From an uncultured delta proteobacterium (GTDB lineage: Bacteria > Desulfobacterota > Binatia > UBA9968), in the NCBI GenBank assembly GCA_963760795.1, contig CAVXEP010000030.1:32001-96000 (forward strand): a stretch of 64,000 nucleotides of DNA. The letters are read 5' to 3'. Made by a program: the position numbers and the translations under genes. This document shows positions 1 through 64,000 of this stretch, one piece after another; position 1 is the stretch's first letter; each line of letters starts with the position of its first letter. The notes beneath the pieces are model-generated. The model had not been told where the DNA came from. It made no database searches and saw only the letters and a program-made list of their open reading frames with translations.

Positions 1-1
1 C

Positions 2-751
2 TATCCCGACGCGACGACAGCCACCGCAGAGCCAAGAACCCAGCACCCGGATTTCATGGGCGGTGTCGCCGGCGCGTTCGGAGTCGTTGCCGCCTTGCTC
101 CAGCGCACGGTGACGGGCCGCGGCGACATGATCGATAACGCGCAGCTGGAAATCGGCGCCTCGCTTCTCGGACCCAAATATATGGAATACTCCGTGAACC
201 AGCGCGACCCCAGACCCCAGGGGAATCGCAGCTTGATCGCGGCGCCCTACGGAGCGTACCCATGCCAAGGTACAGACCGTTGGTGCGTGATCTCGGTCTA
301 CACGCAAGCTGAATGGGAAAGTTTTACCGGTGTAGTGCTGAAAAAATCTGGAGCCAAGCCCGCTGCCAAGTTTGCCACCCACCTGGGGCGGTTGCGGCAC
401 CGGGAAGAATTGGACCAGTGGGTCACCCAATGGACCGTGCAACAGGATCCTTACGCCATTATGGAAAGTCTACAAAGCGTCGGCGTGTGCGCCGCCGTCG
501 TTCAAGAGGTGGAAGATCAATTCAAACGCGACCGGCAATATGCCGCGACCGGATTCTTGGTCGAAATGACCGAACCTGAAGCCGGCAACATCACCACCGA
601 GAATGTCCCTCTACGTCTTTCCGAGACGCCCGGTGAGGTGCGCGGCCTCGCGCCGTTAATGGGCCAACACACCTACGAAATAGCGCGAGATTTATTGGGT
701 CTGGCGGACGACGAGATCAAGCAGCTCGAGGCGGAACAAGTTTTGTACTAG
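2..751 (+). CDS. CaiB/BaiF family CoA-transferase (family III), 5'-truncated by the window edge
   Basis: Frame is open from nt 2. Motifs TGRGDMID, GNRS..APYGAYPC..DRWCVI and the C-terminal APLMGQHT.EI..DLLGL are typical of family III CoA-transferases. Confidence 0.85.
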   Translation, partial: YPDATTATAEPRTQHPDFMGGVAGAFGVVAALLQRTVTGRGDMIDNAQLEIGASLLGPKYMEYSVNQRDPRPQGNRSLIAAPYGAYPCQGTDRWCVISVYTQAEWESFTGVVLKKSGAKPAAKFATHLGRLRHREELDQWVTQWTVQQDPYAIMESLQSVGVCAAVVQEVEDQFKRDRQYAATGFLVEMTEPEAGNITTENVPLRLSETPGEVRGLAPLMGQHTYEIARDLLGLADDEIKQLEAEQVLY

Positions 752-925
752 GCCGCCCTCGGCTCTCTGAGCAATGGTTTGCTTAGATCAGGATAGTTTT
801 CAATGATTCATGTTTCATCACGCAAGATGAAATTCCTGCTAATCGCTCGGGTGCATTTTGCCGGCTTGCCGTACGGTGTCAAAGACTCGCCCCTTTAGTT
901 CTTATTCCCATCACATAGAATAGGT

Positions 926-953
926 GGCGGTGACATAAACTTGTGTCACCGCC
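926..953. repeat. Perfect 10-bp inverted repeat GGCGGTGACA-N8-TGTCACCGCC (REP-like hairpin)
   Basis: Seen directly in the intergenic region upstream of the PBP gene. Confidence 0.6.
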
Positions 954-1018
954 CATTCGTCTAAGCAGATTGCCACTCTGGAACTGCGACGCGATGGCTC
1001 AGTAACAAGAGAATAACC

Positions 1019-3364
1019 GTGGCTGAAAAACCGTCTCCTACAGGACGACTTAGACGCTTCTACCATCGGCTGCCTGCCAACGTCCGGGCGGCCCTCGATC
1101 CTAACCTAAGCATTCGCGCCAGGCTGCTTCATGGGACCAAGGCACTGGCTTTATTGGGCGGTCTCGGACTGACCCTGTTGTTGGTTTACGGCGTGGTTTT
1201 GATACCGTTCACGCCGAGTATCGCCGATCTACAACGAGCCAAGATCGACCAACCCAGCGTGCTGATTTCCGCCGACGGCCGGCGTCTCGCGACGCTTAAA
1301 CCAATGAACCGCGAGTGGGTTCGGTTAAATCAAATCTCTCCCCACGTGATCACGGCCTTGATCGCCACCGAAGACCACCGCTTCTATAACCATTACGGCG
1401 TCGATCTGCTGCGCGTCGTGAGCGGAATCCTGCGCACAATGATCGGTGATCCGCAGGGCGGTTCCACGATCACCCAGCAACTCGCGCGCAATTTGTATCC
1501 GGAGGGAATTGGCCGCCAACGCACCGTCACAAGAAAATTAAAAGAGACCATCACCGCGATCAAGATCGAGTTCGCCTATAGCAAACAAGAAATCCTTGAA
1601 ACCTATCTCAATACCATGCCTTTTTTGTACAACGCCTTCGGCATCGAAATGGCTGCGCGCACCTACTTCGACAAGCCGGCGCGAAAGCTCGATGTCGCCG
1701 AGAGCGCGACGCTGATCGCCATGTTAAAAGGCACCGCCTATTACAACCCGGTGCTCAATCCGGAACGCTCGCTCAAGCGCCGTAACGTCGTGTTGGGGCA
1801 AATGGTCAAGCGCGGCGTCTTGAGCGAGGCCGAATTCAATCGGCAAAAACTCCGCCCCATACGCCTCGATTTCGAACGCCAGCCGGAAGCCCTCGGCTCC
1901 ATCCCGCATCTCGCCATGCAGATTCGCAAATGGTTGATCGATTGGGCGGACCGCAACGACAAGAATATTTATACCGACGGCCTGATCGTCCACACCACCG
2001 TCGACTCGCGACTGCAGGCGCTTGCCAACCAAGCGGTAAATCGCCAGATGGAAACTTTGCAAGCGGTCGCCGACGTGGAGTGGGGTATGAGCTCGAACCA
2101 ATTGTTATCGACGGAAGTGAACACCTACGTCCAGCAGAGGCGGCGCGTGCAGCCGTTCGGTTATTTTTGGAAAACTCAATCCGCCTTGTTCGATTCCTTT
2201 ATCCGCGAAAGCCCGGCTTATCGCCGCGCGCTGGAGGCCGGGACGAAGCCTGAAGCTGCATTGGCCCAGTTGAAAACCGACAAGGAATTCCTGGGCAAGC
2301 TGCGCGCCGAGAAGAGCCGCTTACAGGCGGGTTTCGTCGCCATCGATCCGGCCAGCGGTCACGTCAAGGCGTGGGTCGGCAGCCGTGACTTCAGGACCGA
2401 TCAATTCGATCATGTCGTGCAAGCCAGACGGCAACCGGGCTCGACCTTCAAACCGTTCGTTTACGGCGCCGCCATCGAGCAGGGAATGTCGCCCGATAAG
2501 CGCTTCGTCGACCGCGCTGTGGAAATCTCCCTGCCCGGCGGCAAGGTGTGGCGCCCCGCAGATGCCACGGCGCCGACCGGCCGATCGATGACCGCGCGCG
2601 AAGGTCTGATCTTCTCGAAGAACACCATCACCGCCCAGGTCATGCAGGAGATCGGCCCGAGAAAAACCGCCCAACTGGCGCGATTGATGGGGATTACCCA
2701 GAGTAAACTCGAGGAGGTCCCGGCGTTGGCGCTCGGCACCAGCCCGGTTACCCTGCTGGAAATGGTTTCCGCATACAGCACCCTGGCCGCCGGCGGTCAA
2801 TATCGACCGCCGATTTTTGTCAGTCGTATCACCGACAAGAACGGCAACGAGCTGGTCAGCTTTGCCAGCGAAACCCAGCGCGTTCTTTCGGACAAGAGCG
2901 CCGGCGAACTGATCAACATACTGCGCGACGCCGTCGACCAGGGCACCGGGCAACCGGTGCGCGCCCAGTTCGGCCTGCGCGCCGACGTTGCCGGTAAGAC
3001 CGGCACCACTCAAGACAATACCGACGGCTGGTTCATCTTGATGCATGCGCGGCTCGTCGCCGGCTCATGGGTCGGCTTCAACGACTCGCGCATCACCATG
3101 CGCAGCGACTACTGGGGCCAGGGCGCGCATAACGCCTTGCTGCTGGTGGGCGATTTCTTTCAGCACACGCTCGACAGCCAATTCGTCGCCGCCGCCTCCC
3201 GCTTCCCCTATGAAAGGCCGTACCAAACTGTCTGGGATCCAGTCATCGACAGCGCGAAAGATTGGTTGGGCGGCATCCTTAGAGATTGGGGATTTGGCGA
3301 TAGAACCACCCCGGCGCCGGCGCCCCAGCGCCGTGAACGCGACCTCGATTCAACGCGAGATTGA
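1019..3364 (+). CDS. Class A penicillin-binding protein (PBP1A family, transglycosylase plus transpeptidase)
   Basis: N-terminal TM helix; GT51 motifs EDHRFY, GGSTITQQL, RKLKE; transpeptidase motifs STFK (SxxK), SKN (SxN) and KTGT. Confidence 0.92.
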   Translation: MAEKPSPTGRLRRFYHRLPANVRAALDPNLSIRARLLHGTKALALLGGLGLTLLLVYGVVLIPFTPSIADLQRAKIDQPSVLISADGRRLATLKPMNREWVRLNQISPHVITALIATEDHRFYNHYGVDLLRVVSGILRTMIGDPQGGSTITQQLARNLYPEGIGRQRTVTRKLKETITAIKIEFAYSKQEILETYLNTMPFLYNAFGIEMAARTYFDKPARKLDVAESATLIAMLKGTAYYNPVLNPERSLKRRNVVLGQMVKRGVLSEAEFNRQKLRPIRLDFERQPEALGSIPHLAMQIRKWLIDWADRNDKNIYTDGLIVHTTVDSRLQALANQAVNRQMETLQAVADVEWGMSSNQLLSTEVNTYVQQRRRVQPFGYFWKTQSALFDSFIRESPAYRRALEAGTKPEAALAQLKTDKEFLGKLRAEKSRLQAGFVAIDPASGHVKAWVGSRDFRTDQFDHVVQARRQPGSTFKPFVYGAAIEQGMSPDKRFVDRAVEISLPGGKVWRPADATAPTGRSMTAREGLIFSKNTITAQVMQEIGPRKTAQLARLMGITQSKLEEVPALALGTSPVTLLEMVSAYSTLAAGGQYRPPIFVSRITDKNGNELVSFASETQRVLSDKSAGELINILRDAVDQGTGQPVRAQFGLRADVAGKTGTTQDNTDGWFILMHARLVAGSWVGFNDSRITMRSDYWGQGAHNALLLVGDFFQHTLDSQFVAAASRFPYERPYQTVWDPVIDSAKDWLGGILRDWGFGDRTTPAPAPQRRERDLDSTRD

Positions 3365-3547
3365 GTCGTGGGTCCGCGTCGGCGTCATGAGCCAGAGCGG
3401 ATTGATCGGACGGATTTACAGATTATCAGGATAAATAATCGAACCACCGCCATTCGTGCGACCGAGCCTAATTCGCAGCCCCGAGGCTTTTGACACCCGT
3501 GAACGCCGAGAGCTGGCGCAATGCTCCCGGCGCCGCAACCGCAATAA

Positions 3548-4594
3548 TCAAAGACTATACAGCGCTTGGGCATTACTCCCCAAGATCTTATCAATGGAAG
3601 TTCCCGATATTTTTCCATCGGCTTTAAGTTTGCGCATGGCGTTGAGTTCAGATGACGTATCGTTGTGGCCGTAGTCCGTTCCCAGGACCAGATGGTCATC
3701 CCCCACATGGTCGAGGATATAGGGCAAATCGTCACTGGTTTGGCACGCCACATAGATTTGATTCTCGCGTAACAGCGCCGCCGCCGGCCACCGTTTCTTT
3801 TGCCGGACATAGCCGATCTCCAAATGATTCATCACGTAGGGCAGCCACTCGGCGCTGACTTCGACAAAGGCCCACCTTAGATCGGGAAATTTTAGCGGTA
3901 ACTCCGATGTGATCAGGCTGCCAAAAAGATTCACCGGACCGAATTTGAACTGTCCCAGGCTGGCACCGCGGCCAAAGATATCGAACATGTCGAGATTTCC
4001 CGCCGATGCATGGACACAGATGGGCATGCTCAGGCGGCTGGCTTCTTGATAGATTGGATAAAAATACGGATCGGTGGGCAGCTTGTCGCCTTCGACGCCG
4101 CGGATGAAAACGCCGCAGGCGCCGTTGGTTTTTGCTAAATTCAACTCTTCGAGCGCCTTGTCTAAATAACCAAGCGGCGGCATCACCACCCAGCGCAAGC
4201 GGCCGTTACCGGCACGCCAAATCTCCGCCATCCAGCGGTTGTAGCTCTTACACAATGCGGTATCGACATGGGGCAGGGTCGTCAGTGCTCTCAAGAAAAG
4301 ACTCGGATAGAGCACCTGAACATCGATGCCGAGCGCATCCATGTGGGTCAGCCGAGCCTTGATATTTTCCATCTCTCGGCTTTCCCGCGGGGTATCGTGG
4401 CCAATGTTGCGTCCTTTGGCGAATACCCGGCCGCCGATCTTCCAAAACTCATCGGTGCCGCTTTTACCCGAGCCATCGCCTCCGTAATCTTTGAATACCA
4501 TCACCCGTGGAGCGAACTGCCGCTCCGCTTCATCGAGAAAATCCCAGGTCCGTTCCGACTCGACCACATGCGCGTCCGCGTCGATGATTGCCAT
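3548..4594 (-). CDS. Amidohydrolase family protein (Amidohydro_2)
   Basis: IIDADAH metal motif, YNRWMAE, PICVH, GTDYGHND; AGGAGG RBS upstream. Confidence 0.88.
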   Translation of the reverse strand: MAIIDADAHVVESERTWDFLDEAERQFAPRVMVFKDYGGDGSGKSGTDEFWKIGGRVFAKGRNIGHDTPRESREMENIKARLTHMDALGIDVQVLYPSLFLRALTTLPHVDTALCKSYNRWMAEIWRAGNGRLRWVVMPPLGYLDKALEELNLAKTNGACGVFIRGVEGDKLPTDPYFYPIYQEASRLSMPICVHASAGNLDMFDIFGRGASLGQFKFGPVNLFGSLITSELPLKFPDLRWAFVEVSAEWLPYVMNHLEIGYVRQKKRWPAAALLRENQIYVACQTSDDLPYILDHVGDDHLVLGTDYGHNDTSSELNAMRKLKADGKISGTSIDKILGSNAQALYSL

Positions 4595-4780
4595 AATTCC
4601 TCCTTAACAGCTGCGGTTCTTCCTGACTTTTGGGGATGGTCGTCCCCCGCCCCAGCGACGATTGAGTCTCAAACTCCCCGACCGTTGCGACTCACCACAG
4701 CCACTCCAATCGCGCTCAACCGCTTGTCCAGAACGGGTGGAGTCAAGCTGACTATAGATGAATAGCCTTCAGCCCACGGC

Positions 4781-4812
4781 GGCTTCCGAGAATTTGTCAA
4801 TTCTCGGAAGCC
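4781..4812. terminator. 14-bp perfect inverted repeat: terminator of the RidA gene or an operator
   Basis: GGCTTCCGAGAATT-TGTC-AATTCTCGGAAGCC, downstream of the minus-strand RidA gene; contains TTGACA on the minus strand. Confidence 0.5.
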
Positions 4813-4875
4813 AAGCCAAAATCATCGGGCTGATCGTTCCGTAATCGCCAGCGCCGGCGTCACCATCGAAACGAG

Positions 4876-5268
4876 TCAAGAGATCACGGCAATCGCGTTG
4901 ATCTCCAACAACAACTCCGGCCGCGCTAGCGCCACCACCTGCACCATCGTGCTGGTCGGGAAGTTTGCGCCCAACACTTCACGGCGCGCCTCGTTGATGT
5001 CGCGGTGATAACGCACTTCCGTGGAGAACACATTCATGGCCACGATATCCTGCATCGTGCCGCCGGCGGCTTCGACGGCGAGCTTTATCTTGCCGAGCAC
5101 GGCGCGCGTCTGCGCGCCTGGGTCGCCGACACCGACGACTTTGCCTTCGTGATCCGAAGCCGTTTGCCCGGCGATGAAGACCATGCGGCCGGGTTGGGCG
5201 ATGTTAACTAACGCATAACTCCCGCGCGGCACGGGCAGTCCGTCCGGATTGAGTGTCGTCTTTGCCAT
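4876..5268 (-). CDS. RidA/YjgF family protein
   Basis: VFIAGQTA, GGTMQDIV, FPTSTMVQVVALARPELLLEI; start placed at ATG 5268 after a GAGGA RBS. Confidence 0.88.
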   Translation of the reverse strand: MAKTTLNPDGLPVPRGSYALVNIAQPGRMVFIAGQTASDHEGKVVGVGDPGAQTRAVLGKIKLAVEAAGGTMQDIVAMNVFSTEVRYHRDINEARREVLGANFPTSTMVQVVALARPELLLEINAIAVIS

Positions 5269-5557
5269 GGAATAGTCCTCCTCATTCACGATTAGATTTC
5301 AGGCTTACTCATACTCCAAAAAGCCAGCCGAGCGATAGCGGCGCCAATGGGCAGGCTTGCGCCTCCTGGCAGGGCGGCGTCGATGCCGAGCGCTTCAAGG
5401 AAAAATCGTTGCGCCAATCGGGTTGGCCATGTATATCTCCCTCGTCATTGCCTATGTGGCGGTGAATACAGGCCGGGCGGCGGCGGGCGCAGGGCGCCGA
5501 CCGGTACGCAATGAAACAGGAATCTGTTGCCCGCCAAGCTGAAAGGAAAACGAAAAC

Positions 5558-6220
5558 ATGAACGACGAATCGAATAACGCGGTCAAAAGCGATTTCATCA
5601 CGGCGCTGCGGATTATCTATCGTGAAGGACTGAGCGACGCCTTCGCCCATTTGAGCGCGCGCAGCAACGACGGCAACGAGATGATGTTCATGCCGCGCAA
5701 GAGTCCGGCCCTGGTGCAACGCGACGAGTTGTTTTTCGTCGACTTCGACAAACCCGTGCCGCAGTCTTCCTTGCACCAGGCGATTTATAAAGCCCGTGCC
5801 GACGTCAAGGCGGTCTTCCATTTTCATTCGCCGGCTGTGGTGCTGCTCAGCGTCATCGGCCAAACCATTCGCCCGATGCACAACTACAGCGCGATTTTTT
5901 ACCAGGGCGTGCCGCTCTACACCGGCACGGGGCAGGTTGAATCGCCGGCCCGGGCCGGGGAAATGGCCAAGTTGCTCGGCGATGCCAAGGCGCTGATGTT
6001 GCGCGGCCACGGCGCCGTCGTCGTCGGCCAGTCGATCCGCGAAGTTTGCATGCTGGGATTGTTTTTAGAAGAGTCGGCGCGGCTGCAAGCCGAAGCGATG
6101 CGGCTCGGCACACCCATGTTCATGGAGCGCGACGAGGCCGAAAAGATCGCCAAACGAACTTTCAAGCCCACTTCCGTGGAACGTGCTTGGGATCACTTCG
6201 CGGTGAAATGCGCGGGGTGA
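5558..6220 (+). CDS. Class II aldolase/adducin family protein
   Basis: AHLSAR, HQAIYKARADVKAVFHFHS (Zn ligands), LMLRGHGAVVVG. Confidence 0.88.
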   Translation: MNDESNNAVKSDFITALRIIYREGLSDAFAHLSARSNDGNEMMFMPRKSPALVQRDELFFVDFDKPVPQSSLHQAIYKARADVKAVFHFHSPAVVLLSVIGQTIRPMHNYSAIFYQGVPLYTGTGQVESPARAGEMAKLLGDAKALMLRGHGAVVVGQSIREVCMLGLFLEESARLQAEAMRLGTPMFMERDEAEKIAKRTFKPTSVERAWDHFAVKCAG

Positions 6221-6481
6221 GTTATTTGCGGGAGTTCGTCGGCACTGCGCAAATTAAGCTTGGTGTCCACCCGTGAGGACTCTCTTTGCCGATCCAATCC
6301 TGAGTAAGTGAAGTCCGGCATCCACAAAAAGTCGGGCTGTCAAAGCCTAACCTGGCGCGCTTCCCTTAGCATTCAAAGCGCTTTTTAAAAACACCGCGCA
6401 TAAGCACGATAGCGGTATTTGTCAAGCCACTTGACGCATTAGTGGGCGGTGCTTATTTTCCAACCATCACAAAGGAGGGTC

Positions 6482-6928
6482 ATGAATATGGAACTCGTAA
6501 GATTTGAACCGTTTGCCCGCGTTGGTAACTTTCGCTCTTTAATTTCCGACTTGTTCGAGGATAATTTAGAGCGGTCGTCAGCTCGGCCCAGTGTTCGCCA
6601 GTGGCATCCAGCGGTGGATGTATTGGAGAGCAAGGACGCTTATCTGATTCGCGCAGAGCTTCCTGGAATGAAACGGGAAGACATCAAAGTCGAGGTTAAA
6701 GACGGCAAGCTGGTGCTCAGCGGCGAAACCAAGTCCGAGAAACCGGATGACGGCACTGCGTACCGCCACGTCGAACGGGTCGCGGCAAAGTTCTGGCGCT
6801 CGTTCGCACTGCCCGAGACCGCGAAACCGGATGGCGTCGAAGCTACCTACAAAGACGGCATTCTCGAAATTCGCGTGCCGAAAGCGGAAGAGATCAAACC
6901 GCGGCAAATCGAAATTAACGTGCAGTAA
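6482..6928 (+). CDS. Hsp20/alpha-crystallin small heat-shock protein
   Basis: PAVDV.E, AELPGMKREDIKV, F.RSFALP, ATYKDGILEIRVPK; AGGAGG RBS. Confidence 0.93.
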   Translation: MNMELVRFEPFARVGNFRSLISDLFEDNLERSSARPSVRQWHPAVDVLESKDAYLIRAELPGMKREDIKVEVKDGKLVLSGETKSEKPDDGTAYRHVERVAAKFWRSFALPETAKPDGVEATYKDGILEIRVPKAEEIKPRQIEINVQ

Positions 6929-6947
6929 TTCGCAGTCAAAACCGCAA

Positions 6948-6982
6948 AAAGACAAGGGAGGCGTTTCGCCTCCCTTGTCTTT
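6948..6982. terminator. Bidirectional Rho-independent terminator after hsp20
   Basis: AAAGACAAGGGAGGCG-TTT-CGCCTCCCTTGTCTTT, a perfect 16-bp stem. Confidence 0.8.
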
Positions 6983-7145
6983 ACGGCACAATTCCCCGCC
7001 GCTACGCTTCAGCTTCGACCCGACCACAACCCCGCCATCCTGATAGCGTCGTGATCCATCGAACTGTTGCTCGATACGCAGAAGCTCGCTGAGCTGCAAA
7101 AAATTGTTCTGTGATCGTCAGAAATTCGAGTTATGATTAACTCGT

Positions 7146-7658
7146 ATGGATGTCGTTGCTCATGGACTGTGGGGCGGCGCGCTTTTTTATCGGCACGGCC
7201 GCAAGCAGTATTTAGCTGGCGCTGTGCTCGGCATGGCGCCCGATCTATTATCGTTCGGGGTTTTTCACATGACCCAGCCGGGCTGGCTTGCCGAGCGTTT
7301 ACTGGGAAATATCTCCGGACCGCCGGCGCTGGCGTCGCTACCTCCATATGTCTTTCACTCATATAACGTCACTCACAGCTTGATCGTTTGGACGGCGGCC
7401 TTTGGGCTGCTGTGGGCGCTGATCAAGAAACCTCCTTGGCTCCTCACTGCTTGGTTGCTGCATATCGTTTGCGATATTCCCACCCATGTCGCGAGGTATT
7501 TCCCCACGCCATTTCTGTGGCCTTTGCCGACACCCTTCGTCGACGGCGTCCCGTGGTCAACGCCTTGGCTCATGGCGGCCAATTACGCCGCAATGTTCTG
7601 CGTCTATTGCTGGCTTGCCTGGCATTTCCGCAGAACAGGCAGCGGAACTAACGAGTAG
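7146..7658 (+). CDS. Membrane-bound metal-dependent hydrolase (YdjM-like)
   Basis: MD..AH, MAPD, THSL and HIVCD..TH motifs with hydrophobic segments. Confidence 0.7.
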   Translation: MDVVAHGLWGGALFYRHGRKQYLAGAVLGMAPDLLSFGVFHMTQPGWLAERLLGNISGPPALASLPPYVFHSYNVTHSLIVWTAAFGLLWALIKKPPWLLTAWLLHIVCDIPTHVARYFPTPFLWPLPTPFVDGVPWSTPWLMAANYAAMFCVYCWLAWHFRRTGSGTNE

Positions 7659-7846
7659 AAAATAGGTCGCTCCTCGCGGCGTCACAAGCCGTTGATTTCG
7701 CACCTATCCTCACGCATCCCCGGCCGCCAATAGCAGATCGCCTAGAGAAAATTTTCCTGACGGGTTGATTTCACGCCGTTTAGTTTAGAAACTTTATGAA
7801 CCACAAGAACCACGCCGAACCGTGGTTTCGATGGAAAGGTGATGTC

Positions 7847-8422
7847 ATGAAGCTTTACTACAATCCTCAAAGTCGCGCGGTAATCGCCAAGTGGATGCTT
7901 GACGAGTGCGGTGCGCAGTATGAGATCGTTCCCATCGATTTTGCCAAGCGCGAGCACAAGGCGCCGGAGTTCCTCCAGATCAACCCGGCCGGCAAGCTGC
8001 CCGCCCTCGTCGACGGCGACTCGAAAATCTTTGAAGGAACGGCGATCTGCCTCTATCTCGGCGACAAGTTTCCGCAAGCCAACCTCGCGCCCAAGATCGG
8101 TACCCCCGAACGAGGCCGCTATCTCTCGTTGATGGTCTATTCAACCTCTCAACTCGAGCCCGCGATGGGCGACGCATTATTAAAAGTAGAGCACCTGCCC
8201 CAGCGCGGCTGGACCGATTTCGCAACGGCGCAAACCGTCGTCGAGGGCGAGCTCGGCAAGGGGCCCTATTTATTCGGCGACTGGTTCACCGCGGCCGATA
8301 TCATGATTGGCTCCATGTTCATTTGGAAGCGCATCTTCGGCGCGCCCCCGAGCCGGCCAGCAATCGAATCCTATGCCGATCGTCTCCTCGCCCGTCCCAA
8401 GGCGATGAAGCTGGGCAAATGA
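7847..8422 (+). CDS. Glutathione S-transferase family protein
   Basis: LYYNPQSRA, INPAGKLPALVDG, YLFGDWFTAADI. Confidence 0.9.
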   Translation: MKLYYNPQSRAVIAKWMLDECGAQYEIVPIDFAKREHKAPEFLQINPAGKLPALVDGDSKIFEGTAICLYLGDKFPQANLAPKIGTPERGRYLSLMVYSTSQLEPAMGDALLKVEHLPQRGWTDFATAQTVVEGELGKGPYLFGDWFTAADIMIGSMFIWKRIFGAPPSRPAIESYADRLLARPKAMKLGK

Positions 8423-8592
8423 TGCCTAATCGCCGCGGGCGATGGTACAGCGGCCGTTTGATTAAATCCCGATTTGTTTAGAAAGCCCGGTCCTGGGCTT
8501 GGCCGCAATCCTTACATCACCAACCGGTGGGGTCGATTCGTACACTGTTTCATGCTTGCACGAATCGGGTCCATAGCCAGGTTGCAAGAATT

Positions 8593-8696
8593 TGAAGGAA
8601 ACTTCCTTCATGAAAATACTACTTGTCCGGATAATCCGGATGCGGTGGCAATAAAATTTAATATTATTTTGAGCGCATTTTGGCATTGGGATTGCT
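8593..8696 (+). promoter_or_regulatory. Putative sigma-54 promoter with upstream palindromes
   Basis: TGGCAT-N5-TTGCT at 8681-8696 matches the -24/-12 consensus; palindromes TGAAGGAA-AC-TTCCTTCA (8593-8610) and TCCGGAT-A-ATCCGGA (8626-8640); AT-rich spacer between them. Confidence 0.6.
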
Positions 8697-8719
8697 GTTT
8701 ACCAAAGCGGAGGTGAATT

Positions 8720-9274
8720 ATGATTGCCATTAAGAAAATCCTCGTTCCTATTGATCTTTCCGATGTTTCCATCCCGGCTATCGGCTACGCCAGTTCTCTC
8801 GCAACGGTTCATCACGCCGAGATCATTCTACTTCACGTCATTCATACAGAATCGTTGAAGGAACACTTTGCCGGAGGTTATGGCGAAGGCTTGTCTTTTC
8901 CGCCGGAGACTCCAATGAAGGTTCGGCATGAAACAAGCGTTGATAACATTTTCGCGATGAAGAAGCAGATGGTACTCAAGTTCCTCGACCAAAAGATCCG
9001 GCCAGATCTCCGTAATCTGGTGAAGTTCACACCTAGGGTAACGCTTGGCAAGGTCGCCGAAGAAATCATCGCCGCGGCCAATGAAGACAAATGCGATCTC
9101 ATCGTCATAACGAGCCGCGGATCGCGTCTCCGTCGTCTGCTCGGCGGGAGCATCACCGACCAGGTGGTGAGAAGCGCTCCGTGTCCGGTGCTTTCGATGC
9201 AGCCCTCCGCCGAGGTCAGAACAGAAAACGACGAACGATTGCAGATCAAGTTCATGGATCAATGGGCGGCCTAA
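8720..9274 (+). CDS. Universal stress protein (UspA family)
   Basis: KKILVPIDLS, DLIVITSRG, LLGGSITDQVVRSAPCPVL. Confidence 0.9.
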   Translation: MIAIKKILVPIDLSDVSIPAIGYASSLATVHHAEIILLHVIHTESLKEHFAGGYGEGLSFPPETPMKVRHETSVDNIFAMKKQMVLKFLDQKIRPDLRNLVKFTPRVTLGKVAEEIIAAANEDKCDLIVITSRGSRLRRLLGGSITDQVVRSAPCPVLSMQPSAEVRTENDERLQIKFMDQWAA

Positions 9275-9436
9275 CATCGCCGCCGCGTTTTGTGAAATAA
9301 GCGCGGCCAGGTTGATTGCCGGGTGGGCATAACGCTTTTGGAGGTCTTACCCGAGAAACCTCAAGCCGGAGGAAATAGTTCAAAAAGCCGTAAATGTAAT
9401 TTCGCGTGCCGCGGCACCAAGACAGGAGGAAGCCAA

Positions 9437-10024
9437 ATGCGTTGCACTATTTTTGCTTTCGTTATTCTCGCGATTTTTTTCTCTACTCCCGCATTCACCC
9501 AGGTCAAGCAGTGGACGGACAAAAATGGTGTTGTCCACTTCGAAGCGGTTGGCCGCCAGGGAGCCAGGAATACAAACTCGCCGCAAACGAAAACCAATGC
9601 GCTTCGACCGATCGACAGGAATTTCGTAAACCTTCGGCTCGGTGACGACGAATCAACGTTCACCGCTGCAAAAAAAGGCGTGCAGATTACCAACAACGGG
9701 GATGATGGCAATTTTTATAGCTACTCCAGCGCATTGCCTGAGGGCGCAATCAATATGGGCATTCTCTTCACTACCGGTAGACTGGCGCTGATCATGATCG
9801 AGTATCGCGACTTCGGGGTGGCAGGGTGGGATCAGCTCGTCAACGAAACTTTCAAGAAGTACGGACCGGCCTTGGGCGATAGCCGAACAGCGATTTGGCA
9901 TGACGGGACGACTCTGCTCAGTTTACAACACCAGTTGAGCGGCAATATCACGGTCAGGCTGGAAGACGTCGCGGCGATGTCGAGATACTCCGAGCAAGAG
10001 CGAGCCGCGCTGCCGAAATTTTGA
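9437..10024 (+). CDS. Secreted protein with N-terminal DUF4124-like motif
   Basis: Signal peptide followed by QVKQWTDKNGVVHF; AGGAGG RBS. Confidence 0.65.
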   Translation: MRCTIFAFVILAIFFSTPAFTQVKQWTDKNGVVHFEAVGRQGARNTNSPQTKTNALRPIDRNFVNLRLGDDESTFTAAKKGVQITNNGDDGNFYSYSSALPEGAINMGILFTTGRLALIMIEYRDFGVAGWDQLVNETFKKYGPALGDSRTAIWHDGTTLLSLQHQLSGNITVRLEDVAAMSRYSEQERAALPKF

Positions 10025-10204
10025 CTTTGCTGCGGTCGTTTACGCGAGAAGTTCGTGCTAGTCGGTCGGTGGTCGTTTTATCGTCACCTGGTCCATGGAC
10101 GCTTCTCAGGCGCCGCTCGACGCACTGTGAACTGCGCAAATAACCGGCATTTTTGAATTGTGCGCGATGAGGTGGGTTTATTCGGCTGTTCGCGGTCATC
10201 ATGA

Positions 10205-10247
10205 CTAGGCGATGCCAAGATGCTGATGCTGCGTGGCCACGGCGCCG
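10205..10247 (+). pseudogene. Fragment of a class II aldolase gene (LGDAKMLMLRGHGA)
   Basis: Near copy of about 5975-6016 (LGDAKALMLRGHGA); abuts the stop codon of the GNAT gene. Confidence 0.65.
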
Positions 10248-10844
10248 CTAAAATACTCTCGGTCTCCACATGTACCAGGTCGGCGTGCCGATGATGTTTT
10301 CTTGGTGGCGCATGACGAAGCCGAATGTTTTGTAGAAATCCGCGTTCTCGGCCCGGTCAGTTTCAAGATAGCCCGCGGCTTTTTCCCGATCGAGATGCTC
10401 AATGTAACGATGCATCAGCGCCGTGCCAATACCTTGCCCCTGCCGTTCGGGCGCGACGCCGATCGGACCGAGGTGCACATGCGGCTCATCGGGATCGAGA
10501 TGGCACCATCGGCCGTACCACCGGATGACTTGCGGGATCGCATCGCCCAACGGTTTGAGCAGTGTCGCCGCCGTGTTGGGAACCTCCTCCGGCGCGGGAA
10601 GACAATAGGGTGCGGCATTAAAATGCATATAGCCGCACACAGCGCCGTCGCGCAACGCAACGAACGCCGGCCCGGTATACATGTTTCTCAGGCCAATGCG
10701 AAAAAAAGTGCGATTTTGATCGAGGCGCCCCGCGCCGAAAGCGGATAGATGAAGCGGACTGGTAACGAACGCTTGGGCCAACATCGAAACACAGTCGTCC
10801 AGGTGCGCAGCGGAATATTTTTCAACGACAATCGACATCTTCAT
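10248..10844 (-). CDS. GNAT family N-acetyltransferase
   Basis: HLGPIGVAPERQGQGIGTALM (acetyl-CoA motif A), YLET...N..FY..FGF. Confidence 0.9.
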   Translation of the reverse strand: MKMSIVVEKYSAAHLDDCVSMLAQAFVTSPLHLSAFGAGRLDQNRTFFRIGLRNMYTGPAFVALRDGAVCGYMHFNAAPYCLPAPEEVPNTAATLLKPLGDAIPQVIRWYGRWCHLDPDEPHVHLGPIGVAPERQGQGIGTALMHRYIEHLDREKAAGYLETDRAENADFYKTFGFVMRHQENIIGTPTWYMWRPRVF

Positions 10845-10896
10845 GCGTCTCAGGAGTTTTTGACTGGCTGCTTAGAAAATACCGGCAATCTCGCGA

Positions 10897-11084
10897 TTGG
10901 ATGCCGTACTTCTCGAAGGCGCCGGTCACCTTGGCCAGTCATAACCCGGTTCCCGCCGGCCCAACCGTCGAATGGCCGAGGCGGAATTTCTTGAGCTCCG
11001 CCGCTTTAGCTTCAACTGCGAGCGGTAAAATGACCAGCAAGCTCAGCAACGCGCGGGCAAATATCGCCACCGATGATTCATCAT
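10897..11084 (-). pseudogene. 5' remnant of a NitT/TauT-type ABC substrate-binding protein
   Basis: Reads LLSLLVILPLAVEAKAAELKKFRLGHSTVGPAGTGL*LAKVTGAFEKYGIQ, with an in-frame TGA at 10939-10941 and a frameshift near the start; truncated. Confidence 0.7.
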
Positions 11085-11664
11085 TTGTTGTCGCTCCGCG
11101 AACTCTCCTGCCTTGTTAGCACGAGTTCTATTTCATGTTTAACGATTGTCTCAAGTTATCAAACACTCAACCTTCTGAGAACTCGTAACTTCACCGCGAA
11201 AAAATATCGGACAGTCTATACTTGGCGGTCTCCATGCTCGCGCTCGCGCACCGGTGTCCACGCCACGCGAAGACTGCGACCAAATGGACGATTTTGACAT
11301 CACAGATTCTGCGATCGGCTGGCAGCAAATATTGTGCCTTAGTTGGGTATGCTGGTAAGGGTCCCTTGCGTTGATTCTAGACCTAACCCTGCCCCCATGC
11401 GTATCGAAACGTGGAAAAACAAAGAAGGGGGTTCGAGCGACTCAGCTGAGCAAGATAACTCAATACTCACTACCCCAACTACGCGGACCCCGACCACGGC
11501 GCTGGAAGACCTGACGCTGAACTTGATTTGCAAGATAGGCAGGTTATAAATGCCCCTGAGCCTAGTTTGACAACTCCCCGGTCCAGCGATACTGCTCGGG
11601 CGAGAAAAAACGTTGGTTTAAGTTTCCTATACATATAATCGGCACAAGACCAGGAGGTAGAGTC

Positions 11665-12261
11665 ATGTCAACCACAACGGAGCGCCCTCTCGCAGATGCG
11701 CTCACCGCAATCAAGTCGCGTCGCTCGGTGAAGGAGTACCTGTCCACCGAGATTCCTCGGGAGTGGATCGAGGAGCTGCTCGACGCCGCCCACTGGGCGC
11801 CCAACCACAAATTGACCCATCCCTGGCGTTTTCACGTGTTCTCCGGAGAGGGGCGCGAGCGATTGGTCGCAGCCCGTCAGGCGTCAGTACGTTGGGCCGC
11901 GGAGAAAAAGGGCGAGCAGGCGAGCGAAGAGGCTCTCAAATTCGCCCGGGATAAGTGTTATTCGTCCCCGGTCCTGATCATCGTTTCCATGGTTGGCGAT
12001 GAGAAAAAAATCACTGACCAGGAGAACTATGCGGCCTGCTGGTGCGCCATTGAGAATCTGCTGGTTGCCGCCAACGCGCGCGGCCTGGGCAGTTATCCCA
12101 GCACGGGCGACTGGATCGACCAAAACTTCGTTGGCCCAGTTCTCGGACTCACAGAAAAAGAACGGCCGGTGGCGTGCATTTTCTTGGGCTACTCCGAGCA
12201 GGCGACCATGGCCAAGCGCCTGCCCGTGGATCGCCATACCACCTGGTACACCCAAGCCTGA
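11665..12261 (+). CDS. Nitroreductase family protein (YdjA-like)
   Basis: IKSRRSVK, WAPNHKLTHPWRF, ENLLVAANARGLGS; AGGAGG RBS. Confidence 0.9.
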   Translation: MSTTTERPLADALTAIKSRRSVKEYLSTEIPREWIEELLDAAHWAPNHKLTHPWRFHVFSGEGRERLVAARQASVRWAAEKKGEQASEEALKFARDKCYSSPVLIIVSMVGDEKKITDQENYAACWCAIENLLVAANARGLGSYPSTGDWIDQNFVGPVLGLTEKERPVACIFLGYSEQATMAKRLPVDRHTTWYTQA

Positions 12262-12322
12262 AGTTCTCACCCGAGTAACTCAGTAAAATCCGCCTCTTGA
12301 GGCGGCCACAAAACTGCTGACA

Positions 12323-12357
12323 AGAGCAAAGGGGGTCGAACACCCCCCCTTTGCTCT
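12323..12357. terminator. Hairpin downstream of the nitroreductase gene
   Basis: AGAGCAAAGGGGG...CCCCCTTTGCTCT inverted repeat. Confidence 0.55.
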
Positions 12358-12402
12358 CGAGTGGGCTTCACCCCGCTCAACAATCCGTTGATTGAGACCA
12401 GC

Positions 12403-12642
12403 TCGCCGGAGTTTGTCAAAGCTGAGATCCATGGGTTTCTCGACTTTGTAATCTTCGCGCACGAGTTTCACCGATTGCACCGCGCCTGAGTGCGCTCATG
12501 ATAAGCGGTCGTCTTTTCGTGCATGCGAGACGGTAGCGCCACTCCTGCGCTGCACTGCGCGGGGCGGAAACCGCTAGCCATTTGGTTGATCACGTCATTG
12601 TCCCGGGTCCCGGTACGCCAATGGGTGCTGAAGTTTCCAATA
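12403..12642 (+). mobile_element. Degenerate IS91-family transposase remnant (zinc-binding domain), copy 1
   Basis: Across frameshifts it reads PEFVKAE..GFLD..IFAHEF.RL...ECAHDK..VFSC...SC...AETASHLVDHVI..VPVRQWVLKFP, matching the IS91 Tnp signature (FVKDEFDAFLECGILAHGFLRLRC...TAAHLVDHVIPxVPVRQWVLS). Confidence 0.75.
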
Positions 12643-12686
12643 TGCAAGATAGTCAGGCTATAAAAGTCTGACTTTGGCTCTTTTCC

Positions 12687-13682
12687 ATGATCGAAGTCGA
12701 CAAACTCACCAAATCCTTCTTCGTCCACAAGAAGGAGGCCGGCCTACTCGGCTCGGTGCGTTCACTATTCAAGCGCGAGAAAATCGAGAAGACCGCGGTG
12801 AGCGAGGTTAGCTTCCGAATCGGCGAGGGGGAAATCGTCGGCCTTGTCGGGGCCAACGGCGCGGGCAAGACGACGCTCGTCAAGATGCTCGCGGGGATCA
12901 TCTTCCCGACTCGCGGCGACGCACGCGTGCTGGGGTATCGGCCGTGGGAGCGGAACGACGACCTGCGGCGACAAATCGCCCTCATCATGGGCCAGAAGGC
13001 ACAACTTTGGTGGGACCTTCCGGCGGCCGATTGCTTTCTGCTGCTGAGGGAAATCTACCGCATCCCAAAGGAGCGCTTCGACGCGACGCTTGGCGAACTC
13101 GTCAAGGTGCTCGACGTGAAAGACCAGCTCAACATCCAGATCCGCCGGCTTTCGCTGGGCGAGCGGATGAAGATGGAGTTGATCGCGGCGCTGCTGCACT
13201 CCCCGCGCGTGGTCTACCTCGACGAGCCAACCATCGGGTTGGACATCACGGCGCAGCGTTCGATCCGCGAGTTCATCCTTCGGTACCAGTCAGAGCGGCG
13301 CCCCGCGATGATACTCACGAGCCATTACATGGAGGACATCGAGCGCCTTTGCCGGCGCATCATGATCATTCGCGACGGGACGATCGTGTACGACGGCAGC
13401 CTGCAGGAAGTCGTGACGGCGTACGCGCAGCACAAGGTCGTGACGGCGCATCTTCCCGAGGGGGCGGAACCGTGGGCGGACCGCGCGGAGTTGGAAAAGC
13501 TAGGCGAGGTGAAGGAGTGCACCGATGGCTCGGTGAAGATCCATGTTCCGCGCGCGAATGTTGCGCAGGCCGCGGCGCGTCTTGTGAATCTCACCAATGC
13601 GCGCGACCTGTCCGTTGAGGAAGAGGACATCGGGACGATCATCGAGTCGATCATGCAGGCGCGCGAGAAGGGACCGCAGTGA
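12687..13682 (+). CDS. ABC-2 exporter ATP-binding subunit
   Basis: Walker A GANGAGKTT, signature LSLGERM, Walker B YLDEPT, H-loop TSH. Confidence 0.93.
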   Translation: MIEVDKLTKSFFVHKKEAGLLGSVRSLFKREKIEKTAVSEVSFRIGEGEIVGLVGANGAGKTTLVKMLAGIIFPTRGDARVLGYRPWERNDDLRRQIALIMGQKAQLWWDLPAADCFLLLREIYRIPKERFDATLGELVKVLDVKDQLNIQIRRLSLGERMKMELIAALLHSPRVVYLDEPTIGLDITAQRSIREFILRYQSERRPAMILTSHYMEDIERLCRRIMIIRDGTIVYDGSLQEVVTAYAQHKVVTAHLPEGAEPWADRAELEKLGEVKECTDGSVKIHVPRANVAQAAARLVNLTNARDLSVEEEDIGTIIESIMQAREKGPQ

Positions 13683-14488
13683 GGCCGCGCCTCTTCTGGT
13701 CGATCACGACGATGCAGGCGCGGAAGATAATGAGTTATCGCGCCGACTTCTGGATCAGCGCCCTCTTCGGTTTCGTGATCCAGATGGGTGTCGTCTATTT
13801 CCTCTGGGACGCGATGTTCCGCGAATCGGGACAGGAGCGGATCGGCGGCTACACGTTCAGGCCGATGTTGATGTACTATGTGATGGTTCTGCTCATCAGT
13901 AAAGTCGTCAACGTGCGGATGGGAGACGGCATGGTTGCGGGTGATATCTACGACGGCGGACTTTCGCGCTACATCCTATATCCGACGAATTACTTTCTCT
14001 TCAAGTTCGCCCAGCGCCTCGGGGACCTCACGCCGGCACTGGTCCAGATCACGGTTTTCGGGACCTTCTGCGCACTGCTTTTCCGCACGCCGGAACTCGA
14101 TATCGACGCGGCGGGCATGCTCATGGGTGCGGTGTCGCTGTTTGCGGCGACGACGCTGATGTTTGCGCTGACGATCCCGTTCGAAACAATCGCGTTCTGG
14201 GCCGACAACGTGTGGAGCCTGAATGTAATGCTCCGATTCGCGGTCCAACTCTTCGGCGGGATGATGATGCCGATGACGCTGTATCCCGAATGGGCGCGCG
14301 CGGCATTGCACTGGCTCCCGTTCCGGTATGTCTTCGACGTCCCGGTCAACGTCATCCTCGGCAGGATCGGCGTCGGCGAGTGGCTGCTCGGGCTGGTTGT
14401 TTGCGCCGGCTGGCTTACCATCGTCTCGGCCGTCACGGCGCTGCTGTGGCGGCGCGGTTCGCGGACCTACACGGGGGTGGGGATGTGA
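13679..14488 (+). CDS. ABC-2 family permease (ABC2_membrane_6-like)
   Basis: YRADFW, DIYDGGLSRYILYP, multiple TM helices; GTGA overlap with the ATPase gene. Confidence 0.85.
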   Translation: MRPRLFWSITTMQARKIMSYRADFWISALFGFVIQMGVVYFLWDAMFRESGQERIGGYTFRPMLMYYVMVLLISKVVNVRMGDGMVAGDIYDGGLSRYILYPTNYFLFKFAQRLGDLTPALVQITVFGTFCALLFRTPELDIDAAGMLMGAVSLFAATTLMFALTIPFETIAFWADNVWSLNVMLRFAVQLFGGMMMPMTLYPEWARAALHWLPFRYVFDVPVNVILGRIGVGEWLLGLVVCAGWLTIVSAVTALLWRRGSRTYTGVGM

Positions 14489-15273
14489 TCCGCTACTTTC
14501 GGCTCTACCTCTATTTTCTGCAATTTTCTTTCAGCCGGGCGATGGAGTTCCGTCTCGATTTCTTTTTTCGAATCGTGATGGATTGCATGTTCTACGTCGT
14601 GCAACTCGCCTTCTTCTTCATCCTGTACGAGCACACGAGGCTGCTGGGGGGATGGAACCTCGATCAGATCATCATCTTCACATCGGCGTGGCTCTTTCTC
14701 GATGCGGTGAACATGACTGTTTTCTCGAACAACATGTGGTGGCTCCCGATCCTGATCAACCGGGGAGACCTGGACTACTATCTGGTGCGCCCCGTTTCGA
14801 CGCTCTTCTTCGTCAGCTTTAGAGATTTCGCGGCGAACTCGTTCGTCAATCTCGTCATCGCAACGGGGATCATGGCGTGGTCGCTGATGCGCTATCCGCA
14901 GTCGTTGGGCGCGGGGCGGGTTCTCCTCTTCTGCGTGATGCTGGCGATCGGCTCGTTCATCTTCTACGTGATCCAGATGGCGTTCCTGATTCCGACTTTT
15001 TGGCTGCATTCCAGCAGTGGGTTCTGGGAGCTGCGCTTTCAGGTCGAGAAGTATGCCGAGCGTCCGGACCAGATTTATTCGCGTTGGCTGCGACGCATTC
15101 TCCTATCCGTCCTGCCGCTCGCGTTTCTGATTTCGGTGCCGACACACGCGCTGTTTTCGGGACTCGACTGGAAGGGCGTGCTGCACACTGTCGTCATCGT
15201 GGTAGGATCCTTCGCGTTCCTCATCGGTTTCTGGAGGCTCGGGCTCCGGTCGTATGTTTCGGCGTCGTCGTGA
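14485..15273 (+). CDS. ABC-2 family permease (second subunit)
   Basis: MEFRLDF, GGWN, GDLDYYLVRPV, C-terminal GLRSYVSASS; GTG start overlaps the previous stop. Confidence 0.85.
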   Translation: MIRYFRLYLYFLQFSFSRAMEFRLDFFFRIVMDCMFYVVQLAFFFILYEHTRLLGGWNLDQIIIFTSAWLFLDAVNMTVFSNNMWWLPILINRGDLDYYLVRPVSTLFFVSFRDFAANSFVNLVIATGIMAWSLMRYPQSLGAGRVLLFCVMLAIGSFIFYVIQMAFLIPTFWLHSSSGFWELRFQVEKYAERPDQIYSRWLRRILLSVLPLAFLISVPTHALFSGLDWKGVLHTVVIVVGSFAFLIGFWRLGLRSYVSASS

Positions 15274-15296
15274 GAATGGCAGCAGGGGCAGCGTTG

Positions 15297-15477
15297 CCAG
15301 CACGGACGACTGGATCGACCAAAACTTCGTCGGCTCAATTCTGGGACTCACAAAGAAAGAGCGGCCGGTGGCTTGAATTTTCTTGGGCTACTCCGAGCCG
15401 GCGACCATGGCCAAGCGCCTGCCCGTGGATCGCCATACCACCTGGTACACCGAGGCTTGAAATTCTCACCTGAGTAA
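15297..15477 (+). pseudogene. Duplicated 3' end of the nitroreductase gene (direct repeat of 12098-12278)
   Basis: 181-nt colinear repeat with about 16 mismatches counted by eye, including a TGC>TGA stop. Confidence 0.92.
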
Positions 15478-15489
15478 AATGGGGCCACC

Positions 15490-15796
15490 GTGCCGGAGTT
15501 TGTCCGAGCCGAGTTCGATGTCTTTCTCGAATTCGGAGTCGTCGCGCACGAGTTTCTCCGACTGCGCCGCAACTGGGGTATCAGACTGTGTCGCGATACC
15601 GTTCATGGTTCGAGAACCTCACCACGAACGGTATTGCTGAGTCGTGAATTAAAATACTTATCCGTTCGCCCTGAGCTACCGTCGAAGGGCTCCGAGATAT
15701 TGCCAGACACTGTGGTGCGCGGCGCAGGGCGGAAACCGCCGCCCACTTGCTTGATCACGTCATCCCCTGGTCCCGGTGCGCCAATGGGTGCTATCG
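15490..15796 (+). mobile_element. Degenerate IS91-family transposase remnant, copy 2, interrupted by a MITE-like element
   Basis: VPEFVRAEFDVFLEFGVVAHEFLRLR ... CGARRRAETAAHLLDHVIP.VPVRQWVLS; homologous to 12403-12642. Confidence 0.75.
15582..15712. repeat. REP/MITE-like palindromic element
   Basis: Hairpin ACCGTTCATGGTTCGAGAACCTCACCACGAACGGT (15598-15632) and related unit CCGTTCGCCCTGAGCTACCGTCGAAGGG (15662-15689); imperfect terminal inverted repeats; absent from IS91 copy 1. Confidence 0.6.
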
Positions 15797-15950
15797 ACTG
15801 TTGACCATCAACCAACTTTGCGTCAATAGGATAGGTAGATTTCGCAAAGCGGTCCAGATCGCGCAAGGGGTTAATTGCTGGAAACATAACCGTTTTTTCT
15901 GCCGGCATCTTTCGCCAAGTTTGCCGATAAACAGCCGCGAGGCAGCACCT

Positions 15951-17156
15951 ATGAAACGAAGCATGGAACGAATTCTCACTACCCATGTCGGCAGTCTGCC
16001 GCGGCCGGTTGACCTGCGCGCCATGTGGGCGAAGAAATCTAGTGCAGCTGAGGACGAAGCCGCACTGCAATCGCGGCTGCGCTCCGCCATCGGCGAGGTC
16101 GTGCTGGCGCAGCAAAGCGCCGGCATCGATATTCCGAACGACGGCGAGTTCGGCAAGCCCATGCGCGCCGCCACCGACCGCGGCGCTTGGGGCAACTATA
16201 TCTTCGACCGCCTCTCCGGCTTCACGGCAACTTCGCCGCAGACCATCGCGCCCGATACCGCCGCGCCCGGAGCAGCGATGCGCGTCGTCGGCGTGCGCTG
16301 GGAACAACGCGAGTTCGCTGAATTCTACGCCGACACCGGACTCGGCGCACCGAGCACCGCCGCCATGCGGCCAACCTGCACCGGACCCCTCGCCTACACC
16401 GGGCAAACTTTTTTGCGCGAGCAGCTTGCGAGCTTAAAGGCCGCTACCTATGGCGCCGGCATCGGCGAAGCATTCGTCAGCGCCATCGCCCCCGGCAGCC
16501 TGGAGATGTTCTGCCGCGATCAGAACAGTTATTACCCGACAACTGAGAAATTCTTGGAAGCGCTCGCCGCCGCGCTGCGCGAAGAATATCGCGCGATCAT
16601 CGACGCCGGGTTCATCTTGCAACTCGACGATCCCGGCTTGCCCGGCGCCTGGGACATGCTCGATCCGCAGCCAAGCGTCGAGGAGTACCGACGCTACGCA
16701 TCGCAGCGCGTCGAGATTTTGAATCACGCGCTCGATGGCATCCCGATGGAGCGCGTGCGCTTTCACATCTGCTGGGGCAGCTGGCATGGTCCGCACACCA
16801 CTGATTTTCCGCTGCGCGACATCGTCGATATCATGCTCAGGGTCAACGCCCAGGCGTACCTGGTCGAAGCCGGCAACGTCCGCCACGAACATGAATACAA
16901 AGTTTGGCGCGACGTGAAATTGCCCGCCGGAAAAATTCTCATCCCGGGAGTCGTCAGCCACTCCACCGATCTCATCGAGCACCCCGAACTGGTGGCCGAC
17001 CGTATCGTCGCCTTCGCTGAAATCGTCGGGAGAGAAAACGTCATCGCCGGCACCGATTGCGGCCTAGGCGGTCGCGTGCATCCGCAAATCGCCTGGGCCA
17101 AGCTGCGTGTGCTGGGCGAAGGCGCGGCGATCGCGAGCAAGAAGCTGTGGAGCTGA
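15951..17156 (+). CDS. Cobalamin-independent methionine synthase II family (MetE C-terminal-like) protein
   Basis: ILTTHVGSLPRP, NDGEFGK, LQLDDP, Zn ligands HICWG and AGTDCG. Confidence 0.88.
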   Translation: MKRSMERILTTHVGSLPRPVDLRAMWAKKSSAAEDEAALQSRLRSAIGEVVLAQQSAGIDIPNDGEFGKPMRAATDRGAWGNYIFDRLSGFTATSPQTIAPDTAAPGAAMRVVGVRWEQREFAEFYADTGLGAPSTAAMRPTCTGPLAYTGQTFLREQLASLKAATYGAGIGEAFVSAIAPGSLEMFCRDQNSYYPTTEKFLEALAAALREEYRAIIDAGFILQLDDPGLPGAWDMLDPQPSVEEYRRYASQRVEILNHALDGIPMERVRFHICWGSWHGPHTTDFPLRDIVDIMLRVNAQAYLVEAGNVRHEHEYKVWRDVKLPAGKILIPGVVSHSTDLIEHPELVADRIVAFAEIVGRENVIAGTDCGLGGRVHPQIAWAKLRVLGEGAAIASKKLWS

Positions 17157-17355
17157 GATTAGGAAAGATTCGGAGGATGGTTAGGAGTGAAAGATCTGAA
17201 TGCAGATACTTCCCTCCCCCTTCCTGTTGCTGGATTCGCAATGGGTCGATCAAGGGAACTTCGTGAGTGGGATTTGAACCCCTTTGGCAACCCCGCAGTT
17301 TTATGCCCGCTTAAGAGGCGGGGATTATAGGAATTAACCTAATGAGGAGACCTGA

Positions 17356-18000
17356 ATGAAAATCGCTCTTTACTACGCCCCCAACACCTGCGCGCTCGCT
17401 CCCTATGTCACGCTGACCGAAGCGGGCGCCGACTTCGAGGTCCGGCCGCTCAATTTCCGCAAGCGGCAGAATTTCTCGCCCGAGTATCTAAAACTAAACC
17501 CGAAGCACAAGGTGCCTGCGCTCGTGGTCGACGGCAAGATACTGACCGAGAACGTCGCCATCCATCAATGGGTCCATCGGACCTTCCCCAACGCGAAGAT
17601 CCTGCCCGCCGATCCATGGGATCAGTTGCAGGCGATCTCGCTGCACGCCTGGTGTGCCAGCGGCATTCACCCCTATCTCAGCCGGATCAACAACCCGCCA
17701 AAGGTCTCTGACGCAACCGGCGCGTCCGACAGCGTCATTAAGTTTGCGACAGAAGGACTGTTCGAGAACTTCCGGATCGCCGACGATTTGCTGGCCGGGC
17801 GTGAGTACTTCTTCGATCACTTTACCGCCCCGGACGCGCACTTCTTTTGGTGCTGCCGCCGCGCCAGCCAGTTGGAGGTAAACATCTCCGGCTTCCCCAA
17901 CGTCGTCGCGCATTTCCAGCGCATGCAGGAGCGCCCGAGCGTCAAGAAGCTGATCGCCTACGAGAAAGAAATTAATGAATCGTTTGCCAAGACGGCCTAG
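17356..18000 (+). CDS. Glutathione S-transferase family protein (beta-class-like)
   Basis: LYYAPNTCA, LNPKHKVPAL, LTENVAI, FTAPDAH. Confidence 0.9.
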   Translation: MKIALYYAPNTCALAPYVTLTEAGADFEVRPLNFRKRQNFSPEYLKLNPKHKVPALVVDGKILTENVAIHQWVHRTFPNAKILPADPWDQLQAISLHAWCASGIHPYLSRINNPPKVSDATGASDSVIKFATEGLFENFRIADDLLAGREYFFDHFTAPDAHFFWCCRRASQLEVNISGFPNVVAHFQRMQERPSVKKLIAYEKEINESFAKTA

Positions 18001-18082
18001 ACAACCACAGCAACTTCGATTGTTCGATGGCCGACCTACTCAAAAGGAAATTCCTATAATCTATCATTTGAAGGAGAGCTTC

Positions 18083-18862
18083 GTGGCGAAACGACGAAAC
18101 CCATCAATGCTTGTCATCATCAGCTGCGCCCTGGCACTGTCGACCGGCTGTGCGACGCAACAGGAGTTGACGCCTATGCGGGCAGCCGAGACGCCGCTGA
18201 TCGCTAAGGGGCGGGCGCTCTTCAACGACGTGAAGCTGTCGGCAGATGGCAACTGGTCGTGTGCTTCCTGCCATCCGAATCACGGTCACACCAACAACAA
18301 GACGTACGTCGGGCTTGGCGTCGTGCCGGACGGCGACCCAAATGGGCGCAGCACGCCGACGCTTTGGGGCGCGGGCACCCGGCAGGCATTCTCATGGGCG
18401 GGCACTGCCCCGAGCCTGCAGGCCAATATGCGCGGTATCATCGTCAATCGCATGAAGGGACCGGAGCCTTCGGCGGAGACGCTGGATGCCCTGGAAGCCT
18501 ACGTGAAGTCCCTCGGCTATCCGCCAAACCCCAACTTGAACTCCGATGGAACTCCGTCGGCTGTGGCGCCCGCCGCGGCCAAGCGCGGATACAACGTCTT
18601 CGTCCGGGCGGGCTGTCAGGCGTGCCATCTTCCGCCGACCTTCGACAAGAAGGAAGTGGAGGAGGTCTTCTCCGGAGGAAAGTTCAAGGTTCCCTCGCTG
18701 CGCGTGGTCTCTCTTACCGCCCCGTATTTTCACGACGGCCGCTTCGCCACGCTCGAGCAGACCGTTCGCTTCATGTGGGAGTTCGTGCAAAAGGCGGGAA
18801 CTACAGAAAAGCTAACGGAGAACGATCTGCGCGACCTGGTGGAGTACCTGCGCATCCTGTGA
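18083..18862 (+). CDS. Di-heme cytochrome c (cytochrome c peroxidase/MauG-like) lipoprotein
   Basis: Two CxxCH motifs (CASCH, CQACH), FKVPSLR...TAPYFHDGR, lipobox LSTGC. Confidence 0.82.
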   Translation: MAKRRNPSMLVIISCALALSTGCATQQELTPMRAAETPLIAKGRALFNDVKLSADGNWSCASCHPNHGHTNNKTYVGLGVVPDGDPNGRSTPTLWGAGTRQAFSWAGTAPSLQANMRGIIVNRMKGPEPSAETLDALEAYVKSLGYPPNPNLNSDGTPSAVAPAAAKRGYNVFVRAGCQACHLPPTFDKKEVEEVFSGGKFKVPSLRVVSLTAPYFHDGRFATLEQTVRFMWEFVQKAGTTEKLTENDLRDLVEYLRIL

Positions 18863-19008
18863 GCAGCCCGGCCGGGAGGAAATGCCAACAGAGAAAGTCT
18901 GAGGGTCAGCCGTGATATTTTATCGGTTCTGCTAGAAACCCCTCAAGTTTTTGTTTGTTCATTTAAATCTACGTTGACAAGCGACGATATCGCCTTCATC
19001 GTTTTCTC

Positions 19009-19068
19009 GTCAAAAAGCTGCTCGCCTACGAGAAAGAAGTGAATGCAGGGTTGGCCAAGACAACCTAG
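19009..19068 (+). pseudogene. Duplicated 3' end of the GST gene 17356-18000 (remnant 1)
   Basis: VKKLLAYEKEVNAGLAKTT* versus VKKLIAYEKEINESFAKTA* (17941-18000), 60 nt colinear. Confidence 0.85.
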
Positions 19069-19271
19069 GCGAGTTGCGCAGATCACATGCAGTTGCAGAG
19101 AAGAAGTATACCCCCTGTACCGTACGAGGACGAGAAGATAGAATCAGCGAGAGGCGGCCCATCAAGCGGCCCATTTGCATTCAAGCCGGACAGCAAATGT
19201 TTTTGAACTGTTATTAATTTAAGATTCGACTGTGAATCGTTCTCGGGAGTAACGTGCCAGGAACCGCAACC

Positions 19272-20225
19272 ATGATCGGCCGATCAAGCTTCCGCATTCG
19301 AGCTCTTTTGCTGATCGTGCTCATGACGCATTTGGCCGGCTGTGCGCGCCGGTTTCCGGCGACTGAAGTCACGCCGATAAAGGCCGCATACGCCGCCGAG
19401 CTCCAGCGATATCTATTGTCTAACAAGCGCGACGTAGCGCAATTCAGGTTGCGCGGGCCCTTTGCCGTCATCGAGCGCAGAGACCTGGAAATCCCGCTGG
19501 CTGCCGGTCTCACGGTGGCAGCGGATTTATACCTGTGCGGGGCAGCCCTCAAGGCTCCTCTGATCATCGTGTTGCACGGTCACGACAATTCCAAGGAGGA
19601 CCATGCCTTCCAAGCGATGCACTTGGCCTCCTGGGGTATGCATAGCATTGCTCTCAACTTGCCCAAACACGGCCCGTGGATCGCCAACGGCAGAACCCTT
19701 GCCAGGCTCGTCGACGCCATTCATCGGACGCCGCAGCTGGTCGACGGCCGCATAGACGCGGACAAGATCATCCTGGTGGGCCACTCATTCGGCGCAACCG
19801 CCGTCGCCACCGCGTTGGGGGAACGCGCCCCCGCACTGGGCGGCGTGCTGCTCGATCCCGCCGGGATCGGCCGGCAATTGCCGCAGTTGCTGCAGCGGAT
19901 CACCGTTCCGGTGATGGTGATCGGGGCCGACGAGGACATCCGGCCGACCCGCAACCGCGGGCAATTTTACCGCTTCATTCCGGCCGCTGTCGGCGAGATC
20001 TCGATCCGGGACACGCTCCACGAAGATGCGCAGTATCCGAACCAGCACACGCTGCGCCCATTCGAAGACGACCCGGATGATACCGAGGAAGCGCAGATTG
20101 CATTCGTCAGCGCGCTGACCGCCTCCGCCTTCGGTCTTGCGGCCGCCGGCACCATAGACTATGGCTGGGACAGCTTTGAACAAGCCATTAAGAACGGCAC
20201 GTTTTTCAACGCGCGGAGGAAGTAA
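19272..20225 (+). CDS. Alpha/beta hydrolase lipoprotein (chlorophyllase/dienelactone hydrolase-like)
   Basis: Lipobox LAGC, oxyanion LHG, nucleophile GHSFG, LLDP. Confidence 0.8.
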   Translation: MIGRSSFRIRALLLIVLMTHLAGCARRFPATEVTPIKAAYAAELQRYLLSNKRDVAQFRLRGPFAVIERRDLEIPLAAGLTVAADLYLCGAALKAPLIIVLHGHDNSKEDHAFQAMHLASWGMHSIALNLPKHGPWIANGRTLARLVDAIHRTPQLVDGRIDADKIILVGHSFGATAVATALGERAPALGGVLLDPAGIGRQLPQLLQRITVPVMVIGADEDIRPTRNRGQFYRFIPAAVGEISIRDTLHEDAQYPNQHTLRPFEDDPDDTEEAQIAFVSALTASAFGLAAAGTIDYGWDSFEQAIKNGTFFNARRK

Positions 20226-20230
20226 TCGTC

Positions 20231-21142
20231 ATGGGTTTAGTCAAATCGACAGTGAAAGTATGGATCACCGCGCCAGTGCGCCTGGCCGTTGTGATCGGCA
20301 TTGTCGTGCAGGCGCTTGGTCTGCGAGCCGGCTGGCCACAAGAACCGCCTCAACCGCGACTCGACGAGGAAATCACCAAACAGGAAGAAATATTCCGCAA
20401 ACAGGGCGCCGATGTTCCCCGCGGCTACGTCACGAATCGGGGGCTCTCGGACTACGCGGAGCTTCTTCCCACCGGCTTCTGCGACGCCCTCGGCAGGCTG
20501 GGTAGCTCGGACCGTTGGCTGGATATCGGCGCGGGCGCCGGGCAGGCCATACTGGCCTACTACGCCCCCGAAAACGCCGCGGCGCCGGCTGAAAAATGCG
20601 TCCGGCCCGGCGCTAGGGCGCGCGCGGTCGCGCTGTCCATCGAGGACCGCCGGACCGACGAGTGGCGACAGCGAGCCACGAGCGTGGGCGATGACCGTAT
20701 ACGCTATCTCTCCGGCAGGCGCCTGCGGCAATATTCGCCCGAGGAGCTGGGAAAATTCCAGATTATTACCGACGTGTTCGGCGGCTTCACCTATACCGAA
20801 GACTTGTCCCAGTTCGTTGACAAGGTGCTGAGCTTGCTGGAGGTCGGCGCTGGCTTCTACACGTTGGTGCCAGGCGTGCACTTAGAGGATGGCAAGGATA
20901 GACTCGGCAGCTTTTACCTTACCGAACTGGAGAATGCCGCGGGCCGCCCCGAGAAAGTGTGCTCCTGGCTGAAAAAGACCGCCTGCGTGAAAGTCACCTG
21001 CGAGTCGAAGAGCGACTGGAAAAGGCCCACCGAGCTGATAAAAATCGAGAAGGTCTGCAGCGATGTCTCGGTCCCGCGCATGAAATTATTGGAATTCGTG
21101 GCGGGGTATCCTCCCGACAGGCGATTCCAACTGGACCGGTAG
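20231..21142 (+). CDS. Putatively secreted class I SAM-methyltransferase-fold protein, paralog 1
   Basis: Signal-peptide-like N-terminus; motif I WLDIGAGAG; ITDVFGGFTY; six Cys conserved with paralog 2. Confidence 0.65.
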   Translation: MGLVKSTVKVWITAPVRLAVVIGIVVQALGLRAGWPQEPPQPRLDEEITKQEEIFRKQGADVPRGYVTNRGLSDYAELLPTGFCDALGRLGSSDRWLDIGAGAGQAILAYYAPENAAAPAEKCVRPGARARAVALSIEDRRTDEWRQRATSVGDDRIRYLSGRRLRQYSPEELGKFQIITDVFGGFTYTEDLSQFVDKVLSLLEVGAGFYTLVPGVHLEDGKDRLGSFYLTELENAAGRPEKVCSWLKKTACVKVTCESKSDWKRPTELIKIEKVCSDVSVPRMKLLEFVAGYPPDRRFQLDR

Positions 21143-21208
21143 GAGTGATAAATCTTGGCTTACAGTTCACAAACCGGAAAGATCAATGACTGTCCAGTTG
21201 GATGGTTT

Positions 21209-21310
21209 TCAGGCTTCCCCAACGTCGCGGCGTATTTCAAGCCCATGCAGAAGCGTCCGAGTTTTAACAAGCCGCTTTCCTATGGGAAAGAAGTAAACGG
21301 CGGGTTTGCG
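21209..21310 (+). pseudogene. Duplicated 3' region of the GST gene (remnant 2)
   Basis: SGFPNVAAYFKPMQKRPSFNKPLSYGKEVNGGFA versus SGFPNVVAHFQRMQERPSVKKLIAYEKEINESFA (17887-17988). Confidence 0.82.
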
Positions 21311-21484
21311 ATAGTCGGCCAAAGCAACTATAGACTCTTGCCGATTCACGCTGTTGCCGGGACGCATAAAGAGCAAGCTCGAAAATTAAAAATTTCACGA
21401 TTCAAGACTGCTCAATTCGACAGTCAACAGCGGACTCATGCAACGGTCAGGCAACCCACAGTCGGTGACGGCATCGGAATCGCC

Positions 21485-22309
21485 ATGAAAACCAACCTGC
21501 TTTTGCTCGCGATTATTTATTTACTCGGTACCAGTAGTTTTGCCGCATCAAACCCTTTTGATGACGCAAGCGCTGCCTACGAGCGTGGCGACTATGTTCA
21601 GGGGATACAACTCTTTCGCCAGCTTGCCGCGAAGGGACACCAATGGGCGCAGAGGAGGCTGGGTTTGATATATGCAGAGGGGAAAGGCGTGCCGCAGGAT
21701 TATCAGGAGGCTGTAAAGTGGTTTCGCCTCGCGGCAGCGCAGGGAAATGTTCCGGCGCAGTATAGTCTGGGTCTGGCGTATGAGAAAGGGCAAGGCGTGC
21801 CGCAGGATTATCAGGAAGCCGTGAAGTGGTATCGCATCGCGGCGGCGCGGGAAGACGAATGGGCGCAGACGAGGCTGGGTTCGATATATGCAGAGGGGAA
21901 AAGCGTGCCGCAGGATTATCAGGAGGCTGTAAAGTGGTATCGCCTCGCGGCGGCACAGGGATACCCACCGGCACAATCCAGTCTGGGTCTGGCGTATGAA
22001 AAAGGGCAAGGCGTGCCGCAGGATTATCAGGAAGCCGCCAAGTGGTATCGCCTCGCGGCAGCGCAGGGAAACCAATTTGCGCAAATTAATCTCGGTGTGA
22101 TGCATACCAATGGCACAGGGGTGCGGCAGGACTTTGTGCGAGCCCATATGTGGTTTACCCTCGCTGCCGCAGCATTGAGCGGCGATGCTGGAGATACGGC
22201 GACAACGAATCGCGATGGAATTGCCGCAAAAATGACCGCCGAGCAGATTGCAACCGCGCAGGAGATGGCACGGCGCTGTCAGCAGTCTGAGCTTAAGAAC
22301 TGCGACTGA
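21485..22309 (+). CDS. Secreted Sel1-like repeat protein
   Basis: Signal peptide; tandem 36-aa repeats AQxxLGxxYxxGxGVPQDYQEAVKWYRLAAAQG; C-terminal KMTAEQIATAQEMA. Confidence 0.92.
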   Translation: MKTNLLLLAIIYLLGTSSFAASNPFDDASAAYERGDYVQGIQLFRQLAAKGHQWAQRRLGLIYAEGKGVPQDYQEAVKWFRLAAAQGNVPAQYSLGLAYEKGQGVPQDYQEAVKWYRIAAAREDEWAQTRLGSIYAEGKSVPQDYQEAVKWYRLAAAQGYPPAQSSLGLAYEKGQGVPQDYQEAAKWYRLAAAQGNQFAQINLGVMHTNGTGVRQDFVRAHMWFTLAAAALSGDAGDTATTNRDGIAAKMTAEQIATAQEMARRCQQSELKNCD

Positions 22310-22333
22310 AGCACCACCGAGTTGGGGGATGGC

Positions 22334-22375
22334 GCCATTAAGAACGGCAGGTTTTTCAACGCGAGGAGGAAATAA
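22334..22375 (+). pseudogene. Duplicated 3' end of the alpha/beta hydrolase gene 19272-20225
   Basis: AIKNGRFFNARRK* versus AIKNGTFFNARRK* (20184-20225), with the same 5-nt spacer to the next ATG. Confidence 0.85.
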
Positions 22376-22380
22376 TCATC

Positions 22381-23283
22381 ATGCGTTCAGGCAAATCGTC
22401 AGTGCTAGGATGGATGACCGTGGGAACAGGTGTAGCCGTTTTGATGATCCTGCGAGCGCTTGGTCCAGCAGCTGGCTGGGCACAGGAACCCGCTCAATCG
22501 CGGATTGAGGAGGAAACCTCGAAGCAGAAAAAAATCTATCAAAGCCGGGGCGCCGATGTTCCCGACGGCTACGTCACCAATCGAGGGCTCTCGAACTACG
22601 CGGGACTCCTTCCCTCCGGCTTCTGCGATACGCTCGGCAGGCTGGGCACCTCGGACCGATGGCTGGATATCGGCGCGGGTGCTGGGCAAGCAATACTCGA
22701 CTACTACGCACCCCCTGACGCCGCGGCGCCGGCGGAAAAGTGCGCCCGGCCCGGCGGTTTAGCGAGCGCAGTCGCGATATCCATAGAGGACCGCCGGACG
22801 GACGCGTGGCACCGGCTGGCCGCGAGCCTCGGCGAACGTATACGGTATCTCACCGGCAAGCTCCTGCGGAACTATTCGCCCGAGGAACTTGGAAAATTCC
22901 AGATTATTACCGATGTCTACGGCGGCTTCTCCTATACCGACGACTTGTCCCGGTTCATGGAAAAGGTGCTGAGCGTTCTCGAGGTCGGCGGTGGCTTCTA
23001 CACGATCGTGCAGTACGTGCATTTACAGGCTGCCAAGGACAGCCCCGCCACCTGGTATCAGACCGAGCTGGTGGATGCAGCCGGCCGCGGCGAGAAAATG
23101 TGCTCCTGGCTGAAGAAGACCTCCTGCGTGCAAGTCAGCTGCGAATCGAAGAGCGCCTGGGACCCGCCCACCGAGCAGATCAACATCCGGAAGGTTTGCA
23201 GCGACGTCTCTGTCCCGCGCATGAAGCTAGTGAAGTTCGAGGCGGGGAATCCTCCCAACCGGCGATTCCAACTTGAGCCGTAG
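22381..23283 (+). CDS. Putatively secreted class I SAM-methyltransferase-fold protein, paralog 2
   Basis: Full-length homolog of 20231-21142; signal cleavage site AGWA-QE; WLDIGAGAG. Confidence 0.65.
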   Translation: MRSGKSSVLGWMTVGTGVAVLMILRALGPAAGWAQEPAQSRIEEETSKQKKIYQSRGADVPDGYVTNRGLSNYAGLLPSGFCDTLGRLGTSDRWLDIGAGAGQAILDYYAPPDAAAPAEKCARPGGLASAVAISIEDRRTDAWHRLAASLGERIRYLTGKLLRNYSPEELGKFQIITDVYGGFSYTDDLSRFMEKVLSVLEVGGGFYTIVQYVHLQAAKDSPATWYQTELVDAAGRGEKMCSWLKKTSCVQVSCESKSAWDPPTEQINIRKVCSDVSVPRMKLVKFEAGNPPNRRFQLEP

Positions 23284-23502
23284 GGATTGTGGAGTTGAAT
23301 TCACAGCGGCAGTGGGTAATGAACAAAACAAGTAGCTGGAAAGTCTAGAAGTAGATTGCTATGTCACCCCCCCGACGTCTCCGCGCCGAACTGGCAATTT
23401 CGTTTAACATTGCTCGGAGGGCTGGTGATTTTGTTGGGAATCATTGCTTGACGGGGGGTCTTGTGACTTGTGCCCGGGTCGCAAAAAAAAGCGTGATTTT
23501 AA

Positions 23503-23532
23503 TTGACATGCTCGCACAGAGCGATTAAGAAT
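23503..23532 (+). promoter_or_regulatory. Putative sigma-70 promoter
   Basis: TTGACA-N17-TAAGAA upstream of the outer-membrane protein gene. Confidence 0.45.
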
Positions 23533-23566
23533 AAGCGGTAAGAATTAGAACTGGGAGGAGAAAAAC

Positions 23567-24112
23567 GTGAGAAATAAAAGCATATCGTTGTTGGTTTGGA
23601 TCGGGTTGATTTTTGCTCTCTTAGTGCCGCTTTCGGTCGCAGCCCAGGAGCCCGCGCCCGAACAACGAAACGGCAAGTGGACGGCGGGCGCCGATATTGG
23701 CGTGATTTTCGCGACCGCCGACGATGAGATATTTGGCATGAACTATTACGGTGACTATTACTTCAATCAGAATGTTTCCATCGGGCCGCTTCTCCAATTC
23801 GGATTCTCTGGGGACCTCTTCCAGTTCGGTCCCAGCGCGCAGCTAAAATATACCATGGACATCGACAACCGCTGGAAGGCCCATGCTCAGGTCGGACTTG
23901 GGTTTATCTATGCCAACTTGAGACGCCCCGGTTCAAATAATAATCAGGATGACACGAGTATCCTGATGCCAATCGGAGGCGGTATAGAATACAAATTTAC
24001 CGACAGACTTTCGGCCGGCGGCACGGTGATTGCGAACATCATGGATCTCAATAGCGTTCGCGGCGAAAACTTTAGCCTCTCGTTTCTCGGCGGCATAAAA
24101 TGGCGTTTTTAA
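23567..24112 (+). CDS. Outer-membrane beta-barrel protein (OmpA/OmpW-like, about 8 strands)
   Basis: Signal peptide, alternating amphipathic strands, GGGIEYKF, C-terminal GGIKWRF ending in Phe. Confidence 0.8.
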   Translation: MRNKSISLLVWIGLIFALLVPLSVAAQEPAPEQRNGKWTAGADIGVIFATADDEIFGMNYYGDYYFNQNVSIGPLLQFGFSGDLFQFGPSAQLKYTMDIDNRWKAHAQVGLGFIYANLRRPGSNNNQDDTSILMPIGGGIEYKFTDRLSAGGTVIANIMDLNSVRGENFSLSFLGGIKWRF

Positions 24113-24124
24113 CGCGACGAGGTA

Positions 24125-24153
24125 AAATCCGGCGGGACCAGCCCGCCGGATTT
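24125..24153. terminator. Rho-independent terminator
   Basis: AAATCCGGCGGG-ACCAG-CCCGCCGGATTT immediately after the stop codon. Confidence 0.78.
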
Positions 24154-24396
24154 GCTTTCGCCTCGCGGGTCGGCGACGAATCAGCGCTCGAAGGTTGTAG
24201 CGAGATATCAACATCGGCGGCATCAGATCTTTAAAGTATTGACCGCCGTCATCGTACGCGCTGTTGAACTGTGCGGGTGGTGAACCAGGCACGGCCACGA
24301 CCGCCGTTTTGCCTCACCACAATACAGCGTCGGCTTGTCCGTCAAACCCGGGCTACCTCAACCTGACCTCTTTTCTTTTCGCCTTGGCGAACGGCA

Positions 24397-24659
24397 ATCA
24401 TCGGCTCAGCGAGCTGGGCCACAGCTTTCCAACCCCAAGAAACCACTGACTCTATCCCGACCACGCAGTGACCGGAAGCGGCTCGCGGAATGGCGGAACT
24501 TCCGCGTGCGAGGAACTCGAAGATGCGGGTCAGCACGAGCTGACGATCTGGTGCGCGCTTGCCGGCGCCATGTCTGACCTGGGCATGAAGCCGGAAGTTA
24601 TCGACTTCGTTGAGACTTTCACGCTGAACACTGATTCGTGCTTCGCGGTCTTCAGCTGA
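24397..24659 (+). pseudogene. 3' remnant of a LigB-like extradiol ring-cleavage dioxygenase
   Basis: Frameshifted IIGSASW.HSF.TP..H.LYPDH.SDRKRL...EELEDAGQHELTIWCALAGAMSDLGMKPEVIDFVETFTLNTDSCFAVFS*. Confidence 0.6.
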
Positions 24660-24794
24660 GCCCCTTCCCTACCGCTTATTGTCGCCGGCCGTGCTTTGGA
24701 GTAGCCCGCAATGACTGTTCCAAAGTATTCCATAAAAAAGTCTTAGTCAGAAGCAAAACTGAAGTTTGTCCTGTTTGTTTTCCCTCCAGCCAAT

Positions 24795-25391
24795 TCAAGG
24801 CCGCGCACCGGACACAGCAATCTTTGGACGGAACGGATGAAAGCTAAATTCGATTTCCCCCGCGCTCTGGTTGTCGTTGCGTTTCTGCCTGGTGATCTGG
24901 ACCGTGGCAAATTTGGGCTGAGCAGCGTTGATGAGATACACACTCATCTGGGTTAAATGCCGGTTCTCGAGCGTGAGCCTGTGGGGGCCGGCCGCGAGCG
25001 AGCTGGAGATTGCGGAGAATCCTATCTGAATTGTTCCCGCACCCGTGCGGAGTTCTGCAGGCGGGACGAATTCAGACGCGCTGAGCTGCAATTCTAACTT
25101 GCGCCCGTCTACACGGAGCGTGAGATCGCCCTTCAGCAACTTGGCATAGACTGCCGCTTCGCTCTTGGATATCGCGCCGTCGCGGTCGCGGTCAATCTGG
25201 GCGATCACCTGTTCAGCGACAGCCACGCCCGGCGTAAGGTTGATTTGCAGCCGGACGCCGCCCGGTTCGATGGCCACAAGTGTCGCTTGCAGATACTGGT
25301 CGTCCCGATGCGCGAAAACCCCGGACGGAACCGCAAGCAACGCGAGCAGCAGCAGCAGGTGGCAGAGTGTCCTGGTCACGGCTTGCGCCAT
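24795..25391 (-). CDS. Exported hypothetical protein (AHR.DxYLQAT type, EF-hand-like DRDRDGAIS)
   Basis: Signal peptide ending VFA-H; overlaps the 3' end of the DUF3500 gene. Confidence 0.65.
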   Translation of the reverse strand: MAQAVTRTLCHLLLLLALLAVPSGVFAHRDDQYLQATLVAIEPGGVRLQINLTPGVAVAEQVIAQIDRDRDGAISKSEAAVYAKLLKGDLTLRVDGRKLELQLSASEFVPPAELRTGAGTIQIGFSAISSSLAAGPHRLTLENRHLTQMSVYLINAAQPKFATVQITRQKRNDNQSAGEIEFSFHPFRPKIAVSGARP

Positions 25392-26399
25392 TTAATTCCG
25401 TAATCGTTGGTAGGATCGCGGTAAATCGTGTGGATGTGCTTTGTCGCGTCGCCGCCCAGGCGCTGTGGAGCGTATTCGATGATTACCGTCGGCCCTTGGA
25501 TGCGGAAATAAGCCGCGCTGCCTTTTTCACTTGGGCCGCTCCAAGCGAACCAGGTTTCGGCGATATTCTTTTTCATCTCGTCCATTTTCGTTTTCGCGGC
25601 AGCTTCGTGCATGATGCCGGTCCATTCGCTGGCGAGATCCAGCAACATCTGACGCTGCTTCTCGGTCAGGGCCGAGGCTTTGACCCCTTCAGGCTGAATC
25701 GTCTGCCCGTCACGGCCGGGCCCGAGTACCAGGTCGCGCATCTGGAAGTCAAGGATAGCCTGCTTGCGTTGCGCTTCGTTCAGCGAACTAAGCAGGGCAA
25801 ACGCCTTGTCCGTCTCGCGACCAAGGGGGCGCACCGTTTTGCCTTCGAGTTCGTAAATCGCCGGTTGCGCGCCGGTGTGGCTGGGCGCGAGTGTGCGTTG
25901 GTCGCCGGCAAGCGTGACGTTGAGGCCGAGATGGTGGCCGCCGAACTGAATCATCCACGGCTCGGTGGTGGAAGGCTGGCCGAGGAACGAGAGATAATAT
26001 TCTTCGCGCCCAAAAATCGCCTCGCCGCTCGATTTTCTCAACAACTCGTCGGCCTCGACAATCTGCAGAATTTTAACGTAGCCCTGCGGACTCAAGGCCG
26101 CTGCCAACACCGCCAGCGCCGCCTCGCGCTGGGGTTTTGTCAGGTCGCCCATGCGCAACCCCTGCCGTTTGAAGATTGCCGTCGGAAGATTCGACCAGCG
26201 CTTGCGTTGCGCTTCGTCTTTGAATTCAAAGACGACCTTGCCACGCTGGGCATCATCAAGCGTGGCGAGGAATTTTTTGCGTGGCTGCGACGATACCCGC
26301 GGTCGGCGCGCCGGGTGTAGAGTTCGTCTGGGCAAAGCTGTTGAGCGCAACGCCAGCGCCAAATAACAGAATCAAAACCAGCGCAATCTTTTTGTTCAT
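25376..26399 (-). CDS. DUF3500 domain protein (1-nt frameshift in an A6 run near 26273-26278)
   Basis: WSNLP, W.IQFGGHHLGLN, YFRIQGP, HIHTIYRDPTNDYG; the signal peptide MNKKIALVLILL starts at 26399 in another frame. Confidence 0.8.
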
Positions 26400-26686
26400 G
26401 GTTAAATTGAAACTTAGTCCCGGCCACGGGGCTTTAGATTATAGTAAGGTTTCCGCATTCGTTATAAACGATCCGCTTGACGCCATTGGCGCTGAAGCGT
26501 TTGGATTCCAGTCGACGGATTTGTCGGCTGAACGAGTGGGACCAGCCTTAACACTCGTTTACCCACACATTTAACGAATTCGTAGAACGTTAAGATTACA
26601 AGTCCAGACCCCAATTACGATTACGTATTTGTGCCTACAGTTGCCATCATTCCTGCCATGCCGGCTTTTCGTCGTTGAACTAACTT

Positions 26687-27850
26687 TTATTGAATGCCCG
26701 GTCGTCCGGCGTAGCGCGCCGTCACCGCCTTCACGCGCGGATCGCCGGCGACCGCGAGCCGCCCGCGGTCATGCAACACGTTGCTGCCGACCTTGAACGT
26801 CGCGCCGCGCGCTTCCGCCGCCGTGTGCAGATTGAACGGAAACGAAGCACTCTTGCCCGCCTGCCCGAGGTGCATGTGCACCGCACCGGTGTGGAACGAG
26901 GCGACGAATTCGCGATATTCCTCATCCGGGCACTGCGCGGGTGACACGATCGCGTGCGGATGCACGCCGCCGTGAGGTCCCCGGATTTCGAACGCGTTCT
27001 TCTCCCCGACGCGCCGCGCGAGAGCTTCGAGGAATCCACAAATGGCTGTCGCTTCCGCGCCTCCCTCGATCTTCGTCATCTGATTGTCTTCAACCGAGAT
27101 GCGCACCGGCGCAGAGAAACGAACCGGCACCCCGATCTCTTTCGCCCAGACCGGCATCATCTGATCGAACACATAGATGCCGGTCGTCCCGACAGGATTC
27201 ACCGCCGGATAGATGCCGTCCGGGAACGGACGATAGTAACCGTCGCGACGCCAGTAGGCGTAGCCTTCGCCGCCACGCCCCGGCGACCCGACCTTGCCTT
27301 CCAGATGTGTGCCGTTGGGATGGTTTAGACTCCATGTTTCGTCTGGCTTGATCAGTTCCGCCATGCGGTAGCGGATCTCGGCGATGAGATCGTGCGGCGT
27401 GCGCGCCCAGTCGCTCATAATTAGACCCGTCGTGGTCGCCATATTGCGGACCATCGGCAGCTTCAGCTCCTTGAGAAGCTCCGGAAATTCCTTGAGGTGT
27501 TCTTCGGACGAGAGATCGCTGATGTGATTGATCAGCAGATCGGCGCCCCTCATCGCCGCCTTGACGATCGGCGGAATCTTCCAGGCCGTCTCCGGCGTCG
27601 GAATATCCGGCCAGATCACATTCGGCCGGCTCGGCATGTCCACCCATAGCACGCTGGGATGCGCGCCGCGCGCCTGCACTCCCGACTGAATCCATGCGAT
27701 TGTCTGTTCGTCAACGAGATTGCGGCCGCCGTGCAGGCCATCGACCGCCGCGAGAATCAGCACGTTCTGGCCCGGCTTCACAACCGCGCAACAATCCAGC
27801 ATATCGTTGATCGCGACTGCGGCGTCCGCCGGCATGTAAGCGATGGACAT
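26687..27850 (-). CDS. Peptidase M29/NicX-like metalloprotein
   Basis: C.VVKPGQNVLI, GTHLEG, FPDG, P.RISVEDNQMTKIEGG.EA, HGGVHP, HMHLG, LH...RGATFKVG..VLHDRGRL. Confidence 0.6.
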   Translation of the reverse strand: MSIAYMPADAAVAINDMLDCCAVVKPGQNVLILAAVDGLHGGRNLVDEQTIAWIQSGVQARGAHPSVLWVDMPSRPNVIWPDIPTPETAWKIPPIVKAAMRGADLLINHISDLSSEEHLKEFPELLKELKLPMVRNMATTTGLIMSDWARTPHDLIAEIRYRMAELIKPDETWSLNHPNGTHLEGKVGSPGRGGEGYAYWRRDGYYRPFPDGIYPAVNPVGTTGIYVFDQMMPVWAKEIGVPVRFSAPVRISVEDNQMTKIEGGAEATAICGFLEALARRVGEKNAFEIRGPHGGVHPHAIVSPAQCPDEEYREFVASFHTGAVHMHLGQAGKSASFPFNLHTAAEARGATFKVGSNVLHDRGRLAVAGDPRVKAVTARYAGRPGIQ

Positions 27851-27875
27851 GGCATTCCTCCCGAAACTGTTGGCG

Positions 27876-28634
27876 CTATCTGGCGCGCAGTCTTCCTGTT
27901 GTTGCGCCGCCGTCGAGAACGAGCGTCGCGCCTGTCATATATCGTCCGGCGTTTGACGCGAGAAAGGCGACCATTTCGGCCACATCACTTGGCTTGCCGT
28001 GGTAGCCCATCGGAATGTTTGGCGCCTCCGCTTCAGGATCGGCCCCGGCTCGATGACGGATCGATCCGGGTGCGATGCAATTGACAGTGATCCCGTAGCG
28101 ACCGACTTCGAGTGACAGGGCGCGCGTCAGCATGGCCACTGCCGCTTTCGAAGCCGCATAGGCGGCGCCGGCCGCGTAAGGCGATACGCCACTGACTGAG
28201 CCGATGTTGACGATCGTGCCATAGCTCTGCTGCCGCATCGCCGGAATGGCCGCGCGGCAACAGAGCATCGTCCCGTCGACGTTCACCCGGAAGGTCTCTC
28301 GCCACGTGTCAAGCTTGTGCGTCTCGATCGTCTCCAGCGGATGATAGGCCGCGTTGTTGCACAGAAGATCGAGCGAGCCGAAGGCCTGCAAGGCGGCGTC
28401 GACGGCCGACGCCGCGCCCCGCTCGGAACCGATGTCGGCTTCGACGACCCGGACGCGATCGCCGAATTCCGCCAGCGCAGTCCGCGCACTTGCACAGGCC
28501 TGCGCATCGCGATCGACGGCGACGACTGAGCCGCCGAGCGCGAGAAAATGGCGGACGATCCCAAGTCCTATCCCCGACGCGCCACCCGTGACGACGCTCG
28601 AGCGCGGATGATCTGGAAGCTCGGCCCTACGCAT
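27876..28634 (-). CDS. Short-chain dehydrogenase/reductase (SDR)
   Basis: TGGASGIG, NNAA, catalytic YAASK, VNCIAPG. Confidence 0.92.
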   Translation of the reverse strand: MRRAELPDHPRSSVVTGGASGIGLGIVRHFLALGGSVVAVDRDAQACASARTALAEFGDRVRVVEADIGSERGAASAVDAALQAFGSLDLLCNNAAYHPLETIETHKLDTWRETFRVNVDGTMLCCRAAIPAMRQQSYGTIVNIGSVSGVSPYAAGAAYAASKAAVAMLTRALSLEVGRYGITVNCIAPGSIRHRAGADPEAEAPNIPMGYHGKPSDVAEMVAFLASNAGRYMTGATLVLDGGATTGRLRAR

Positions 28635-28640
28635 AGGCGG

Positions 28641-29420
28641 TTAGCTCAGCCGCGGCTGCGGCCACTTGAATCGGCCATCGAGGGTGGGCGGGGTGAGGCC
28701 AGACGCCTCGTAGGCCCACACGCCGATCTGGTCAGACCAGATGCGGTTGACCGCCTGGCGATCGCGGATCGCCTGCAGGCAGGCGTCCTGCGTCTCCTTC
28801 GTGTCGGCGTACTTGGCCAGAATTTCGAGCGGCGCGTCGCCGTGACCGCCGTCGGACGAATCCGCCTCGTCGGCCGCATCCCAGTGTGCCAGAGCCTTGT
28901 CGTCAAGCTTCAGCTTGTCCCAGTTTTCGCGAGACGTGCGGGCGCGATCGCCGACCCGCTTGATCATCGCCTTGCCGCGGGCGACCTCGTTGCCAGCGAT
29001 GCTCGCGAAGGCTTCGAGCCAGGGGCGATAGCGGCTCACATATTCGCAATAGGTGATGCGCATCTTGGTGATCGGCGCGCCCTGATAGTTGTAGATGTAG
29101 TCGCGATCGAGGCCGAGCGCGACCGCGAAGTCGACCAGGCTTTCGTAATGGCCGGTGATGATCGTCGGATCGCGCACTTCCTCCACGAAGGCATTTTCGA
29201 TCAGATACTGCCGCACTTCGAGGATCGGGCAGTTGCCGGTGATGTTGGCCAGCCAGCGCGGAAAGTTCGCGGCGAACACGCAATGTTCGAGCGCGTAGAC
29301 GCGCGCTCCTTCGCGCGTCATGTGATCGGCGTTGTAGGTTTCGAGCAGGGTCGGCACGGTCCACCGCCCTTCCTCCAATACATCGAGAATGGCTTCCTTG
29401 AGCTGCTCTGCGCTACGCAT
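28641..29420 (-). CDS. Heme-oxygenase-like diiron protein (TenA/PqqC/CADD family)
   Basis: ENAFVEE...GH, F..ALGL, GNE, EAD....GH ligand pattern; AGGAGG RBS. Confidence 0.72.
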   Translation of the reverse strand: MRSAEQLKEAILDVLEEGRWTVPTLLETYNADHMTREGARVYALEHCVFAANFPRWLANITGNCPILEVRQYLIENAFVEEVRDPTIITGHYESLVDFAVALGLDRDYIYNYQGAPITKMRITYCEYVSRYRPWLEAFASIAGNEVARGKAMIKRVGDRARTSRENWDKLKLDDKALAHWDAADEADSSDGGHGDAPLEILAKYADTKETQDACLQAIRDRQAVNRIWSDQIGVWAYEASGLTPPTLDGRFKWPQPRLS

Positions 29421-29474
29421 ATAGCTTCCTCCTGGTAGGTACGCGCTGATTTCAAAAAATGACTCGTTATCGCA

Positions 29475-30464
29475 TCAGCGCAGGCCGAAACTTTTGCGGA
29501 AATCTTCCGGGTCCATTTCATCGCTGCTGACGTGCAGTGGAAACAAATCGAGATTCTTTGCATCGAGCCGTTTAGCAGAGGGCAGTACGTCGCCGCGAGT
29601 GGGAACGCGGCCCATCGACTTAAGAATTTCCGATCCCTCTTTGGATAACACCAGATCGACAAATAGATTAGCCGCATTGGGATTCATGGGACGCGCCGCC
29701 AAGGCAATGGAGATCGGCGCTGCGACCATCGGTTTAAGCGAGACCCAGTCAACTGGCGCTCCACGCGTTCTTAGACGCTCGACGAGATGCGCATAAGTGA
29801 TCGCGACGGGGAATTCCCCGGCCGCAAGCAAGTTGGCGATCAATACGTTGCCGTCGCGCAAGGCCAACTTCTGCCGATTGAGTCTGCGCATGAAATCGCC
29901 GCCCTTCTGACTGCCCCATGCGGTCATCATACCGAAGTACCAATCGTACGAACGCGGATCGAGCGTAATCTTGCCATCACTCCACCTGGGATCGAGCAGA
30001 TCGTCCCACCCGGCCGGAACTTCCGACGGCCGGACGCGTTGGCTGTTGTAAGCAATCGTGTAGTAGTTGTTGTAGATGTCGACCCAGCGACTTTGTTTGT
30101 CTCTGAATTTGTCCGGGTAGGCGGCCAACTCGGAAGACAATATCGTCCCCAACAAACCCCGCTTTTGCAGCAAGAGAAGATCGGAAACTTTCCCTGACAC
30201 CACATCGAAAAGAAAACGCCCGGCACGGCTCTCGGTCAAGATGCGGTTCAGTAGCGGCGCGCTGCCGGCGCGGAAGAAGCTCGCGTCGACAAACGGATAG
30301 CGGCTGCGATACAATTCGATCAGCTTAGTCGAATCCTCCGGCTGCATCGCCGTATAAAGAACAAACTTACCCTCTTTTTTGGCGCCGTCGATGGCCGCAT
30401 TCTGGCTTGCTGCGAGGGATAGACCGGGAAAAAGCAGGGAAACAATTATGATTAGAGATATCAA
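29475..30464 (-). CDS. ABC transporter substrate-binding protein (Fe3+/AfuA-like, SBP_bac_6)
   Basis: GAKKEGKFVLYT, RILTESRAG, IAYNS, WDDLLDP.W, NPNAANLFVDLVLSKEG; start uncertain (TTG 30464). Confidence 0.82.
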   Translation of the reverse strand: MISLIIIVSLLFPGLSLAASQNAAIDGAKKEGKFVLYTAMQPEDSTKLIELYRSRYPFVDASFFRAGSAPLLNRILTESRAGRFLFDVVSGKVSDLLLLQKRGLLGTILSSELAAYPDKFRDKQSRWVDIYNNYYTIAYNSQRVRPSEVPAGWDDLLDPRWSDGKITLDPRSYDWYFGMMTAWGSQKGGDFMRRLNRQKLALRDGNVLIANLLAAGEFPVAITYAHLVERLRTRGAPVDWVSLKPMVAAPISIALAARPMNPNAANLFVDLVLSKEGSEILKSMGRVPTRGDVLPSAKRLDAKNLDLFPLHVSSDEMDPEDFRKSFGLR

Positions 30465-30529
30465 TGTCTTACCCCACCTTCCAGTGGACTGCTCTGATGC
30501 TGTAGCCTCTACCTTGAATGAAATAGATG

Positions 30530-30818
30530 TAAGTTTCCCGGTGAGTGTGTCCAACGCTGGCCTGCGAGTGCGGCGTAATCTCCCCAATCGCAGTGTTCGA
30601 AGGGTAATTTCAAATCCCATTCGAAAGTCGGTCAAATTGGCGACTTTCACTCCCCCTTCGATCGTTTTCCATTGCAGCTCGCCTGCGTGCATCCTGATGC
30701 GTGATTCGTTCTTGCCGTCGATAATCTCTTTTTACAGATCGAGCGCTTCCGGCGCACGCGACGTAACAACCCGATCCTCGGTTGACTAGAATTCGCCCTT
30801 TCGCATTGGAATACCCAT
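30530..30818 (-). pseudogene. Degraded cupin-like gene at the head of the operon
   Basis: AGGAG RBS, then MGIPMRKGEF*...L*KEIIDGKNESRIRMHAGELQWKTIEGGVKVANLTDFRMGF...GHTH; two in-frame stops. Confidence 0.5.
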
Positions 30819-31106
30819 GATTATTTTCTCCTAGTGTTGACCGCTGTTATGGATAGGATTTTAAACCGCCTTTTATTTCTATGGTCGGAACCTTATTGCA
30901 CGACCGGGAGAATTGTCAATTCGTTGTCTACTTGACGAAAAACCCACTGTTGTACCGGTCGGCTCGCCCGGAGAGCGGTTGGGACACGCAGAAAGGTTCC
31001 ATATGAAGTCTTACGTTGGTAGGGGGCACCAGTAGCGTCAAGCCTTTACTTTAAAGAAACTACGAACCCTACTATAAGCTAAAGACCTCGACCCTATAAA
31101 AGCCCT

Positions 31107-31297
31107 CCGATCTCGTCCAGCACCCGTAACTGGTGGCCAATCGCATCATCACGTTCGCTGAAATCGTCGGCCAAGAAAACGTTAGCGCCGGCACCGAGTG
31201 CGGCCTAGGCGGACACGCACACCCGTAGATCGCGTGGGCGAAGTTACGTGTCCTGCGCGGCGGCGCGGCGATCGCGAGCAGGAAGCTGTGGAGTTGA
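31107..31297 (+). pseudogene. Duplicated 3' end of the MetE-like gene (direct repeat of 16966-17156)
   Basis: 191-nt colinear: DLVQHP*LVANRIITFAEIVGQENVSAGTECGLGGHAHP*IAWAKLRVLRGGAAIASRKLWS*. Confidence 0.92.
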
Positions 31298-31357
31298 ATT
31301 CAATGTGCTGGCTACGTTGGGGGTTGGCAGGTTTGTCCAGCTAGTCGGCTACGTCCC

Positions 31358-31575
31358 CTAATACTCCTTGGCCGCGTCCATAGCCAGCTAAAAATCGATC
31401 GCTCCGGCCGCGAGATCTCCTTTCAAACTGGCCATTGAGCTGAGCTTCGCGATGTAAGCTTTTCACTTGCTCCGCGGTGGGCAGGCCGATTTTGCAGAGC
31501 GTGTCGCGCACGCGCGCGCTAAGCTTGAAAAATGTACCGGGGTCTTTTCCCGCTTTGGAGCGGTCGTGCTGGAAG
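31358..31575 (-). pseudogene. Probable 3' remnant of a NitT/TauT-type substrate-binding protein
   Basis: Frameshifted RVRDTLCKIGLPTAEQVK/AYIAKLSSMASLKGDLAAGAIDF*LAMDAAKEY* resembles SBP C-termini. Confidence 0.4.
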
Positions 31576-31579
31576 ATTC

Positions 31580-32431
31580 TTACAAAACCATCAGCGTGTC
31601 GGAAACACAACGGAATCCTATGTAGGCGTGGCCCGTGGCGGCGCGACCGGCGTCGACGGCCTCACGGGATGTGGACGTAAGCCCTTCGGGACCGCTGGAT
31701 GAATTACCGCCGCGGGCGACCACCGTGTCGGCGGTCGCCGGCTCCTCGCGTCCGTCCTTTGGATTATAGGGATAGGGTTTATAAATCGAACGAGTCCATT
31801 CCCAAACCTGTCCTGCCATATCGAGAACCCCGTAGGGGCTTGCGCCTTTGGGAAACTGCCCGACGGGAACCGTTTGACCGCGAAAGCCACCGATAAACGC
31901 CAGATCAGGGCGGGGCATGTCATTACCCCAGGGGTAGAGCCGGCCGTCGGTTCCACGCGCGGCTTTTTCCCACTCCGCTTCGCTGGGGAGCCGCTTACCG
32001 GCCCAAGTGCAATAGGCGGCGGCACCGTACCGGCTCATCTCACCGACAGGGTGATTCTCAAAACTTTCCTTAGGCAGCCACTTGCCGCCTCGATTGTGGA
32101 CGAGAACGTCGGGATCCGCGACATCCAAATACATTTCACCGTTGGGTCCGGCGGGACCCTTTTCCTGGATGAACTTCGCATACTCTCTGGCGGTAACGAG
32201 ATTTCTATCGATATGGAAGGCTGGGAGAAACAATTTGTGCGCTGGCGTTTCGTCTTTTGGCCCACTGTCTCGCCCCATCGTAAATTCCCCGGATGGGATG
32301 ATAACCATTCCAGCAAACTTTCCCCCTTGAGTCTCCACTGCCGCGGCGGCGCGGATTTCCCGCGCAGCGATCATGGCAAGGAACGTAAACAAAATCGTCA
32401 AAACTATCAGCTTCCGCGGGTTCGCAGCCAT
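31580..32431 (-). CDS. FGE-sulfatase (SUMF1/EgtB/PvdO) domain protein, secreted
   Basis: IPSGEFTMG, RLPSEAEWEKAARG, YPWG, DMAGQVWEW, RGG, GFRC. Confidence 0.9.
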   Translation of the reverse strand: MAANPRKLIVLTILFTFLAMIAAREIRAAAAVETQGGKFAGMVIIPSGEFTMGRDSGPKDETPAHKLFLPAFHIDRNLVTAREYAKFIQEKGPAGPNGEMYLDVADPDVLVHNRGGKWLPKESFENHPVGEMSRYGAAAYCTWAGKRLPSEAEWEKAARGTDGRLYPWGNDMPRPDLAFIGGFRGQTVPVGQFPKGASPYGVLDMAGQVWEWTRSIYKPYPYNPKDGREEPATADTVVARGGNSSSGPEGLTSTSREAVDAGRAATGHAYIGFRCVSDTLMVL

Positions 32432-32594
32432 GGCTGCGCTCTACCATGGCGGAATGTTGGATGGCAAGCGGTAATTCCTCGGTCAGCGAAAATCACAGGG
32501 CAAGATTCGATCCCCAAGACTAACGCGAAGGTCGCTTGTTTTTTTTGAGTCTATAGATACCCCTCGAGTTCTAAGTGCAACAAGCGTGGAGCGG

Positions 32595-32674
32595 GACGTT
32601 GTTTACCAACTGGACAAATTCTGCCGCCTTTGACCTATGACCGGAAAATGGCCGCTGAGCAACGCTAGTCCACT
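32595..32674 (+). repeat. 80-bp direct repeat, left copy (partner 35628-35707)
   Basis: Shared core TGGACAAATTCTGCCGCCTT.GACCT..GACCGGAA.ATGGCCGCTGAGCA.CGCTAGTCCACT. Confidence 0.9.
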
Positions 32675-32804
32675 TAGTAAAAGACGTCCAGTTATCCCCC
32701 CTTCATTCTCCTGGTCCTGCTGCGACAATAGGTGCTGTCATTTCCAATCTGCAGGATAGTCGGGTTATAAAAGTCTGAGCCTGTGTCCCCTTATTGATAT
32801 CATC

Positions 32805-34823
32805 GTGGATATGGATAAACCGTTCGATCTACCGGCGACAACATCAGTATTCTCCCGAGCCTGGTACTCGTCTTCCATCGCCGACTTTCTACAAACCCAA
32901 CCAGAGGCAATTATCGGGCGACTGGCAACAAACAGCGAGTTTTCTTTGCTTTCGACTCAAAAGGATGCGTGGTTGGTAGAAATTGGCTTCCTGCAAGAAC
33001 AGCTCACCGGTTTAACCGGTGCGTTGTTTTTGGAGTTCAACATTCCTCGGATGGGTCGGCGGATAGATGCAGTGCTGCTCCTCGGCCCTGTAGTGTTCGT
33101 GATTGAGTTCAAAATTGGTGAAAGCAATTTTGACCGCGCGGCGTCAGATCAGGTTTGGGATTATGCGTTAGACCTGAAGAATTTTCACGACGCCAGCCAT
33201 TCTGCTGCGATCGTTCCGATTCTCATTGCAACCGAGGCCAGTGAATCCGCCGAGTTGAAACTCTACGCCGATGCCGACAAGGTACACCGCCCCATGCACG
33301 TGCATCCTGGCGCATTTCGGCAAGCGATTGACCTTGGACTCCAGGCCGTAACCGACGCAAATATCGATAACCAAAAATGGCAGAACGCTCCGTATCGTCC
33401 CACGCCCACGATTGTTGAGGCCGCACGTGCTCTCTACGCGCAACATTCGGTTGAAGCGATCGCCCGTTACGATGCAGGAGCACAGAATCTGCGCGTCACA
33501 TCATCTCGCATTGAAGAACTCGTCGATGAGGCAAGAGCACAAGGGCGCAAACTCATCTGCTTTGTTACCGGTGTTCCAGGAGCTGGCAAAACACTGGTTG
33601 GGCTAAATGTTGCAACTCGACGCCGGGACATCAACCAACCGACACACGCCGTATTTCTTTCGGGGAACGGTCCGCTCGTGGCTGTGCTCCGTGAGGCGCT
33701 GACCCGCGACGAGGTCGCCCGTCAGAAAACTCTTGGCGTTCGAATACGCAAGGGCAAAGTTGGCGAGAGCGTCAAAGCTTTCATCCAGAACGTTCATAAT
33801 TTTCGCGACGAAGCTTTGGTCGACTCCGGCCCTCCGGCCGAGCATGTGGTGATTTTTGACGAAGCTCAACGGGCTTGGAATTTGCGACAAACCGCGAATT
33901 TCATGAAGCGAAGAAAAAATCGGCCAGGGTTCTCCCACTCCGAGCCGGATTTCCTGATTTCATGCATGGATCGCCACACCGAATGGGCGGTAATTGTTTG
34001 CCTTGTCGGCGGTGGACAGGAAATCCATTTAGGCGAAGCCGGCATCGATGCGTGGCTTGATGCTGTGAATTCGAGATTCCCACATTGGCACATGCATATT
34101 TCATCAAGACTCACCGATACCGAATATGCGGCTGGCAAGGTCTTGGAAGCCGTCCGCCAGCGGCAGAATACTCACTTTGACGACTGCCTGCATCTCGGCG
34201 TGTCAATGAGATCGTTCCGCGCTGAAAATGTGTCGGCGTTTGTCAAAGCGCTGCTGGACTGCGAAAAGCGACCAGCGCGAGAAGCCTTCATACAACTTGC
34301 AGATCGTTATCCCATCGCTGTGACCCGCGACTTGAATCGGGCCAAGCAGTGGGTTCGCTCCCATGCCAGGGGTACGGAGCGATTCGGATTGGTCGCCTCT
34401 TCGAAAGCGCAACGTCTCAAACCTCACGCGATTGATATTCGAGTGGACGTTGATCCGGTGCATTGGTTTCTCAACGACAGAGAAGATACCCGATCAAGCT
34501 ACTATCTCGAAGATGCTGCCACAGAGTTCCAGGTGCAGGGTTTGGAATTGGATTGGACGTGTGTGACTTGGGACGGCGACCTGCGGTTCACCGGATCCGG
34601 CTGGAGCTATCATGACTTTCGAGGTGATCGATGGATCAATATCGGAAATCTTGACAACCGACGTTACCTGCTCAACGCTTACCGGGTCCTGCTGACTCGC
34701 GCTCGGCAAGGAATGATAATCTTTGTGCCGACAGGCGAGCCGAATGATCCGACTCGGTCACCTGAGTTTTACGATTCAACATACAACTTCCTTATCAATG
34801 TGGGCGTTACGGCTCTGCGATAA
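32805..34823 (+). CDS. DUF2075 (Schlafen group 3 DNA/RNA helicase domain) protein with N-terminal PD-(D/E)XK-like nuclease
   Basis: EFNIPRMGRRIDAV...VIEFK nuclease motif; Walker A GVPGAGKT; Walker B IFDEAQR; QGLELD; YRVLLTRARQG. Confidence 0.85.
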   Translation: MDMDKPFDLPATTSVFSRAWYSSSIADFLQTQPEAIIGRLATNSEFSLLSTQKDAWLVEIGFLQEQLTGLTGALFLEFNIPRMGRRIDAVLLLGPVVFVIEFKIGESNFDRAASDQVWDYALDLKNFHDASHSAAIVPILIATEASESAELKLYADADKVHRPMHVHPGAFRQAIDLGLQAVTDANIDNQKWQNAPYRPTPTIVEAARALYAQHSVEAIARYDAGAQNLRVTSSRIEELVDEARAQGRKLICFVTGVPGAGKTLVGLNVATRRRDINQPTHAVFLSGNGPLVAVLREALTRDEVARQKTLGVRIRKGKVGESVKAFIQNVHNFRDEALVDSGPPAEHVVIFDEAQRAWNLRQTANFMKRRKNRPGFSHSEPDFLISCMDRHTEWAVIVCLVGGGQEIHLGEAGIDAWLDAVNSRFPHWHMHISSRLTDTEYAAGKVLEAVRQRQNTHFDDCLHLGVSMRSFRAENVSAFVKALLDCEKRPAREAFIQLADRYPIAVTRDLNRAKQWVRSHARGTERFGLVASSKAQRLKPHAIDIRVDVDPVHWFLNDREDTRSSYYLEDAATEFQVQGLELDWTCVTWDGDLRFTGSGWSYHDFRGDRWINIGNLDNRRYLLNAYRVLLTRARQGMIIFVPTGEPNDPTRSPEFYDSTYNFLINVGVTALR

Positions 34824-34916
34824 TCTTCTCGGTCGGGGGATGGGGTGACATCATTGTTTTCGACAAAGGTAATCCATACCTGCAGGCCGTCAATTGAAAA
34901 CTAACCGGAGGCTGAC

Positions 34917-35318
34917 ATGGCAGCGGGAAAAAGCGTTCTTATAATTGGCTTCGAACCAACGCTTCTCGATTACTCCACTATCCCCGATTTGGACGCAGCT
35001 AAAGTCATGGCTCAGCTAAAAGCCGATGAAGCTCATTTACGGGGCTTGGGTTACGAGGTGGAACTGTGCTCGACGGATCTTGGCGAAACCGCCGAGGCAT
35101 TCGTTCTCGATCGACTCCGACGGAAACAATTCGATTGTATTGTTATCGGCGCGGGAGTGCCAACCCTACCGAAATATTTCATCTTGTTTGAAAAGTTGAT
35201 CAACGTGGTGCATGAGCATGCTCCTCAAGCCAAGCTGTGTTTCAACACCAAGCCGAGCGACACGGCTGAGGCAGTCCAGCGTTGGATCCGACTTGCCAAT
35301 AATACTGCTGCACCATGA
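34917..35318 (+). CDS. Conserved hypothetical protein
   Basis: GGAGG RBS; FDCIVIGAG...LFEKLINVVH.HAP.AKLCFNT.P.DT.EAVQRW. Confidence 0.7.
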   Translation: MAAGKSVLIIGFEPTLLDYSTIPDLDAAKVMAQLKADEAHLRGLGYEVELCSTDLGETAEAFVLDRLRRKQFDCIVIGAGVPTLPKYFILFEKLINVVHEHAPQAKLCFNTKPSDTAEAVQRWIRLANNTAAP

Positions 35319-35627
35319 CCAGGCGCCGGCATGGGTCAAATCTCGTATTTCGATATTCGAGACTTTCACCGCGCTCACTGCGTAATCAACGCGAGAGCGC
35401 GGTCCTGTTGTTTTGGTTTGGACGAATCAATCGGGATGACCCACCGAGCCCGGCTGAACGCCTGAGGAGCAACGATAGATCGGTCGCGTTAACTCTACTG
35501 AAAAGCATTAGCCCTTGCCCCGCGCCGCCATCCAGCTGGCGAGCAGTGCTCCCGTCCCTGCGGCAAAGTGCTCCGCCGCCATCGGCAGCCAAGTACCGTT
35601 TGCGACCAGGCCAGGACGCTGGAAACA

Positions 35628-35707
35628 GACGTGGTTGACCAAATGGACAAATTCTGCCGCCTTCGACCTCCGACCGGAAGATGGCCGCTGAGCAGCGCTA
35701 GTCCACT
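35628..35707 (+). repeat. 80-bp direct repeat, right copy
   Basis: Colinear with 32595-32674. Confidence 0.9.
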
Positions 35708-35814
35708 CGTGTAGCCCCAGTTTTTCACACTATACGAACTTCCAACCAGAAGCCTCCCGGTGGCACGAATAGAATCGCGCGTTGAGCAAATCATAGTTGA
35801 TGAGGAGGCAAAGG

Positions 35815-35929
35815 ATGGAACGAGAACAGAAACGACTCCAAGACTTTCGGCGATTGCGTCAGGAAATACGCGGCTCCCAAGACTACCTGGTGGTAGGGAT
35901 CGATAGCAGCAAGGACCGTCATGACGCGT
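35815..35929 (+). mobile_element. IS110-family transposase 5' remnant
   Basis: GAGGAGG RBS, then MEREQKRLQDFRRLRQEIRGSQDYLVVGIDSSKDRHDA, with the VGIDxxKxxH motif of the IS110 DEDD domain; homology ends afterwards. Confidence 0.72.
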
Positions 35930-36052
35930 CACCTTATCCTTCTGTGAGCTTGTCCTGCGCGCGACCGGCTCAAGCCATCCAAGCAGATGAGATTTTTCGA
36001 CTAGGACTGCCACTGGCGTTGTGATACAGATTCGTAAATCCAGGAGAAGACC

Positions 36053-37168
36053 ATGACGAAGACAACAGTTTCTCTGTTCGCAATGGTGGTGGCAATTTTT
36101 GCCATGTCGCAGCCAGCATCCGCCGCCGAATGGCGCGGCGAATGGGAGACGGCGCTGCAAAGGGGCAAGGCCGAGGGCAAGATTGTGCTGGCGATTCCGC
36201 CCAGCGCTGAATTGAGAAAGGAACTGGAGCCCTTATTGAAACAAAAGTTCGGCATCGATGCCGAATTGCTGGTGTCGCGCGGCGCGGATTCGGCGAACCG
36301 GATCGCTTCGGAGTACAACGCCGGCGTGCGCACGATCGACGGCTTGATTCAAGGAACGACGACGGCGATGTCTCTGCAAGACAATGGAATGTTGGACGCC
36401 GTGAGCGCCTATATGATTTTACCAGAGGTGAAAGATCCCAAAAACTGGTGGGGCGGCCATATCTGGAACGATAACCTAAAGACCAATCGTTTCCTTTATT
36501 CATTCGTCGCCAACGCGGGCACTGAAGGGTTATTCTACAATGCCGATTTGGCGAAGGCGGATGAGCTACGCTCTTTCGATGATCTTCTCAATCCCAAGTG
36601 GAAGGGCAAAATTGGTTTGAACGATCCGCGCATCGGCGGTTCGGGAATCTCATTGTGGTCTTTCATGTGGGAGATCAAGGGCGAGGATTACCTTAGGAAG
36701 CTCGTGCAGCAAGATCTTTTCCTGAGCCGCAATCTTCGACAGGTCGCGGATGCGCTTGCAAAAGGAAAGCTCGCGGTGACCATCGGCCTCGGCCGCTCTG
36801 AATATGAGCCATTTCTTAACGCCGGCCTGCCGATCAAAGAAGTTCCGACCCCCAAAGAAGGGCTGCCGGCGAGCAGCGGCTACGGCGTGCTTGGGATCGT
36901 CAAGAACCCGCCCCATCCAAATGCAATGAAAGTGTTCGTCAACTGGTTTCTCGGCAAAGAAGGCCAAGAGTTTTACGCCAAGGTCATGAAGCAGGGAACG
37001 CGACGTCTAGACGTGGATACGAAATGGATGAGCCAGATCGGCGTCGATGCCGCCAAGGACGTCATGACTCTTGCGGACTATCACAGGTTGCGAAACCATT
37101 TAGAGGACAAAGTCATCAAAGTTCGCAGGCCGGCGGCCGAGTTTGCCGAAAAGATTCTCAGCAAATGA
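36053..37168 (+). CDS. ABC transporter substrate-binding protein (Fe3+/AfuA-like)
   Basis: Signal peptide, GKAEGKIV, DDLLNPKWKGKI, PPHPNAMKVFVNWFLGKEGQ. Confidence 0.85.
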   Translation: MTKTTVSLFAMVVAIFAMSQPASAAEWRGEWETALQRGKAEGKIVLAIPPSAELRKELEPLLKQKFGIDAELLVSRGADSANRIASEYNAGVRTIDGLIQGTTTAMSLQDNGMLDAVSAYMILPEVKDPKNWWGGHIWNDNLKTNRFLYSFVANAGTEGLFYNADLAKADELRSFDDLLNPKWKGKIGLNDPRIGGSGISLWSFMWEIKGEDYLRKLVQQDLFLSRNLRQVADALAKGKLAVTIGLGRSEYEPFLNAGLPIKEVPTPKEGLPASSGYGVLGIVKNPPHPNAMKVFVNWFLGKEGQEFYAKVMKQGTRRLDVDTKWMSQIGVDAAKDVMTLADYHRLRNHLEDKVIKVRRPAAEFAEKILSK

Positions 37169-37363
37169 GTCTCCGTTCGGCAACACATCGAGAACGAATT
37201 ATTTTCTTTTGGTATCACAGCACGGGTTTACTCTTCAGATTTTACAAAAGTTTCACAACGGCGATTCCCCAATGCTAAGCGAATATTCCTTGACAAGCCG
37301 TCTTCAAAGTCAGTAGATTTCGTCGATCGATTTTTGATTCGATTGGCTTCGAGGTGAGCAGCA

Positions 37364-38473
37364 GTGGCAAAGTGGCGTAAATTTATCATCCCTTCGAGAC
37401 CGACTTGGCTGGTCATTTTGAGCTTCGGCGTAGCCTCTCTTGCTCATGCTCAGACCGCTCAGTGGCAGCAAATCGTCGCGGCGGCGAAAAAAGAAGGCAA
37501 GGTGGTCGTTTCAATACCTGCGGGCGCCGAATTGAGAAAGAGCTTGAAGGAGGTTTTTGAGAAGCGTTACGGCATCGAGTTGGAGCTCGTTACCGGCCGT
37601 GGCACAGCCATCGCCAAGAAAATTGCCGACGAGTTTAGAGCCGGGCTGCGGCTCACGGATGTCCATACGGGAGGATCGGGACCAATTAGTTTTGGTTTGG
37701 CCGGCATGCTCGAGCCGGTCGAAGCGCAATTCATTCTTCCCGAAGTCAGGGATGCTAAAAACTGGTGGGGCGGCCATATGTACGTGGATAAAACCAAGCG
37801 CTATGGCTATTCATTCCTCGCCTTTGTTCAGGACGCTCTCTGGTACAACAGCGATCTCATAAAACCGGAAGAGTTGCGCTCGCTCGACGATCTTTTGCAG
37901 CCCAAGTGGCAAGGCAAGATTGGCTACAGCGATCCGCGGCGCGGCGGCGCTGGACAAGGTAACTGGACTTTCTTGTGGAAAACCAAGGGCGAAGAATTTC
38001 TCAAGAAGCTGGTGCAGCAAAATTTGCTGATCATGACCGAAGAGAGACCGCTTGCCGAAGCCTTGGCGAAGGGTACTGTCGCTCTCACCATCGGTCTGGA
38101 CATCGACAATTTCGTGTCCTTCGTGAAGGCTGGACTTCCGGTCAAGCCGCTGCCGCAACTCAAAGACGGCATTTATCCGGTTACCGGCTCCGGCGTGCTC
38201 GCGGTAATCAAGGATCCGCCTCATCCCAATGCCACCAAACTCTTCGTCAATTGGCTGTTGAGTAAAGAGGGACAGGAGACCTATCAAAATGCCATCGGGG
38301 AACCGACGCGGCGTCTCGATGTCGAGGTGTCGAAAGAACCCTATGCGCTCAGGCCGGCGCGGGAATTCATGAGCGTGGAGCAATATCATCGCCTCGAGGG
38401 TCACAGCGAGGAAAAGCAAGACACGGTTCGCAAGCCGGCGTTAGCCGCGGCGGAGCGCTTGATCAAGCAATGA
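37364..38473 (+). CDS. ABC transporter substrate-binding protein, tandem paralog
   Basis: AAAKKEGKVVV, ILPEV.D.KNWWGGH (shared with the upstream paralog), PPHPNATKLFVNWLLSKEGQ. Confidence 0.85.
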   Translation: MAKWRKFIIPSRPTWLVILSFGVASLAHAQTAQWQQIVAAAKKEGKVVVSIPAGAELRKSLKEVFEKRYGIELELVTGRGTAIAKKIADEFRAGLRLTDVHTGGSGPISFGLAGMLEPVEAQFILPEVRDAKNWWGGHMYVDKTKRYGYSFLAFVQDALWYNSDLIKPEELRSLDDLLQPKWQGKIGYSDPRRGGAGQGNWTFLWKTKGEEFLKKLVQQNLLIMTEERPLAEALAKGTVALTIGLDIDNFVSFVKAGLPVKPLPQLKDGIYPVTGSGVLAVIKDPPHPNATKLFVNWLLSKEGQETYQNAIGEPTRRLDVEVSKEPYALRPAREFMSVEQYHRLEGHSEEKQDTVRKPALAAAERLIKQ

Positions 38474-38506
38474 ATTTATATTGGGAAAACAAACAGGTGG
38501 GGCAGC

Positions 38507-39229
38507 ATGAGCGACAACGAAGAACTCAAAGATAAATTATCCACCGCGGTGCAAATCCTGCGATGGGAATTGGCAGACATGTGGGGCCATGTGGCCTGTC
38601 GCTCGCCGCGCGGCGATAGTTTTCTTATCATGCCGATGCGGCCGCCCTTCGACCCCGAACTCGCTGACGATGAAATCCTCGAATACGATTTCGCCGGCAA
38701 AAAGATATCCGGCCGGCGTGATCCGCCGGAGGAAATTTATTTCTTCACGTCATTGTTCCAAAAGCGTCCGGATACCGGCGCCGTGATTCACTGTCATCCA
38801 CCGGTGGCGGTGTCGCTGATCGCGACCGGCAAGAAAATCGTGCCGATCCATCAGCATTCGATCAAGTTCGGCAAAGGAGTGCCGGTGAGCCCATGGCTTT
38901 ACGGCACCTATCATGAAGACGGCGAGCGAGCGACCAAGGCCATGGGACAGAGTTTCGCGCTGATGATGAAAGGACACGGGGCCAACGTAATCGGCAATAC
39001 GATTCAACAAGCTTGTCTCAACACGGTTCACCTGGAGCGCACGGCAAAGATGCTCCTGTGGGCACAGAGCGTCGGAAAAGCGAGTCCGATTCCGCGGGCC
39101 GTGGTCAAGAAGTACGAGCAAGTCGAAGCGGAGCGTGCGACGGCAAGAGGTTCCAGGCCGCCGCGTTCCCCGGAATGGAATTTCTACGAACGGCTGATCA
39201 AACGCGGCGAACGCTGGAATACATGGTAA
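38507..39229 (+). CDS. Class II aldolase/adducin family protein
   Basis: WGHVACR, RPDTGAVIHCHP, LMMKGHGA. Confidence 0.85.
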   Translation: MSDNEELKDKLSTAVQILRWELADMWGHVACRSPRGDSFLIMPMRPPFDPELADDEILEYDFAGKKISGRRDPPEEIYFFTSLFQKRPDTGAVIHCHPPVAVSLIATGKKIVPIHQHSIKFGKGVPVSPWLYGTYHEDGERATKAMGQSFALMMKGHGANVIGNTIQQACLNTVHLERTAKMLLWAQSVGKASPIPRAVVKKYEQVEAERATARGSRPPRSPEWNFYERLIKRGERWNTW

Positions 39230-39403
39230 ACCTCAGAGTTCCGTACCGGCCTTTCAACAAATGAAAATTTTATTCAAGAAAGCTATGTAGGAGAGCGTAT
39301 TCTACGCGTAGAAGTTGGTTTGGTTTGCGGAACGTGATCTGCTCACTGAGCAGCAAGTAGGGTTTTCAAGAGAATCGGATTCAGCAAAAAGGAGTTGAAC
39401 GCT

Positions 39404-40009
39404 ATGGCTAGGATTCTGATGATTGGCGGAGACGGCAGCAGCTGTGGGCATGTGGACTACGGCTATTACCGTATGAAGGAAGAGGGTTACGAAATCGTCC
39501 TCGCCGCGCCCGAGAAACGGCAGTTGAAGGCCGTTGTTCACCAGGGCGGACGGGGATTGCCCGGATACGAGGAACTGCCGGGTTACATCATCGAGGCCGA
39601 CGCATCGTTCCATGATATCGATCCGGCTGACTTCGACGCGCTGCTTCTTCCTGGAGCCCGAGCGCCGGAGTACCTGCGCAACATTGACCGCGTCAACGAG
39701 GTGGTCCGCCATTTCCTTGACACCGACAAACCCATCGGCGCGATCTGCCACGGCCCGCACCTGCTCCTATCGGCAGGGGTGACGGGACGGCGCATGACCG
39801 CCGTGGATGGGATCAAGACTGAGGTAACCCTGGCAGGGAACACCTACGTGCAGGCGGGCAGTGAGCCCGTGATTGATGGAAACATCGTTACTGTGTGGAG
39901 GACCCCGTTCTATCATGTGTGGACGCGGGCGTTTCTGAAGATGCTCAGGGAGCGCGGCATCATGCCCGAAAGTGAGACGCCAAAGGCCAAGGCGGCTGGC
40001 GCAAGATAG
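39404..40009 (+). CDS. DJ-1/PfpI family protein
   Basis: DFDALLLPGARAPEYLR, KPIGAICHGP, VIDGNIVT. Confidence 0.85.
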   Translation: MARILMIGGDGSSCGHVDYGYYRMKEEGYEIVLAAPEKRQLKAVVHQGGRGLPGYEELPGYIIEADASFHDIDPADFDALLLPGARAPEYLRNIDRVNEVVRHFLDTDKPIGAICHGPHLLLSAGVTGRRMTAVDGIKTEVTLAGNTYVQAGSEPVIDGNIVTVWRTPFYHVWTRAFLKMLRERGIMPESETPKAKAAGAR

Positions 40010-40301
40010 AGCGATGTTGGCGCTTCGAGTCCCGCTGCGGATCCAATAAGAAGTCACGGCTGTCGCGGGTGGGCAATGCTCGCCTGCTGGCTGATTTTGG
40101 CATCGCATGGGATAGATCGTTGAGGAACTACGATCTCTCTTATGTGATGGAGCCAATGGGGAATGTTCATCGTTAAGATCCCCATTGGCAGCTCCAAGGA
40201 AGACAGCTGCTGCTTCGGCGGTTGGCCGCCGATAGCGATCTGCACGGTCCTGGAAATGTGGCAGGACGAGAAGCCCGTATGGCAACATAAGGAGAAAAAG
40301 A

Positions 40302-40868
40302 ATGACACGCATATTGATCATAGCCGGAGATTTTACCAGCAGCGGCCAGCTGCAGTATTCCTACTACCGCATGAAGGAAGAAGACTTCGACGTAACCATC
40401 GCAGCGCTCGAGAAGAAGCGCTTGAATACCGTTATTGACATGCGTGAGGAAGGCTGGGATCTGGATACAGAACGGCGTGGATATTCATTTGACTCGGATA
40501 TGACTTTCGCTGAAGTGGATCCGACCACCTTTGATGCTCTCATTCTGCCTGGCTGGCGGGCCATAGAGTACCTGCGAAATAATGAGCGCTGCGTCGATAT
40601 CGTTCGGCACTTCGTTGAGGCAAACAAACCGATAGCGGCCATTGACCAAGCTCCGCGCTTACTTATTGCCGCCGGCGTACGGGGTCGGCGCATGACTGGT
40701 ATCGAGATGATCAAGACCGAGATTGCACGGGCGAATACCTACGTCGACGCTGGAAGCGAGCCGGTTGTGGATCGCAACATCCTCACTGTCTCGCGGCGCC
40801 CATACTACGACGTCTGGATGCGCGAGTTCATGTCAATGCTGAAAGAGCGGAGGCTCGCAGGCGTCTAA
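40302..40868 (+). CDS. DJ-1/PfpI family protein lacking the catalytic Cys
   Basis: FDALILPGWRAIEYLR; KPIAAIDQAP has Asp in place of the Cys of AICHG. Confidence 0.8.
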   Translation: MTRILIIAGDFTSSGQLQYSYYRMKEEDFDVTIAALEKKRLNTVIDMREEGWDLDTERRGYSFDSDMTFAEVDPTTFDALILPGWRAIEYLRNNERCVDIVRHFVEANKPIAAIDQAPRLLIAAGVRGRRMTGIEMIKTEIARANTYVDAGSEPVVDRNILTVSRRPYYDVWMREFMSMLKERRLAGV

Positions 40869-41077
40869 CCACCCTACGTTCTTCAGCCCTACGGAATACC
40901 GTATTCATCACGAGGTTCATGCCCCGACACTAGCAGCAAAGAAGCTTCCAGGTTTTGGCTCCATCTATCTCCCGTCCAGGGAGGGGCCCTGTCCCAGGTC
41001 ATCGGGCACGTGCCCGGACCCGCTGGGTTCTAAGCTGCAGCGCATGGGTTCAATTACGCATATTGAAGGAGACACCC

Positions 41078-41524
41078 ATGAGACGGATTCTTTTCGTGCT
41101 GGTTGCAGTTATAGCGTTGGCCGGCGTGGTCGCCTACATGGCCCCCGCATCTGGACAGACCGATAAGCGGACAGGGGACGCCCTGGCGGGCAAGCTTGCT
41201 CGGCGCGAGGTCCAACGCTCGCCGTTATCGATTCCAAGCCGCGAGATGGTCCAGGTGGAGACGTTGATTCCGGCGGGAGTCGAGTCCGGATGGCACGTTC
41301 ATCCAGGAGAAGAGGTCGGCTACATCATCGCAGGCCAGGTCGAGATGAGGGTACAGGGACGTGCCACCGTAGTACTGCGCCCAGGGGATGGATTCCTGAT
41401 CCCGCCGCGGACTCCTCATAATGCGCGCGACATCGGCCCGGAAACCGGCAAGATGCTGTCGACGTATATCGTCGAGACAGGCCAGCCGATCGCTACGTTC
41501 GTGGATCAACCCGTTCAGCGCTAG
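41078..41524 (+). CDS. Secreted cupin domain protein
   Basis: Signal peptide; GWHVHPGEEVGY...IPPRTPHNA. Confidence 0.85.
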   Translation: MRRILFVLVAVIALAGVVAYMAPASGQTDKRTGDALAGKLARREVQRSPLSIPSREMVQVETLIPAGVESGWHVHPGEEVGYIIAGQVEMRVQGRATVVLRPGDGFLIPPRTPHNARDIGPETGKMLSTYIVETGQPIATFVDQPVQR

Positions 41525-41648
41525 GGCGTGCGACCGAGAGGCGTAGGATTTCACCTGTTTACGATCGCTCAGCAGTGGCAGCATTGGCGCAGCGCGAAAT
41601 GTTTATCTTATTCATCAGTAGTTCCAAACTTCAACAGGAGGTTCACAG

Positions 41649-42587
41649 ATGAAGATTTTTGTTGCAGGGGGAACAGGAGCGATCGGTCGTCCGCTGATCG
41701 CGGAATTGCTTGCCAAAGGACACGCGCTAGTTGCTCTGACCCGTGACTCAGAAAAAACTCAGGCTTTAGTGGAACAAGGCGTAGAACCTGCGATCGCCGA
41801 TGTATTTGATCCCGATGCGGTCAAAGCGGTTGTCGGTCGCGCTCAGCCGGAAGTCGTGATTGAACAACTCACCGCCCTACCCAGAACCTACACCCGTGAG
41901 TCAATGAGTGCCGCCGCCGCCTTCAACACTCGCATCCGTTTAGAAGGGGGTGCCAATGTGCTGGCAGCCGCGCAAGCGGCGGGTGTGCGGCGTTACCTGA
42001 GGCAGTCGATCGCATTCTGGGCGGTTCCCGGTCCTGGATTGGCAGATGAAGAAACGCCGCTAGCCTTTGATGCCTCGCCTGCGGTTGCAGCAGATGCCCG
42101 CGTAGTAACTGAGCTTGAGCATCGCTTACTAGGAAATCCCAACATAGAAGGGATTGCCCTGCGTTATGGCTTCTTATATGGACCCGGCACCTGGTTCACC
42201 CCCGATGGCGATGTTGCCCGACAGGTGCGACAGCAACAGTTCCCGATCGTCGGCAATGGCGAAGGCGTCTGGTCGTGGTTACACATTGAGGACGCGGCGA
42301 TTGCCACCGTTGCAGCAGCAGAGCAAGGCAATCCTGGGATTTATCTGATTGCGAATGATCAACCTTTAGCGGTGCGCGAATGGCTCCCTGCGTTTGCTCA
42401 ATGGCTGAATGCTCCACCACCGGCGCAGATATCGGTTGAGGATGCGCTGAAAGCGAGTGGTGCGGATGCGGTTTACTACGGGACTCAGATGCGAGGGGTA
42501 TCGAATGCCAAGGCGAAACGCGAACTGAATTTTCAGCCGCGACCGTTGGAGTGGATCGTTGACAGCGCCGTGGCCCATGCCAGTTAA
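41649..42587 (+). CDS. NAD-dependent epimerase/dehydratase (atypical SDR)
   Basis: IFVAGGTGAIG, LRYGFLYGPG, LHIEDAA, SNAKAKREL. Confidence 0.88.
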   Translation: MKIFVAGGTGAIGRPLIAELLAKGHALVALTRDSEKTQALVEQGVEPAIADVFDPDAVKAVVGRAQPEVVIEQLTALPRTYTRESMSAAAAFNTRIRLEGGANVLAAAQAAGVRRYLRQSIAFWAVPGPGLADEETPLAFDASPAVAADARVVTELEHRLLGNPNIEGIALRYGFLYGPGTWFTPDGDVARQVRQQQFPIVGNGEGVWSWLHIEDAAIATVAAAEQGNPGIYLIANDQPLAVREWLPAFAQWLNAPPPAQISVEDALKASGADAVYYGTQMRGVSNAKAKRELNFQPRPLEWIVDSAVAHAS

Positions 42588-42678
42588 CAAGCTAGGGGAG
42601 AAGCAAGCTGAAGATTGCTCAACGGTAATTAATCATTCTCGGCGCGGCGTCCGAGCCGCTGCAGGTTCCCGGATTCCG

Positions 42679-42853
42679 CTCATCCTGGGAAGACGCTCGG
42701 TGTGGGGTTGGCCTTCCGGCATCTCCATCGATTCCCAGGACACGCTCAATTTCGGCTAGCTCACCGGCGGGCGGACGATGAGCGAGGCTTTTTCGCTCGA
42801 GCGCGCGGCCGAAGCCTACGAGCCCACGATGAGCGGCGGTGCTCACCATGAGC
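42679..42853 (+). pseudogene. 3' remnant of a zinc-dependent alcohol dehydrogenase
   Basis: LILGRRSVWGWPSGISIDSQDTLNFG*LTGGRTMSEAFSLERAAEAYEPTMSG...VLTM; in-frame stop plus deletion. Confidence 0.72.
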
Positions 42854-42939
42854 GATCGCACATTCACAAGCCATTGAATAAGAGCAACATTTAAATAAAG
42901 AAGGAGAACCAGAACACGAGTGATAGAAATTCAAAGCGA

Positions 42940-43106
42940 ACGCCGACCGATCTCACCGGAGATGCGGTTGAGGAAAATTCGAGCAAGTTGCGTCGGCTGC
43001 TTGCCGACGGTTTGCGCTATACGTGAAGACGAAGAACTTTCACTGGCACATCAGCGGGCGGCACCGCCTGCTGCTCGGTGAGCAGTCCAGGCAAATCTTT
43101 GCGGTG
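42940..43106 (+). pseudogene. dps: 5' remnant of a Dps (DNA starvation/ferritin-like) gene
   Basis: TPTDLTGDAVEENSSKLRRLLAD./LYVKTKNFHWHISGRH..LLLGEQ..QIFA; frameshift and truncation. Confidence 0.75.
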
Positions 43107-43133
43107 CCTCGGGCAAAGAACGAAAGGTCAATT

Positions 43134-43526
43134 ATGCTGAGGAAGAAAATAATGATGGTGGTCCTAACAGCTCTCATTGCCGGCCCGGTGATGGCTCAGG
43201 AGGCCAAGGTCACGTCGCTCATCTCCAAGGATCTGAGAGAATTTTCCGGCAAGGAAGGTTTGATGATAACAGTGGAGTATCCGCCCGGTGGGTCAGACCC
43301 TGCCCATCGACACGATGCACACGTGTTTGTTTACGTGCTGGAAGGCTCCATCGTGATGCAGGTTAAGGGCGGAAAAGAAGTAACCCTGACACCCGGGCAG
43401 ACCTTTTATGAAGACCCCAAGGATGTCCATGTCGTCAGCCGGAACGCGAGCAAAACCACGCCAGCCAAATTCCTGGTTTTCTTTGTCAAGGACAAGAGCG
43501 CTCCGGTGCTAAAGCCAGTGAAGTGA
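43134..43526 (+). CDS. Secreted cupin domain protein
   Basis: Signal peptide VMA-QE; VEYPPGGSDPAHRHDAHVFVYVLEG...HVVSRNAS. Confidence 0.88.
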   Translation: MLRKKIMMVVLTALIAGPVMAQEAKVTSLISKDLREFSGKEGLMITVEYPPGGSDPAHRHDAHVFVYVLEGSIVMQVKGGKEVTLTPGQTFYEDPKDVHVVSRNASKTTPAKFLVFFVKDKSAPVLKPVK

Positions 43527-43819
43527 CGCGGAGTGTCTCTTCCCGCTTGCTCCCATTATCGGCGATGGAGCGTACTATTCCACGACGGAATCGAGATCCA
43601 GCTTCGTTATGTCGCGACTGAGGACATCAAGCCTTTGCTCGCGGCGAGAAGAGAAACATCGGAAGGGGAATATGGCAAACCCGCCGATGCGGCGTACACA
43701 AAACCTGTATTCCTTTGCCATCAACCTGTGCAAGCGCGCGACTTTGTCTTCACCCGTTACGCACTATGAGCGCCAGTAATGAACTTCAGCACTTATAACA
43801 AAGAGAAGGAGCAGTAATC

Positions 43820-44266
43820 ATGAACATGAAACTAGAAGTGGTACTCGTCCCTGTTTCCGACGTCGATCGCGCCAAAGCATTCTACGAGAAAGTGGGGTTC
43901 CGATTAGATATCGATGTCGCGAATGAAAACTTTCGCGGCATACAATTCACTCCTCCTCGATCGGAGGCGTCGATCATCTTCGGCAAGGGAGTCACGTCAG
44001 CCAAGTCTAGCTCCACGGAGCTGGTCCTCGCCGTGGACAACGTCGACGCCGCCCGCAACGACTTGATCGCCCGCGGCGTCGACGTGAGCGAGGTCTTCCA
44101 TTACGCCGGCGGCCCCTTCAACAACGCCGTGGAGAACCCGCGCGTCGCTGGGCGCGATCCGGAAGGTCGTTCCTACTTCTCGTTCGCCTCGTTTGAGGAT
44201 CCAGACGGGAACCGCTGGCTGCTCCAGGAGATCAAGGAGCGGCTTCCCGGCCGCGAATGGAAGTAG
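43820..44266 (+). CDS. VOC/glyoxalase family protein
   Basis: LEVVLVPVSDVDRAKAFY, FEDPDGNRWLLQE. Confidence 0.9.
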   Translation: MNMKLEVVLVPVSDVDRAKAFYEKVGFRLDIDVANENFRGIQFTPPRSEASIIFGKGVTSAKSSSTELVLAVDNVDAARNDLIARGVDVSEVFHYAGGPFNNAVENPRVAGRDPEGRSYFSFASFEDPDGNRWLLQEIKERLPGREWK

Positions 44267-44387
44267 AAGCGAGCACGAGCGCGTTTGGGACACGACGATC
44301 TCGACCTGCGCGGCTGGACGCGACCTACCGTTCGTGGCTCGCTCAAACCTGCACTCGAACCCTCTGCCGAGGCCCGCACCAGTAGGT

Positions 44388-45152
44388 TTACCGGGCGAGG
44401 TCGCCGAGAAGGATGAGGGCTGCGAACCCCGCAGCGGCGAGAACGCCGGAATAGCGGGGCCCATTGTGGAAGGCCTCCGGGATCATGCTTTCCGCCGTCA
44501 TGGCGATGAGCGCCCCGGCTCCGTATGCCTTGAGGATTGCCTTCGCGTGAGGGCCAAGGTCACTCAGGAAGTAGAAGGCAAGAGCCGTGATCGCCGCCGT
44601 AACAAGCGTAGTACCGCTCCATAGGATCAGCACGTAAGTAGATGAGCGGGACGCGAGACGCATACCGGCCGTCCCGGAAAGTGCCTCCGGCACGTTTGCG
44701 AGCGAAAGCGCGATGACCAGTGCCAGATCGGGTCCCCCGGCCCTCAGGGTGAAGCCAAGGACTAGCGCCTCCGGCACAGCATCAAGCGCGGTGCCGAGTG
44801 CAATGGAGGTGCCGCTGCCCGGCGCCTCGGCTTCCGACGGCTGCGGCTTGCATTCCCCGCAGCGCTTGCGGTCGTTGGCGGTTGCGAGAGCTGCGTTCGC
44901 GATACTGAACGTAGCGGCACCGGCAACAATTCCGCCTACAGTGGATGCCGCGCCGGCCAGCATGAGCGCCTCGGATGCGACCTTGAACGAGGCAGCGGAA
45001 AGCAGCACGCCCGCCCCGAGCGACATGAAAGCGGCGATGGCCCGGTGCCGGAGGTGCGTTATTAGCCCCAGAATCGCGCCGACAAGCGCGCCGGACGCCG
45101 GAGCTAAACCCCAGCAGAAGGCCCACACTGCTCCAATGATACCTTCGGACAT
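44388..45152 (-). CDS. ZIP family metal transporter
   Basis: LGAGVLLSA, LDAVPE, NVPEALSG, AGALIAMTAESMIPEAF; multiple TM helices. Confidence 0.85.
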   Translation of the reverse strand: MSEGIIGAVWAFCWGLAPASGALVGAILGLITHLRHRAIAAFMSLGAGVLLSAASFKVASEALMLAGAASTVGGIVAGAATFSIANAALATANDRKRCGECKPQPSEAEAPGSGTSIALGTALDAVPEALVLGFTLRAGGPDLALVIALSLANVPEALSGTAGMRLASRSSTYVLILWSGTTLVTAAITALAFYFLSDLGPHAKAILKAYGAGALIAMTAESMIPEAFHNGPRYSGVLAAAGFAALILLGDLAR

Positions 45153-45354
45153 TGCATGCTCCTCTTGGTCGTGACCCACGGAATCCGGCCAGCGGCAAAC
45201 AAGACGGTGCAGGAGGAAATCGCGCGCACAGCTAAAGGCCGCGCCGTTCTGGCCGCTATAGCCATCAACGAAGCAAATATGCGTACCGTGCTACGTATCG
45301 GCGCTGTGCATTGCTTTGCACACCTCTAACGTGGATTCGCTGGACGATCTGCTG

Positions 45355-45876
45355 TTAGGCCTGCTTTGCAACCTTATCGGTGCGAATCGGCAGTCTCCAG
45401 TTGGGCCGGATGAAATGGCAGGTGTAGCCATCGGGATATCGTTGGAGGTAATCCTGATGCTCGGGTTCGGCCTCCCAGAAGTCGCCTGCCGGAACGACTT
45501 CCGTAACGACCTTGCCCGGCCACAGCCCTGAAGCATCGACGTCGGCGATGGTGTCTTCGGCAATCCGCTTCTGCTCGTCACTGGTGTAGAAGATCGCAGA
45601 TCGATAGCTGGTCCCGCTGTCGTTGCCCTGGCGATTGCGCGTGCTTGGGTCGTGAATCTGGAAGAACAATTCGAGGATCTGCCGATAACTGATCCGGGCA
45701 GGATCAAAGATGATCTCGACTGCTTCGGCATGTGAGCCGTGATTGCGATAGGTAGCGTGGGACACGCTGCCGCCGGTGTAACCGACCCGTGTCGACAGAA
45801 CGCCGTCGTGGCGGCGAATAAGATCCTGTACGCCCCAGAAGCAACCGCCGGCAAGAACGGCGCGTTCCTCAGTCAT
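45355..45876 (-). CDS. msrA: Peptide-methionine (S)-S-oxide reductase MsrA
   Basis: GGCFWG catalytic motif, [22 protein letters not shown]. Confidence 0.96.
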
Positions 45877-46322
45877 TGGACATCCTCCACTTGGTTCAAG
45901 TAAGCCCCATAACCCTCGGCTTCCATATCGTCCCGATGGACAAACCGTAAGGAGGCCGAGTTGATGCAATAGCGCAATCCGCCGCGGTCACTCGGACCGT
46001 CGGGAAACACGTGCCCGAGATGGCTGTCTGCGTGCGCCGAGCGCACCTCTGTGCGTGCCATGCCGTGCGTGATGTCTCGTAACTCGTTGACGTTGGCCGG
46101 TTCAATGGGTTTGGTGAAGCTAGGCCAGCCGCATCCGGATTCAAACTTGTCGGAGGACGCGAACAGCGGCTCACCCGACACAATATCGACGTAGATGCCG
46201 GGTTGCTTGTTATCCAGATATTCCCCGGTTCCAGGAGCTTCAGTGCCGTTTTGCTGCGTTACGCGATATTGCTCCGGCGAAAGCCTTGCCATGACGTCGG
46301 GCTCCTTGCTGAACTTTCTCAT
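45873..46322 (-). CDS. msrB: Peptide-methionine (R)-S-oxide reductase MsrB
   Basis: [30 protein letters not shown]. Confidence 0.96.
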
Positions 46323-46589
46323 TTTTCTTTCTCCTCGTGCTGGACGTAGCCGGAATGAATATCGAGAGCTTCGTGCGGCGCTGACAGTCGAAGCAGCCGC
46401 CCGTCTATGCCGCGGACAAGACCTGAAAAAATCTCTAGAATTTCCGGATACAGCCGGATTGCCCAAGATACCGGCATCGCTAGTCACTAAGCGAAGAGTT
46501 GTTGAAAGACCGGCCAAGGCTCGTTCGCGCTATAAAAGAACTGCAGGAGGCGCCCCATAACTCATCCTCCCTTTTCAGACACTCCTACT

Positions 46590-47152
46590 TTAAAGCGTGT
46601 ACGTTAAGATCACTTTCGTCCAGTAAGTACAGCTATCACCCGCGTACTTGTGGTACAAGAAAGCCTGTGTGCAAAAGTGAAATTTACGACGCAAGCGCAG
46701 TTACTCGTCCGAACTGGAACAGCAGCGTTGACCGTAGAGAAATCCGGCCCGTTCTTCGCGTTGGTACCCGAGTGCGGGCGTGCAGGAGTTCGTCAGGAAG
46801 AATGCGGCGACATTTACCGCGTCGGCAAAGAGACGACCGGTAACGCCTAGGAGAAAGAACATGCCACATCTCAAGTATACAACGTCCAAAGGCGCGTCGG
46901 CGACAGACTGCGAAGGTTGTTGCAAGAGCGGCCAAGCACGTTCGAGGAGTAGAAGTTCTGCAGGAGGCACCCATAAATCAGCCTCGAAGCAGATACGTCC
47001 GATGACCTTAAAGCGTGTACGTTAAGATCACTTTCGCCCAGTAAGTACAGCTATCACCCGCGTACTTGTGGTACAAGAACGAGCCTGTGTGCAAAAGTGA
47101 AATTTACGACGCAAGCGCAGTTACTCGTCCGAACTGGAACAGCAGCGTTGAC
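46590..47152. repeat. Near-perfect 143/145-bp direct repeat (46590-46732 and 47008-47152)
   Basis: Copies differ by one substitution and a 2-nt indel; more diverged similarity also precedes each copy (about 46490-46565 versus 46910-46985). Confidence 0.93.
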
Positions 47153-47281
47153 ATTGTATGACGTGAACCGGTTTTGAAGGCCAACGGCACACGCGGGTCA
47201 GCGTTTCTCAGAAACCGCATGTTGACAGAGCCGTCGCAGAGACAAAGGCGAACCTGCGCCGCACCACAAAGGATCGCTCAA

Positions 47282-48244
47282 ATGCCGAAATCATCGATAC
47301 AAAAGTTGTTTACAGTTGTACTCGTACTCAATTTCGTGATTTCAGCTGGGTGTGCCCAACTTTGGCGTGAGCGAGACCCGCAAGCGGAAATCGGCTTCAT
47401 AGACATCAATTCCGACATGAAGCTCAGAAGAATGATTGTTCGCAACGCGAGACCGAAAGGCGTTGTGCTCTTCCTGCATGGCTTTCCTGAGACTCTGTAT
47501 GCCTGGAAGCACATCTCCGTGATTCTCGCCAGAGACTACGAAGTACATGCTTTTGATTGGCCGGGCTACGGTCTTTCCTCGAGACCGCCTGCTGATCAAT
47601 TTTCTTACGCGCCCAAAGACTATGCGCACGTTTTGAAGGAATACATCACGAAATCAGGCATCGATACTTCAAAGCTCGTGATCTATGCCACGGATATCGG
47701 CGCCTTGCCCGCCCTTATTGTTGCTTTAGACGAACCCAACTTTGCGAAAAAAATGATTGTCGGTGATTTCGCCCCGTTTGATAGACCTCAGTACATGCAT
47801 GCCAATTTACAAAGCCTGAAATCCAAGCTTTCTTCTGACCGCACTCGCGACCACATGAACAACACTCGCGATGAAATTCTGGAGAATGCCTTCCGAAGAG
47901 GGTTGTCCAGGGATGAGCAGTTTGAACTTTCTCAGGAATTCCGAGATGACATGTTTAGAGGATGGAGCCAAGACAACATGACATCCGCGGACGCCTTCTA
48001 TCATTACTATTCACACTTCACTAGGGACCAAGACTATTTTGAGTCCAATCTGAACAGGCTCAAAACGCCCGTTACCGTCATTTGGGGTGAGAAAGATTTT
48101 TATATCAACAAAGAAATGGGAGTTGAGTTCGCCAGTAAAGCCAGAATAGAGCTCATTGTTCTTTCCCGTCTTGGGCACTATCCGCATCTCCAAAGCCCAA
48201 AACGAACAATCGACGAAATTCGTGCGTCATTTGATAAACGATAA
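47282..48244 (+). CDS. Alpha/beta hydrolase (epoxide hydrolase/dehalogenase-like) lipoprotein
   Basis: Lipobox SAGC, LHGFPE, DWPGYGLS, nucleophile elbow ATDIG, WGEKD, GHYP. Confidence 0.85.
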   Translation: MPKSSIQKLFTVVLVLNFVISAGCAQLWRERDPQAEIGFIDINSDMKLRRMIVRNARPKGVVLFLHGFPETLYAWKHISVILARDYEVHAFDWPGYGLSSRPPADQFSYAPKDYAHVLKEYITKSGIDTSKLVIYATDIGALPALIVALDEPNFAKKMIVGDFAPFDRPQYMHANLQSLKSKLSSDRTRDHMNNTRDEILENAFRRGLSRDEQFELSQEFRDDMFRGWSQDNMTSADAFYHYYSHFTRDQDYFESNLNRLKTPVTVIWGEKDFYINKEMGVEFASKARIELIVLSRLGHYPHLQSPKRTIDEIRASFDKR

Positions 48245-48428
48245 ATTTCAAGAGCGCTAGATGGCTCGCGCAGAGATCCACGGTGTGGCTTGACGCATAC
48301 CAAGAAATTCGTCGCGCTACATGGAGGCAGGGGGCTAGGCTAGGGCAAATCTTGACTTTGGTATTTAGCAAGGATGATTTATAGGTAATTCATGGCACGG
48401 CCATCGCGCAGGTCGGCAGGAAGGTTTG

Positions 48429-49370
48429 ATGTCTATGGACACTGTGAGAGTCGCCTATCGCGACGATGATCGAACTCCGGTCATCTACTGCATCAAAGAA
48501 ATGGGCGCGAAACATTATGGCATCAACGTTGAGGTTTTGAAGATCAAAGATTATGGCGCGTTCGAAGCTTCGCTGTTCAACGATTCAGCCGATGTGTTGA
48601 TCGACCACGTGGAATTTCTTTACGCCGAGGCAACCAAAGGGAAAAAAATTACTTTCTTTTGCGCCCCCCGCATCGTCCGCGGTTTGGATTTGATGGTGCC
48701 CAAGCACGTCGAAAACGTCAGCGAATTCGCCGGCAAGAATATGGCGGTCAGGGATTCGGGCCGGCCTTATACGGTTACGCTCTGGCTGAGGATGATGGGA
48801 TTAGAGGGCAAAGTCGGGGTTCCCATCTTCAAGGATGCGGACGTGGGAAGGTGGGGGCAGTGGAAGAAAGTCGTAAGCGGAGAATGCATCGCTTGCTTTA
48901 TGGATCCCCTGTACCAGGCAGAGCCCTTGAAAGCCGGTTTAAAGTTTCTCCCGGTTCCCGATCTTGCCGCGGTGAGCCATTACGCCCAGGCGTGCACCGC
49001 CGAGTTCGCGCGCAAGAAATCTGCCGTATTAAAAAATTATGTGAAGGCGGTCATTCATGGGATTTGCTGGATGAAGCATCGCAAGCAGGAAGCCATGAAA
49101 GTTGTCACGGGAGAGCCGATGCAGCGGATGAAAATTAGCGATGTCCATGAGATGGAGAAACATTTTGACGCCATTGTCGGCAAGCTGCAGATCAAACCGT
49201 ACCCGACGCCGCAGGCCCTGGCCGCCACCTACGAGATCGCTTGCGAGGAATATGGCGCCGCGAACCTAAATCCACTGGCTCTCTGGGATATGCATTGGGT
49301 TAAGGAGCTTGACGACGAAGGCTTCATCGATGCGCTGATTCGGAGTATGTCTGACCGGAAAGCGCGTTGA
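48429..49370 (+). CDS. NitT/TauT-type substrate-binding-fold protein without signal peptide
   Basis: VRVAY, F.GK.MAV, YVKAVIHGI, KPYPTPQA, C-terminal WDMHWVKELDDEGFIDAL. Confidence 0.7.
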   Translation: MSMDTVRVAYRDDDRTPVIYCIKEMGAKHYGINVEVLKIKDYGAFEASLFNDSADVLIDHVEFLYAEATKGKKITFFCAPRIVRGLDLMVPKHVENVSEFAGKNMAVRDSGRPYTVTLWLRMMGLEGKVGVPIFKDADVGRWGQWKKVVSGECIACFMDPLYQAEPLKAGLKFLPVPDLAAVSHYAQACTAEFARKKSAVLKNYVKAVIHGICWMKHRKQEAMKVVTGEPMQRMKISDVHEMEKHFDAIVGKLQIKPYPTPQALAATYEIACEEYGAANLNPLALWDMHWVKELDDEGFIDALIRSMSDRKAR

Positions 49371-49420
49371 CTTACTTTTTTTCCCAACGATAAGACCAAC
49401 CGGTGATTGAGGGGCAATCC

Positions 49421-50546
49421 ATGGCGACAAATGACGTTTGGGGCGCGCGGGCGGACCAGGTCGGCAGCCTGCTGCGGCCGGATCGCTTGATTGCAGCGCG
49501 CGAGAAGGCAAACGCTGGCCAGATGGAGGCGGTCGAGCTCCGCGCGATGGAGGACGACGCCATTCGGGAAGTCGTTCGCATGCAGGAAGCGGTCGGGTTA
49601 CGGATCGTGACCGATGGTGAGTACCGCCGCGCGAGCTATTCCGATTCATTCACGGCTTCCGGCATTACCGGCGTTGAACTGCGGGAAACCGAGCGCGAGG
49701 GGTGGTCCAAATCGACAAAGTTCGGGTCGCGGACCGCTCGGCTCATTCCGGCCGTCGTCGATCGTCTCGAATGGGCCGGCGGCGCCAACGCCAGGGATTT
49801 CGCCTTTCTTCGATCCGTCACCAGCCAGATCCCCAAAATCACCTTGCCTGGACCTGGCTACATCCACTACCGCGCCGGTCGCGCCAACATCAGTCGAAGC
49901 GTCTATCCCGATCTCGACCGCTTCTGGTCCGATCTTGTCGACTGCTACGTGAAGGAATTGCGCTCGCTCGCGGATGTCGGCTGCACGCACCTGCAGATGG
50001 ACGAGACGTCCTTCGTCAAATTGGGCGACGCGAGGGTCCGCGCCATCCTGCGCGATCGCGGCGACGATTGGTCCGACCTTCTCGACCGGTACATCGCGGC
50101 GATGAACGCCATCGCCGAACAGGCGCCGCCGGGCATGAAGCTCGCCGTGCACATCTGCCGCAGCCAGAATCCCAATTGGCAGGCCAACGCCAGCTACGAC
50201 CCGATCGCCGAGAAGATTTTCAATGCGCTCAAGTTCAACGTGTATTTTCTCGAGTACGACAACGCCAACGCCGGCTCCTTCGAGCCCCTGCGCCTCGTGC
50301 CCCCGGGCAAGCGCGTCGTACTCGGCCTGATATCCACGCGCGTTCCCGAGATCGAGGATATCGATGGCCTGAAACGTCGCGATCGAGGAGGCGAGCGGCT
50401 ATATTCCACTGGCGCAATTGGCGATCGGTCCACAGTGCGGCTTCTCGACTAACCTAATCGAGGGCGTGCATCTCACCAATGAAATTCAGCGCGCGAAATT
50501 GGCACTCGTCGCGGTTGCCGCGCGGGAAATCTGGCCCGGGGGATGA
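49421..50546 (+). pseudogene. MetE-like (YxjH type) methionine synthase II family gene with a 1-nt frameshift near 50380
   Basis: RADQVGSLLRP, VTDGEYRR, HICR, FLEYD; after LKRR the next frame continues IEEASGYIPLAQLAIGPQCGFST...REIWPGG*. Confidence 0.8.
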
Positions 50547-50680
50547 GATCAAGGAGCTCGATTGACGTGGCACTAAAGGCGGTGCGGGCCGTGGGCGTAA
50601 GTTATAAGTAAAGATTTGACCGTATTCCTGATTCGCGACTGAGACTCGGACGCTAATGGACTCAAAGGAGTTGGATCGTA

Positions 50681-51361
50681 ATGGCCGGCGAGACCGAAAG
50701 AGTATCTGATCTACCTTGGGAAGATGGTTTGCTCGAGAGAAAGGTCGAATCGGACCTCAAAGACCTACTTAAAACAATCGTTGCCTTTGCGAACTCGGTT
50801 AAACCGGGACACACGGCATTAATCCTGATCGGTGAAAAGGACGACGGCTCCGCCCAGGGAGTGAAGTCGCCCGACAACATCCAGAAGACCGTGAGAGAAC
50901 ACTGCAATAAAGTTTTTCCACCAATTCTATGGAGGACAGCCGTCTACGAGAAAGCCGGGAAACACTGCGTTCGAGTTGAAATAGAGTACGATGGCGACAC
51001 TCCTCACTTCGGGGACGCAGCCTGGGTGCGCCGCGGATCCTCGACTGAAAAAGCTAGTGATGAAGTGTTTCAGAAACTGATAGAACTTCGACTAAGCAAG
51101 GTCGAAGAACTAGCTCAATGGCTCGGCAAAGAGATTAGCATACAAGGAGATACCGGTGCCTTGCTCGATAAAAGGGTGGGAGTTCAGTACGAAGTTCATC
51201 CGAGGCTCGCGATGGAATCAAAAACAGGCGTTTTAAAGATCGTCAACAAATTTTGGGCCTCTTTTGAAATCGGCGAAGCACGAAAATCCGAGCCGTTAGA
51301 AAAGCTCATATTGACCTGGGACGATGCTAAAAGTCGTTTAAAAATTCTAGTGAGGCCGTAA
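50681..51361 (+). CDS. Schlafen/AlbA_2 domain protein with unknown C-terminal domain
   Basis: EDGLLERK...LLKTIVAFANS...ILIGEKDDGSAQGV...P...WVRRGSSTEKA. Confidence 0.8.
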   Translation: MAGETERVSDLPWEDGLLERKVESDLKDLLKTIVAFANSVKPGHTALILIGEKDDGSAQGVKSPDNIQKTVREHCNKVFPPILWRTAVYEKAGKHCVRVEIEYDGDTPHFGDAAWVRRGSSTEKASDEVFQKLIELRLSKVEELAQWLGKEISIQGDTGALLDKRVGVQYEVHPRLAMESKTGVLKIVNKFWASFEIGEARKSEPLEKLILTWDDAKSRLKILVRP

Positions 51362-51553
51362 AGAGCGATCATGGGACAGAAAAAGGTACCGGGAGTCTTT
51401 TTCGTCCTCTGCTGCAACCAAGTTAGCGGGGATCGCCCCACACCGGTTGAATCTCTGACGTCACCTCGGTGTTAAAAGTAAGTCCGAAATCCGCCGCGAC
51501 GCTTGCCAGCTCGATACCCTCGATACCATTGACTCGGCTTTCACCGGGCCGCG

Positions 51554-52630
51554 CTAACGCGGCGGCAGCGGCCCGGCGCCGGACAGCTTCTTGAGTGTGT
51601 CGATCACTTCAATATCGCGCGGCGTCTCCTGGATAATCTTTGCCATCGCGTCCGGCATGATCAAGTCCGCGCTTTCGCCGGTAAGCTTCTCGTATTCGGA
51701 ATGGAAGTCGCGATCCTGAAAAGCTTGAACGACCGCCTCTTTGAGAGTTTTCACTCGCGCCTGGGGCGTGCCCGGCGGCAAAACATACGGCGAACCGATC
51801 ACTCTGAATGAGCGCCACAACTTGAGGAGCTTAATTTCTTTTTCCGATTTGGCGAAGCTTTCGATCTCAGGCAAGTGGCCAAAGCGCGGGTGTTTGAGCC
51901 CCTTCGGCGCTTCGAGGATCGAGTGGAAATTCATCACGCCTTTTTCTAACCACTCGGGGTTACGCCTGAGCACCGAGGTCGGGTTGTTCGAGCGCGCATC
52001 CAACTCGCCGCGCAGCAGCGCCGCGTCCACCTCTGGAGCTGTATAGCCAGCGATAAATTTGGCATCTTTCATGCCGATCAACTGGGCAAATAGCCGTCCC
52101 GATACATAGGCGACGTGGCCGACCGATTGGGAACCAACCCGGATGCCCGAGGCCGCCCGCAGCTTTTCGATACTGTCGAGGCCGAGTTCTCTCCTCGTAT
52201 AAATGATTTGATGGCTACTGCCTTCCGAGGAGCCGAGATAGATAAATTTATCGACGTCGTACATGACGCCGGACTCACCCATAATTTGCAGCGCGACGAG
52301 ACCGCCACTGAGCGCGCCTAGAGTGAGACCGTCTGGGCGTGCATTGCCGTACATGTAATTGGCCGCTTTCCGTCCACCGCTACCGTCCATGAACTCCAAA
52401 AGGACCGTGGGGTTGCCTGGGATGTATTTGCGCAGAAAGGGAACCAGCGCTCGAACGCGGAAATCAGCCGTGCCACCCGGTGTGCCAGCGACGACCACTT
52501 TCACCGCTTTTCCCTGATAGAACGGAGTCTGCGCGAACGCAGAAAACGGCGTGATCGCCAGTATTCCAACGGCCGTCGTCACAAGCGCCAATACGAACTG
52601 ATAGAGTCTGGGCGCAACACGCATCGACAT
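51554..52630 (-). CDS. Bug/TctC family tripartite tricarboxylate transporter substrate-binding protein
   Basis: FYQGK.V.VVV...PGG..D, KYIPGNPTV, ARPDGLTLG, PPGTP; start uncertain. Confidence 0.85.
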   Translation of the reverse strand: MSMRVAPRLYQFVLALVTTAVGILAITPFSAFAQTPFYQGKAVKVVVAGTPGGTADFRVRALVPFLRKYIPGNPTVLLEFMDGSGGRKAANYMYGNARPDGLTLGALSGGLVALQIMGESGVMYDVDKFIYLGSSEGSSHQIIYTRRELGLDSIEKLRAASGIRVGSQSVGHVAYVSGRLFAQLIGMKDAKFIAGYTAPEVDAALLRGELDARSNNPTSVLRRNPEWLEKGVMNFHSILEAPKGLKHPRFGHLPEIESFAKSEKEIKLLKLWRSFRVIGSPYVLPPGTPQARVKTLKEAVVQAFQDRDFHSEYEKLTGESADLIMPDAMAKIIQETPRDIEVIDTLKKLSGAGPLPPR

Positions 52631-52877
52631 AGGTGCCGGTTGAGGCGACAGTGAAATGCGAAAACTTCCGAACCGTCTAGCTGGCATCATCATTCTCCTC
52701 TGCTGGGCTAGCCGCGCTTCTCCGAAAAGTAACAAAATTCAACCTAGAATGATAGCCGCAGTGATCGCTGAGCGCGAGTTAGCGTACGAGCAAACCGCCG
52801 CCGAAACCGCGAGTGCTCAGTGATTTGAAGGCAGTACGGTTGCTTGAGCCGGCATCGCAGGCTAATCACATCCGAAG

Positions 52878-53273
52878 CTAATCCATCGGTGCTTTACCAC
52901 CCGCCTTGATCTCTTGCCCTTCGGGGCCAAAGCGGGAGTTTTCATAGGTTTCTGCCCTCGTTCCCAAGAATACATAACCCGTGTGGCTCGGCGCTTCCTG
53001 CTGGTAATATTGTCCCTTGGGAATCACGACCAAGACACCAGGAGTAATGGATTGCCGCGTTCCATCCGGGAAGTTTAGCCAGCATTCGCCCTCTAGACCG
53101 TAGAAGGTTTGATCCGCGGTATGTCTGTGCATCGGACCTTTGTCACCCGGAGGGCTATTGTGAATCCAGACATGAGAGGTAGCGGAGTTAAAAAGTAAAT
53201 TGTCATGCTTGCCACGACCGACAATTCCTTTTACAGACGGGTGCTCACTGACATCGATACGCTTAACCGGCAT
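52878..53273 (-). CDS. Cupin domain protein
   Basis: PMHRHTADQTFYGLEGE...VVIPKGQYY; GGAGG RBS. Confidence 0.8.
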   Translation of the reverse strand: MPVKRIDVSEHPSVKGIVGRGKHDNLLFNSATSHVWIHNSPPGDKGPMHRHTADQTFYGLEGECWLNFPDGTRQSITPGVLVVIPKGQYYQQEAPSHTGYVFLGTRAETYENSRFGPEGQEIKAGGKAPMD

Positions 53274-53370
53274 AAACCCCTCCATTGATTATTATTTCCA
53301 TGATGAGCATGGGATGTTCAGGCTTTGCTTATCTGATTTTTGTAGCGATTTCTCCTACCTATCGCGCGAG

Positions 53371-54346
53371 TCACTTCGCGGCGAGGGATTTTGTCGCGGC
53401 GCGGGCATAGGACCAATCACGAACCTTGGAAATATCAGGCACGGCGTCGGGCTTTAACTTGAGGGAAGAGGCGGCAAATTCCATTGCAGTTCTGATTACC
53501 GCGTCATCGACAATCATATTGTCGGGCATGTGGCTGATCAGGAATTCGTAGCTCTTAGCAGCTTCGTCTTCCGGCACTTCGAGATAGCTTTTCAGGAACG
53601 TTATCATTTCGGACTTTCGTTGCTTGACGTCTCGGATTCCTCCGGCGACGCCGCGGAGAACGGCAAGAACCAAATCGCGGTTCGCGGAGAAGTAATCTGG
53701 CAACCCAGAGATTCCGTTCGTTGGATAGCGCACATAATCGGGACCCCAGGCGAGACGATTGTAACCCTGCCGTTCAGGGGCGTAGTTCATCGGGATGATC
53801 ATGAGAGCCGCGTCGACGAACCCCGCCGCCATCGCGCCGCTGCGCGTTTCGCTTCCGCCGACGGCTATGTAAGTCACGTCTCGATCCGGATCGAGACCGC
53901 TGCGCGCCACGATCTCACGGACAACCAAGGTGCTCATGCTACCCAACGAACTCACGGCAATTTTTTTGCCTTTCAAATCATTCATGCTTTTGATCTGCGG
54001 CCGGCCCACTAGAACATAGGGAGCGTTATCAACGTTGACCGCCACGGTGCGAATCGGCAGGCCTCGAACCGAGGCAAGAATCGCGGTTGGGATGATGCTC
54101 ATGAAGTTCAGTTCACCCGCCATAGTTGCCTTGATGATAACATCGCTCTGGCGAATCGTGATCAACTTGACATCCAACCCCTCCCGCTTGAAATGACCTT
54201 GCCTGATGCTCATTTCAAAGGCCAAAGTAGCCATGGTTCTCCCGGTCATTCCGATCGTCACGGGTCGAAGCTTTTGGCAGAAGCCTGACGTAGGTAAGCA
54301 AAGTGCGACCAGAGCGAATGAAAATCACCAGCTCACATCGTTTCAT
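53371..54346 (-). CDS. NitT/TauT-type ABC substrate-binding protein (1-nt frameshift in the signal-peptide region near 54322)
   Basis: GHFKREGLDV, DLKGKKIAVSSLG, GLDPDRDV; ATG 54346 is out of frame by one extra T in a T4 run. Confidence 0.8.
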
Positions 54347-54538
54347 GAAGATATTCCTAATTGGTGATCGTAGCGACTCGCCGACGTCGCGCCGCTGACG
54401 GCAACCTTGCCGTTGTGGGTGGTCGTCGCGAGCAAACTATTTCTAAACGATGTTGAGAGAATCACGCCTCGCATCATCGTTGGCACTCTCCTCGTTGTCC
54501 TCGGCACAATCGCCATCTCGCCGACAAGAGTGTGATGT

Positions 54539-55947
54539 TCACGGCTGGTTCAAGCCGGTTTCGCCTTCCGCCAAATCGTTCATCAGCTCGGCCACGGACG
54601 CGAGTTTTTCTAACGCGCGCGCTTTGCCGATGACTTTATCCTGGCGTGCCGACGGCATTCTCCCACGCGCACAAGCGCGGAATTTGGCCTCGACTTCGGC
54701 CGGCGACATGGGATTGTTGGGATGGCCTTTGGGAAAAATGACCTCGACTTCCCGGCTCTCGCCGCTTTGCAAAATCAGTTTCACCACGGCCGGGTAGCTG
54801 CCGGGCGTGTACTTGTTCAAACTCGCGTCGGTGCGGACCGAGACTCGCGCCATCGCTTCTCTCATTTCGGGTTGCAACCAGCGCCCCGGGGCAAATTGCC
54901 CTTCAGAAATTTCGCCGTCCGAAAGCGCCGCTGCCGCGAGATAGTAGAAGCTATGATCCGCGCTTTCGCGGCTTTCCGGGTAGCGCCGTTGTTGGTCCGC
55001 CGCTTGAGTGCTGACGATCGGGATATCGGCCATCACCACCTCGATGCGCTTAACTTCTCGCGCCGGGTCGGCGATGCCGGCGCGCGCTTGAAGCACGCCG
55101 GCGACCATGGTCTGGGCCGTGCCGATACAGGGATAGGCTTTGATAGCGGAGGTCAGGATGCGATAGCGTTCGCCGATCGGTTGAGCGAGAAGATCCAATT
55201 TTGCCCCAGCGAGCATGCCGGTGCTCAGCCCGCGCGGGTGTTCGATCACCCCTAGTGATCCGGTCACACCCTCGGCGGCAAACAACGAACACAGTACCGC
55301 TTGGGATGCCACCATTGCGTTGGCGTTCGCTTTGGAATTGGCCAGCTGCCCGGTGCGCACGACGGCGAGCGTGTTGCCATGGGTGGCCGACAGCGCCGCC
55401 GCATGGGCAAGCTGCTCCGGGTTCAATCCCATCAGCCGGCCGGCGATCAAAGGCGCCGCCAATGCCGACGCGGTCGTGTGATCCCAGGTGCCGCGAGCCG
55501 GAATGATGTCCTGCATGCGGCAGTAAATCTCGTAGCCGAGCGCTACGCTGGCGATCACGCTCAGCCCTGAGGCGCCAAACTTTTCACCGACGGAAAGCGC
55601 CACCGCGATATTGTCGCTCGGATGGCCCATCTGTCCGGGACCGATGTAGGCATCGTTCAAGTCCAGCGAGCGAATCAAAATTCCATTGAGCAACACGGCC
55701 TGCGGCAGATTAAACCGCCGCGATGAACCGATCACGGTGCAGTCCGGGTTGCCGCCGAGTTGGCAAGCACGCGCGACGCGCGGGCAAATGCCGGCTCCTC
55801 GGTCGCGGCCAAAGCGCAGCCGATGGCGTCAAAAATCAGCGCCTTGGTATGCTCAACGACCTCCAATGGAATTGCCGCAGCGGCAACGCTGAGCACGTTG
55901 CCGGCGATTTGTTGCACCAGGGTAGCTGGTAAATCAGTGCTGGCCAT
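54539..55947 (-). pseudogene. MmgE/PrpD family protein with a 1-nt frameshift near 55763
   Basis: N-terminal part (DAIGCALA) in ORF 55732-55947; the rest (LDLND, GHPSD, IKAYPC, ADHS..Y, PKGHPNNPMS) in ORF 54539-55735. Confidence 0.82.
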
Positions 55948-56231
55948 AGATCACGAAAAGCTTTACTCCGAGTTGGCCCGAGTCGCAACACGCTTTTTCT
56001 GATCGGCGTGCTGCCCCGTTTCCAATTCGAGACTGACACAAAATCTTTGCGAACGGTTACGAAGAGCAAAACCGACAGAAACGTCAAGCTTCAAGACTCG
56101 ACCGCGAAGCTTGCCCCGAAGCTATCCATTACCATTACGTGATGGCGGGTCAATTCATGGCAGCGGTATTTGCACGGAGCAAGAAAGTCGAGAAGTAAAT
56201 GTCTAACCCGGTGATTTCCTCCGTCTTTAAA

Positions 56232-56260
56232 TTGACTACTCACCGGATCAGCGCTATAGC
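56232..56260 (+). promoter_or_regulatory. Putative sigma-70 promoter
   Basis: TTGACT-N17-TATAGC. Confidence 0.5.
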
Positions 56261-56304
56261 TTGCTTCAGAAAAAAGGGTGTTTAAATTAATCTATGGATC
56301 TTTC

Positions 56305-57594
56305 GTGAACAGCTTGTGTCGTCGGGTGCTGGCACTGGCGCTTGCCGGAGCGGCAATCGCTGGCAGCGGCTGTTCGACCATTCTAGCCGTGCGCGAACAG
56401 CAACGGCGCGCGGACCGGAACGCCGTCATCAGTGGGACGGTGACGACCGATCATGAACCGCGGGGTCCTATCATCGTTGGGATCCTGGCCCAGGGTAAGT
56501 CGGGTCCGTTCCTCCTCGACCACTTCGTGACGCAGAAGCCAGGCCCTTGGATCTTTGCCGTAGAGCCCGGGACGTACTGGCTCGCGGCGTTCGAGGACAT
56601 CAACGGCGACGGTCGCTACGACGAAGAACCGGCCCTTCGTTCCGACCCGAACCAGCCCATTGCGCTCGCAAGCGGTCAGAAGCTGGAAGGTGTCAAGCTG
56701 CGTATTCCGTTGCAGGGGCGCTTCACACGCGACAAGTTTACCCTAAGCGACCTCCAGGCCCGCGATACCGCCGACCAGGACCGCGTCAGTGTGTTCGCCC
56801 TCAGTGTGGCCGGCCAGGTGACGACCCTCGCCGATCCGCGCTTCAGCCGCGAGGTTGCCACCAAGGGTATGTGGCAGTTCTACGACTTCCTGCTCGATAC
56901 CCGACCCGGCATCTACTTTCTTCAGGAGTACGATCCGAAAAAAATCCCGGTGCTCTTCGTCCACGGAATCGCTGGGACACCGCTAGACTTCGCGCCGCTG
57001 ATCGACAGGCTGGATCGCACGCGTTTCCAACCTTGGGTCTTCTACTATCCTTCCGGAGCCCGCTTGGAGAGTCTAGCCGCTCTATTGACCCAACTCTTCG
57101 TTCGCCTTCGCGTGCAGTACGGCTTCGACCGGGCGGCGGTCGTCGCGCACAGCATGGGCGGGCTCGTGACACGCGGGTTCTTGCTACAAGACTACGACAC
57201 CAACGCAGCCGATGTTGTACGCGCCTACGTGACGATCTCCTCACCTCTGGGCGGTATGGCCTCGGCCGGCAAAGGCGTGGAGTCGTCCCCGATCGTCGTT
57301 CGTTCGTGGTACGGGCTGGCCCCCGGCAGCGAGTATCTCGACGGACTCTTCTACGAGGACCCGGCCGGAAAGACCAAACGCCGCCGCCTGCCCAAGACCA
57401 TGAGTTATCACCTGCTGTTCGGATTTCGTGGCTCGGGGCCCGACGACGGGATCGTTGCGTTGTCGAGCCAGCTTCGACCAGAGGCGCAAGCGGAAGCTCG
57501 CACGGAGCGTGGCTTCGACGAAACTCACACGAGCATCCTGCAAAGCGCCGCCGTTGCCGATTACTTGAACGAAGTCCTCGCGGCGCTGCGCTGA
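56305..57594 (+). CDS. Lipoprotein alpha/beta hydrolase (PGAP1/lipase-like) with N-terminal beta-sandwich domain
   Basis: Lipobox GSGC, PGTYWLAAFEDINGDGRYD, PVLFVHG, AHSMGG, DDGIV, H..IL; start uncertain. Confidence 0.8.
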   Translation: MNSLCRRVLALALAGAAIAGSGCSTILAVREQQRRADRNAVISGTVTTDHEPRGPIIVGILAQGKSGPFLLDHFVTQKPGPWIFAVEPGTYWLAAFEDINGDGRYDEEPALRSDPNQPIALASGQKLEGVKLRIPLQGRFTRDKFTLSDLQARDTADQDRVSVFALSVAGQVTTLADPRFSREVATKGMWQFYDFLLDTRPGIYFLQEYDPKKIPVLFVHGIAGTPLDFAPLIDRLDRTRFQPWVFYYPSGARLESLAALLTQLFVRLRVQYGFDRAAVVAHSMGGLVTRGFLLQDYDTNAADVVRAYVTISSPLGGMASAGKGVESSPIVVRSWYGLAPGSEYLDGLFYEDPAGKTKRRRLPKTMSYHLLFGFRGSGPDDGIVALSSQLRPEAQAEARTERGFDETHTSILQSAAVADYLNEVLAALR

Positions 57595-57836
57595 CGACGC
57601 CGCGAAGGTGCGGCCATGGACTCGCGGATGGCGCGGCATCATCTTTCCCCATCAAACGTTGGTAGAGTTGGGCAAGTCGGACACATGACAGGACCGACAT
57701 CGTAGATCTTAGAGGCCGCTTTTCGCGCTCAAAAAGGCACGTCTAAGCTCTTATGCGACGCCTTTTATGCTATCTTCTCGCTTGAATTTAAACAGTTGTG
57801 CCGGTCCGATCCGGCGATTTCCCCTGAGGTAGAATC

Positions 57837-58820
57837 ATGCTGCGCTTGACGCTGGCCGCGGGCCACTATGATCGGACGGAGGCGCTCCGTGACGGTCGGG
57901 TGCGGGCAGAGGGCATCGACTTGACCTACATCATGCTGCGCGTGGAGGAAATTTTCTGGCGCATGGCTCAGCACCGCGAGTTCGACGCCTCGGAGTTCTC
58001 CCTGGGTGGGTATGTCGTGCGCCGCGGTCGGGGCGCCGACGACCTGGTCGCGATCCCGGTTTTTCCGTCACGCTTCTTCCGGCAGTCGTGCATCTTCGTC
58101 CACGAGGGCTCGGGCGTCCGCAGCGCGGAGGACCTTCGTGGCAAGCGCGTCGGCGTACCCGAGTACCAGATGACGGCAGCGGTGTGGGCGCGCGGCATCC
58201 TGGCAGACGACTACGGGGTGCGCGCGGCCGACGTTGAATGGGTGCAAGGCGGGCTCGAAGAGCCCGGTCGCATTCCATTCGAGCCCGCCGAGCCCGCGGG
58301 AGTCACGGTTGGCTTCGCGCCCGCGGATCGCTCGCTGGCGCAAATGCTGGAGAGTGGAGAGATCGACGCGCTGGTCACCGCCAGGACGCCCTCGACCTTT
58401 CAACGGAGTGGCACGGCGGTGCGGCGGCTCTTCGAGCACCCGTTCGAGGTCGAGCGCGACTATTTCCGCCGAACTGGCATTTTCCCCATCATGCACACCC
58501 TGGTGGTCAAGAAAGAGATACTCGAGGCCAACCCCTGGGTGGCGTTTACGCTGTTTAAGGCGTTCTCGGAAGCCAAGGATCTGGCGATGGCCGACCTGAC
58601 CCAGACAAGCGCGCTGCCACTCAGTCTACCGTTCCTGATCGAGCACGCCTACCAGACCTCAGACCTGATGGGCGAAGACTTCTGGCCATACGGACTTGAG
58701 AGCAATCGGCACACACTCGAAACGTTCGTACGCTACATGCACGAGCAAGGTCTGATTCCAGAGCCGATGGCGCTCGAAACCCTGTTCCCGGAGAGCACGC
58801 AGCGGACGTTCAGAGTGTGA
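57837..58820 (+). CDS. 4,5-dihydroxyphthalate decarboxylase-like protein (SBP fold)
   Basis: YDRT.AL.DG.V..EG, FDASEFS, IPVFPSRFFR, GVPEYQMTA.VW.RG, GIFPIMH, WPYG.E.NR. Confidence 0.82.
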   Translation: MLRLTLAAGHYDRTEALRDGRVRAEGIDLTYIMLRVEEIFWRMAQHREFDASEFSLGGYVVRRGRGADDLVAIPVFPSRFFRQSCIFVHEGSGVRSAEDLRGKRVGVPEYQMTAAVWARGILADDYGVRAADVEWVQGGLEEPGRIPFEPAEPAGVTVGFAPADRSLAQMLESGEIDALVTARTPSTFQRSGTAVRRLFEHPFEVERDYFRRTGIFPIMHTLVVKKEILEANPWVAFTLFKAFSEAKDLAMADLTQTSALPLSLPFLIEHAYQTSDLMGEDFWPYGLESNRHTLETFVRYMHEQGLIPEPMALETLFPESTQRTFRV

Positions 58821-59048
58821 CGCGAAGCGGAATCGTTACAGCATACAAAGAACGTGGCTATCGGCTCCGCGAAACCGCGGCGCATCCGACGGTGAGACGA
58901 CGACTCAAACTAATGAAGGTGCGAAGCGGGAATGTGTGATGGCAAGACCTGATCCCAGAGCGTTGGTTTTCTATTTTACCGCCGTCTGTGCCAGTAAAAA
59001 TCAAGTTGCGAGCCGGAACTCGGCAACCATGAGGATGGTTAATCAAGG

Positions 59049-59900
59049 ATGCGCTATCTAATTATCGTGGCCTGTTTGTTGATTTTGCCTGCTAAGACTG
59101 CCGCAGAGCTAGTCACTTTTCCTGGTGCTGTGGCGGATGGGTATTCGGCAGTTTCAGAGGTGAAGGGAGATCTGGATCTTCCCGAAGCGAAGGCCGGAGC
59201 CAAGCTCCCAGTGGTGCTCATTCTGCACGGGAGCGCGGGCATTGACGGGCGCGGCGAGTTTCATGGAAAGGCACTCAATGCGGCAGGAATCGGTACCCTG
59301 GAGATCTTCATGTTTTCTCGCGGCAACCGACCTCGTGCAGCGAGGAACCAGAACCTTACGCACATGTATGGTGCGTTAAAGTATCTGGCCAGCCGACCGG
59401 AAATCGACCCGGGACGCATTGGCGTAATGGGTTTTTCGTGGGGAGGCGGACTCACTCTGGCTGCGGCCTCCGCAAGTGTTACGCAGCTATTCACGGGCGG
59501 GCAGCTGCGCTTTGCCGCTCATGCGCCATTCTATCCCGTCTGCTGGTCCCAACTTAGGATGACGTCTGACCCCAAGGCATCAAGTTATGGCAGGTACAAC
59601 ACCCTCACGGGTGCTCCCGTCCTGATGTTCGCGGGCGGTGAGGACGATTATGACGAGCCAGACACTTGCCAAAAATTCATTGCTTCGCTTGGCGAAACTG
59701 CGCGGAGCCATGTTGCCCTCAAATATTATCTCAAGGCCACGCACGGCTGGGACATTCAGGAGCGGGCACGAGTGTTCTATGAGAACTCGGCTGCGCTCGG
59801 TCGAGGAGGCAAGGTGCGCATGACTCCCAATCGGGAAGTTGCGGAGGACTCGCGTCGAACCCTTGTAGAATTTTTCGTCCAGCACCTGAGGGTGCCCTGA
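59049..59900 (+). CDS. Secreted dienelactone hydrolase family protein
   Basis: LHGSAG, nucleophile GFSWGG, FYPVC, G.EDDY, Y..ATHGWD. Confidence 0.85.
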   Translation: MRYLIIVACLLILPAKTAAELVTFPGAVADGYSAVSEVKGDLDLPEAKAGAKLPVVLILHGSAGIDGRGEFHGKALNAAGIGTLEIFMFSRGNRPRAARNQNLTHMYGALKYLASRPEIDPGRIGVMGFSWGGGLTLAAASASVTQLFTGGQLRFAAHAPFYPVCWSQLRMTSDPKASSYGRYNTLTGAPVLMFAGGEDDYDEPDTCQKFIASLGETARSHVALKYYLKATHGWDIQERARVFYENSAALGRGGKVRMTPNREVAEDSRRTLVEFFVQHLRVP

Positions 59901-60127
59901 ATGCTTTGACGCCGAACAGCGGAATGGTCCTACCACCAAGAAGCTCTACGACACTCGCCTAAACAATTCTCGATTCCGCCATGTGCTGGGGTGCGCTGAC
60001 GGCGGAACGGCATCGGGCATGGCTACCCAGGCGAACATCTAAATTTTCTCTTTGGCATTTTTCTGTTGCGCCTTTCACGATCGGTTGCCAGGACCAACTT
60101 CTTCAGTCGAGTTAGGCTCGCAGGCCG

Positions 60128-61060
60128 CTATTTTTTTTCGCCCCTGAGGTGATAGAGGTCATTCAGCTTCCGGCGAAATGCTTCCTCGCCTCCGGGCAGC
60201 GCGTCGAATTTTGTCGTACCGTCTGTTTGTCGGAGGATTTTCTGCCCTTCATCGTCCTGGTGCATGCTCAAAAGTATCTCTTTGAGGCGCTTTATAACTG
60301 CGTCGGGCAGATTCCTGCGCACCGATACGAGGTGCCGCGGCACCGATCCGCTCTCGACGAGAACTGCGAGGCGGGCTTTACTCGTCTCGTCTAAACTCGC
60401 ATAGTCCTCGTTACTGATTGCTCCTGCCGCCACTTTCTCTTCGCGCACCAGTTTAACGACATTTTTTTCCGAACCGGCAAAAATGTAACCGATTTCGCCC
60501 ACCGAGAGCTTGGCTGAGAGATCCGGTTTTTCCGCCACCCGGAAGCGCTTCTCAAATAGCAAGAGCTTCGGCAGAAAATAACCAGATGTCGATCCAGGAT
60601 CTTCGAAAGCGATCATCTTGCCGAGTAGATCTTCGAGACGAGTGATGCGGCTTGCCCTGTTCGTGAAGATGACACCCCGATACTCGCTCATGCCGCCTTT
60701 CCAACGTCTGAGCAATAGCCTGCCAGTGCCAGTGCGGTTGATGAGATAAGTGGGAAATGGACTTTCCAGGTAGAAATCAACCTCCGCCCGCTCAACTAAT
60801 TCTATGAGCTGGGAGATGTTGCCCGCGACGGTAACGGTACTCTTAATCTCCCCACTCGGCGCAAGTTTACGACCGGCATACTCCACGAGAGGACGAAAAT
60901 GCTCCGCCACCCGCTCCGGTGCGCTCTGGTAGACCACTCCGAGGGTGAGCGCTTTTATGCTTACAGTTGGTTTTACTTGTGCTTCGGTTTTTGGTCCCGC
61001 GATGAGCAGGAGCGTGACGATGAGAAATGCTACGTAAACGCAAGCCAATCGCTTTTCCAC
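60128..61060 (-). CDS. Phosphate/phosphite/phosphonate-type (PhnD-like) substrate-binding protein
   Basis: LEDLLGKMIAFEDPGSTSGYFLP, VPRHLVSVR; start placed at GTG 61060. Confidence 0.82.
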   Translation of the reverse strand: MEKRLACVYVAFLIVTLLLIAGPKTEAQVKPTVSIKALTLGVVYQSAPERVAEHFRPLVEYAGRKLAPSGEIKSTVTVAGNISQLIELVERAEVDFYLESPFPTYLINRTGTGRLLLRRWKGGMSEYRGVIFTNRASRITRLEDLLGKMIAFEDPGSTSGYFLPKLLLFEKRFRVAEKPDLSAKLSVGEIGYIFAGSEKNVVKLVREEKVAAGAISNEDYASLDETSKARLAVLVESGSVPRHLVSVRRNLPDAVIKRLKEILLSMHQDDEGQKILRQTDGTTKFDALPGGEEAFRRKLNDLYHLRGEKK

Positions 61061-61071
61061 GGCGCGCTCTC

Positions 61072-61160
61072 GGCAGGTTTGGCAAGACCAGCATGGGCTG
61101 CCGAGATTCGCGTGCTCAATGCCAACGCGTTGACAATAGCGCTGCGGAAACTGGCGGCAC
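61072..61160 (+). pseudogene. Possible fragment of a ModA-like substrate-binding protein gene
   Basis: AGLARPAWAAEIRVLNANALTIALRKLAA resembles the signal-cleavage and N-terminal region of ModA-like SBPs. Confidence 0.4.
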
Positions 61161-61178
61161 TTGCCGATGCCTACAAGT

Positions 61179-62267
61179 CTACAGGTCGTAGAGTTCTTTC
61201 GCATTGTAGTGGAGGATTCGATCTTTGGTCTCCTCGCTAATGTTGGTCCGTTGTTTTAGTACGGATATCGCGTCGACCTCGCTCGACGGGTCGGTGTGTC
61301 CATAATCGGTGCCAATAACCAAACAGCGCTCGCCGGCGTAGTTGAGAACGTAACTCAAGTCATCGTCTGTCTGGCACGTCACGAAAACCTTGTATTCACC
61401 GAACAGGTCTTCAGGGAACGCCTTGCCCAATCTTTTGTGGCGCAACACCGCCTCGTTGTAGATCCATGGTATCCATTGAGCGCAGGTCTCGATGAATCCC
61501 CATCGGACCTTCGGGAAGACGCTCGGCAGTTCGCTCACCAGAAAATTAAAGCACGAGATAACCGTCGGTGCCCTGAACATCGCGAAGCGATTGGCCGGGG
61601 TGTCCCTGAACAGATCAACATTTGTCGGATTCCCGTTGGCGATGTGCAGTGCGATCGCCAAATTGAGCGTGCTGGCATGTTCATATATGGGATAGAAGTA
61701 AGGGTCGGTCATGTGCCGATCCCCCTCGATAGGGCGTATGCAAACCGCGACCGCCCCATGCTCCTTGGCGATACTCATTTGCTCGATCGCTTCGTCCATG
61801 GCGAGAGTCGGAATGACGCAGGACCAGCGGAGACGACCGCCGGCTTTTTCCCAGATGTCGGCAAGCCACCGGTTCCAACTCCTGCAAAGCGCTGTTTCCA
61901 CCTCGGGCTTTTGCGAAACCTGCTCGATCCACAACGTGTTATGGAGGACCTGGATCTCGATCCCGAGTTCATTCATATGCCTCAATCGAAGGTCGACGTC
62001 AGCCATTTCGCGGGACGCTTGCGGCGTTTCGACCTTTCTCCCCGAGCGTTCCGACAACTCGCGAAGCTGTCGTTCCGTAAAGGTTGGGAAGCGAAACCCG
62101 CGGATCTTATCGTCGATCACCCAGTATTCGCGACCCGGTTCGTCAGGCGATGAGAATAGGCGCGGCCGGAACTTCCGTTCAGACGCCTCGAGGTAGTCCC
62201 ATGTGTGCTCTGTTTCGATAACATGGGCATCTGCATCAATGACGTCGAGATTGGTTCTTTCGGTCAT
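61179..62267 (-). CDS. Amidohydrolase family protein (Amidohydro_2), paralog of 3548-4594
   Basis: VIDADAHV.E, WNRWLAD, TDPYFYPIY, GTDYGHTD. Confidence 0.88.
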   Translation of the reverse strand: MTERTNLDVIDADAHVIETEHTWDYLEASERKFRPRLFSSPDEPGREYWVIDDKIRGFRFPTFTERQLRELSERSGRKVETPQASREMADVDLRLRHMNELGIEIQVLHNTLWIEQVSQKPEVETALCRSWNRWLADIWEKAGGRLRWSCVIPTLAMDEAIEQMSIAKEHGAVAVCIRPIEGDRHMTDPYFYPIYEHASTLNLAIALHIANGNPTNVDLFRDTPANRFAMFRAPTVISCFNFLVSELPSVFPKVRWGFIETCAQWIPWIYNEAVLRHKRLGKAFPEDLFGEYKVFVTCQTDDDLSYVLNYAGERCLVIGTDYGHTDPSSEVDAISVLKQRTNISEETKDRILHYNAKELYDL

Positions 62268-62641
62268 TTCTCACCTCCCTTTCTTTGCCATTTTCTACTG
62301 CGCTGGCACAACCCTTTCCTTCTGTCGGGAGCTATATCTTCGAACCGGCGAACCGTCAAGCGCGAGTGTTCGATGCTGTGAAAACGAGAATCTCCGAGGA
62401 CGATCGCTGCTGATGGACTGCGCGACTTTGAGGAAAGCCGGGACCGGCGTTGTCATTGCGCGCACCGACAAGGCTGGAGCGGTCCGTCAGCAATCGGAGG
62501 GGCAGGATAGACGGCCATTCAGCTTTCCCGACCCTTGCATATTAATTCCGCGGCTTGACTGACCATGAACTCCGCGACTAAAAGAGTCGTAGTCACTCAC
62601 CGCGCGCCTGCTTCTTATCGCCAGCCGAAAGGAGTCGGATT

Positions 62642-63202
62642 ATGTTTGAATCGGATCGATTTATCGAGGATTGTCGCCGGTGCCTTGGAGAACAAAATTC
62701 CCACGCTGCGGTGCGTGAAGTCGTCGGCAGAGCGGTGAGTGAACCGGGCCCGATTCTCAAGACGCTGGGAGAGCCGAGACTCTCCGGCATCCAGACGCTC
62801 TACCGCTCTGACACATTGACGATTTTAAACGTCCTGTGGGGACCCGGGATGACTCTATACCCCCATGACCATCGAATGTGGGCGGTGATCGGAATCTACA
62901 GCGGGCGGGAGGAAAACTCGTTCTACCACAGGAGCGAAAGCGGTCTCCAGGCGCACGGCGCAAAGACGCTCGACCTCAAAGAAACTCTGCCGCTTGGCGA
63001 AGCGGTCATCCACGCAGTCACCAATCCGCTCGACCGCATCACAGCGGCGCTCCACGTCTACGGCGGCGACTTCTTCACCGTGCCGCGCAGCGAATGGGAT
63101 CCGCAAACGTTTCAGGAGCGGCCCTTCGACATCGAGCACGCCAAAGAAGTATTTGCCGAAGCGAACAAGCGCTTAGTTTCCCCCGACGCGGTTTCGCGTT
63201 AA
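62642..63202 (+). CDS. Cysteine dioxygenase-like cupin (metal-dependent DSBH enzyme)
   Basis: PHDHRMWAVIGIY.G.E.N, IHAVTNP, ALHVYGGDFF. Confidence 0.82.
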   Translation: MFESDRFIEDCRRCLGEQNSHAAVREVVGRAVSEPGPILKTLGEPRLSGIQTLYRSDTLTILNVLWGPGMTLYPHDHRMWAVIGIYSGREENSFYHRSESGLQAHGAKTLDLKETLPLGEAVIHAVTNPLDRITAALHVYGGDFFTVPRSEWDPQTFQERPFDIEHAKEVFAEANKRLVSPDAVSR

Positions 63203-63544
63203 ATACCAAAGAGAAAGCTGCAAGCGCTGCGGAGATGCGGGAATTGGAATACTCAGTTTCGCGGCTGCACTTGGATTGAAACCCCGCGGCATGCCTAGAA
63301 AGGTTCACGTTCCCAGTTTCCAGCCCTAAGTTTTCAGTGCCTGTGCAGTGATTCGGAAAGTTTATTGTCGCTGCCACCAAAAGAGTGGCCGTAAAAGGAC
63401 AACCCGCAAACCGAATTGCGAAATGGCCGCTGCATTCTACCCTTCGTGCCCGCTCGTGGTAAGGTTACCAAGACAAAACGACGCATCCTTCACAATCCTG
63501 CAGATAAGTATGGGATGTCAGTCGCATAGGCACAGGAGAAACCG

Positions 63545-64000
63545 ATGAGCGAATCCGACGTAATACCTGGAGATGCTTGGCCGAGTCTGCCATTGGACGC
63601 ATGGAGCGACACCTACGCAACGCTTCATCTTTGGACGCAGATAGTCGGCAAGATTCGTCTCGCTCAGACTCCCTGGACGAATCATTCCTGGCACGTAACT
63701 TTGTCCGTGACGGCAAGGGGCCTCACCACCGGTTCGATCCCGTATGGCACCAGAGCATTTCAAATTGACTTCGACTTTATCGCTCACCAGCTCAATATCC
63801 AGTGCGACGACGGGCGCGTCGCGGGTTTTCCACTCGAACCACAGTCGGTCGCGGTTTTCTATCGGCGGCTCAGAGCAGAAATGAAAAAGCTCGGCCTCGA
63901 GGTGAAGATTTACCCCAAACCCAACGAGGTCTCCGACGCCATTCCGTTCGATCAAGACGAAGCTCACGCTTCATATGACCCGGACTACGCCAGTCGCTTC
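63545..64000 (+). CDS. DUF5996 family protein, 3'-truncated by the window edge
   Basis: AGGAG RBS; WPSLPLDAWSDTYATLHLWTQIVGKIRL..TPWTNHSWHV.L.VTARGLTT; open to the end of the window, so absent from the ORF track. Confidence 0.85.
   Translation, partial: MSESDVIPGDAWPSLPLDAWSDTYATLHLWTQIVGKIRLAQTPWTNHSWHVTLSVTARGLTTGSIPYGTRAFQIDFDFIAHQLNIQCDDGRVAGFPLEPQSVAVFYRRLRAEMKKLGLEVKIYPKPNEVSDAIPFDQDEAHASYDPDYASRF

Follow-up and report, generated by a model that had tools for sequence, protein, structure and literature searches.

The assembly of resistance regions in clinical bacteria is attributed to ISCR elements, and the model of their action has so far been built on comparing recent, nearly identical structures. 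As laid out in the parts of PMC7707992 that concern ISCR1 complex class 1 integrons, these have the order 3'-CS, ISCR1, captured gene and second 3'-CS, at times with a second ISCR1, and are modelled as aberrant rolling-circle products that were integrated via homologous recombination. The sections of PMC6218425 dealing with ISCR1 place the element 24 bp behind sul1 and assign variable DNA and outward promoters to its oriIS side; according to the same sections, ISCR transposition has never been shown experimentally.

The locus described here has the same geometry in an uncultured soil lineage and with a non-resistance cargo. It is part of a window of 64,000 nt, by which we mean the whole stretch of DNA that was analysed. 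A direct repeat, consisting of the 3' tail of a nitroreductase gene followed by a transposase relic, brackets with its two copies an intact ABC-2 operon for one ATPase and two permeases (Table 1). A preliminary description, made from the sequence letters, had reported a nitroreductase 3' end and a decayed transposase segment on both flanks of the operon, and the repeat was indeed recovered where it had been placed. The tail pair is 89.6% identical in a self-BLAST search (E 1.4e-68), and a repeat comparison gave 88% identity over 199 nt between 12080-12278 and 15279-15477. The relics align in two blocks, 12405-12483 with 15492-15570 (81% identity) and 12545-12629 with 15710-15792 (82%). Two indels separate the copies, the left one having a hairpin region of ~110 nt and the right one a small repeat of 115 nt.

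Table 1. Features of the nitroreductase/ABC-2 locus, in positions of the window.
Feature	Position	Strand	Basis
'P' motif copy A, ~45 nt, core 11529-11550, with short transposase-derived stub	11520-11555	+	pattern search
ISCR oriIS-containing terminal region (TTGACA...GTTTAAGTTTCCTATAC)	11566-11632	+	alignment to ISCR 3' ends
Nitroreductase gene, native, intact	11665-12261	+	PF00881, E 7.8e-28
Left nitroreductase tail copy, within the intact gene	12087-12278	+	self-BLAST; 96% identity to G019 tail
Hairpin-rich intergenic block 'H', left copy only	12283-12390	+	alignment; terminator-like stems
Left relic, 5' part of IS91/ISCR transposase gene, ~residues 72-157 of G007 homolog, frameshifted with stops	12393-12641	+	tblastn, blastn, NCBIfam
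'P' motif copy B, 23 nt upstream of ABC ATPase start	12643-12672	+	pattern search
ABC ATPase	12687-13682	+	PF00005, E 1.5e-22
ABC-2 permease 1 (ABC2_membrane_6); start overlaps ATPase stop	13679-14488	+	PF06182, E 1.2e-26
ABC-2 permease 2 (ABC2_membrane_6)	14485-15273	+	PF06182, E 1.4e-34
12-nt filler between permease stop and right tail start (junction)	15274-15285		sequence; same junction in L171, L172
Right nitroreductase tail copy, pseudogene fragment, in-frame TGA 15374-15376	15286-15477	+	self-BLAST, codon comparison
Right transposase relic, part 1, ~residues 75-100	15480-15581	+	tblastn 69% over 26 aa; NCBIfam ISCR_clade_Ia E 0.0021
115-nt multi-copy small repeat (MITE-like), in place of the right relic's middle	15582-15697		copies in genus genomes
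Right transposase relic, part 2, ~residues 123-151, ending at microhomology with native metE-like upstream sequence	15698-15797	+	tblastn; junction comparison G019/G013/G022
MetE-like (Meth_synt_2) gene, native right flank	15951-17156	+	PF01717; 93-94% identity to G019

As in the ISCR1 complex integrons, to the extent that PMC7707992 lays them out in the parts cited, foreign cargo lies between two copies of a gene end whose immediate downstream neighbour is an ISCR that lacks terIS, the arrangement expected of an ISCR-type capture array. The cargo lies on the downstream side of the transposase, and the second copy also carries ISCR, as in the multicopy forms covered there. The relic follows the nitroreductase stop by ~30 nt, a spacing that compares with the one between sul1 and ISCR1 in the cited sections of PMC6218425. 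The host, by contrast, is an uncultured bacterium from soil; the locus is chromosomal, lies in no integron, and combines a nitroreductase anchor with an ABC-2 exporter as cargo. Of the transposases, fossils of 250-320 nt remain, and oriIS is missing at the cargo junction. The repeats have diverged by 10-20%, and the event is therefore old.

The relics are IS91/ISCR-derived, to judge from homology, and they are fragments, not elements. Since Pfam models do not recognise them, their identification rests on a homolog in a relative from the same genus, G007. This homolog is intact (Pfam: Y2_Tnp, 3.9e-30, residues 196-416; Zn_Tnp_IS91, 4e-19; PF14319 at residues 66-152) and scores 439 bits on the NCBIfam model ISCR_clade_Ia versus 111 bits on the generic IS91 model, whose cut-off is 125. 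By tblastn, both relics match its residues 75-154, collinearly across frames. The left relic reaches E 3.6e-9, and in blastn against the intact gene 70% identity over 229 nt (E 2.6e-19); part 2 of the right relic shows 85% identity over 20 aa and 100% over 11 aa, and 88% DNA identity to the intact transposase gene. Matches of the relics to ISCR_clade_Ia are weak and collinear (E 0.0021 and 0.067). The tblastn matches agree with the preliminary description's placement of IS91 transposase segments at 12403-12642 and 15490-15796, but Pfam does not bear out the assignment. None of the eight relic reading-frame fragments matched the zinc-binding domain PF14319, and the Zn_Tnp_IS91 and Y2_Tnp models gave no match on the relics, an outcome which, taken literally, the preliminary description had regarded as speaking against its reading. 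In the host genome as a whole, a six-frame scan gave nothing above cut-off for Zn_Tnp_IS91, and the HUH/Y2 domain PF04986 had no match at E<=10. Both relics end near homolog residue 157, short of the Y2_Tnp domain, and the first ~70 transposase codons with anything upstream are missing from both repeat copies. Homology begins at ~residue 75, and no terIS was found there in a search that had no terIS model as query. Over 87-88 sites the right relic is nearer than the left one to every other sequence, the intact gene included; beyond the tail, sequence distances do not tell which repeat copy is the native one.

The oriIS in front of the nitroreductase is new here and lends independent support to a role of ISCR elements in shaping the locus. 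It abuts the nitroreductase, whose ATG follows its end by 32 nt. Aligned with the 3' ends of ISCR copies in family relatives, the region scores 50, 37 and 29, with shuffle maxima of 23, 22 and 22. Within this region the motif is exact (C30:43616-43632 in contig coordinates), and by eye most of the 14 relatives shown have it in front of their nitroreductase. This oriIS belongs to another remnant than the two relics. Behind the left, the right and a third relic, scores against four ISCR 3' ends stay at shuffle level, and so does the sequence past the left relic and the 'P' motif, where no oriIS abuts the ABC operon. The 'P' pattern has four matches genome-wide and none in a reversed control, and it is also conserved before the nitroreductase genes of G013, G002 and G021.

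The nitroreductase is full-length, its residues 16-176 spanning positions 1-167 of the 167 of the PF00881 profile, and is 95.5% identical to the gene in the collinear relative G019. The attached tail shares 96% identity with that of G019, versus 90% for the displaced right tail, which is reduced to the final ~58 codons and interrupted by a stop. Among the 18 mismatches between the tails (in 175 nt), nine fall on third, six on first and three on second codon positions, and ~8 are synonymous. The preliminary description had taken many of them for synonymous third-position changes, which holds for about half but not for the other half. Its view of the tails as functional alleles is likewise correct in part: the divergence is allele-like (dS 0.235 from 8 changes, dN 0.074), but the right tail is a decayed pseudogene with nine changes of its own, spread 4:3:2 over codon positions and including a Cys-to-stop change. 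To judge from these substitutions, the right tail branched off as a functional allele and later decayed, pseudogene decay being superimposed on allele-like divergence. At two sites only, 12162 and 12253, the left copy and G019 have a derived state in common and the right tail keeps the ancestral one. The tails' dS is indistinguishable from that between the host (G000) and G019 (0.17-0.19), and an in-situ tail duplication near the split of the two may have taken place.

The ABC genes form one operon with PF00005 once and PF06182 twice, and their products are a predicted exporter, in the preliminary description a possible drug or peptide exporter; no close relative of it has been characterised. 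Walker A (GANGAGKT) and signature (LSLGE) motifs are present in the ATPase. As in DrrAB-type ABC-2 exporters, one ATPase with drrA as its nearest NCBIfam model is encoded together with separate ABC-2 membrane subunits in an overlapping operon; unlike in DrrAB, its score is below the drrA cut-off (194.8 versus 312.45 bits), and there are two different PF06182 permeases, neither of which receives an NCBIfam name. In a neutral simulation with the same 5% load, all three reading frames stayed open in only 12 of 2000 operons, which argues that the operon is under selection. For the host, this marks the exporter as a selected recent addition.

The operon is foreign and is not vertically inherited at this site. 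Its GC content (57-63%), on the other hand, is not distinctive. In 30 genomes of the genus its DNA found matches the size of a Walker A motif (27 of 30), the rest of the operon being unmatched, and none of the 122 other genomes from the order gave a protein match at E<=1e-10. The best match of permease 2 in the representative genomes of 185,579 species is 65% identical and comes from another phylum; metagenomes yielded two contigs with 97% identity (L171 and L172), then none above 64%. The order of the three genes is kept in 73 of 80 distant loci, none of which has a nitroreductase or ISCR match. The nearest relative, G019, is collinear across 2.9-26.4 kb of the window and lacks 12495-15801, hence the operon and the second repeat, and G013 carries the same short form. 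Vertical inheritance of the operon, which the preliminary description had named as the contrary case, is thus not what these relatives show, as both have nitroreductase, relic and metE-like gene without ABC genes. Cargo that is foreign to the host lineage and missing from the site in relatives is also a feature of capture arrays. With dS of 0.19 between G000 and G019 versus 0.35 to G013, the former two are the closest pair, so that a single gain is more parsimonious than repeated loss.

On balance, we think it probable that the operon came in on a nitroreductase-tail/ISCR segment and underwent recombination beside the copy already resident, in the way put forward for ISCR1 complex integrons, and with similar reserve we regard it as acquired cargo within a chromosomal ISCR graveyard. 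An ISCR-like (IS91-family) element would have lost its 5' end and become fused to the end of the nitroreductase gene, whose tail would take the role that the 3'-CS has for ISCR1. A DNA molecule with the order ABC operon, 190-nt nitroreductase tail and ISCR 5' part would then have recombined beside the resident nitroreductase and ISCR relic, most likely as a circle that integrated by homologous recombination and was joined through microhomology on its right side. The outcome would be repeat, ABC operon and repeat upstream of the metE-like gene; afterwards the transposase copies would have decayed while the exporter frames stayed open. The conserved motif directly in front of the exporter probably drives its expression. 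The circle, its origin in rolling-circle read-through and the sequence in which the events took place are our inference. If a single crossover into a G019-like site were all that had happened, a 'P' motif should follow the right copy, and there is none; an extra step, a ~95-nt deletion between CAATGGGTGCT-like boxes, or another path must be assumed. The preliminary description had also proposed an ISCR-like capture. The ISCR-derived relics, the foreign operon, the succession of tail plus ISCR, cargo and tail plus ISCR, and the oriIS upstream of the nitroreductase speak for it, but the host genome yielded neither an oriIS at the operon, nor a terIS, nor an intact IS91/ISCR transposase when these were searched for as it had suggested.

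Two further groups of systems resemble the locus. One-ended transposition of IS91, IS801 and IS1294 involves the same transposase family, judged by the two domains of the G007 homolog; an oriIS-like end (GTTTAA.TTTCCTATAC) is present here, and the duplication extends to DNA upstream of the transposase 5' end. In contrast to these elements, nothing is active here, and the G007 homolog favours the ISCR clade over generic IS91. IS91 follows a target tetranucleotide rule, and no such tetranucleotide is evident at the junctions. The E. coli elements e14 and phage 21 integrate into the 3' end of icd with a carried replacement tail. They share with our locus a diverged 3'-end duplicate left at the far side of the insert, but no integrase lies in or beside the insert, and the tail attached to the nitroreductase is the native one. 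Repeats flank two more blocks of the window. A CCP_MauG gene (18000-19008), a second strain-specific insertion that is missing from G019, is flanked by an 84%-identical 61-nt repeat of a GST gene tail, with no transposase relic seen beside it; this case (17940-19068) fits the e14/phage 21 pattern best, because the gene-attached tail is the divergent one. An 80-nt repeat pair (32595-32674 and 35628-35707) flanks a Schlafen-like helicase block.

Alternatively, two events may have occurred, which we consider unlikely. The ABC operon would have landed beside a dead ISCR relic by illegitimate or microhomology-mediated insertion, and the segment of nitroreductase tail, hairpin block and ISCR would later have been copied locally to the site behind the permease stop, through segmental duplication or else by one-ended rolling-circle transposition starting from an element that was active then. 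In L171 and L172 the right copy still has the hairpin block and a tail with 91-94% identity to the left copy; the ancestral right copy therefore resembled the local left copy more closely than the present one of G000 does. The dS of the tails agrees within error with the divergence of G000 and G019, oriIS is missing at the ABC junction, and possible microhomologies exist at the insert edges (CATGRTC left, CAATGG/CATTGG right). However, two independent events at one spot are needed, and G019 and G013 show neither intermediate. The ancestral states at the two sites of the right tail suggest a lineage predating the G000-G019 split, and the genome has no intact transposase to power a local hop.

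Somewhat less likely still is an IS-independent route, by which a circle of repeat and ABC operon looped out of a relative with repeat, ABC operon and repeat, and re-integrated into a naive genome by homologous recombination, the ISCR relic serving as passive homology. The transposase relics were long dead, and alleles still recombine, as is seen from the mosaic tails and hairpin-block states of G000, L171, L172 and G022. The CCP_MauG insertion, likewise flanked by a diverged gene-tail repeat, is in line with this route and may indicate that the insertion mechanism is generic, and the repeats around the Schlafen-like helicase block can be read in the same way. This proposal, however, merely shifts the first origin of the bracketed operon to another genome, and an illegitimate or rolling-circle event is still required to place a truncated tail 12 nt behind the permease stop. 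The ISCR hallmarks that flank the nitroreductase, an oriIS upstream and a relic downstream, also argue against the proposal.

It is very improbable that the G000/G019/G013 group inherited operon and both repeats from its common ancestor and that the relatives then deleted the operon. G019 and G013 do retain a relic end and 'P' motif like those of the G000 left copy and, further on, a CATTGGCGCTG box resembling the relic end of the right copy; they also share a deletion of the relic middle, which the G000 left copy retains. Yet the same box lies upstream of the metE-like gene in G022, where nitroreductase and relic are missing, and is therefore native sequence. The dS tree demands at least two losses, the operon turned up in none of the 122 other genomes of the order, and a simple repeat-by-repeat deletion would not spare the 'P' motif.

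The structure is genuine and no assembly artefact. Contigs (not raw reads) of runs from other studies span the ABC/tail junction (568 nt, run X5, 14804-15370), the left junction (X5, 12364-12734; X7, 12497-12778) and the right junction (X1, 15609-15895). A chimera joined at the repeats of two co-occurring strains is hardly credible, even for a metagenome-type assembly (88.9% complete, 6.2% contamination, 35 contigs) whose related strains co-occur in the same runs, since the ABC/tail junction lies outside any repeat and is common to L171 and L172.

Returning to capture by ISCR-linked recombination, the locus is old enough to date steps by pseudogene decay, and a collinear relative supplies the empty site; G000, the L171/L172 strains, G019, G013 and G022 are natural variants for testing the model. 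The locus supports the view of ISCR-type capture as a general route of gene gain. It is conceivable, if rather doubtful, that the genus has kept a fossil series of ISCR gene capture, one of natural and non-clinical origin. An oriIS-nitroreductase unit would have spread through the genus and into another family, its tail serving as anchor for successive cargo (the ABC exporter and possibly the Schlafen-like helicase block at 32.6-35.7 kb). The vehicle would be an internally deleted 'mini-ISCR', a transposase 5' stub fused to the 45-nt 'P' motif, whose outward end is now a promoter for downstream DNA. If true, the series would be an independent record of the circle-plus-recombination model, and a non-autonomous ISCR derivative would act as a portable promoter.

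The two blocks by which the repeat copies differ are not confined to this genome. Hairpin block 'H' is also found in G019, G013 and G002. The small repeat matched no Rfam family; many copies with 80-90% identity are present in G023, G021, G011 and G016, one more is located in G000, and its summed contig depth in soil runs is very high.

The source genome, G000 (6.58 Mb in 35 contigs), in which the window corresponds to C30:32001-96000, carries the three-gene ABC operon between a nitroreductase gene, N, and a MetE-like gene, and a direct repeat lies on either side of the operon. The repeat consists of the 3' tail of N (E 1.4e-68) followed by two further segments. It differs between its copies by an extra hairpin block on the left and by an insertion on the right that represents a multi-copy small repeat of the genus. 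Both this structure and its attribution to an IS91-type element had been recognized correctly in the preliminary description.

Features of the ABC operon locus and of the repeat bracketing it (left / right copy)
Feature	Coordinates	Remark
Nitroreductase N	11665-12261	
Tail of N	12087-12278 / 15286-15477	89.6% identity
Hairpin block	12283-12390	~110 nt; left copy
Second repeat segment	12405-12483 / 15492-15570	81% identity
Third repeat segment	12545-12629 / 15710-15792	82% identity
ABC ATPase	12687-13682	
ABC2_membrane_6 permease 1	13679-14488	start and stop codons overlap with neighbours
ABC2_membrane_6 permease 2	14485-15273	start overlaps stop of permease 1
Insertion of small repeat	15582-15697	115 nt; right copy
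MetE-like gene	15951-17156	
GST	17356-18000	

The relics behind the two tail copies are predicted to be the zinc-domain part of an ISCR-like transposase gene of the IS91 family, because of their matches to an NCBIfam model and to a homolog in the relative G007. Thus, the family assignment stood, but Pfam did not confirm it: none of eight open-frame relic fragments matched Zn_Tnp_IS91 or Y2_Tnp, and the sole Pfam match, an InsA zinc ribbon (E 0.026), is at chance level. The NCBIfam model ISCR_clade_Ia gave two weak collinear matches on the relics (profile positions 56-82, E 0.0021; 105-127, E 0.067), and the left relic is 70% identical in DNA over 229 nt (E 2.6e-19) to a copy on G007:C10. The frame of that copy, cut by the contig end, comprises 464 amino acids with Y2_Tnp (3.9e-30) and Zn_Tnp_IS91 (4e-19) domains, and its product scores 439 bits on ISCR_clade_Ia compared with 111 for the generic model of IS91. 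In tblastn, the left relic corresponds to G007 residues 76-154 (E 3.6e-9), and the right relic, moving through three consecutive frames, to residues 75-100 (69%), 123-142 (85%) and 141-151 (100%). Neither relic retains the first ~70 codons, a terIS or any of the catalytic domain. Six-frame scans of all of G000 yielded no Zn_Tnp_IS91 or Y2_Tnp above cut-off, and no intact transposase of this clade is present. Of 31 genus genomes, 11 had a PF14319 match above cut-off, a tally that counts the unpublished G004. The remaining IS91 copies of the genus (G014, G013, G017, G023, G011) are of a different subfamily and gave no match to the relics, and the two plasmid records matched by the right relic frame in tblastn (E 0.2, under an oxidoreductase gene) are chance matches. 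In the family relative G079, 13 matches to the ISCR transposase (e.g., loci L150 and L167) are mostly 5'-truncated with the 3' end kept, which may reflect the biology of the element.

Partial and full transposase copies in other genera of the family have a common 3' end, TTGACA-N17-TATAGC ... GGTCGTTTAAAAATCCTATTC. When aligned to these ISCR 3' ends, window positions 11566-11632 scored 50, 37 and 29 versus shuffle maxima of 23, 22 and 22. This oriIS-like region ends in GTTTAAGTTTCCTATAC, 32 nt 5' of the N start codon, a 17-nt pattern found at four places exactly and at five more with one mismatch in G000. Judged by eye, the same region lies ahead of the N gene in the majority of the 14 relatives displayed. 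Among them is G027 from a different family, whose N gene, 88% identical at the nucleotide level (locus L022, G027:C2:1506000-1514000), has the same ISCR 3' non-coding region ahead of it; this suggests that the oriIS-nitroreductase unit moved between families. N itself is accordingly linked to ISCR: an oriIS precedes it, and a transposase truncated at the 5' end is fused to it after the stop codon. The place of N relative to the ISCR remnant is that of sul1 or the 3'-CS relative to ISCR1, as described in PMC6218425. Of the two element ends, oriIS was thus located before N, whereas alignment to ISCR 3' ends revealed no oriIS-like sequence behind the left, right or third relic, and no terIS was found. 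The nine oriIS-like ends of G000 (GTTTAA.TTTCCTATAC, at most one mismatch; e.g., C22:294287, C32:202142 and C35:5576) are solo ISCR ends.

Left N is the native gene: it is 95.5% identical to the gene of G019, the nearest collinear relative lacking the operon, with tails at 96%. For the right tail, identity is about 90% whichever ortholog it is compared with. The two tails differ at 18 positions, nine of which are unique to the right copy, fall on codon positions in a ratio of 4:3:2 and include a Cys-to-stop change. The other nine are polymorphic sites, for the most part third codon positions, and at these the right copy frequently has the majority state. Values of dS and dN between the tails are 0.235 and 0.074, respectively, and given just eight synonymous changes the tail split is indistinguishable from the G000-G019 divergence. 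The initial interpretation of the tails as functional alleles of different lineages is therefore in keeping with the polymorphic sites but not with the right-only changes; this is the pattern of a right tail that would have been a functional allele and a pseudogene afterwards.

The ABC operon is foreign cargo. In DNA searches, 27 of 30 genus genomes matched over at most 126 nt around Walker A only, and the rest of the 2.6-kb operon had no match in these 30 genomes; likewise, a search of the order (122 other genomes, E<=1e-10) found no match to the permease 2 protein. Among representatives of 185,579 species (one genome each) the search for a donor found nothing above 65% identity, the value reached by a Sumerlaeota MAG, followed by Thermoanaerobaculia, Gemmatimonadota and many Planctomycetota at 53-60%. 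A scan of JGI metagenomes detected two 97% contigs of the same lineage and besides these nothing above 64%. The order of the three genes is conserved at 73 out of 80 distant loci, without a nitroreductase or ISCR match at any of them. The GC profile of the operon is unremarkable and carries no foreign signature. Of 2000 operons simulated under a similar neutral load (5%), just 12 retained open frames in all three ABC genes, and therefore the exporter has probably been under selection since its arrival.

At the left junction, a 45-nt motif, 'P' (core TGCAAGATAGNCAGGNTATAAA), comes after the relic end, and the ATPase gene starts 23 nt beyond the motif. The genome has four 'P' copies, all on the same strand of this contig (upstream of N, of the ABC operon and of a Schlafen-like helicase gene at 32805, and at C30:121986), each with a short transposase-gene stub. 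In G019 and G013, a relic end with 'P' lies upstream of the metE-like gene. A sigma-70 scan of 11400-12760 returned no promoters, so 'P' is not called a promoter on that basis. An assignment of 'P', or of the sequence behind it, as a degenerate oriIS was unsupported by alignment to ISCR 3' ends, and 'P' was not found at the 3' ends of the intact ISCR copies examined. The ABC-tail junction is located 12 nt behind the permease stop. At the right junction, the relic ends in CAATGGGTGCT, resembling a CATTGGCGCTG box. G019, G013 and G022 have this box as native sequence upstream of their metE-like gene, and in G022 neither N nor a relic precedes it. This junction looks like a microhomology join. 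The third relic end with 'P' (32640-32778) is directly upstream of the Schlafen-group-3-like helicase gene (32805-34823), and the helicase block is bracketed by an 80-nt repeat pair (32595-32674 / 35628-35707; 90% identity).

Taking these data together, we favour with moderate confidence an ISCR-type capture in which a circle carrying the operon, the N tail and the ISCR 5' part would have integrated by homologous recombination, following the model of Toleman et al. (2006) as given in PMC7707992. It is preferred because the insertion lies exactly beside a resident homologous copy, because the cargo is foreign, and because ISCR hallmarks are present on both sides of the anchor gene; the oriIS before N lends it further support. 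ISCR-like capture, as originally proposed, is thus plausible, its steps being reconstructed from elements long dead, and the locus is a further case of an already known kind of structure. Three points argue against a clean fit: the oriIS-cargo junction is missing; a simple crossover into a G019-like site predicts 'P' behind the right copy, where there is none; and relic distances do not separate native from incoming, since over 87-88 sites the sums from pairwise comparison and from a four-point test that used the intact gene as outgroup were too close. Alternatively, the operon may have been inserted first and the tail-ISCR unit copied locally in a second event, which we regard as unlikely. 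Looping-out and re-integration between relatives, independent of any IS, is rather improbable in view of the ISCR hallmarks; in its favour, a second tail-flanked insertion (18000-19008) has no adjoining relic. There, the GST 3' tail (61 nt) is duplicated at 84% identity (17940-18000 / 19008-19068) around a gene for a di-haem peroxidase of the CCP_MauG type (17975-18862), absent from collinear G019; the tail on the GST gene has diverged, and it is the displaced copy that agrees with the relatives.

Collinearity of G019 with the window extends from 2.9 to 26.4 kb, spanning both flanks of the locus; positions 12495-15801 are absent from G019, and G013 has the same short arrangement. The lower dS for G000-G019 (0.19) than for G000-G013 (0.35-0.43) makes G019 the nearer relative of G000, and parsimony therefore favours a single gain on the G000 branch. 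The idea that the operon was not vertically inherited at this site is borne out by the short form in G019 and G013 and by the lack of an ortholog in the genus and order genomes searched; ancestral presence followed by loss in the relatives is very improbable. Past 26.4 kb, the G019 contig matches only 54561-56007 plus a weak paralog, and a second locus had none. About 28 kb (26430-54560) are missing from, or elsewhere in, this closest relative.

Parts of the 4-kb stretch occur in 20 runs from 14 studies; contigs were compared from four runs of four studies, and runs with a small word share were left out of the evidence. Contigs from soil metagenomes bridge the left junction (X5, 12364-12734; X7, 12497-12778), the ABC-tail junction (X5, 14804-15370) and the right junction (X1, 15609-15895); X1 may be the source sample. 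Two metagenome contigs, L171 (96.4% identity across the operon) and L172 (98.1%), also contain the ABC-tail junction. An assembly artefact is ruled out by the bridging contigs and this common junction, and we give it next to no credence. In L171 and L172, the right copy still has the hairpin block and lacks several of the G000 tail lesions, and a hairpin-less join is common to the G000 right copy and the N-relic junction of G022; recombination between alleles of the segment has thus continued.

The window harbours other repeats. Rfam yielded no family for the 115-nt repeat inside the right relic and no match at E<=0.1 on 11300-16100. G023, G021, G011 and G016 contain many copies of this repeat (80-90% identity), and G000 has a further one (C1:6143-6238); across soil metagenomes the repeat reaches a very high summed depth of contigs. 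The MetE-like gene belongs to a family with many paralogs (~68%) across the genus, and a copy of its 3' end (194 nt, 82%; 16963-17156 / 31104-31297) lies between SBP and FGE-sulfatase genes. Two unannotated genes of ~300 codons (20184-21143 / 22334-23284) are paralogs with 80% identity, and between them lies a Sel1-repeat gene with internal repeats.
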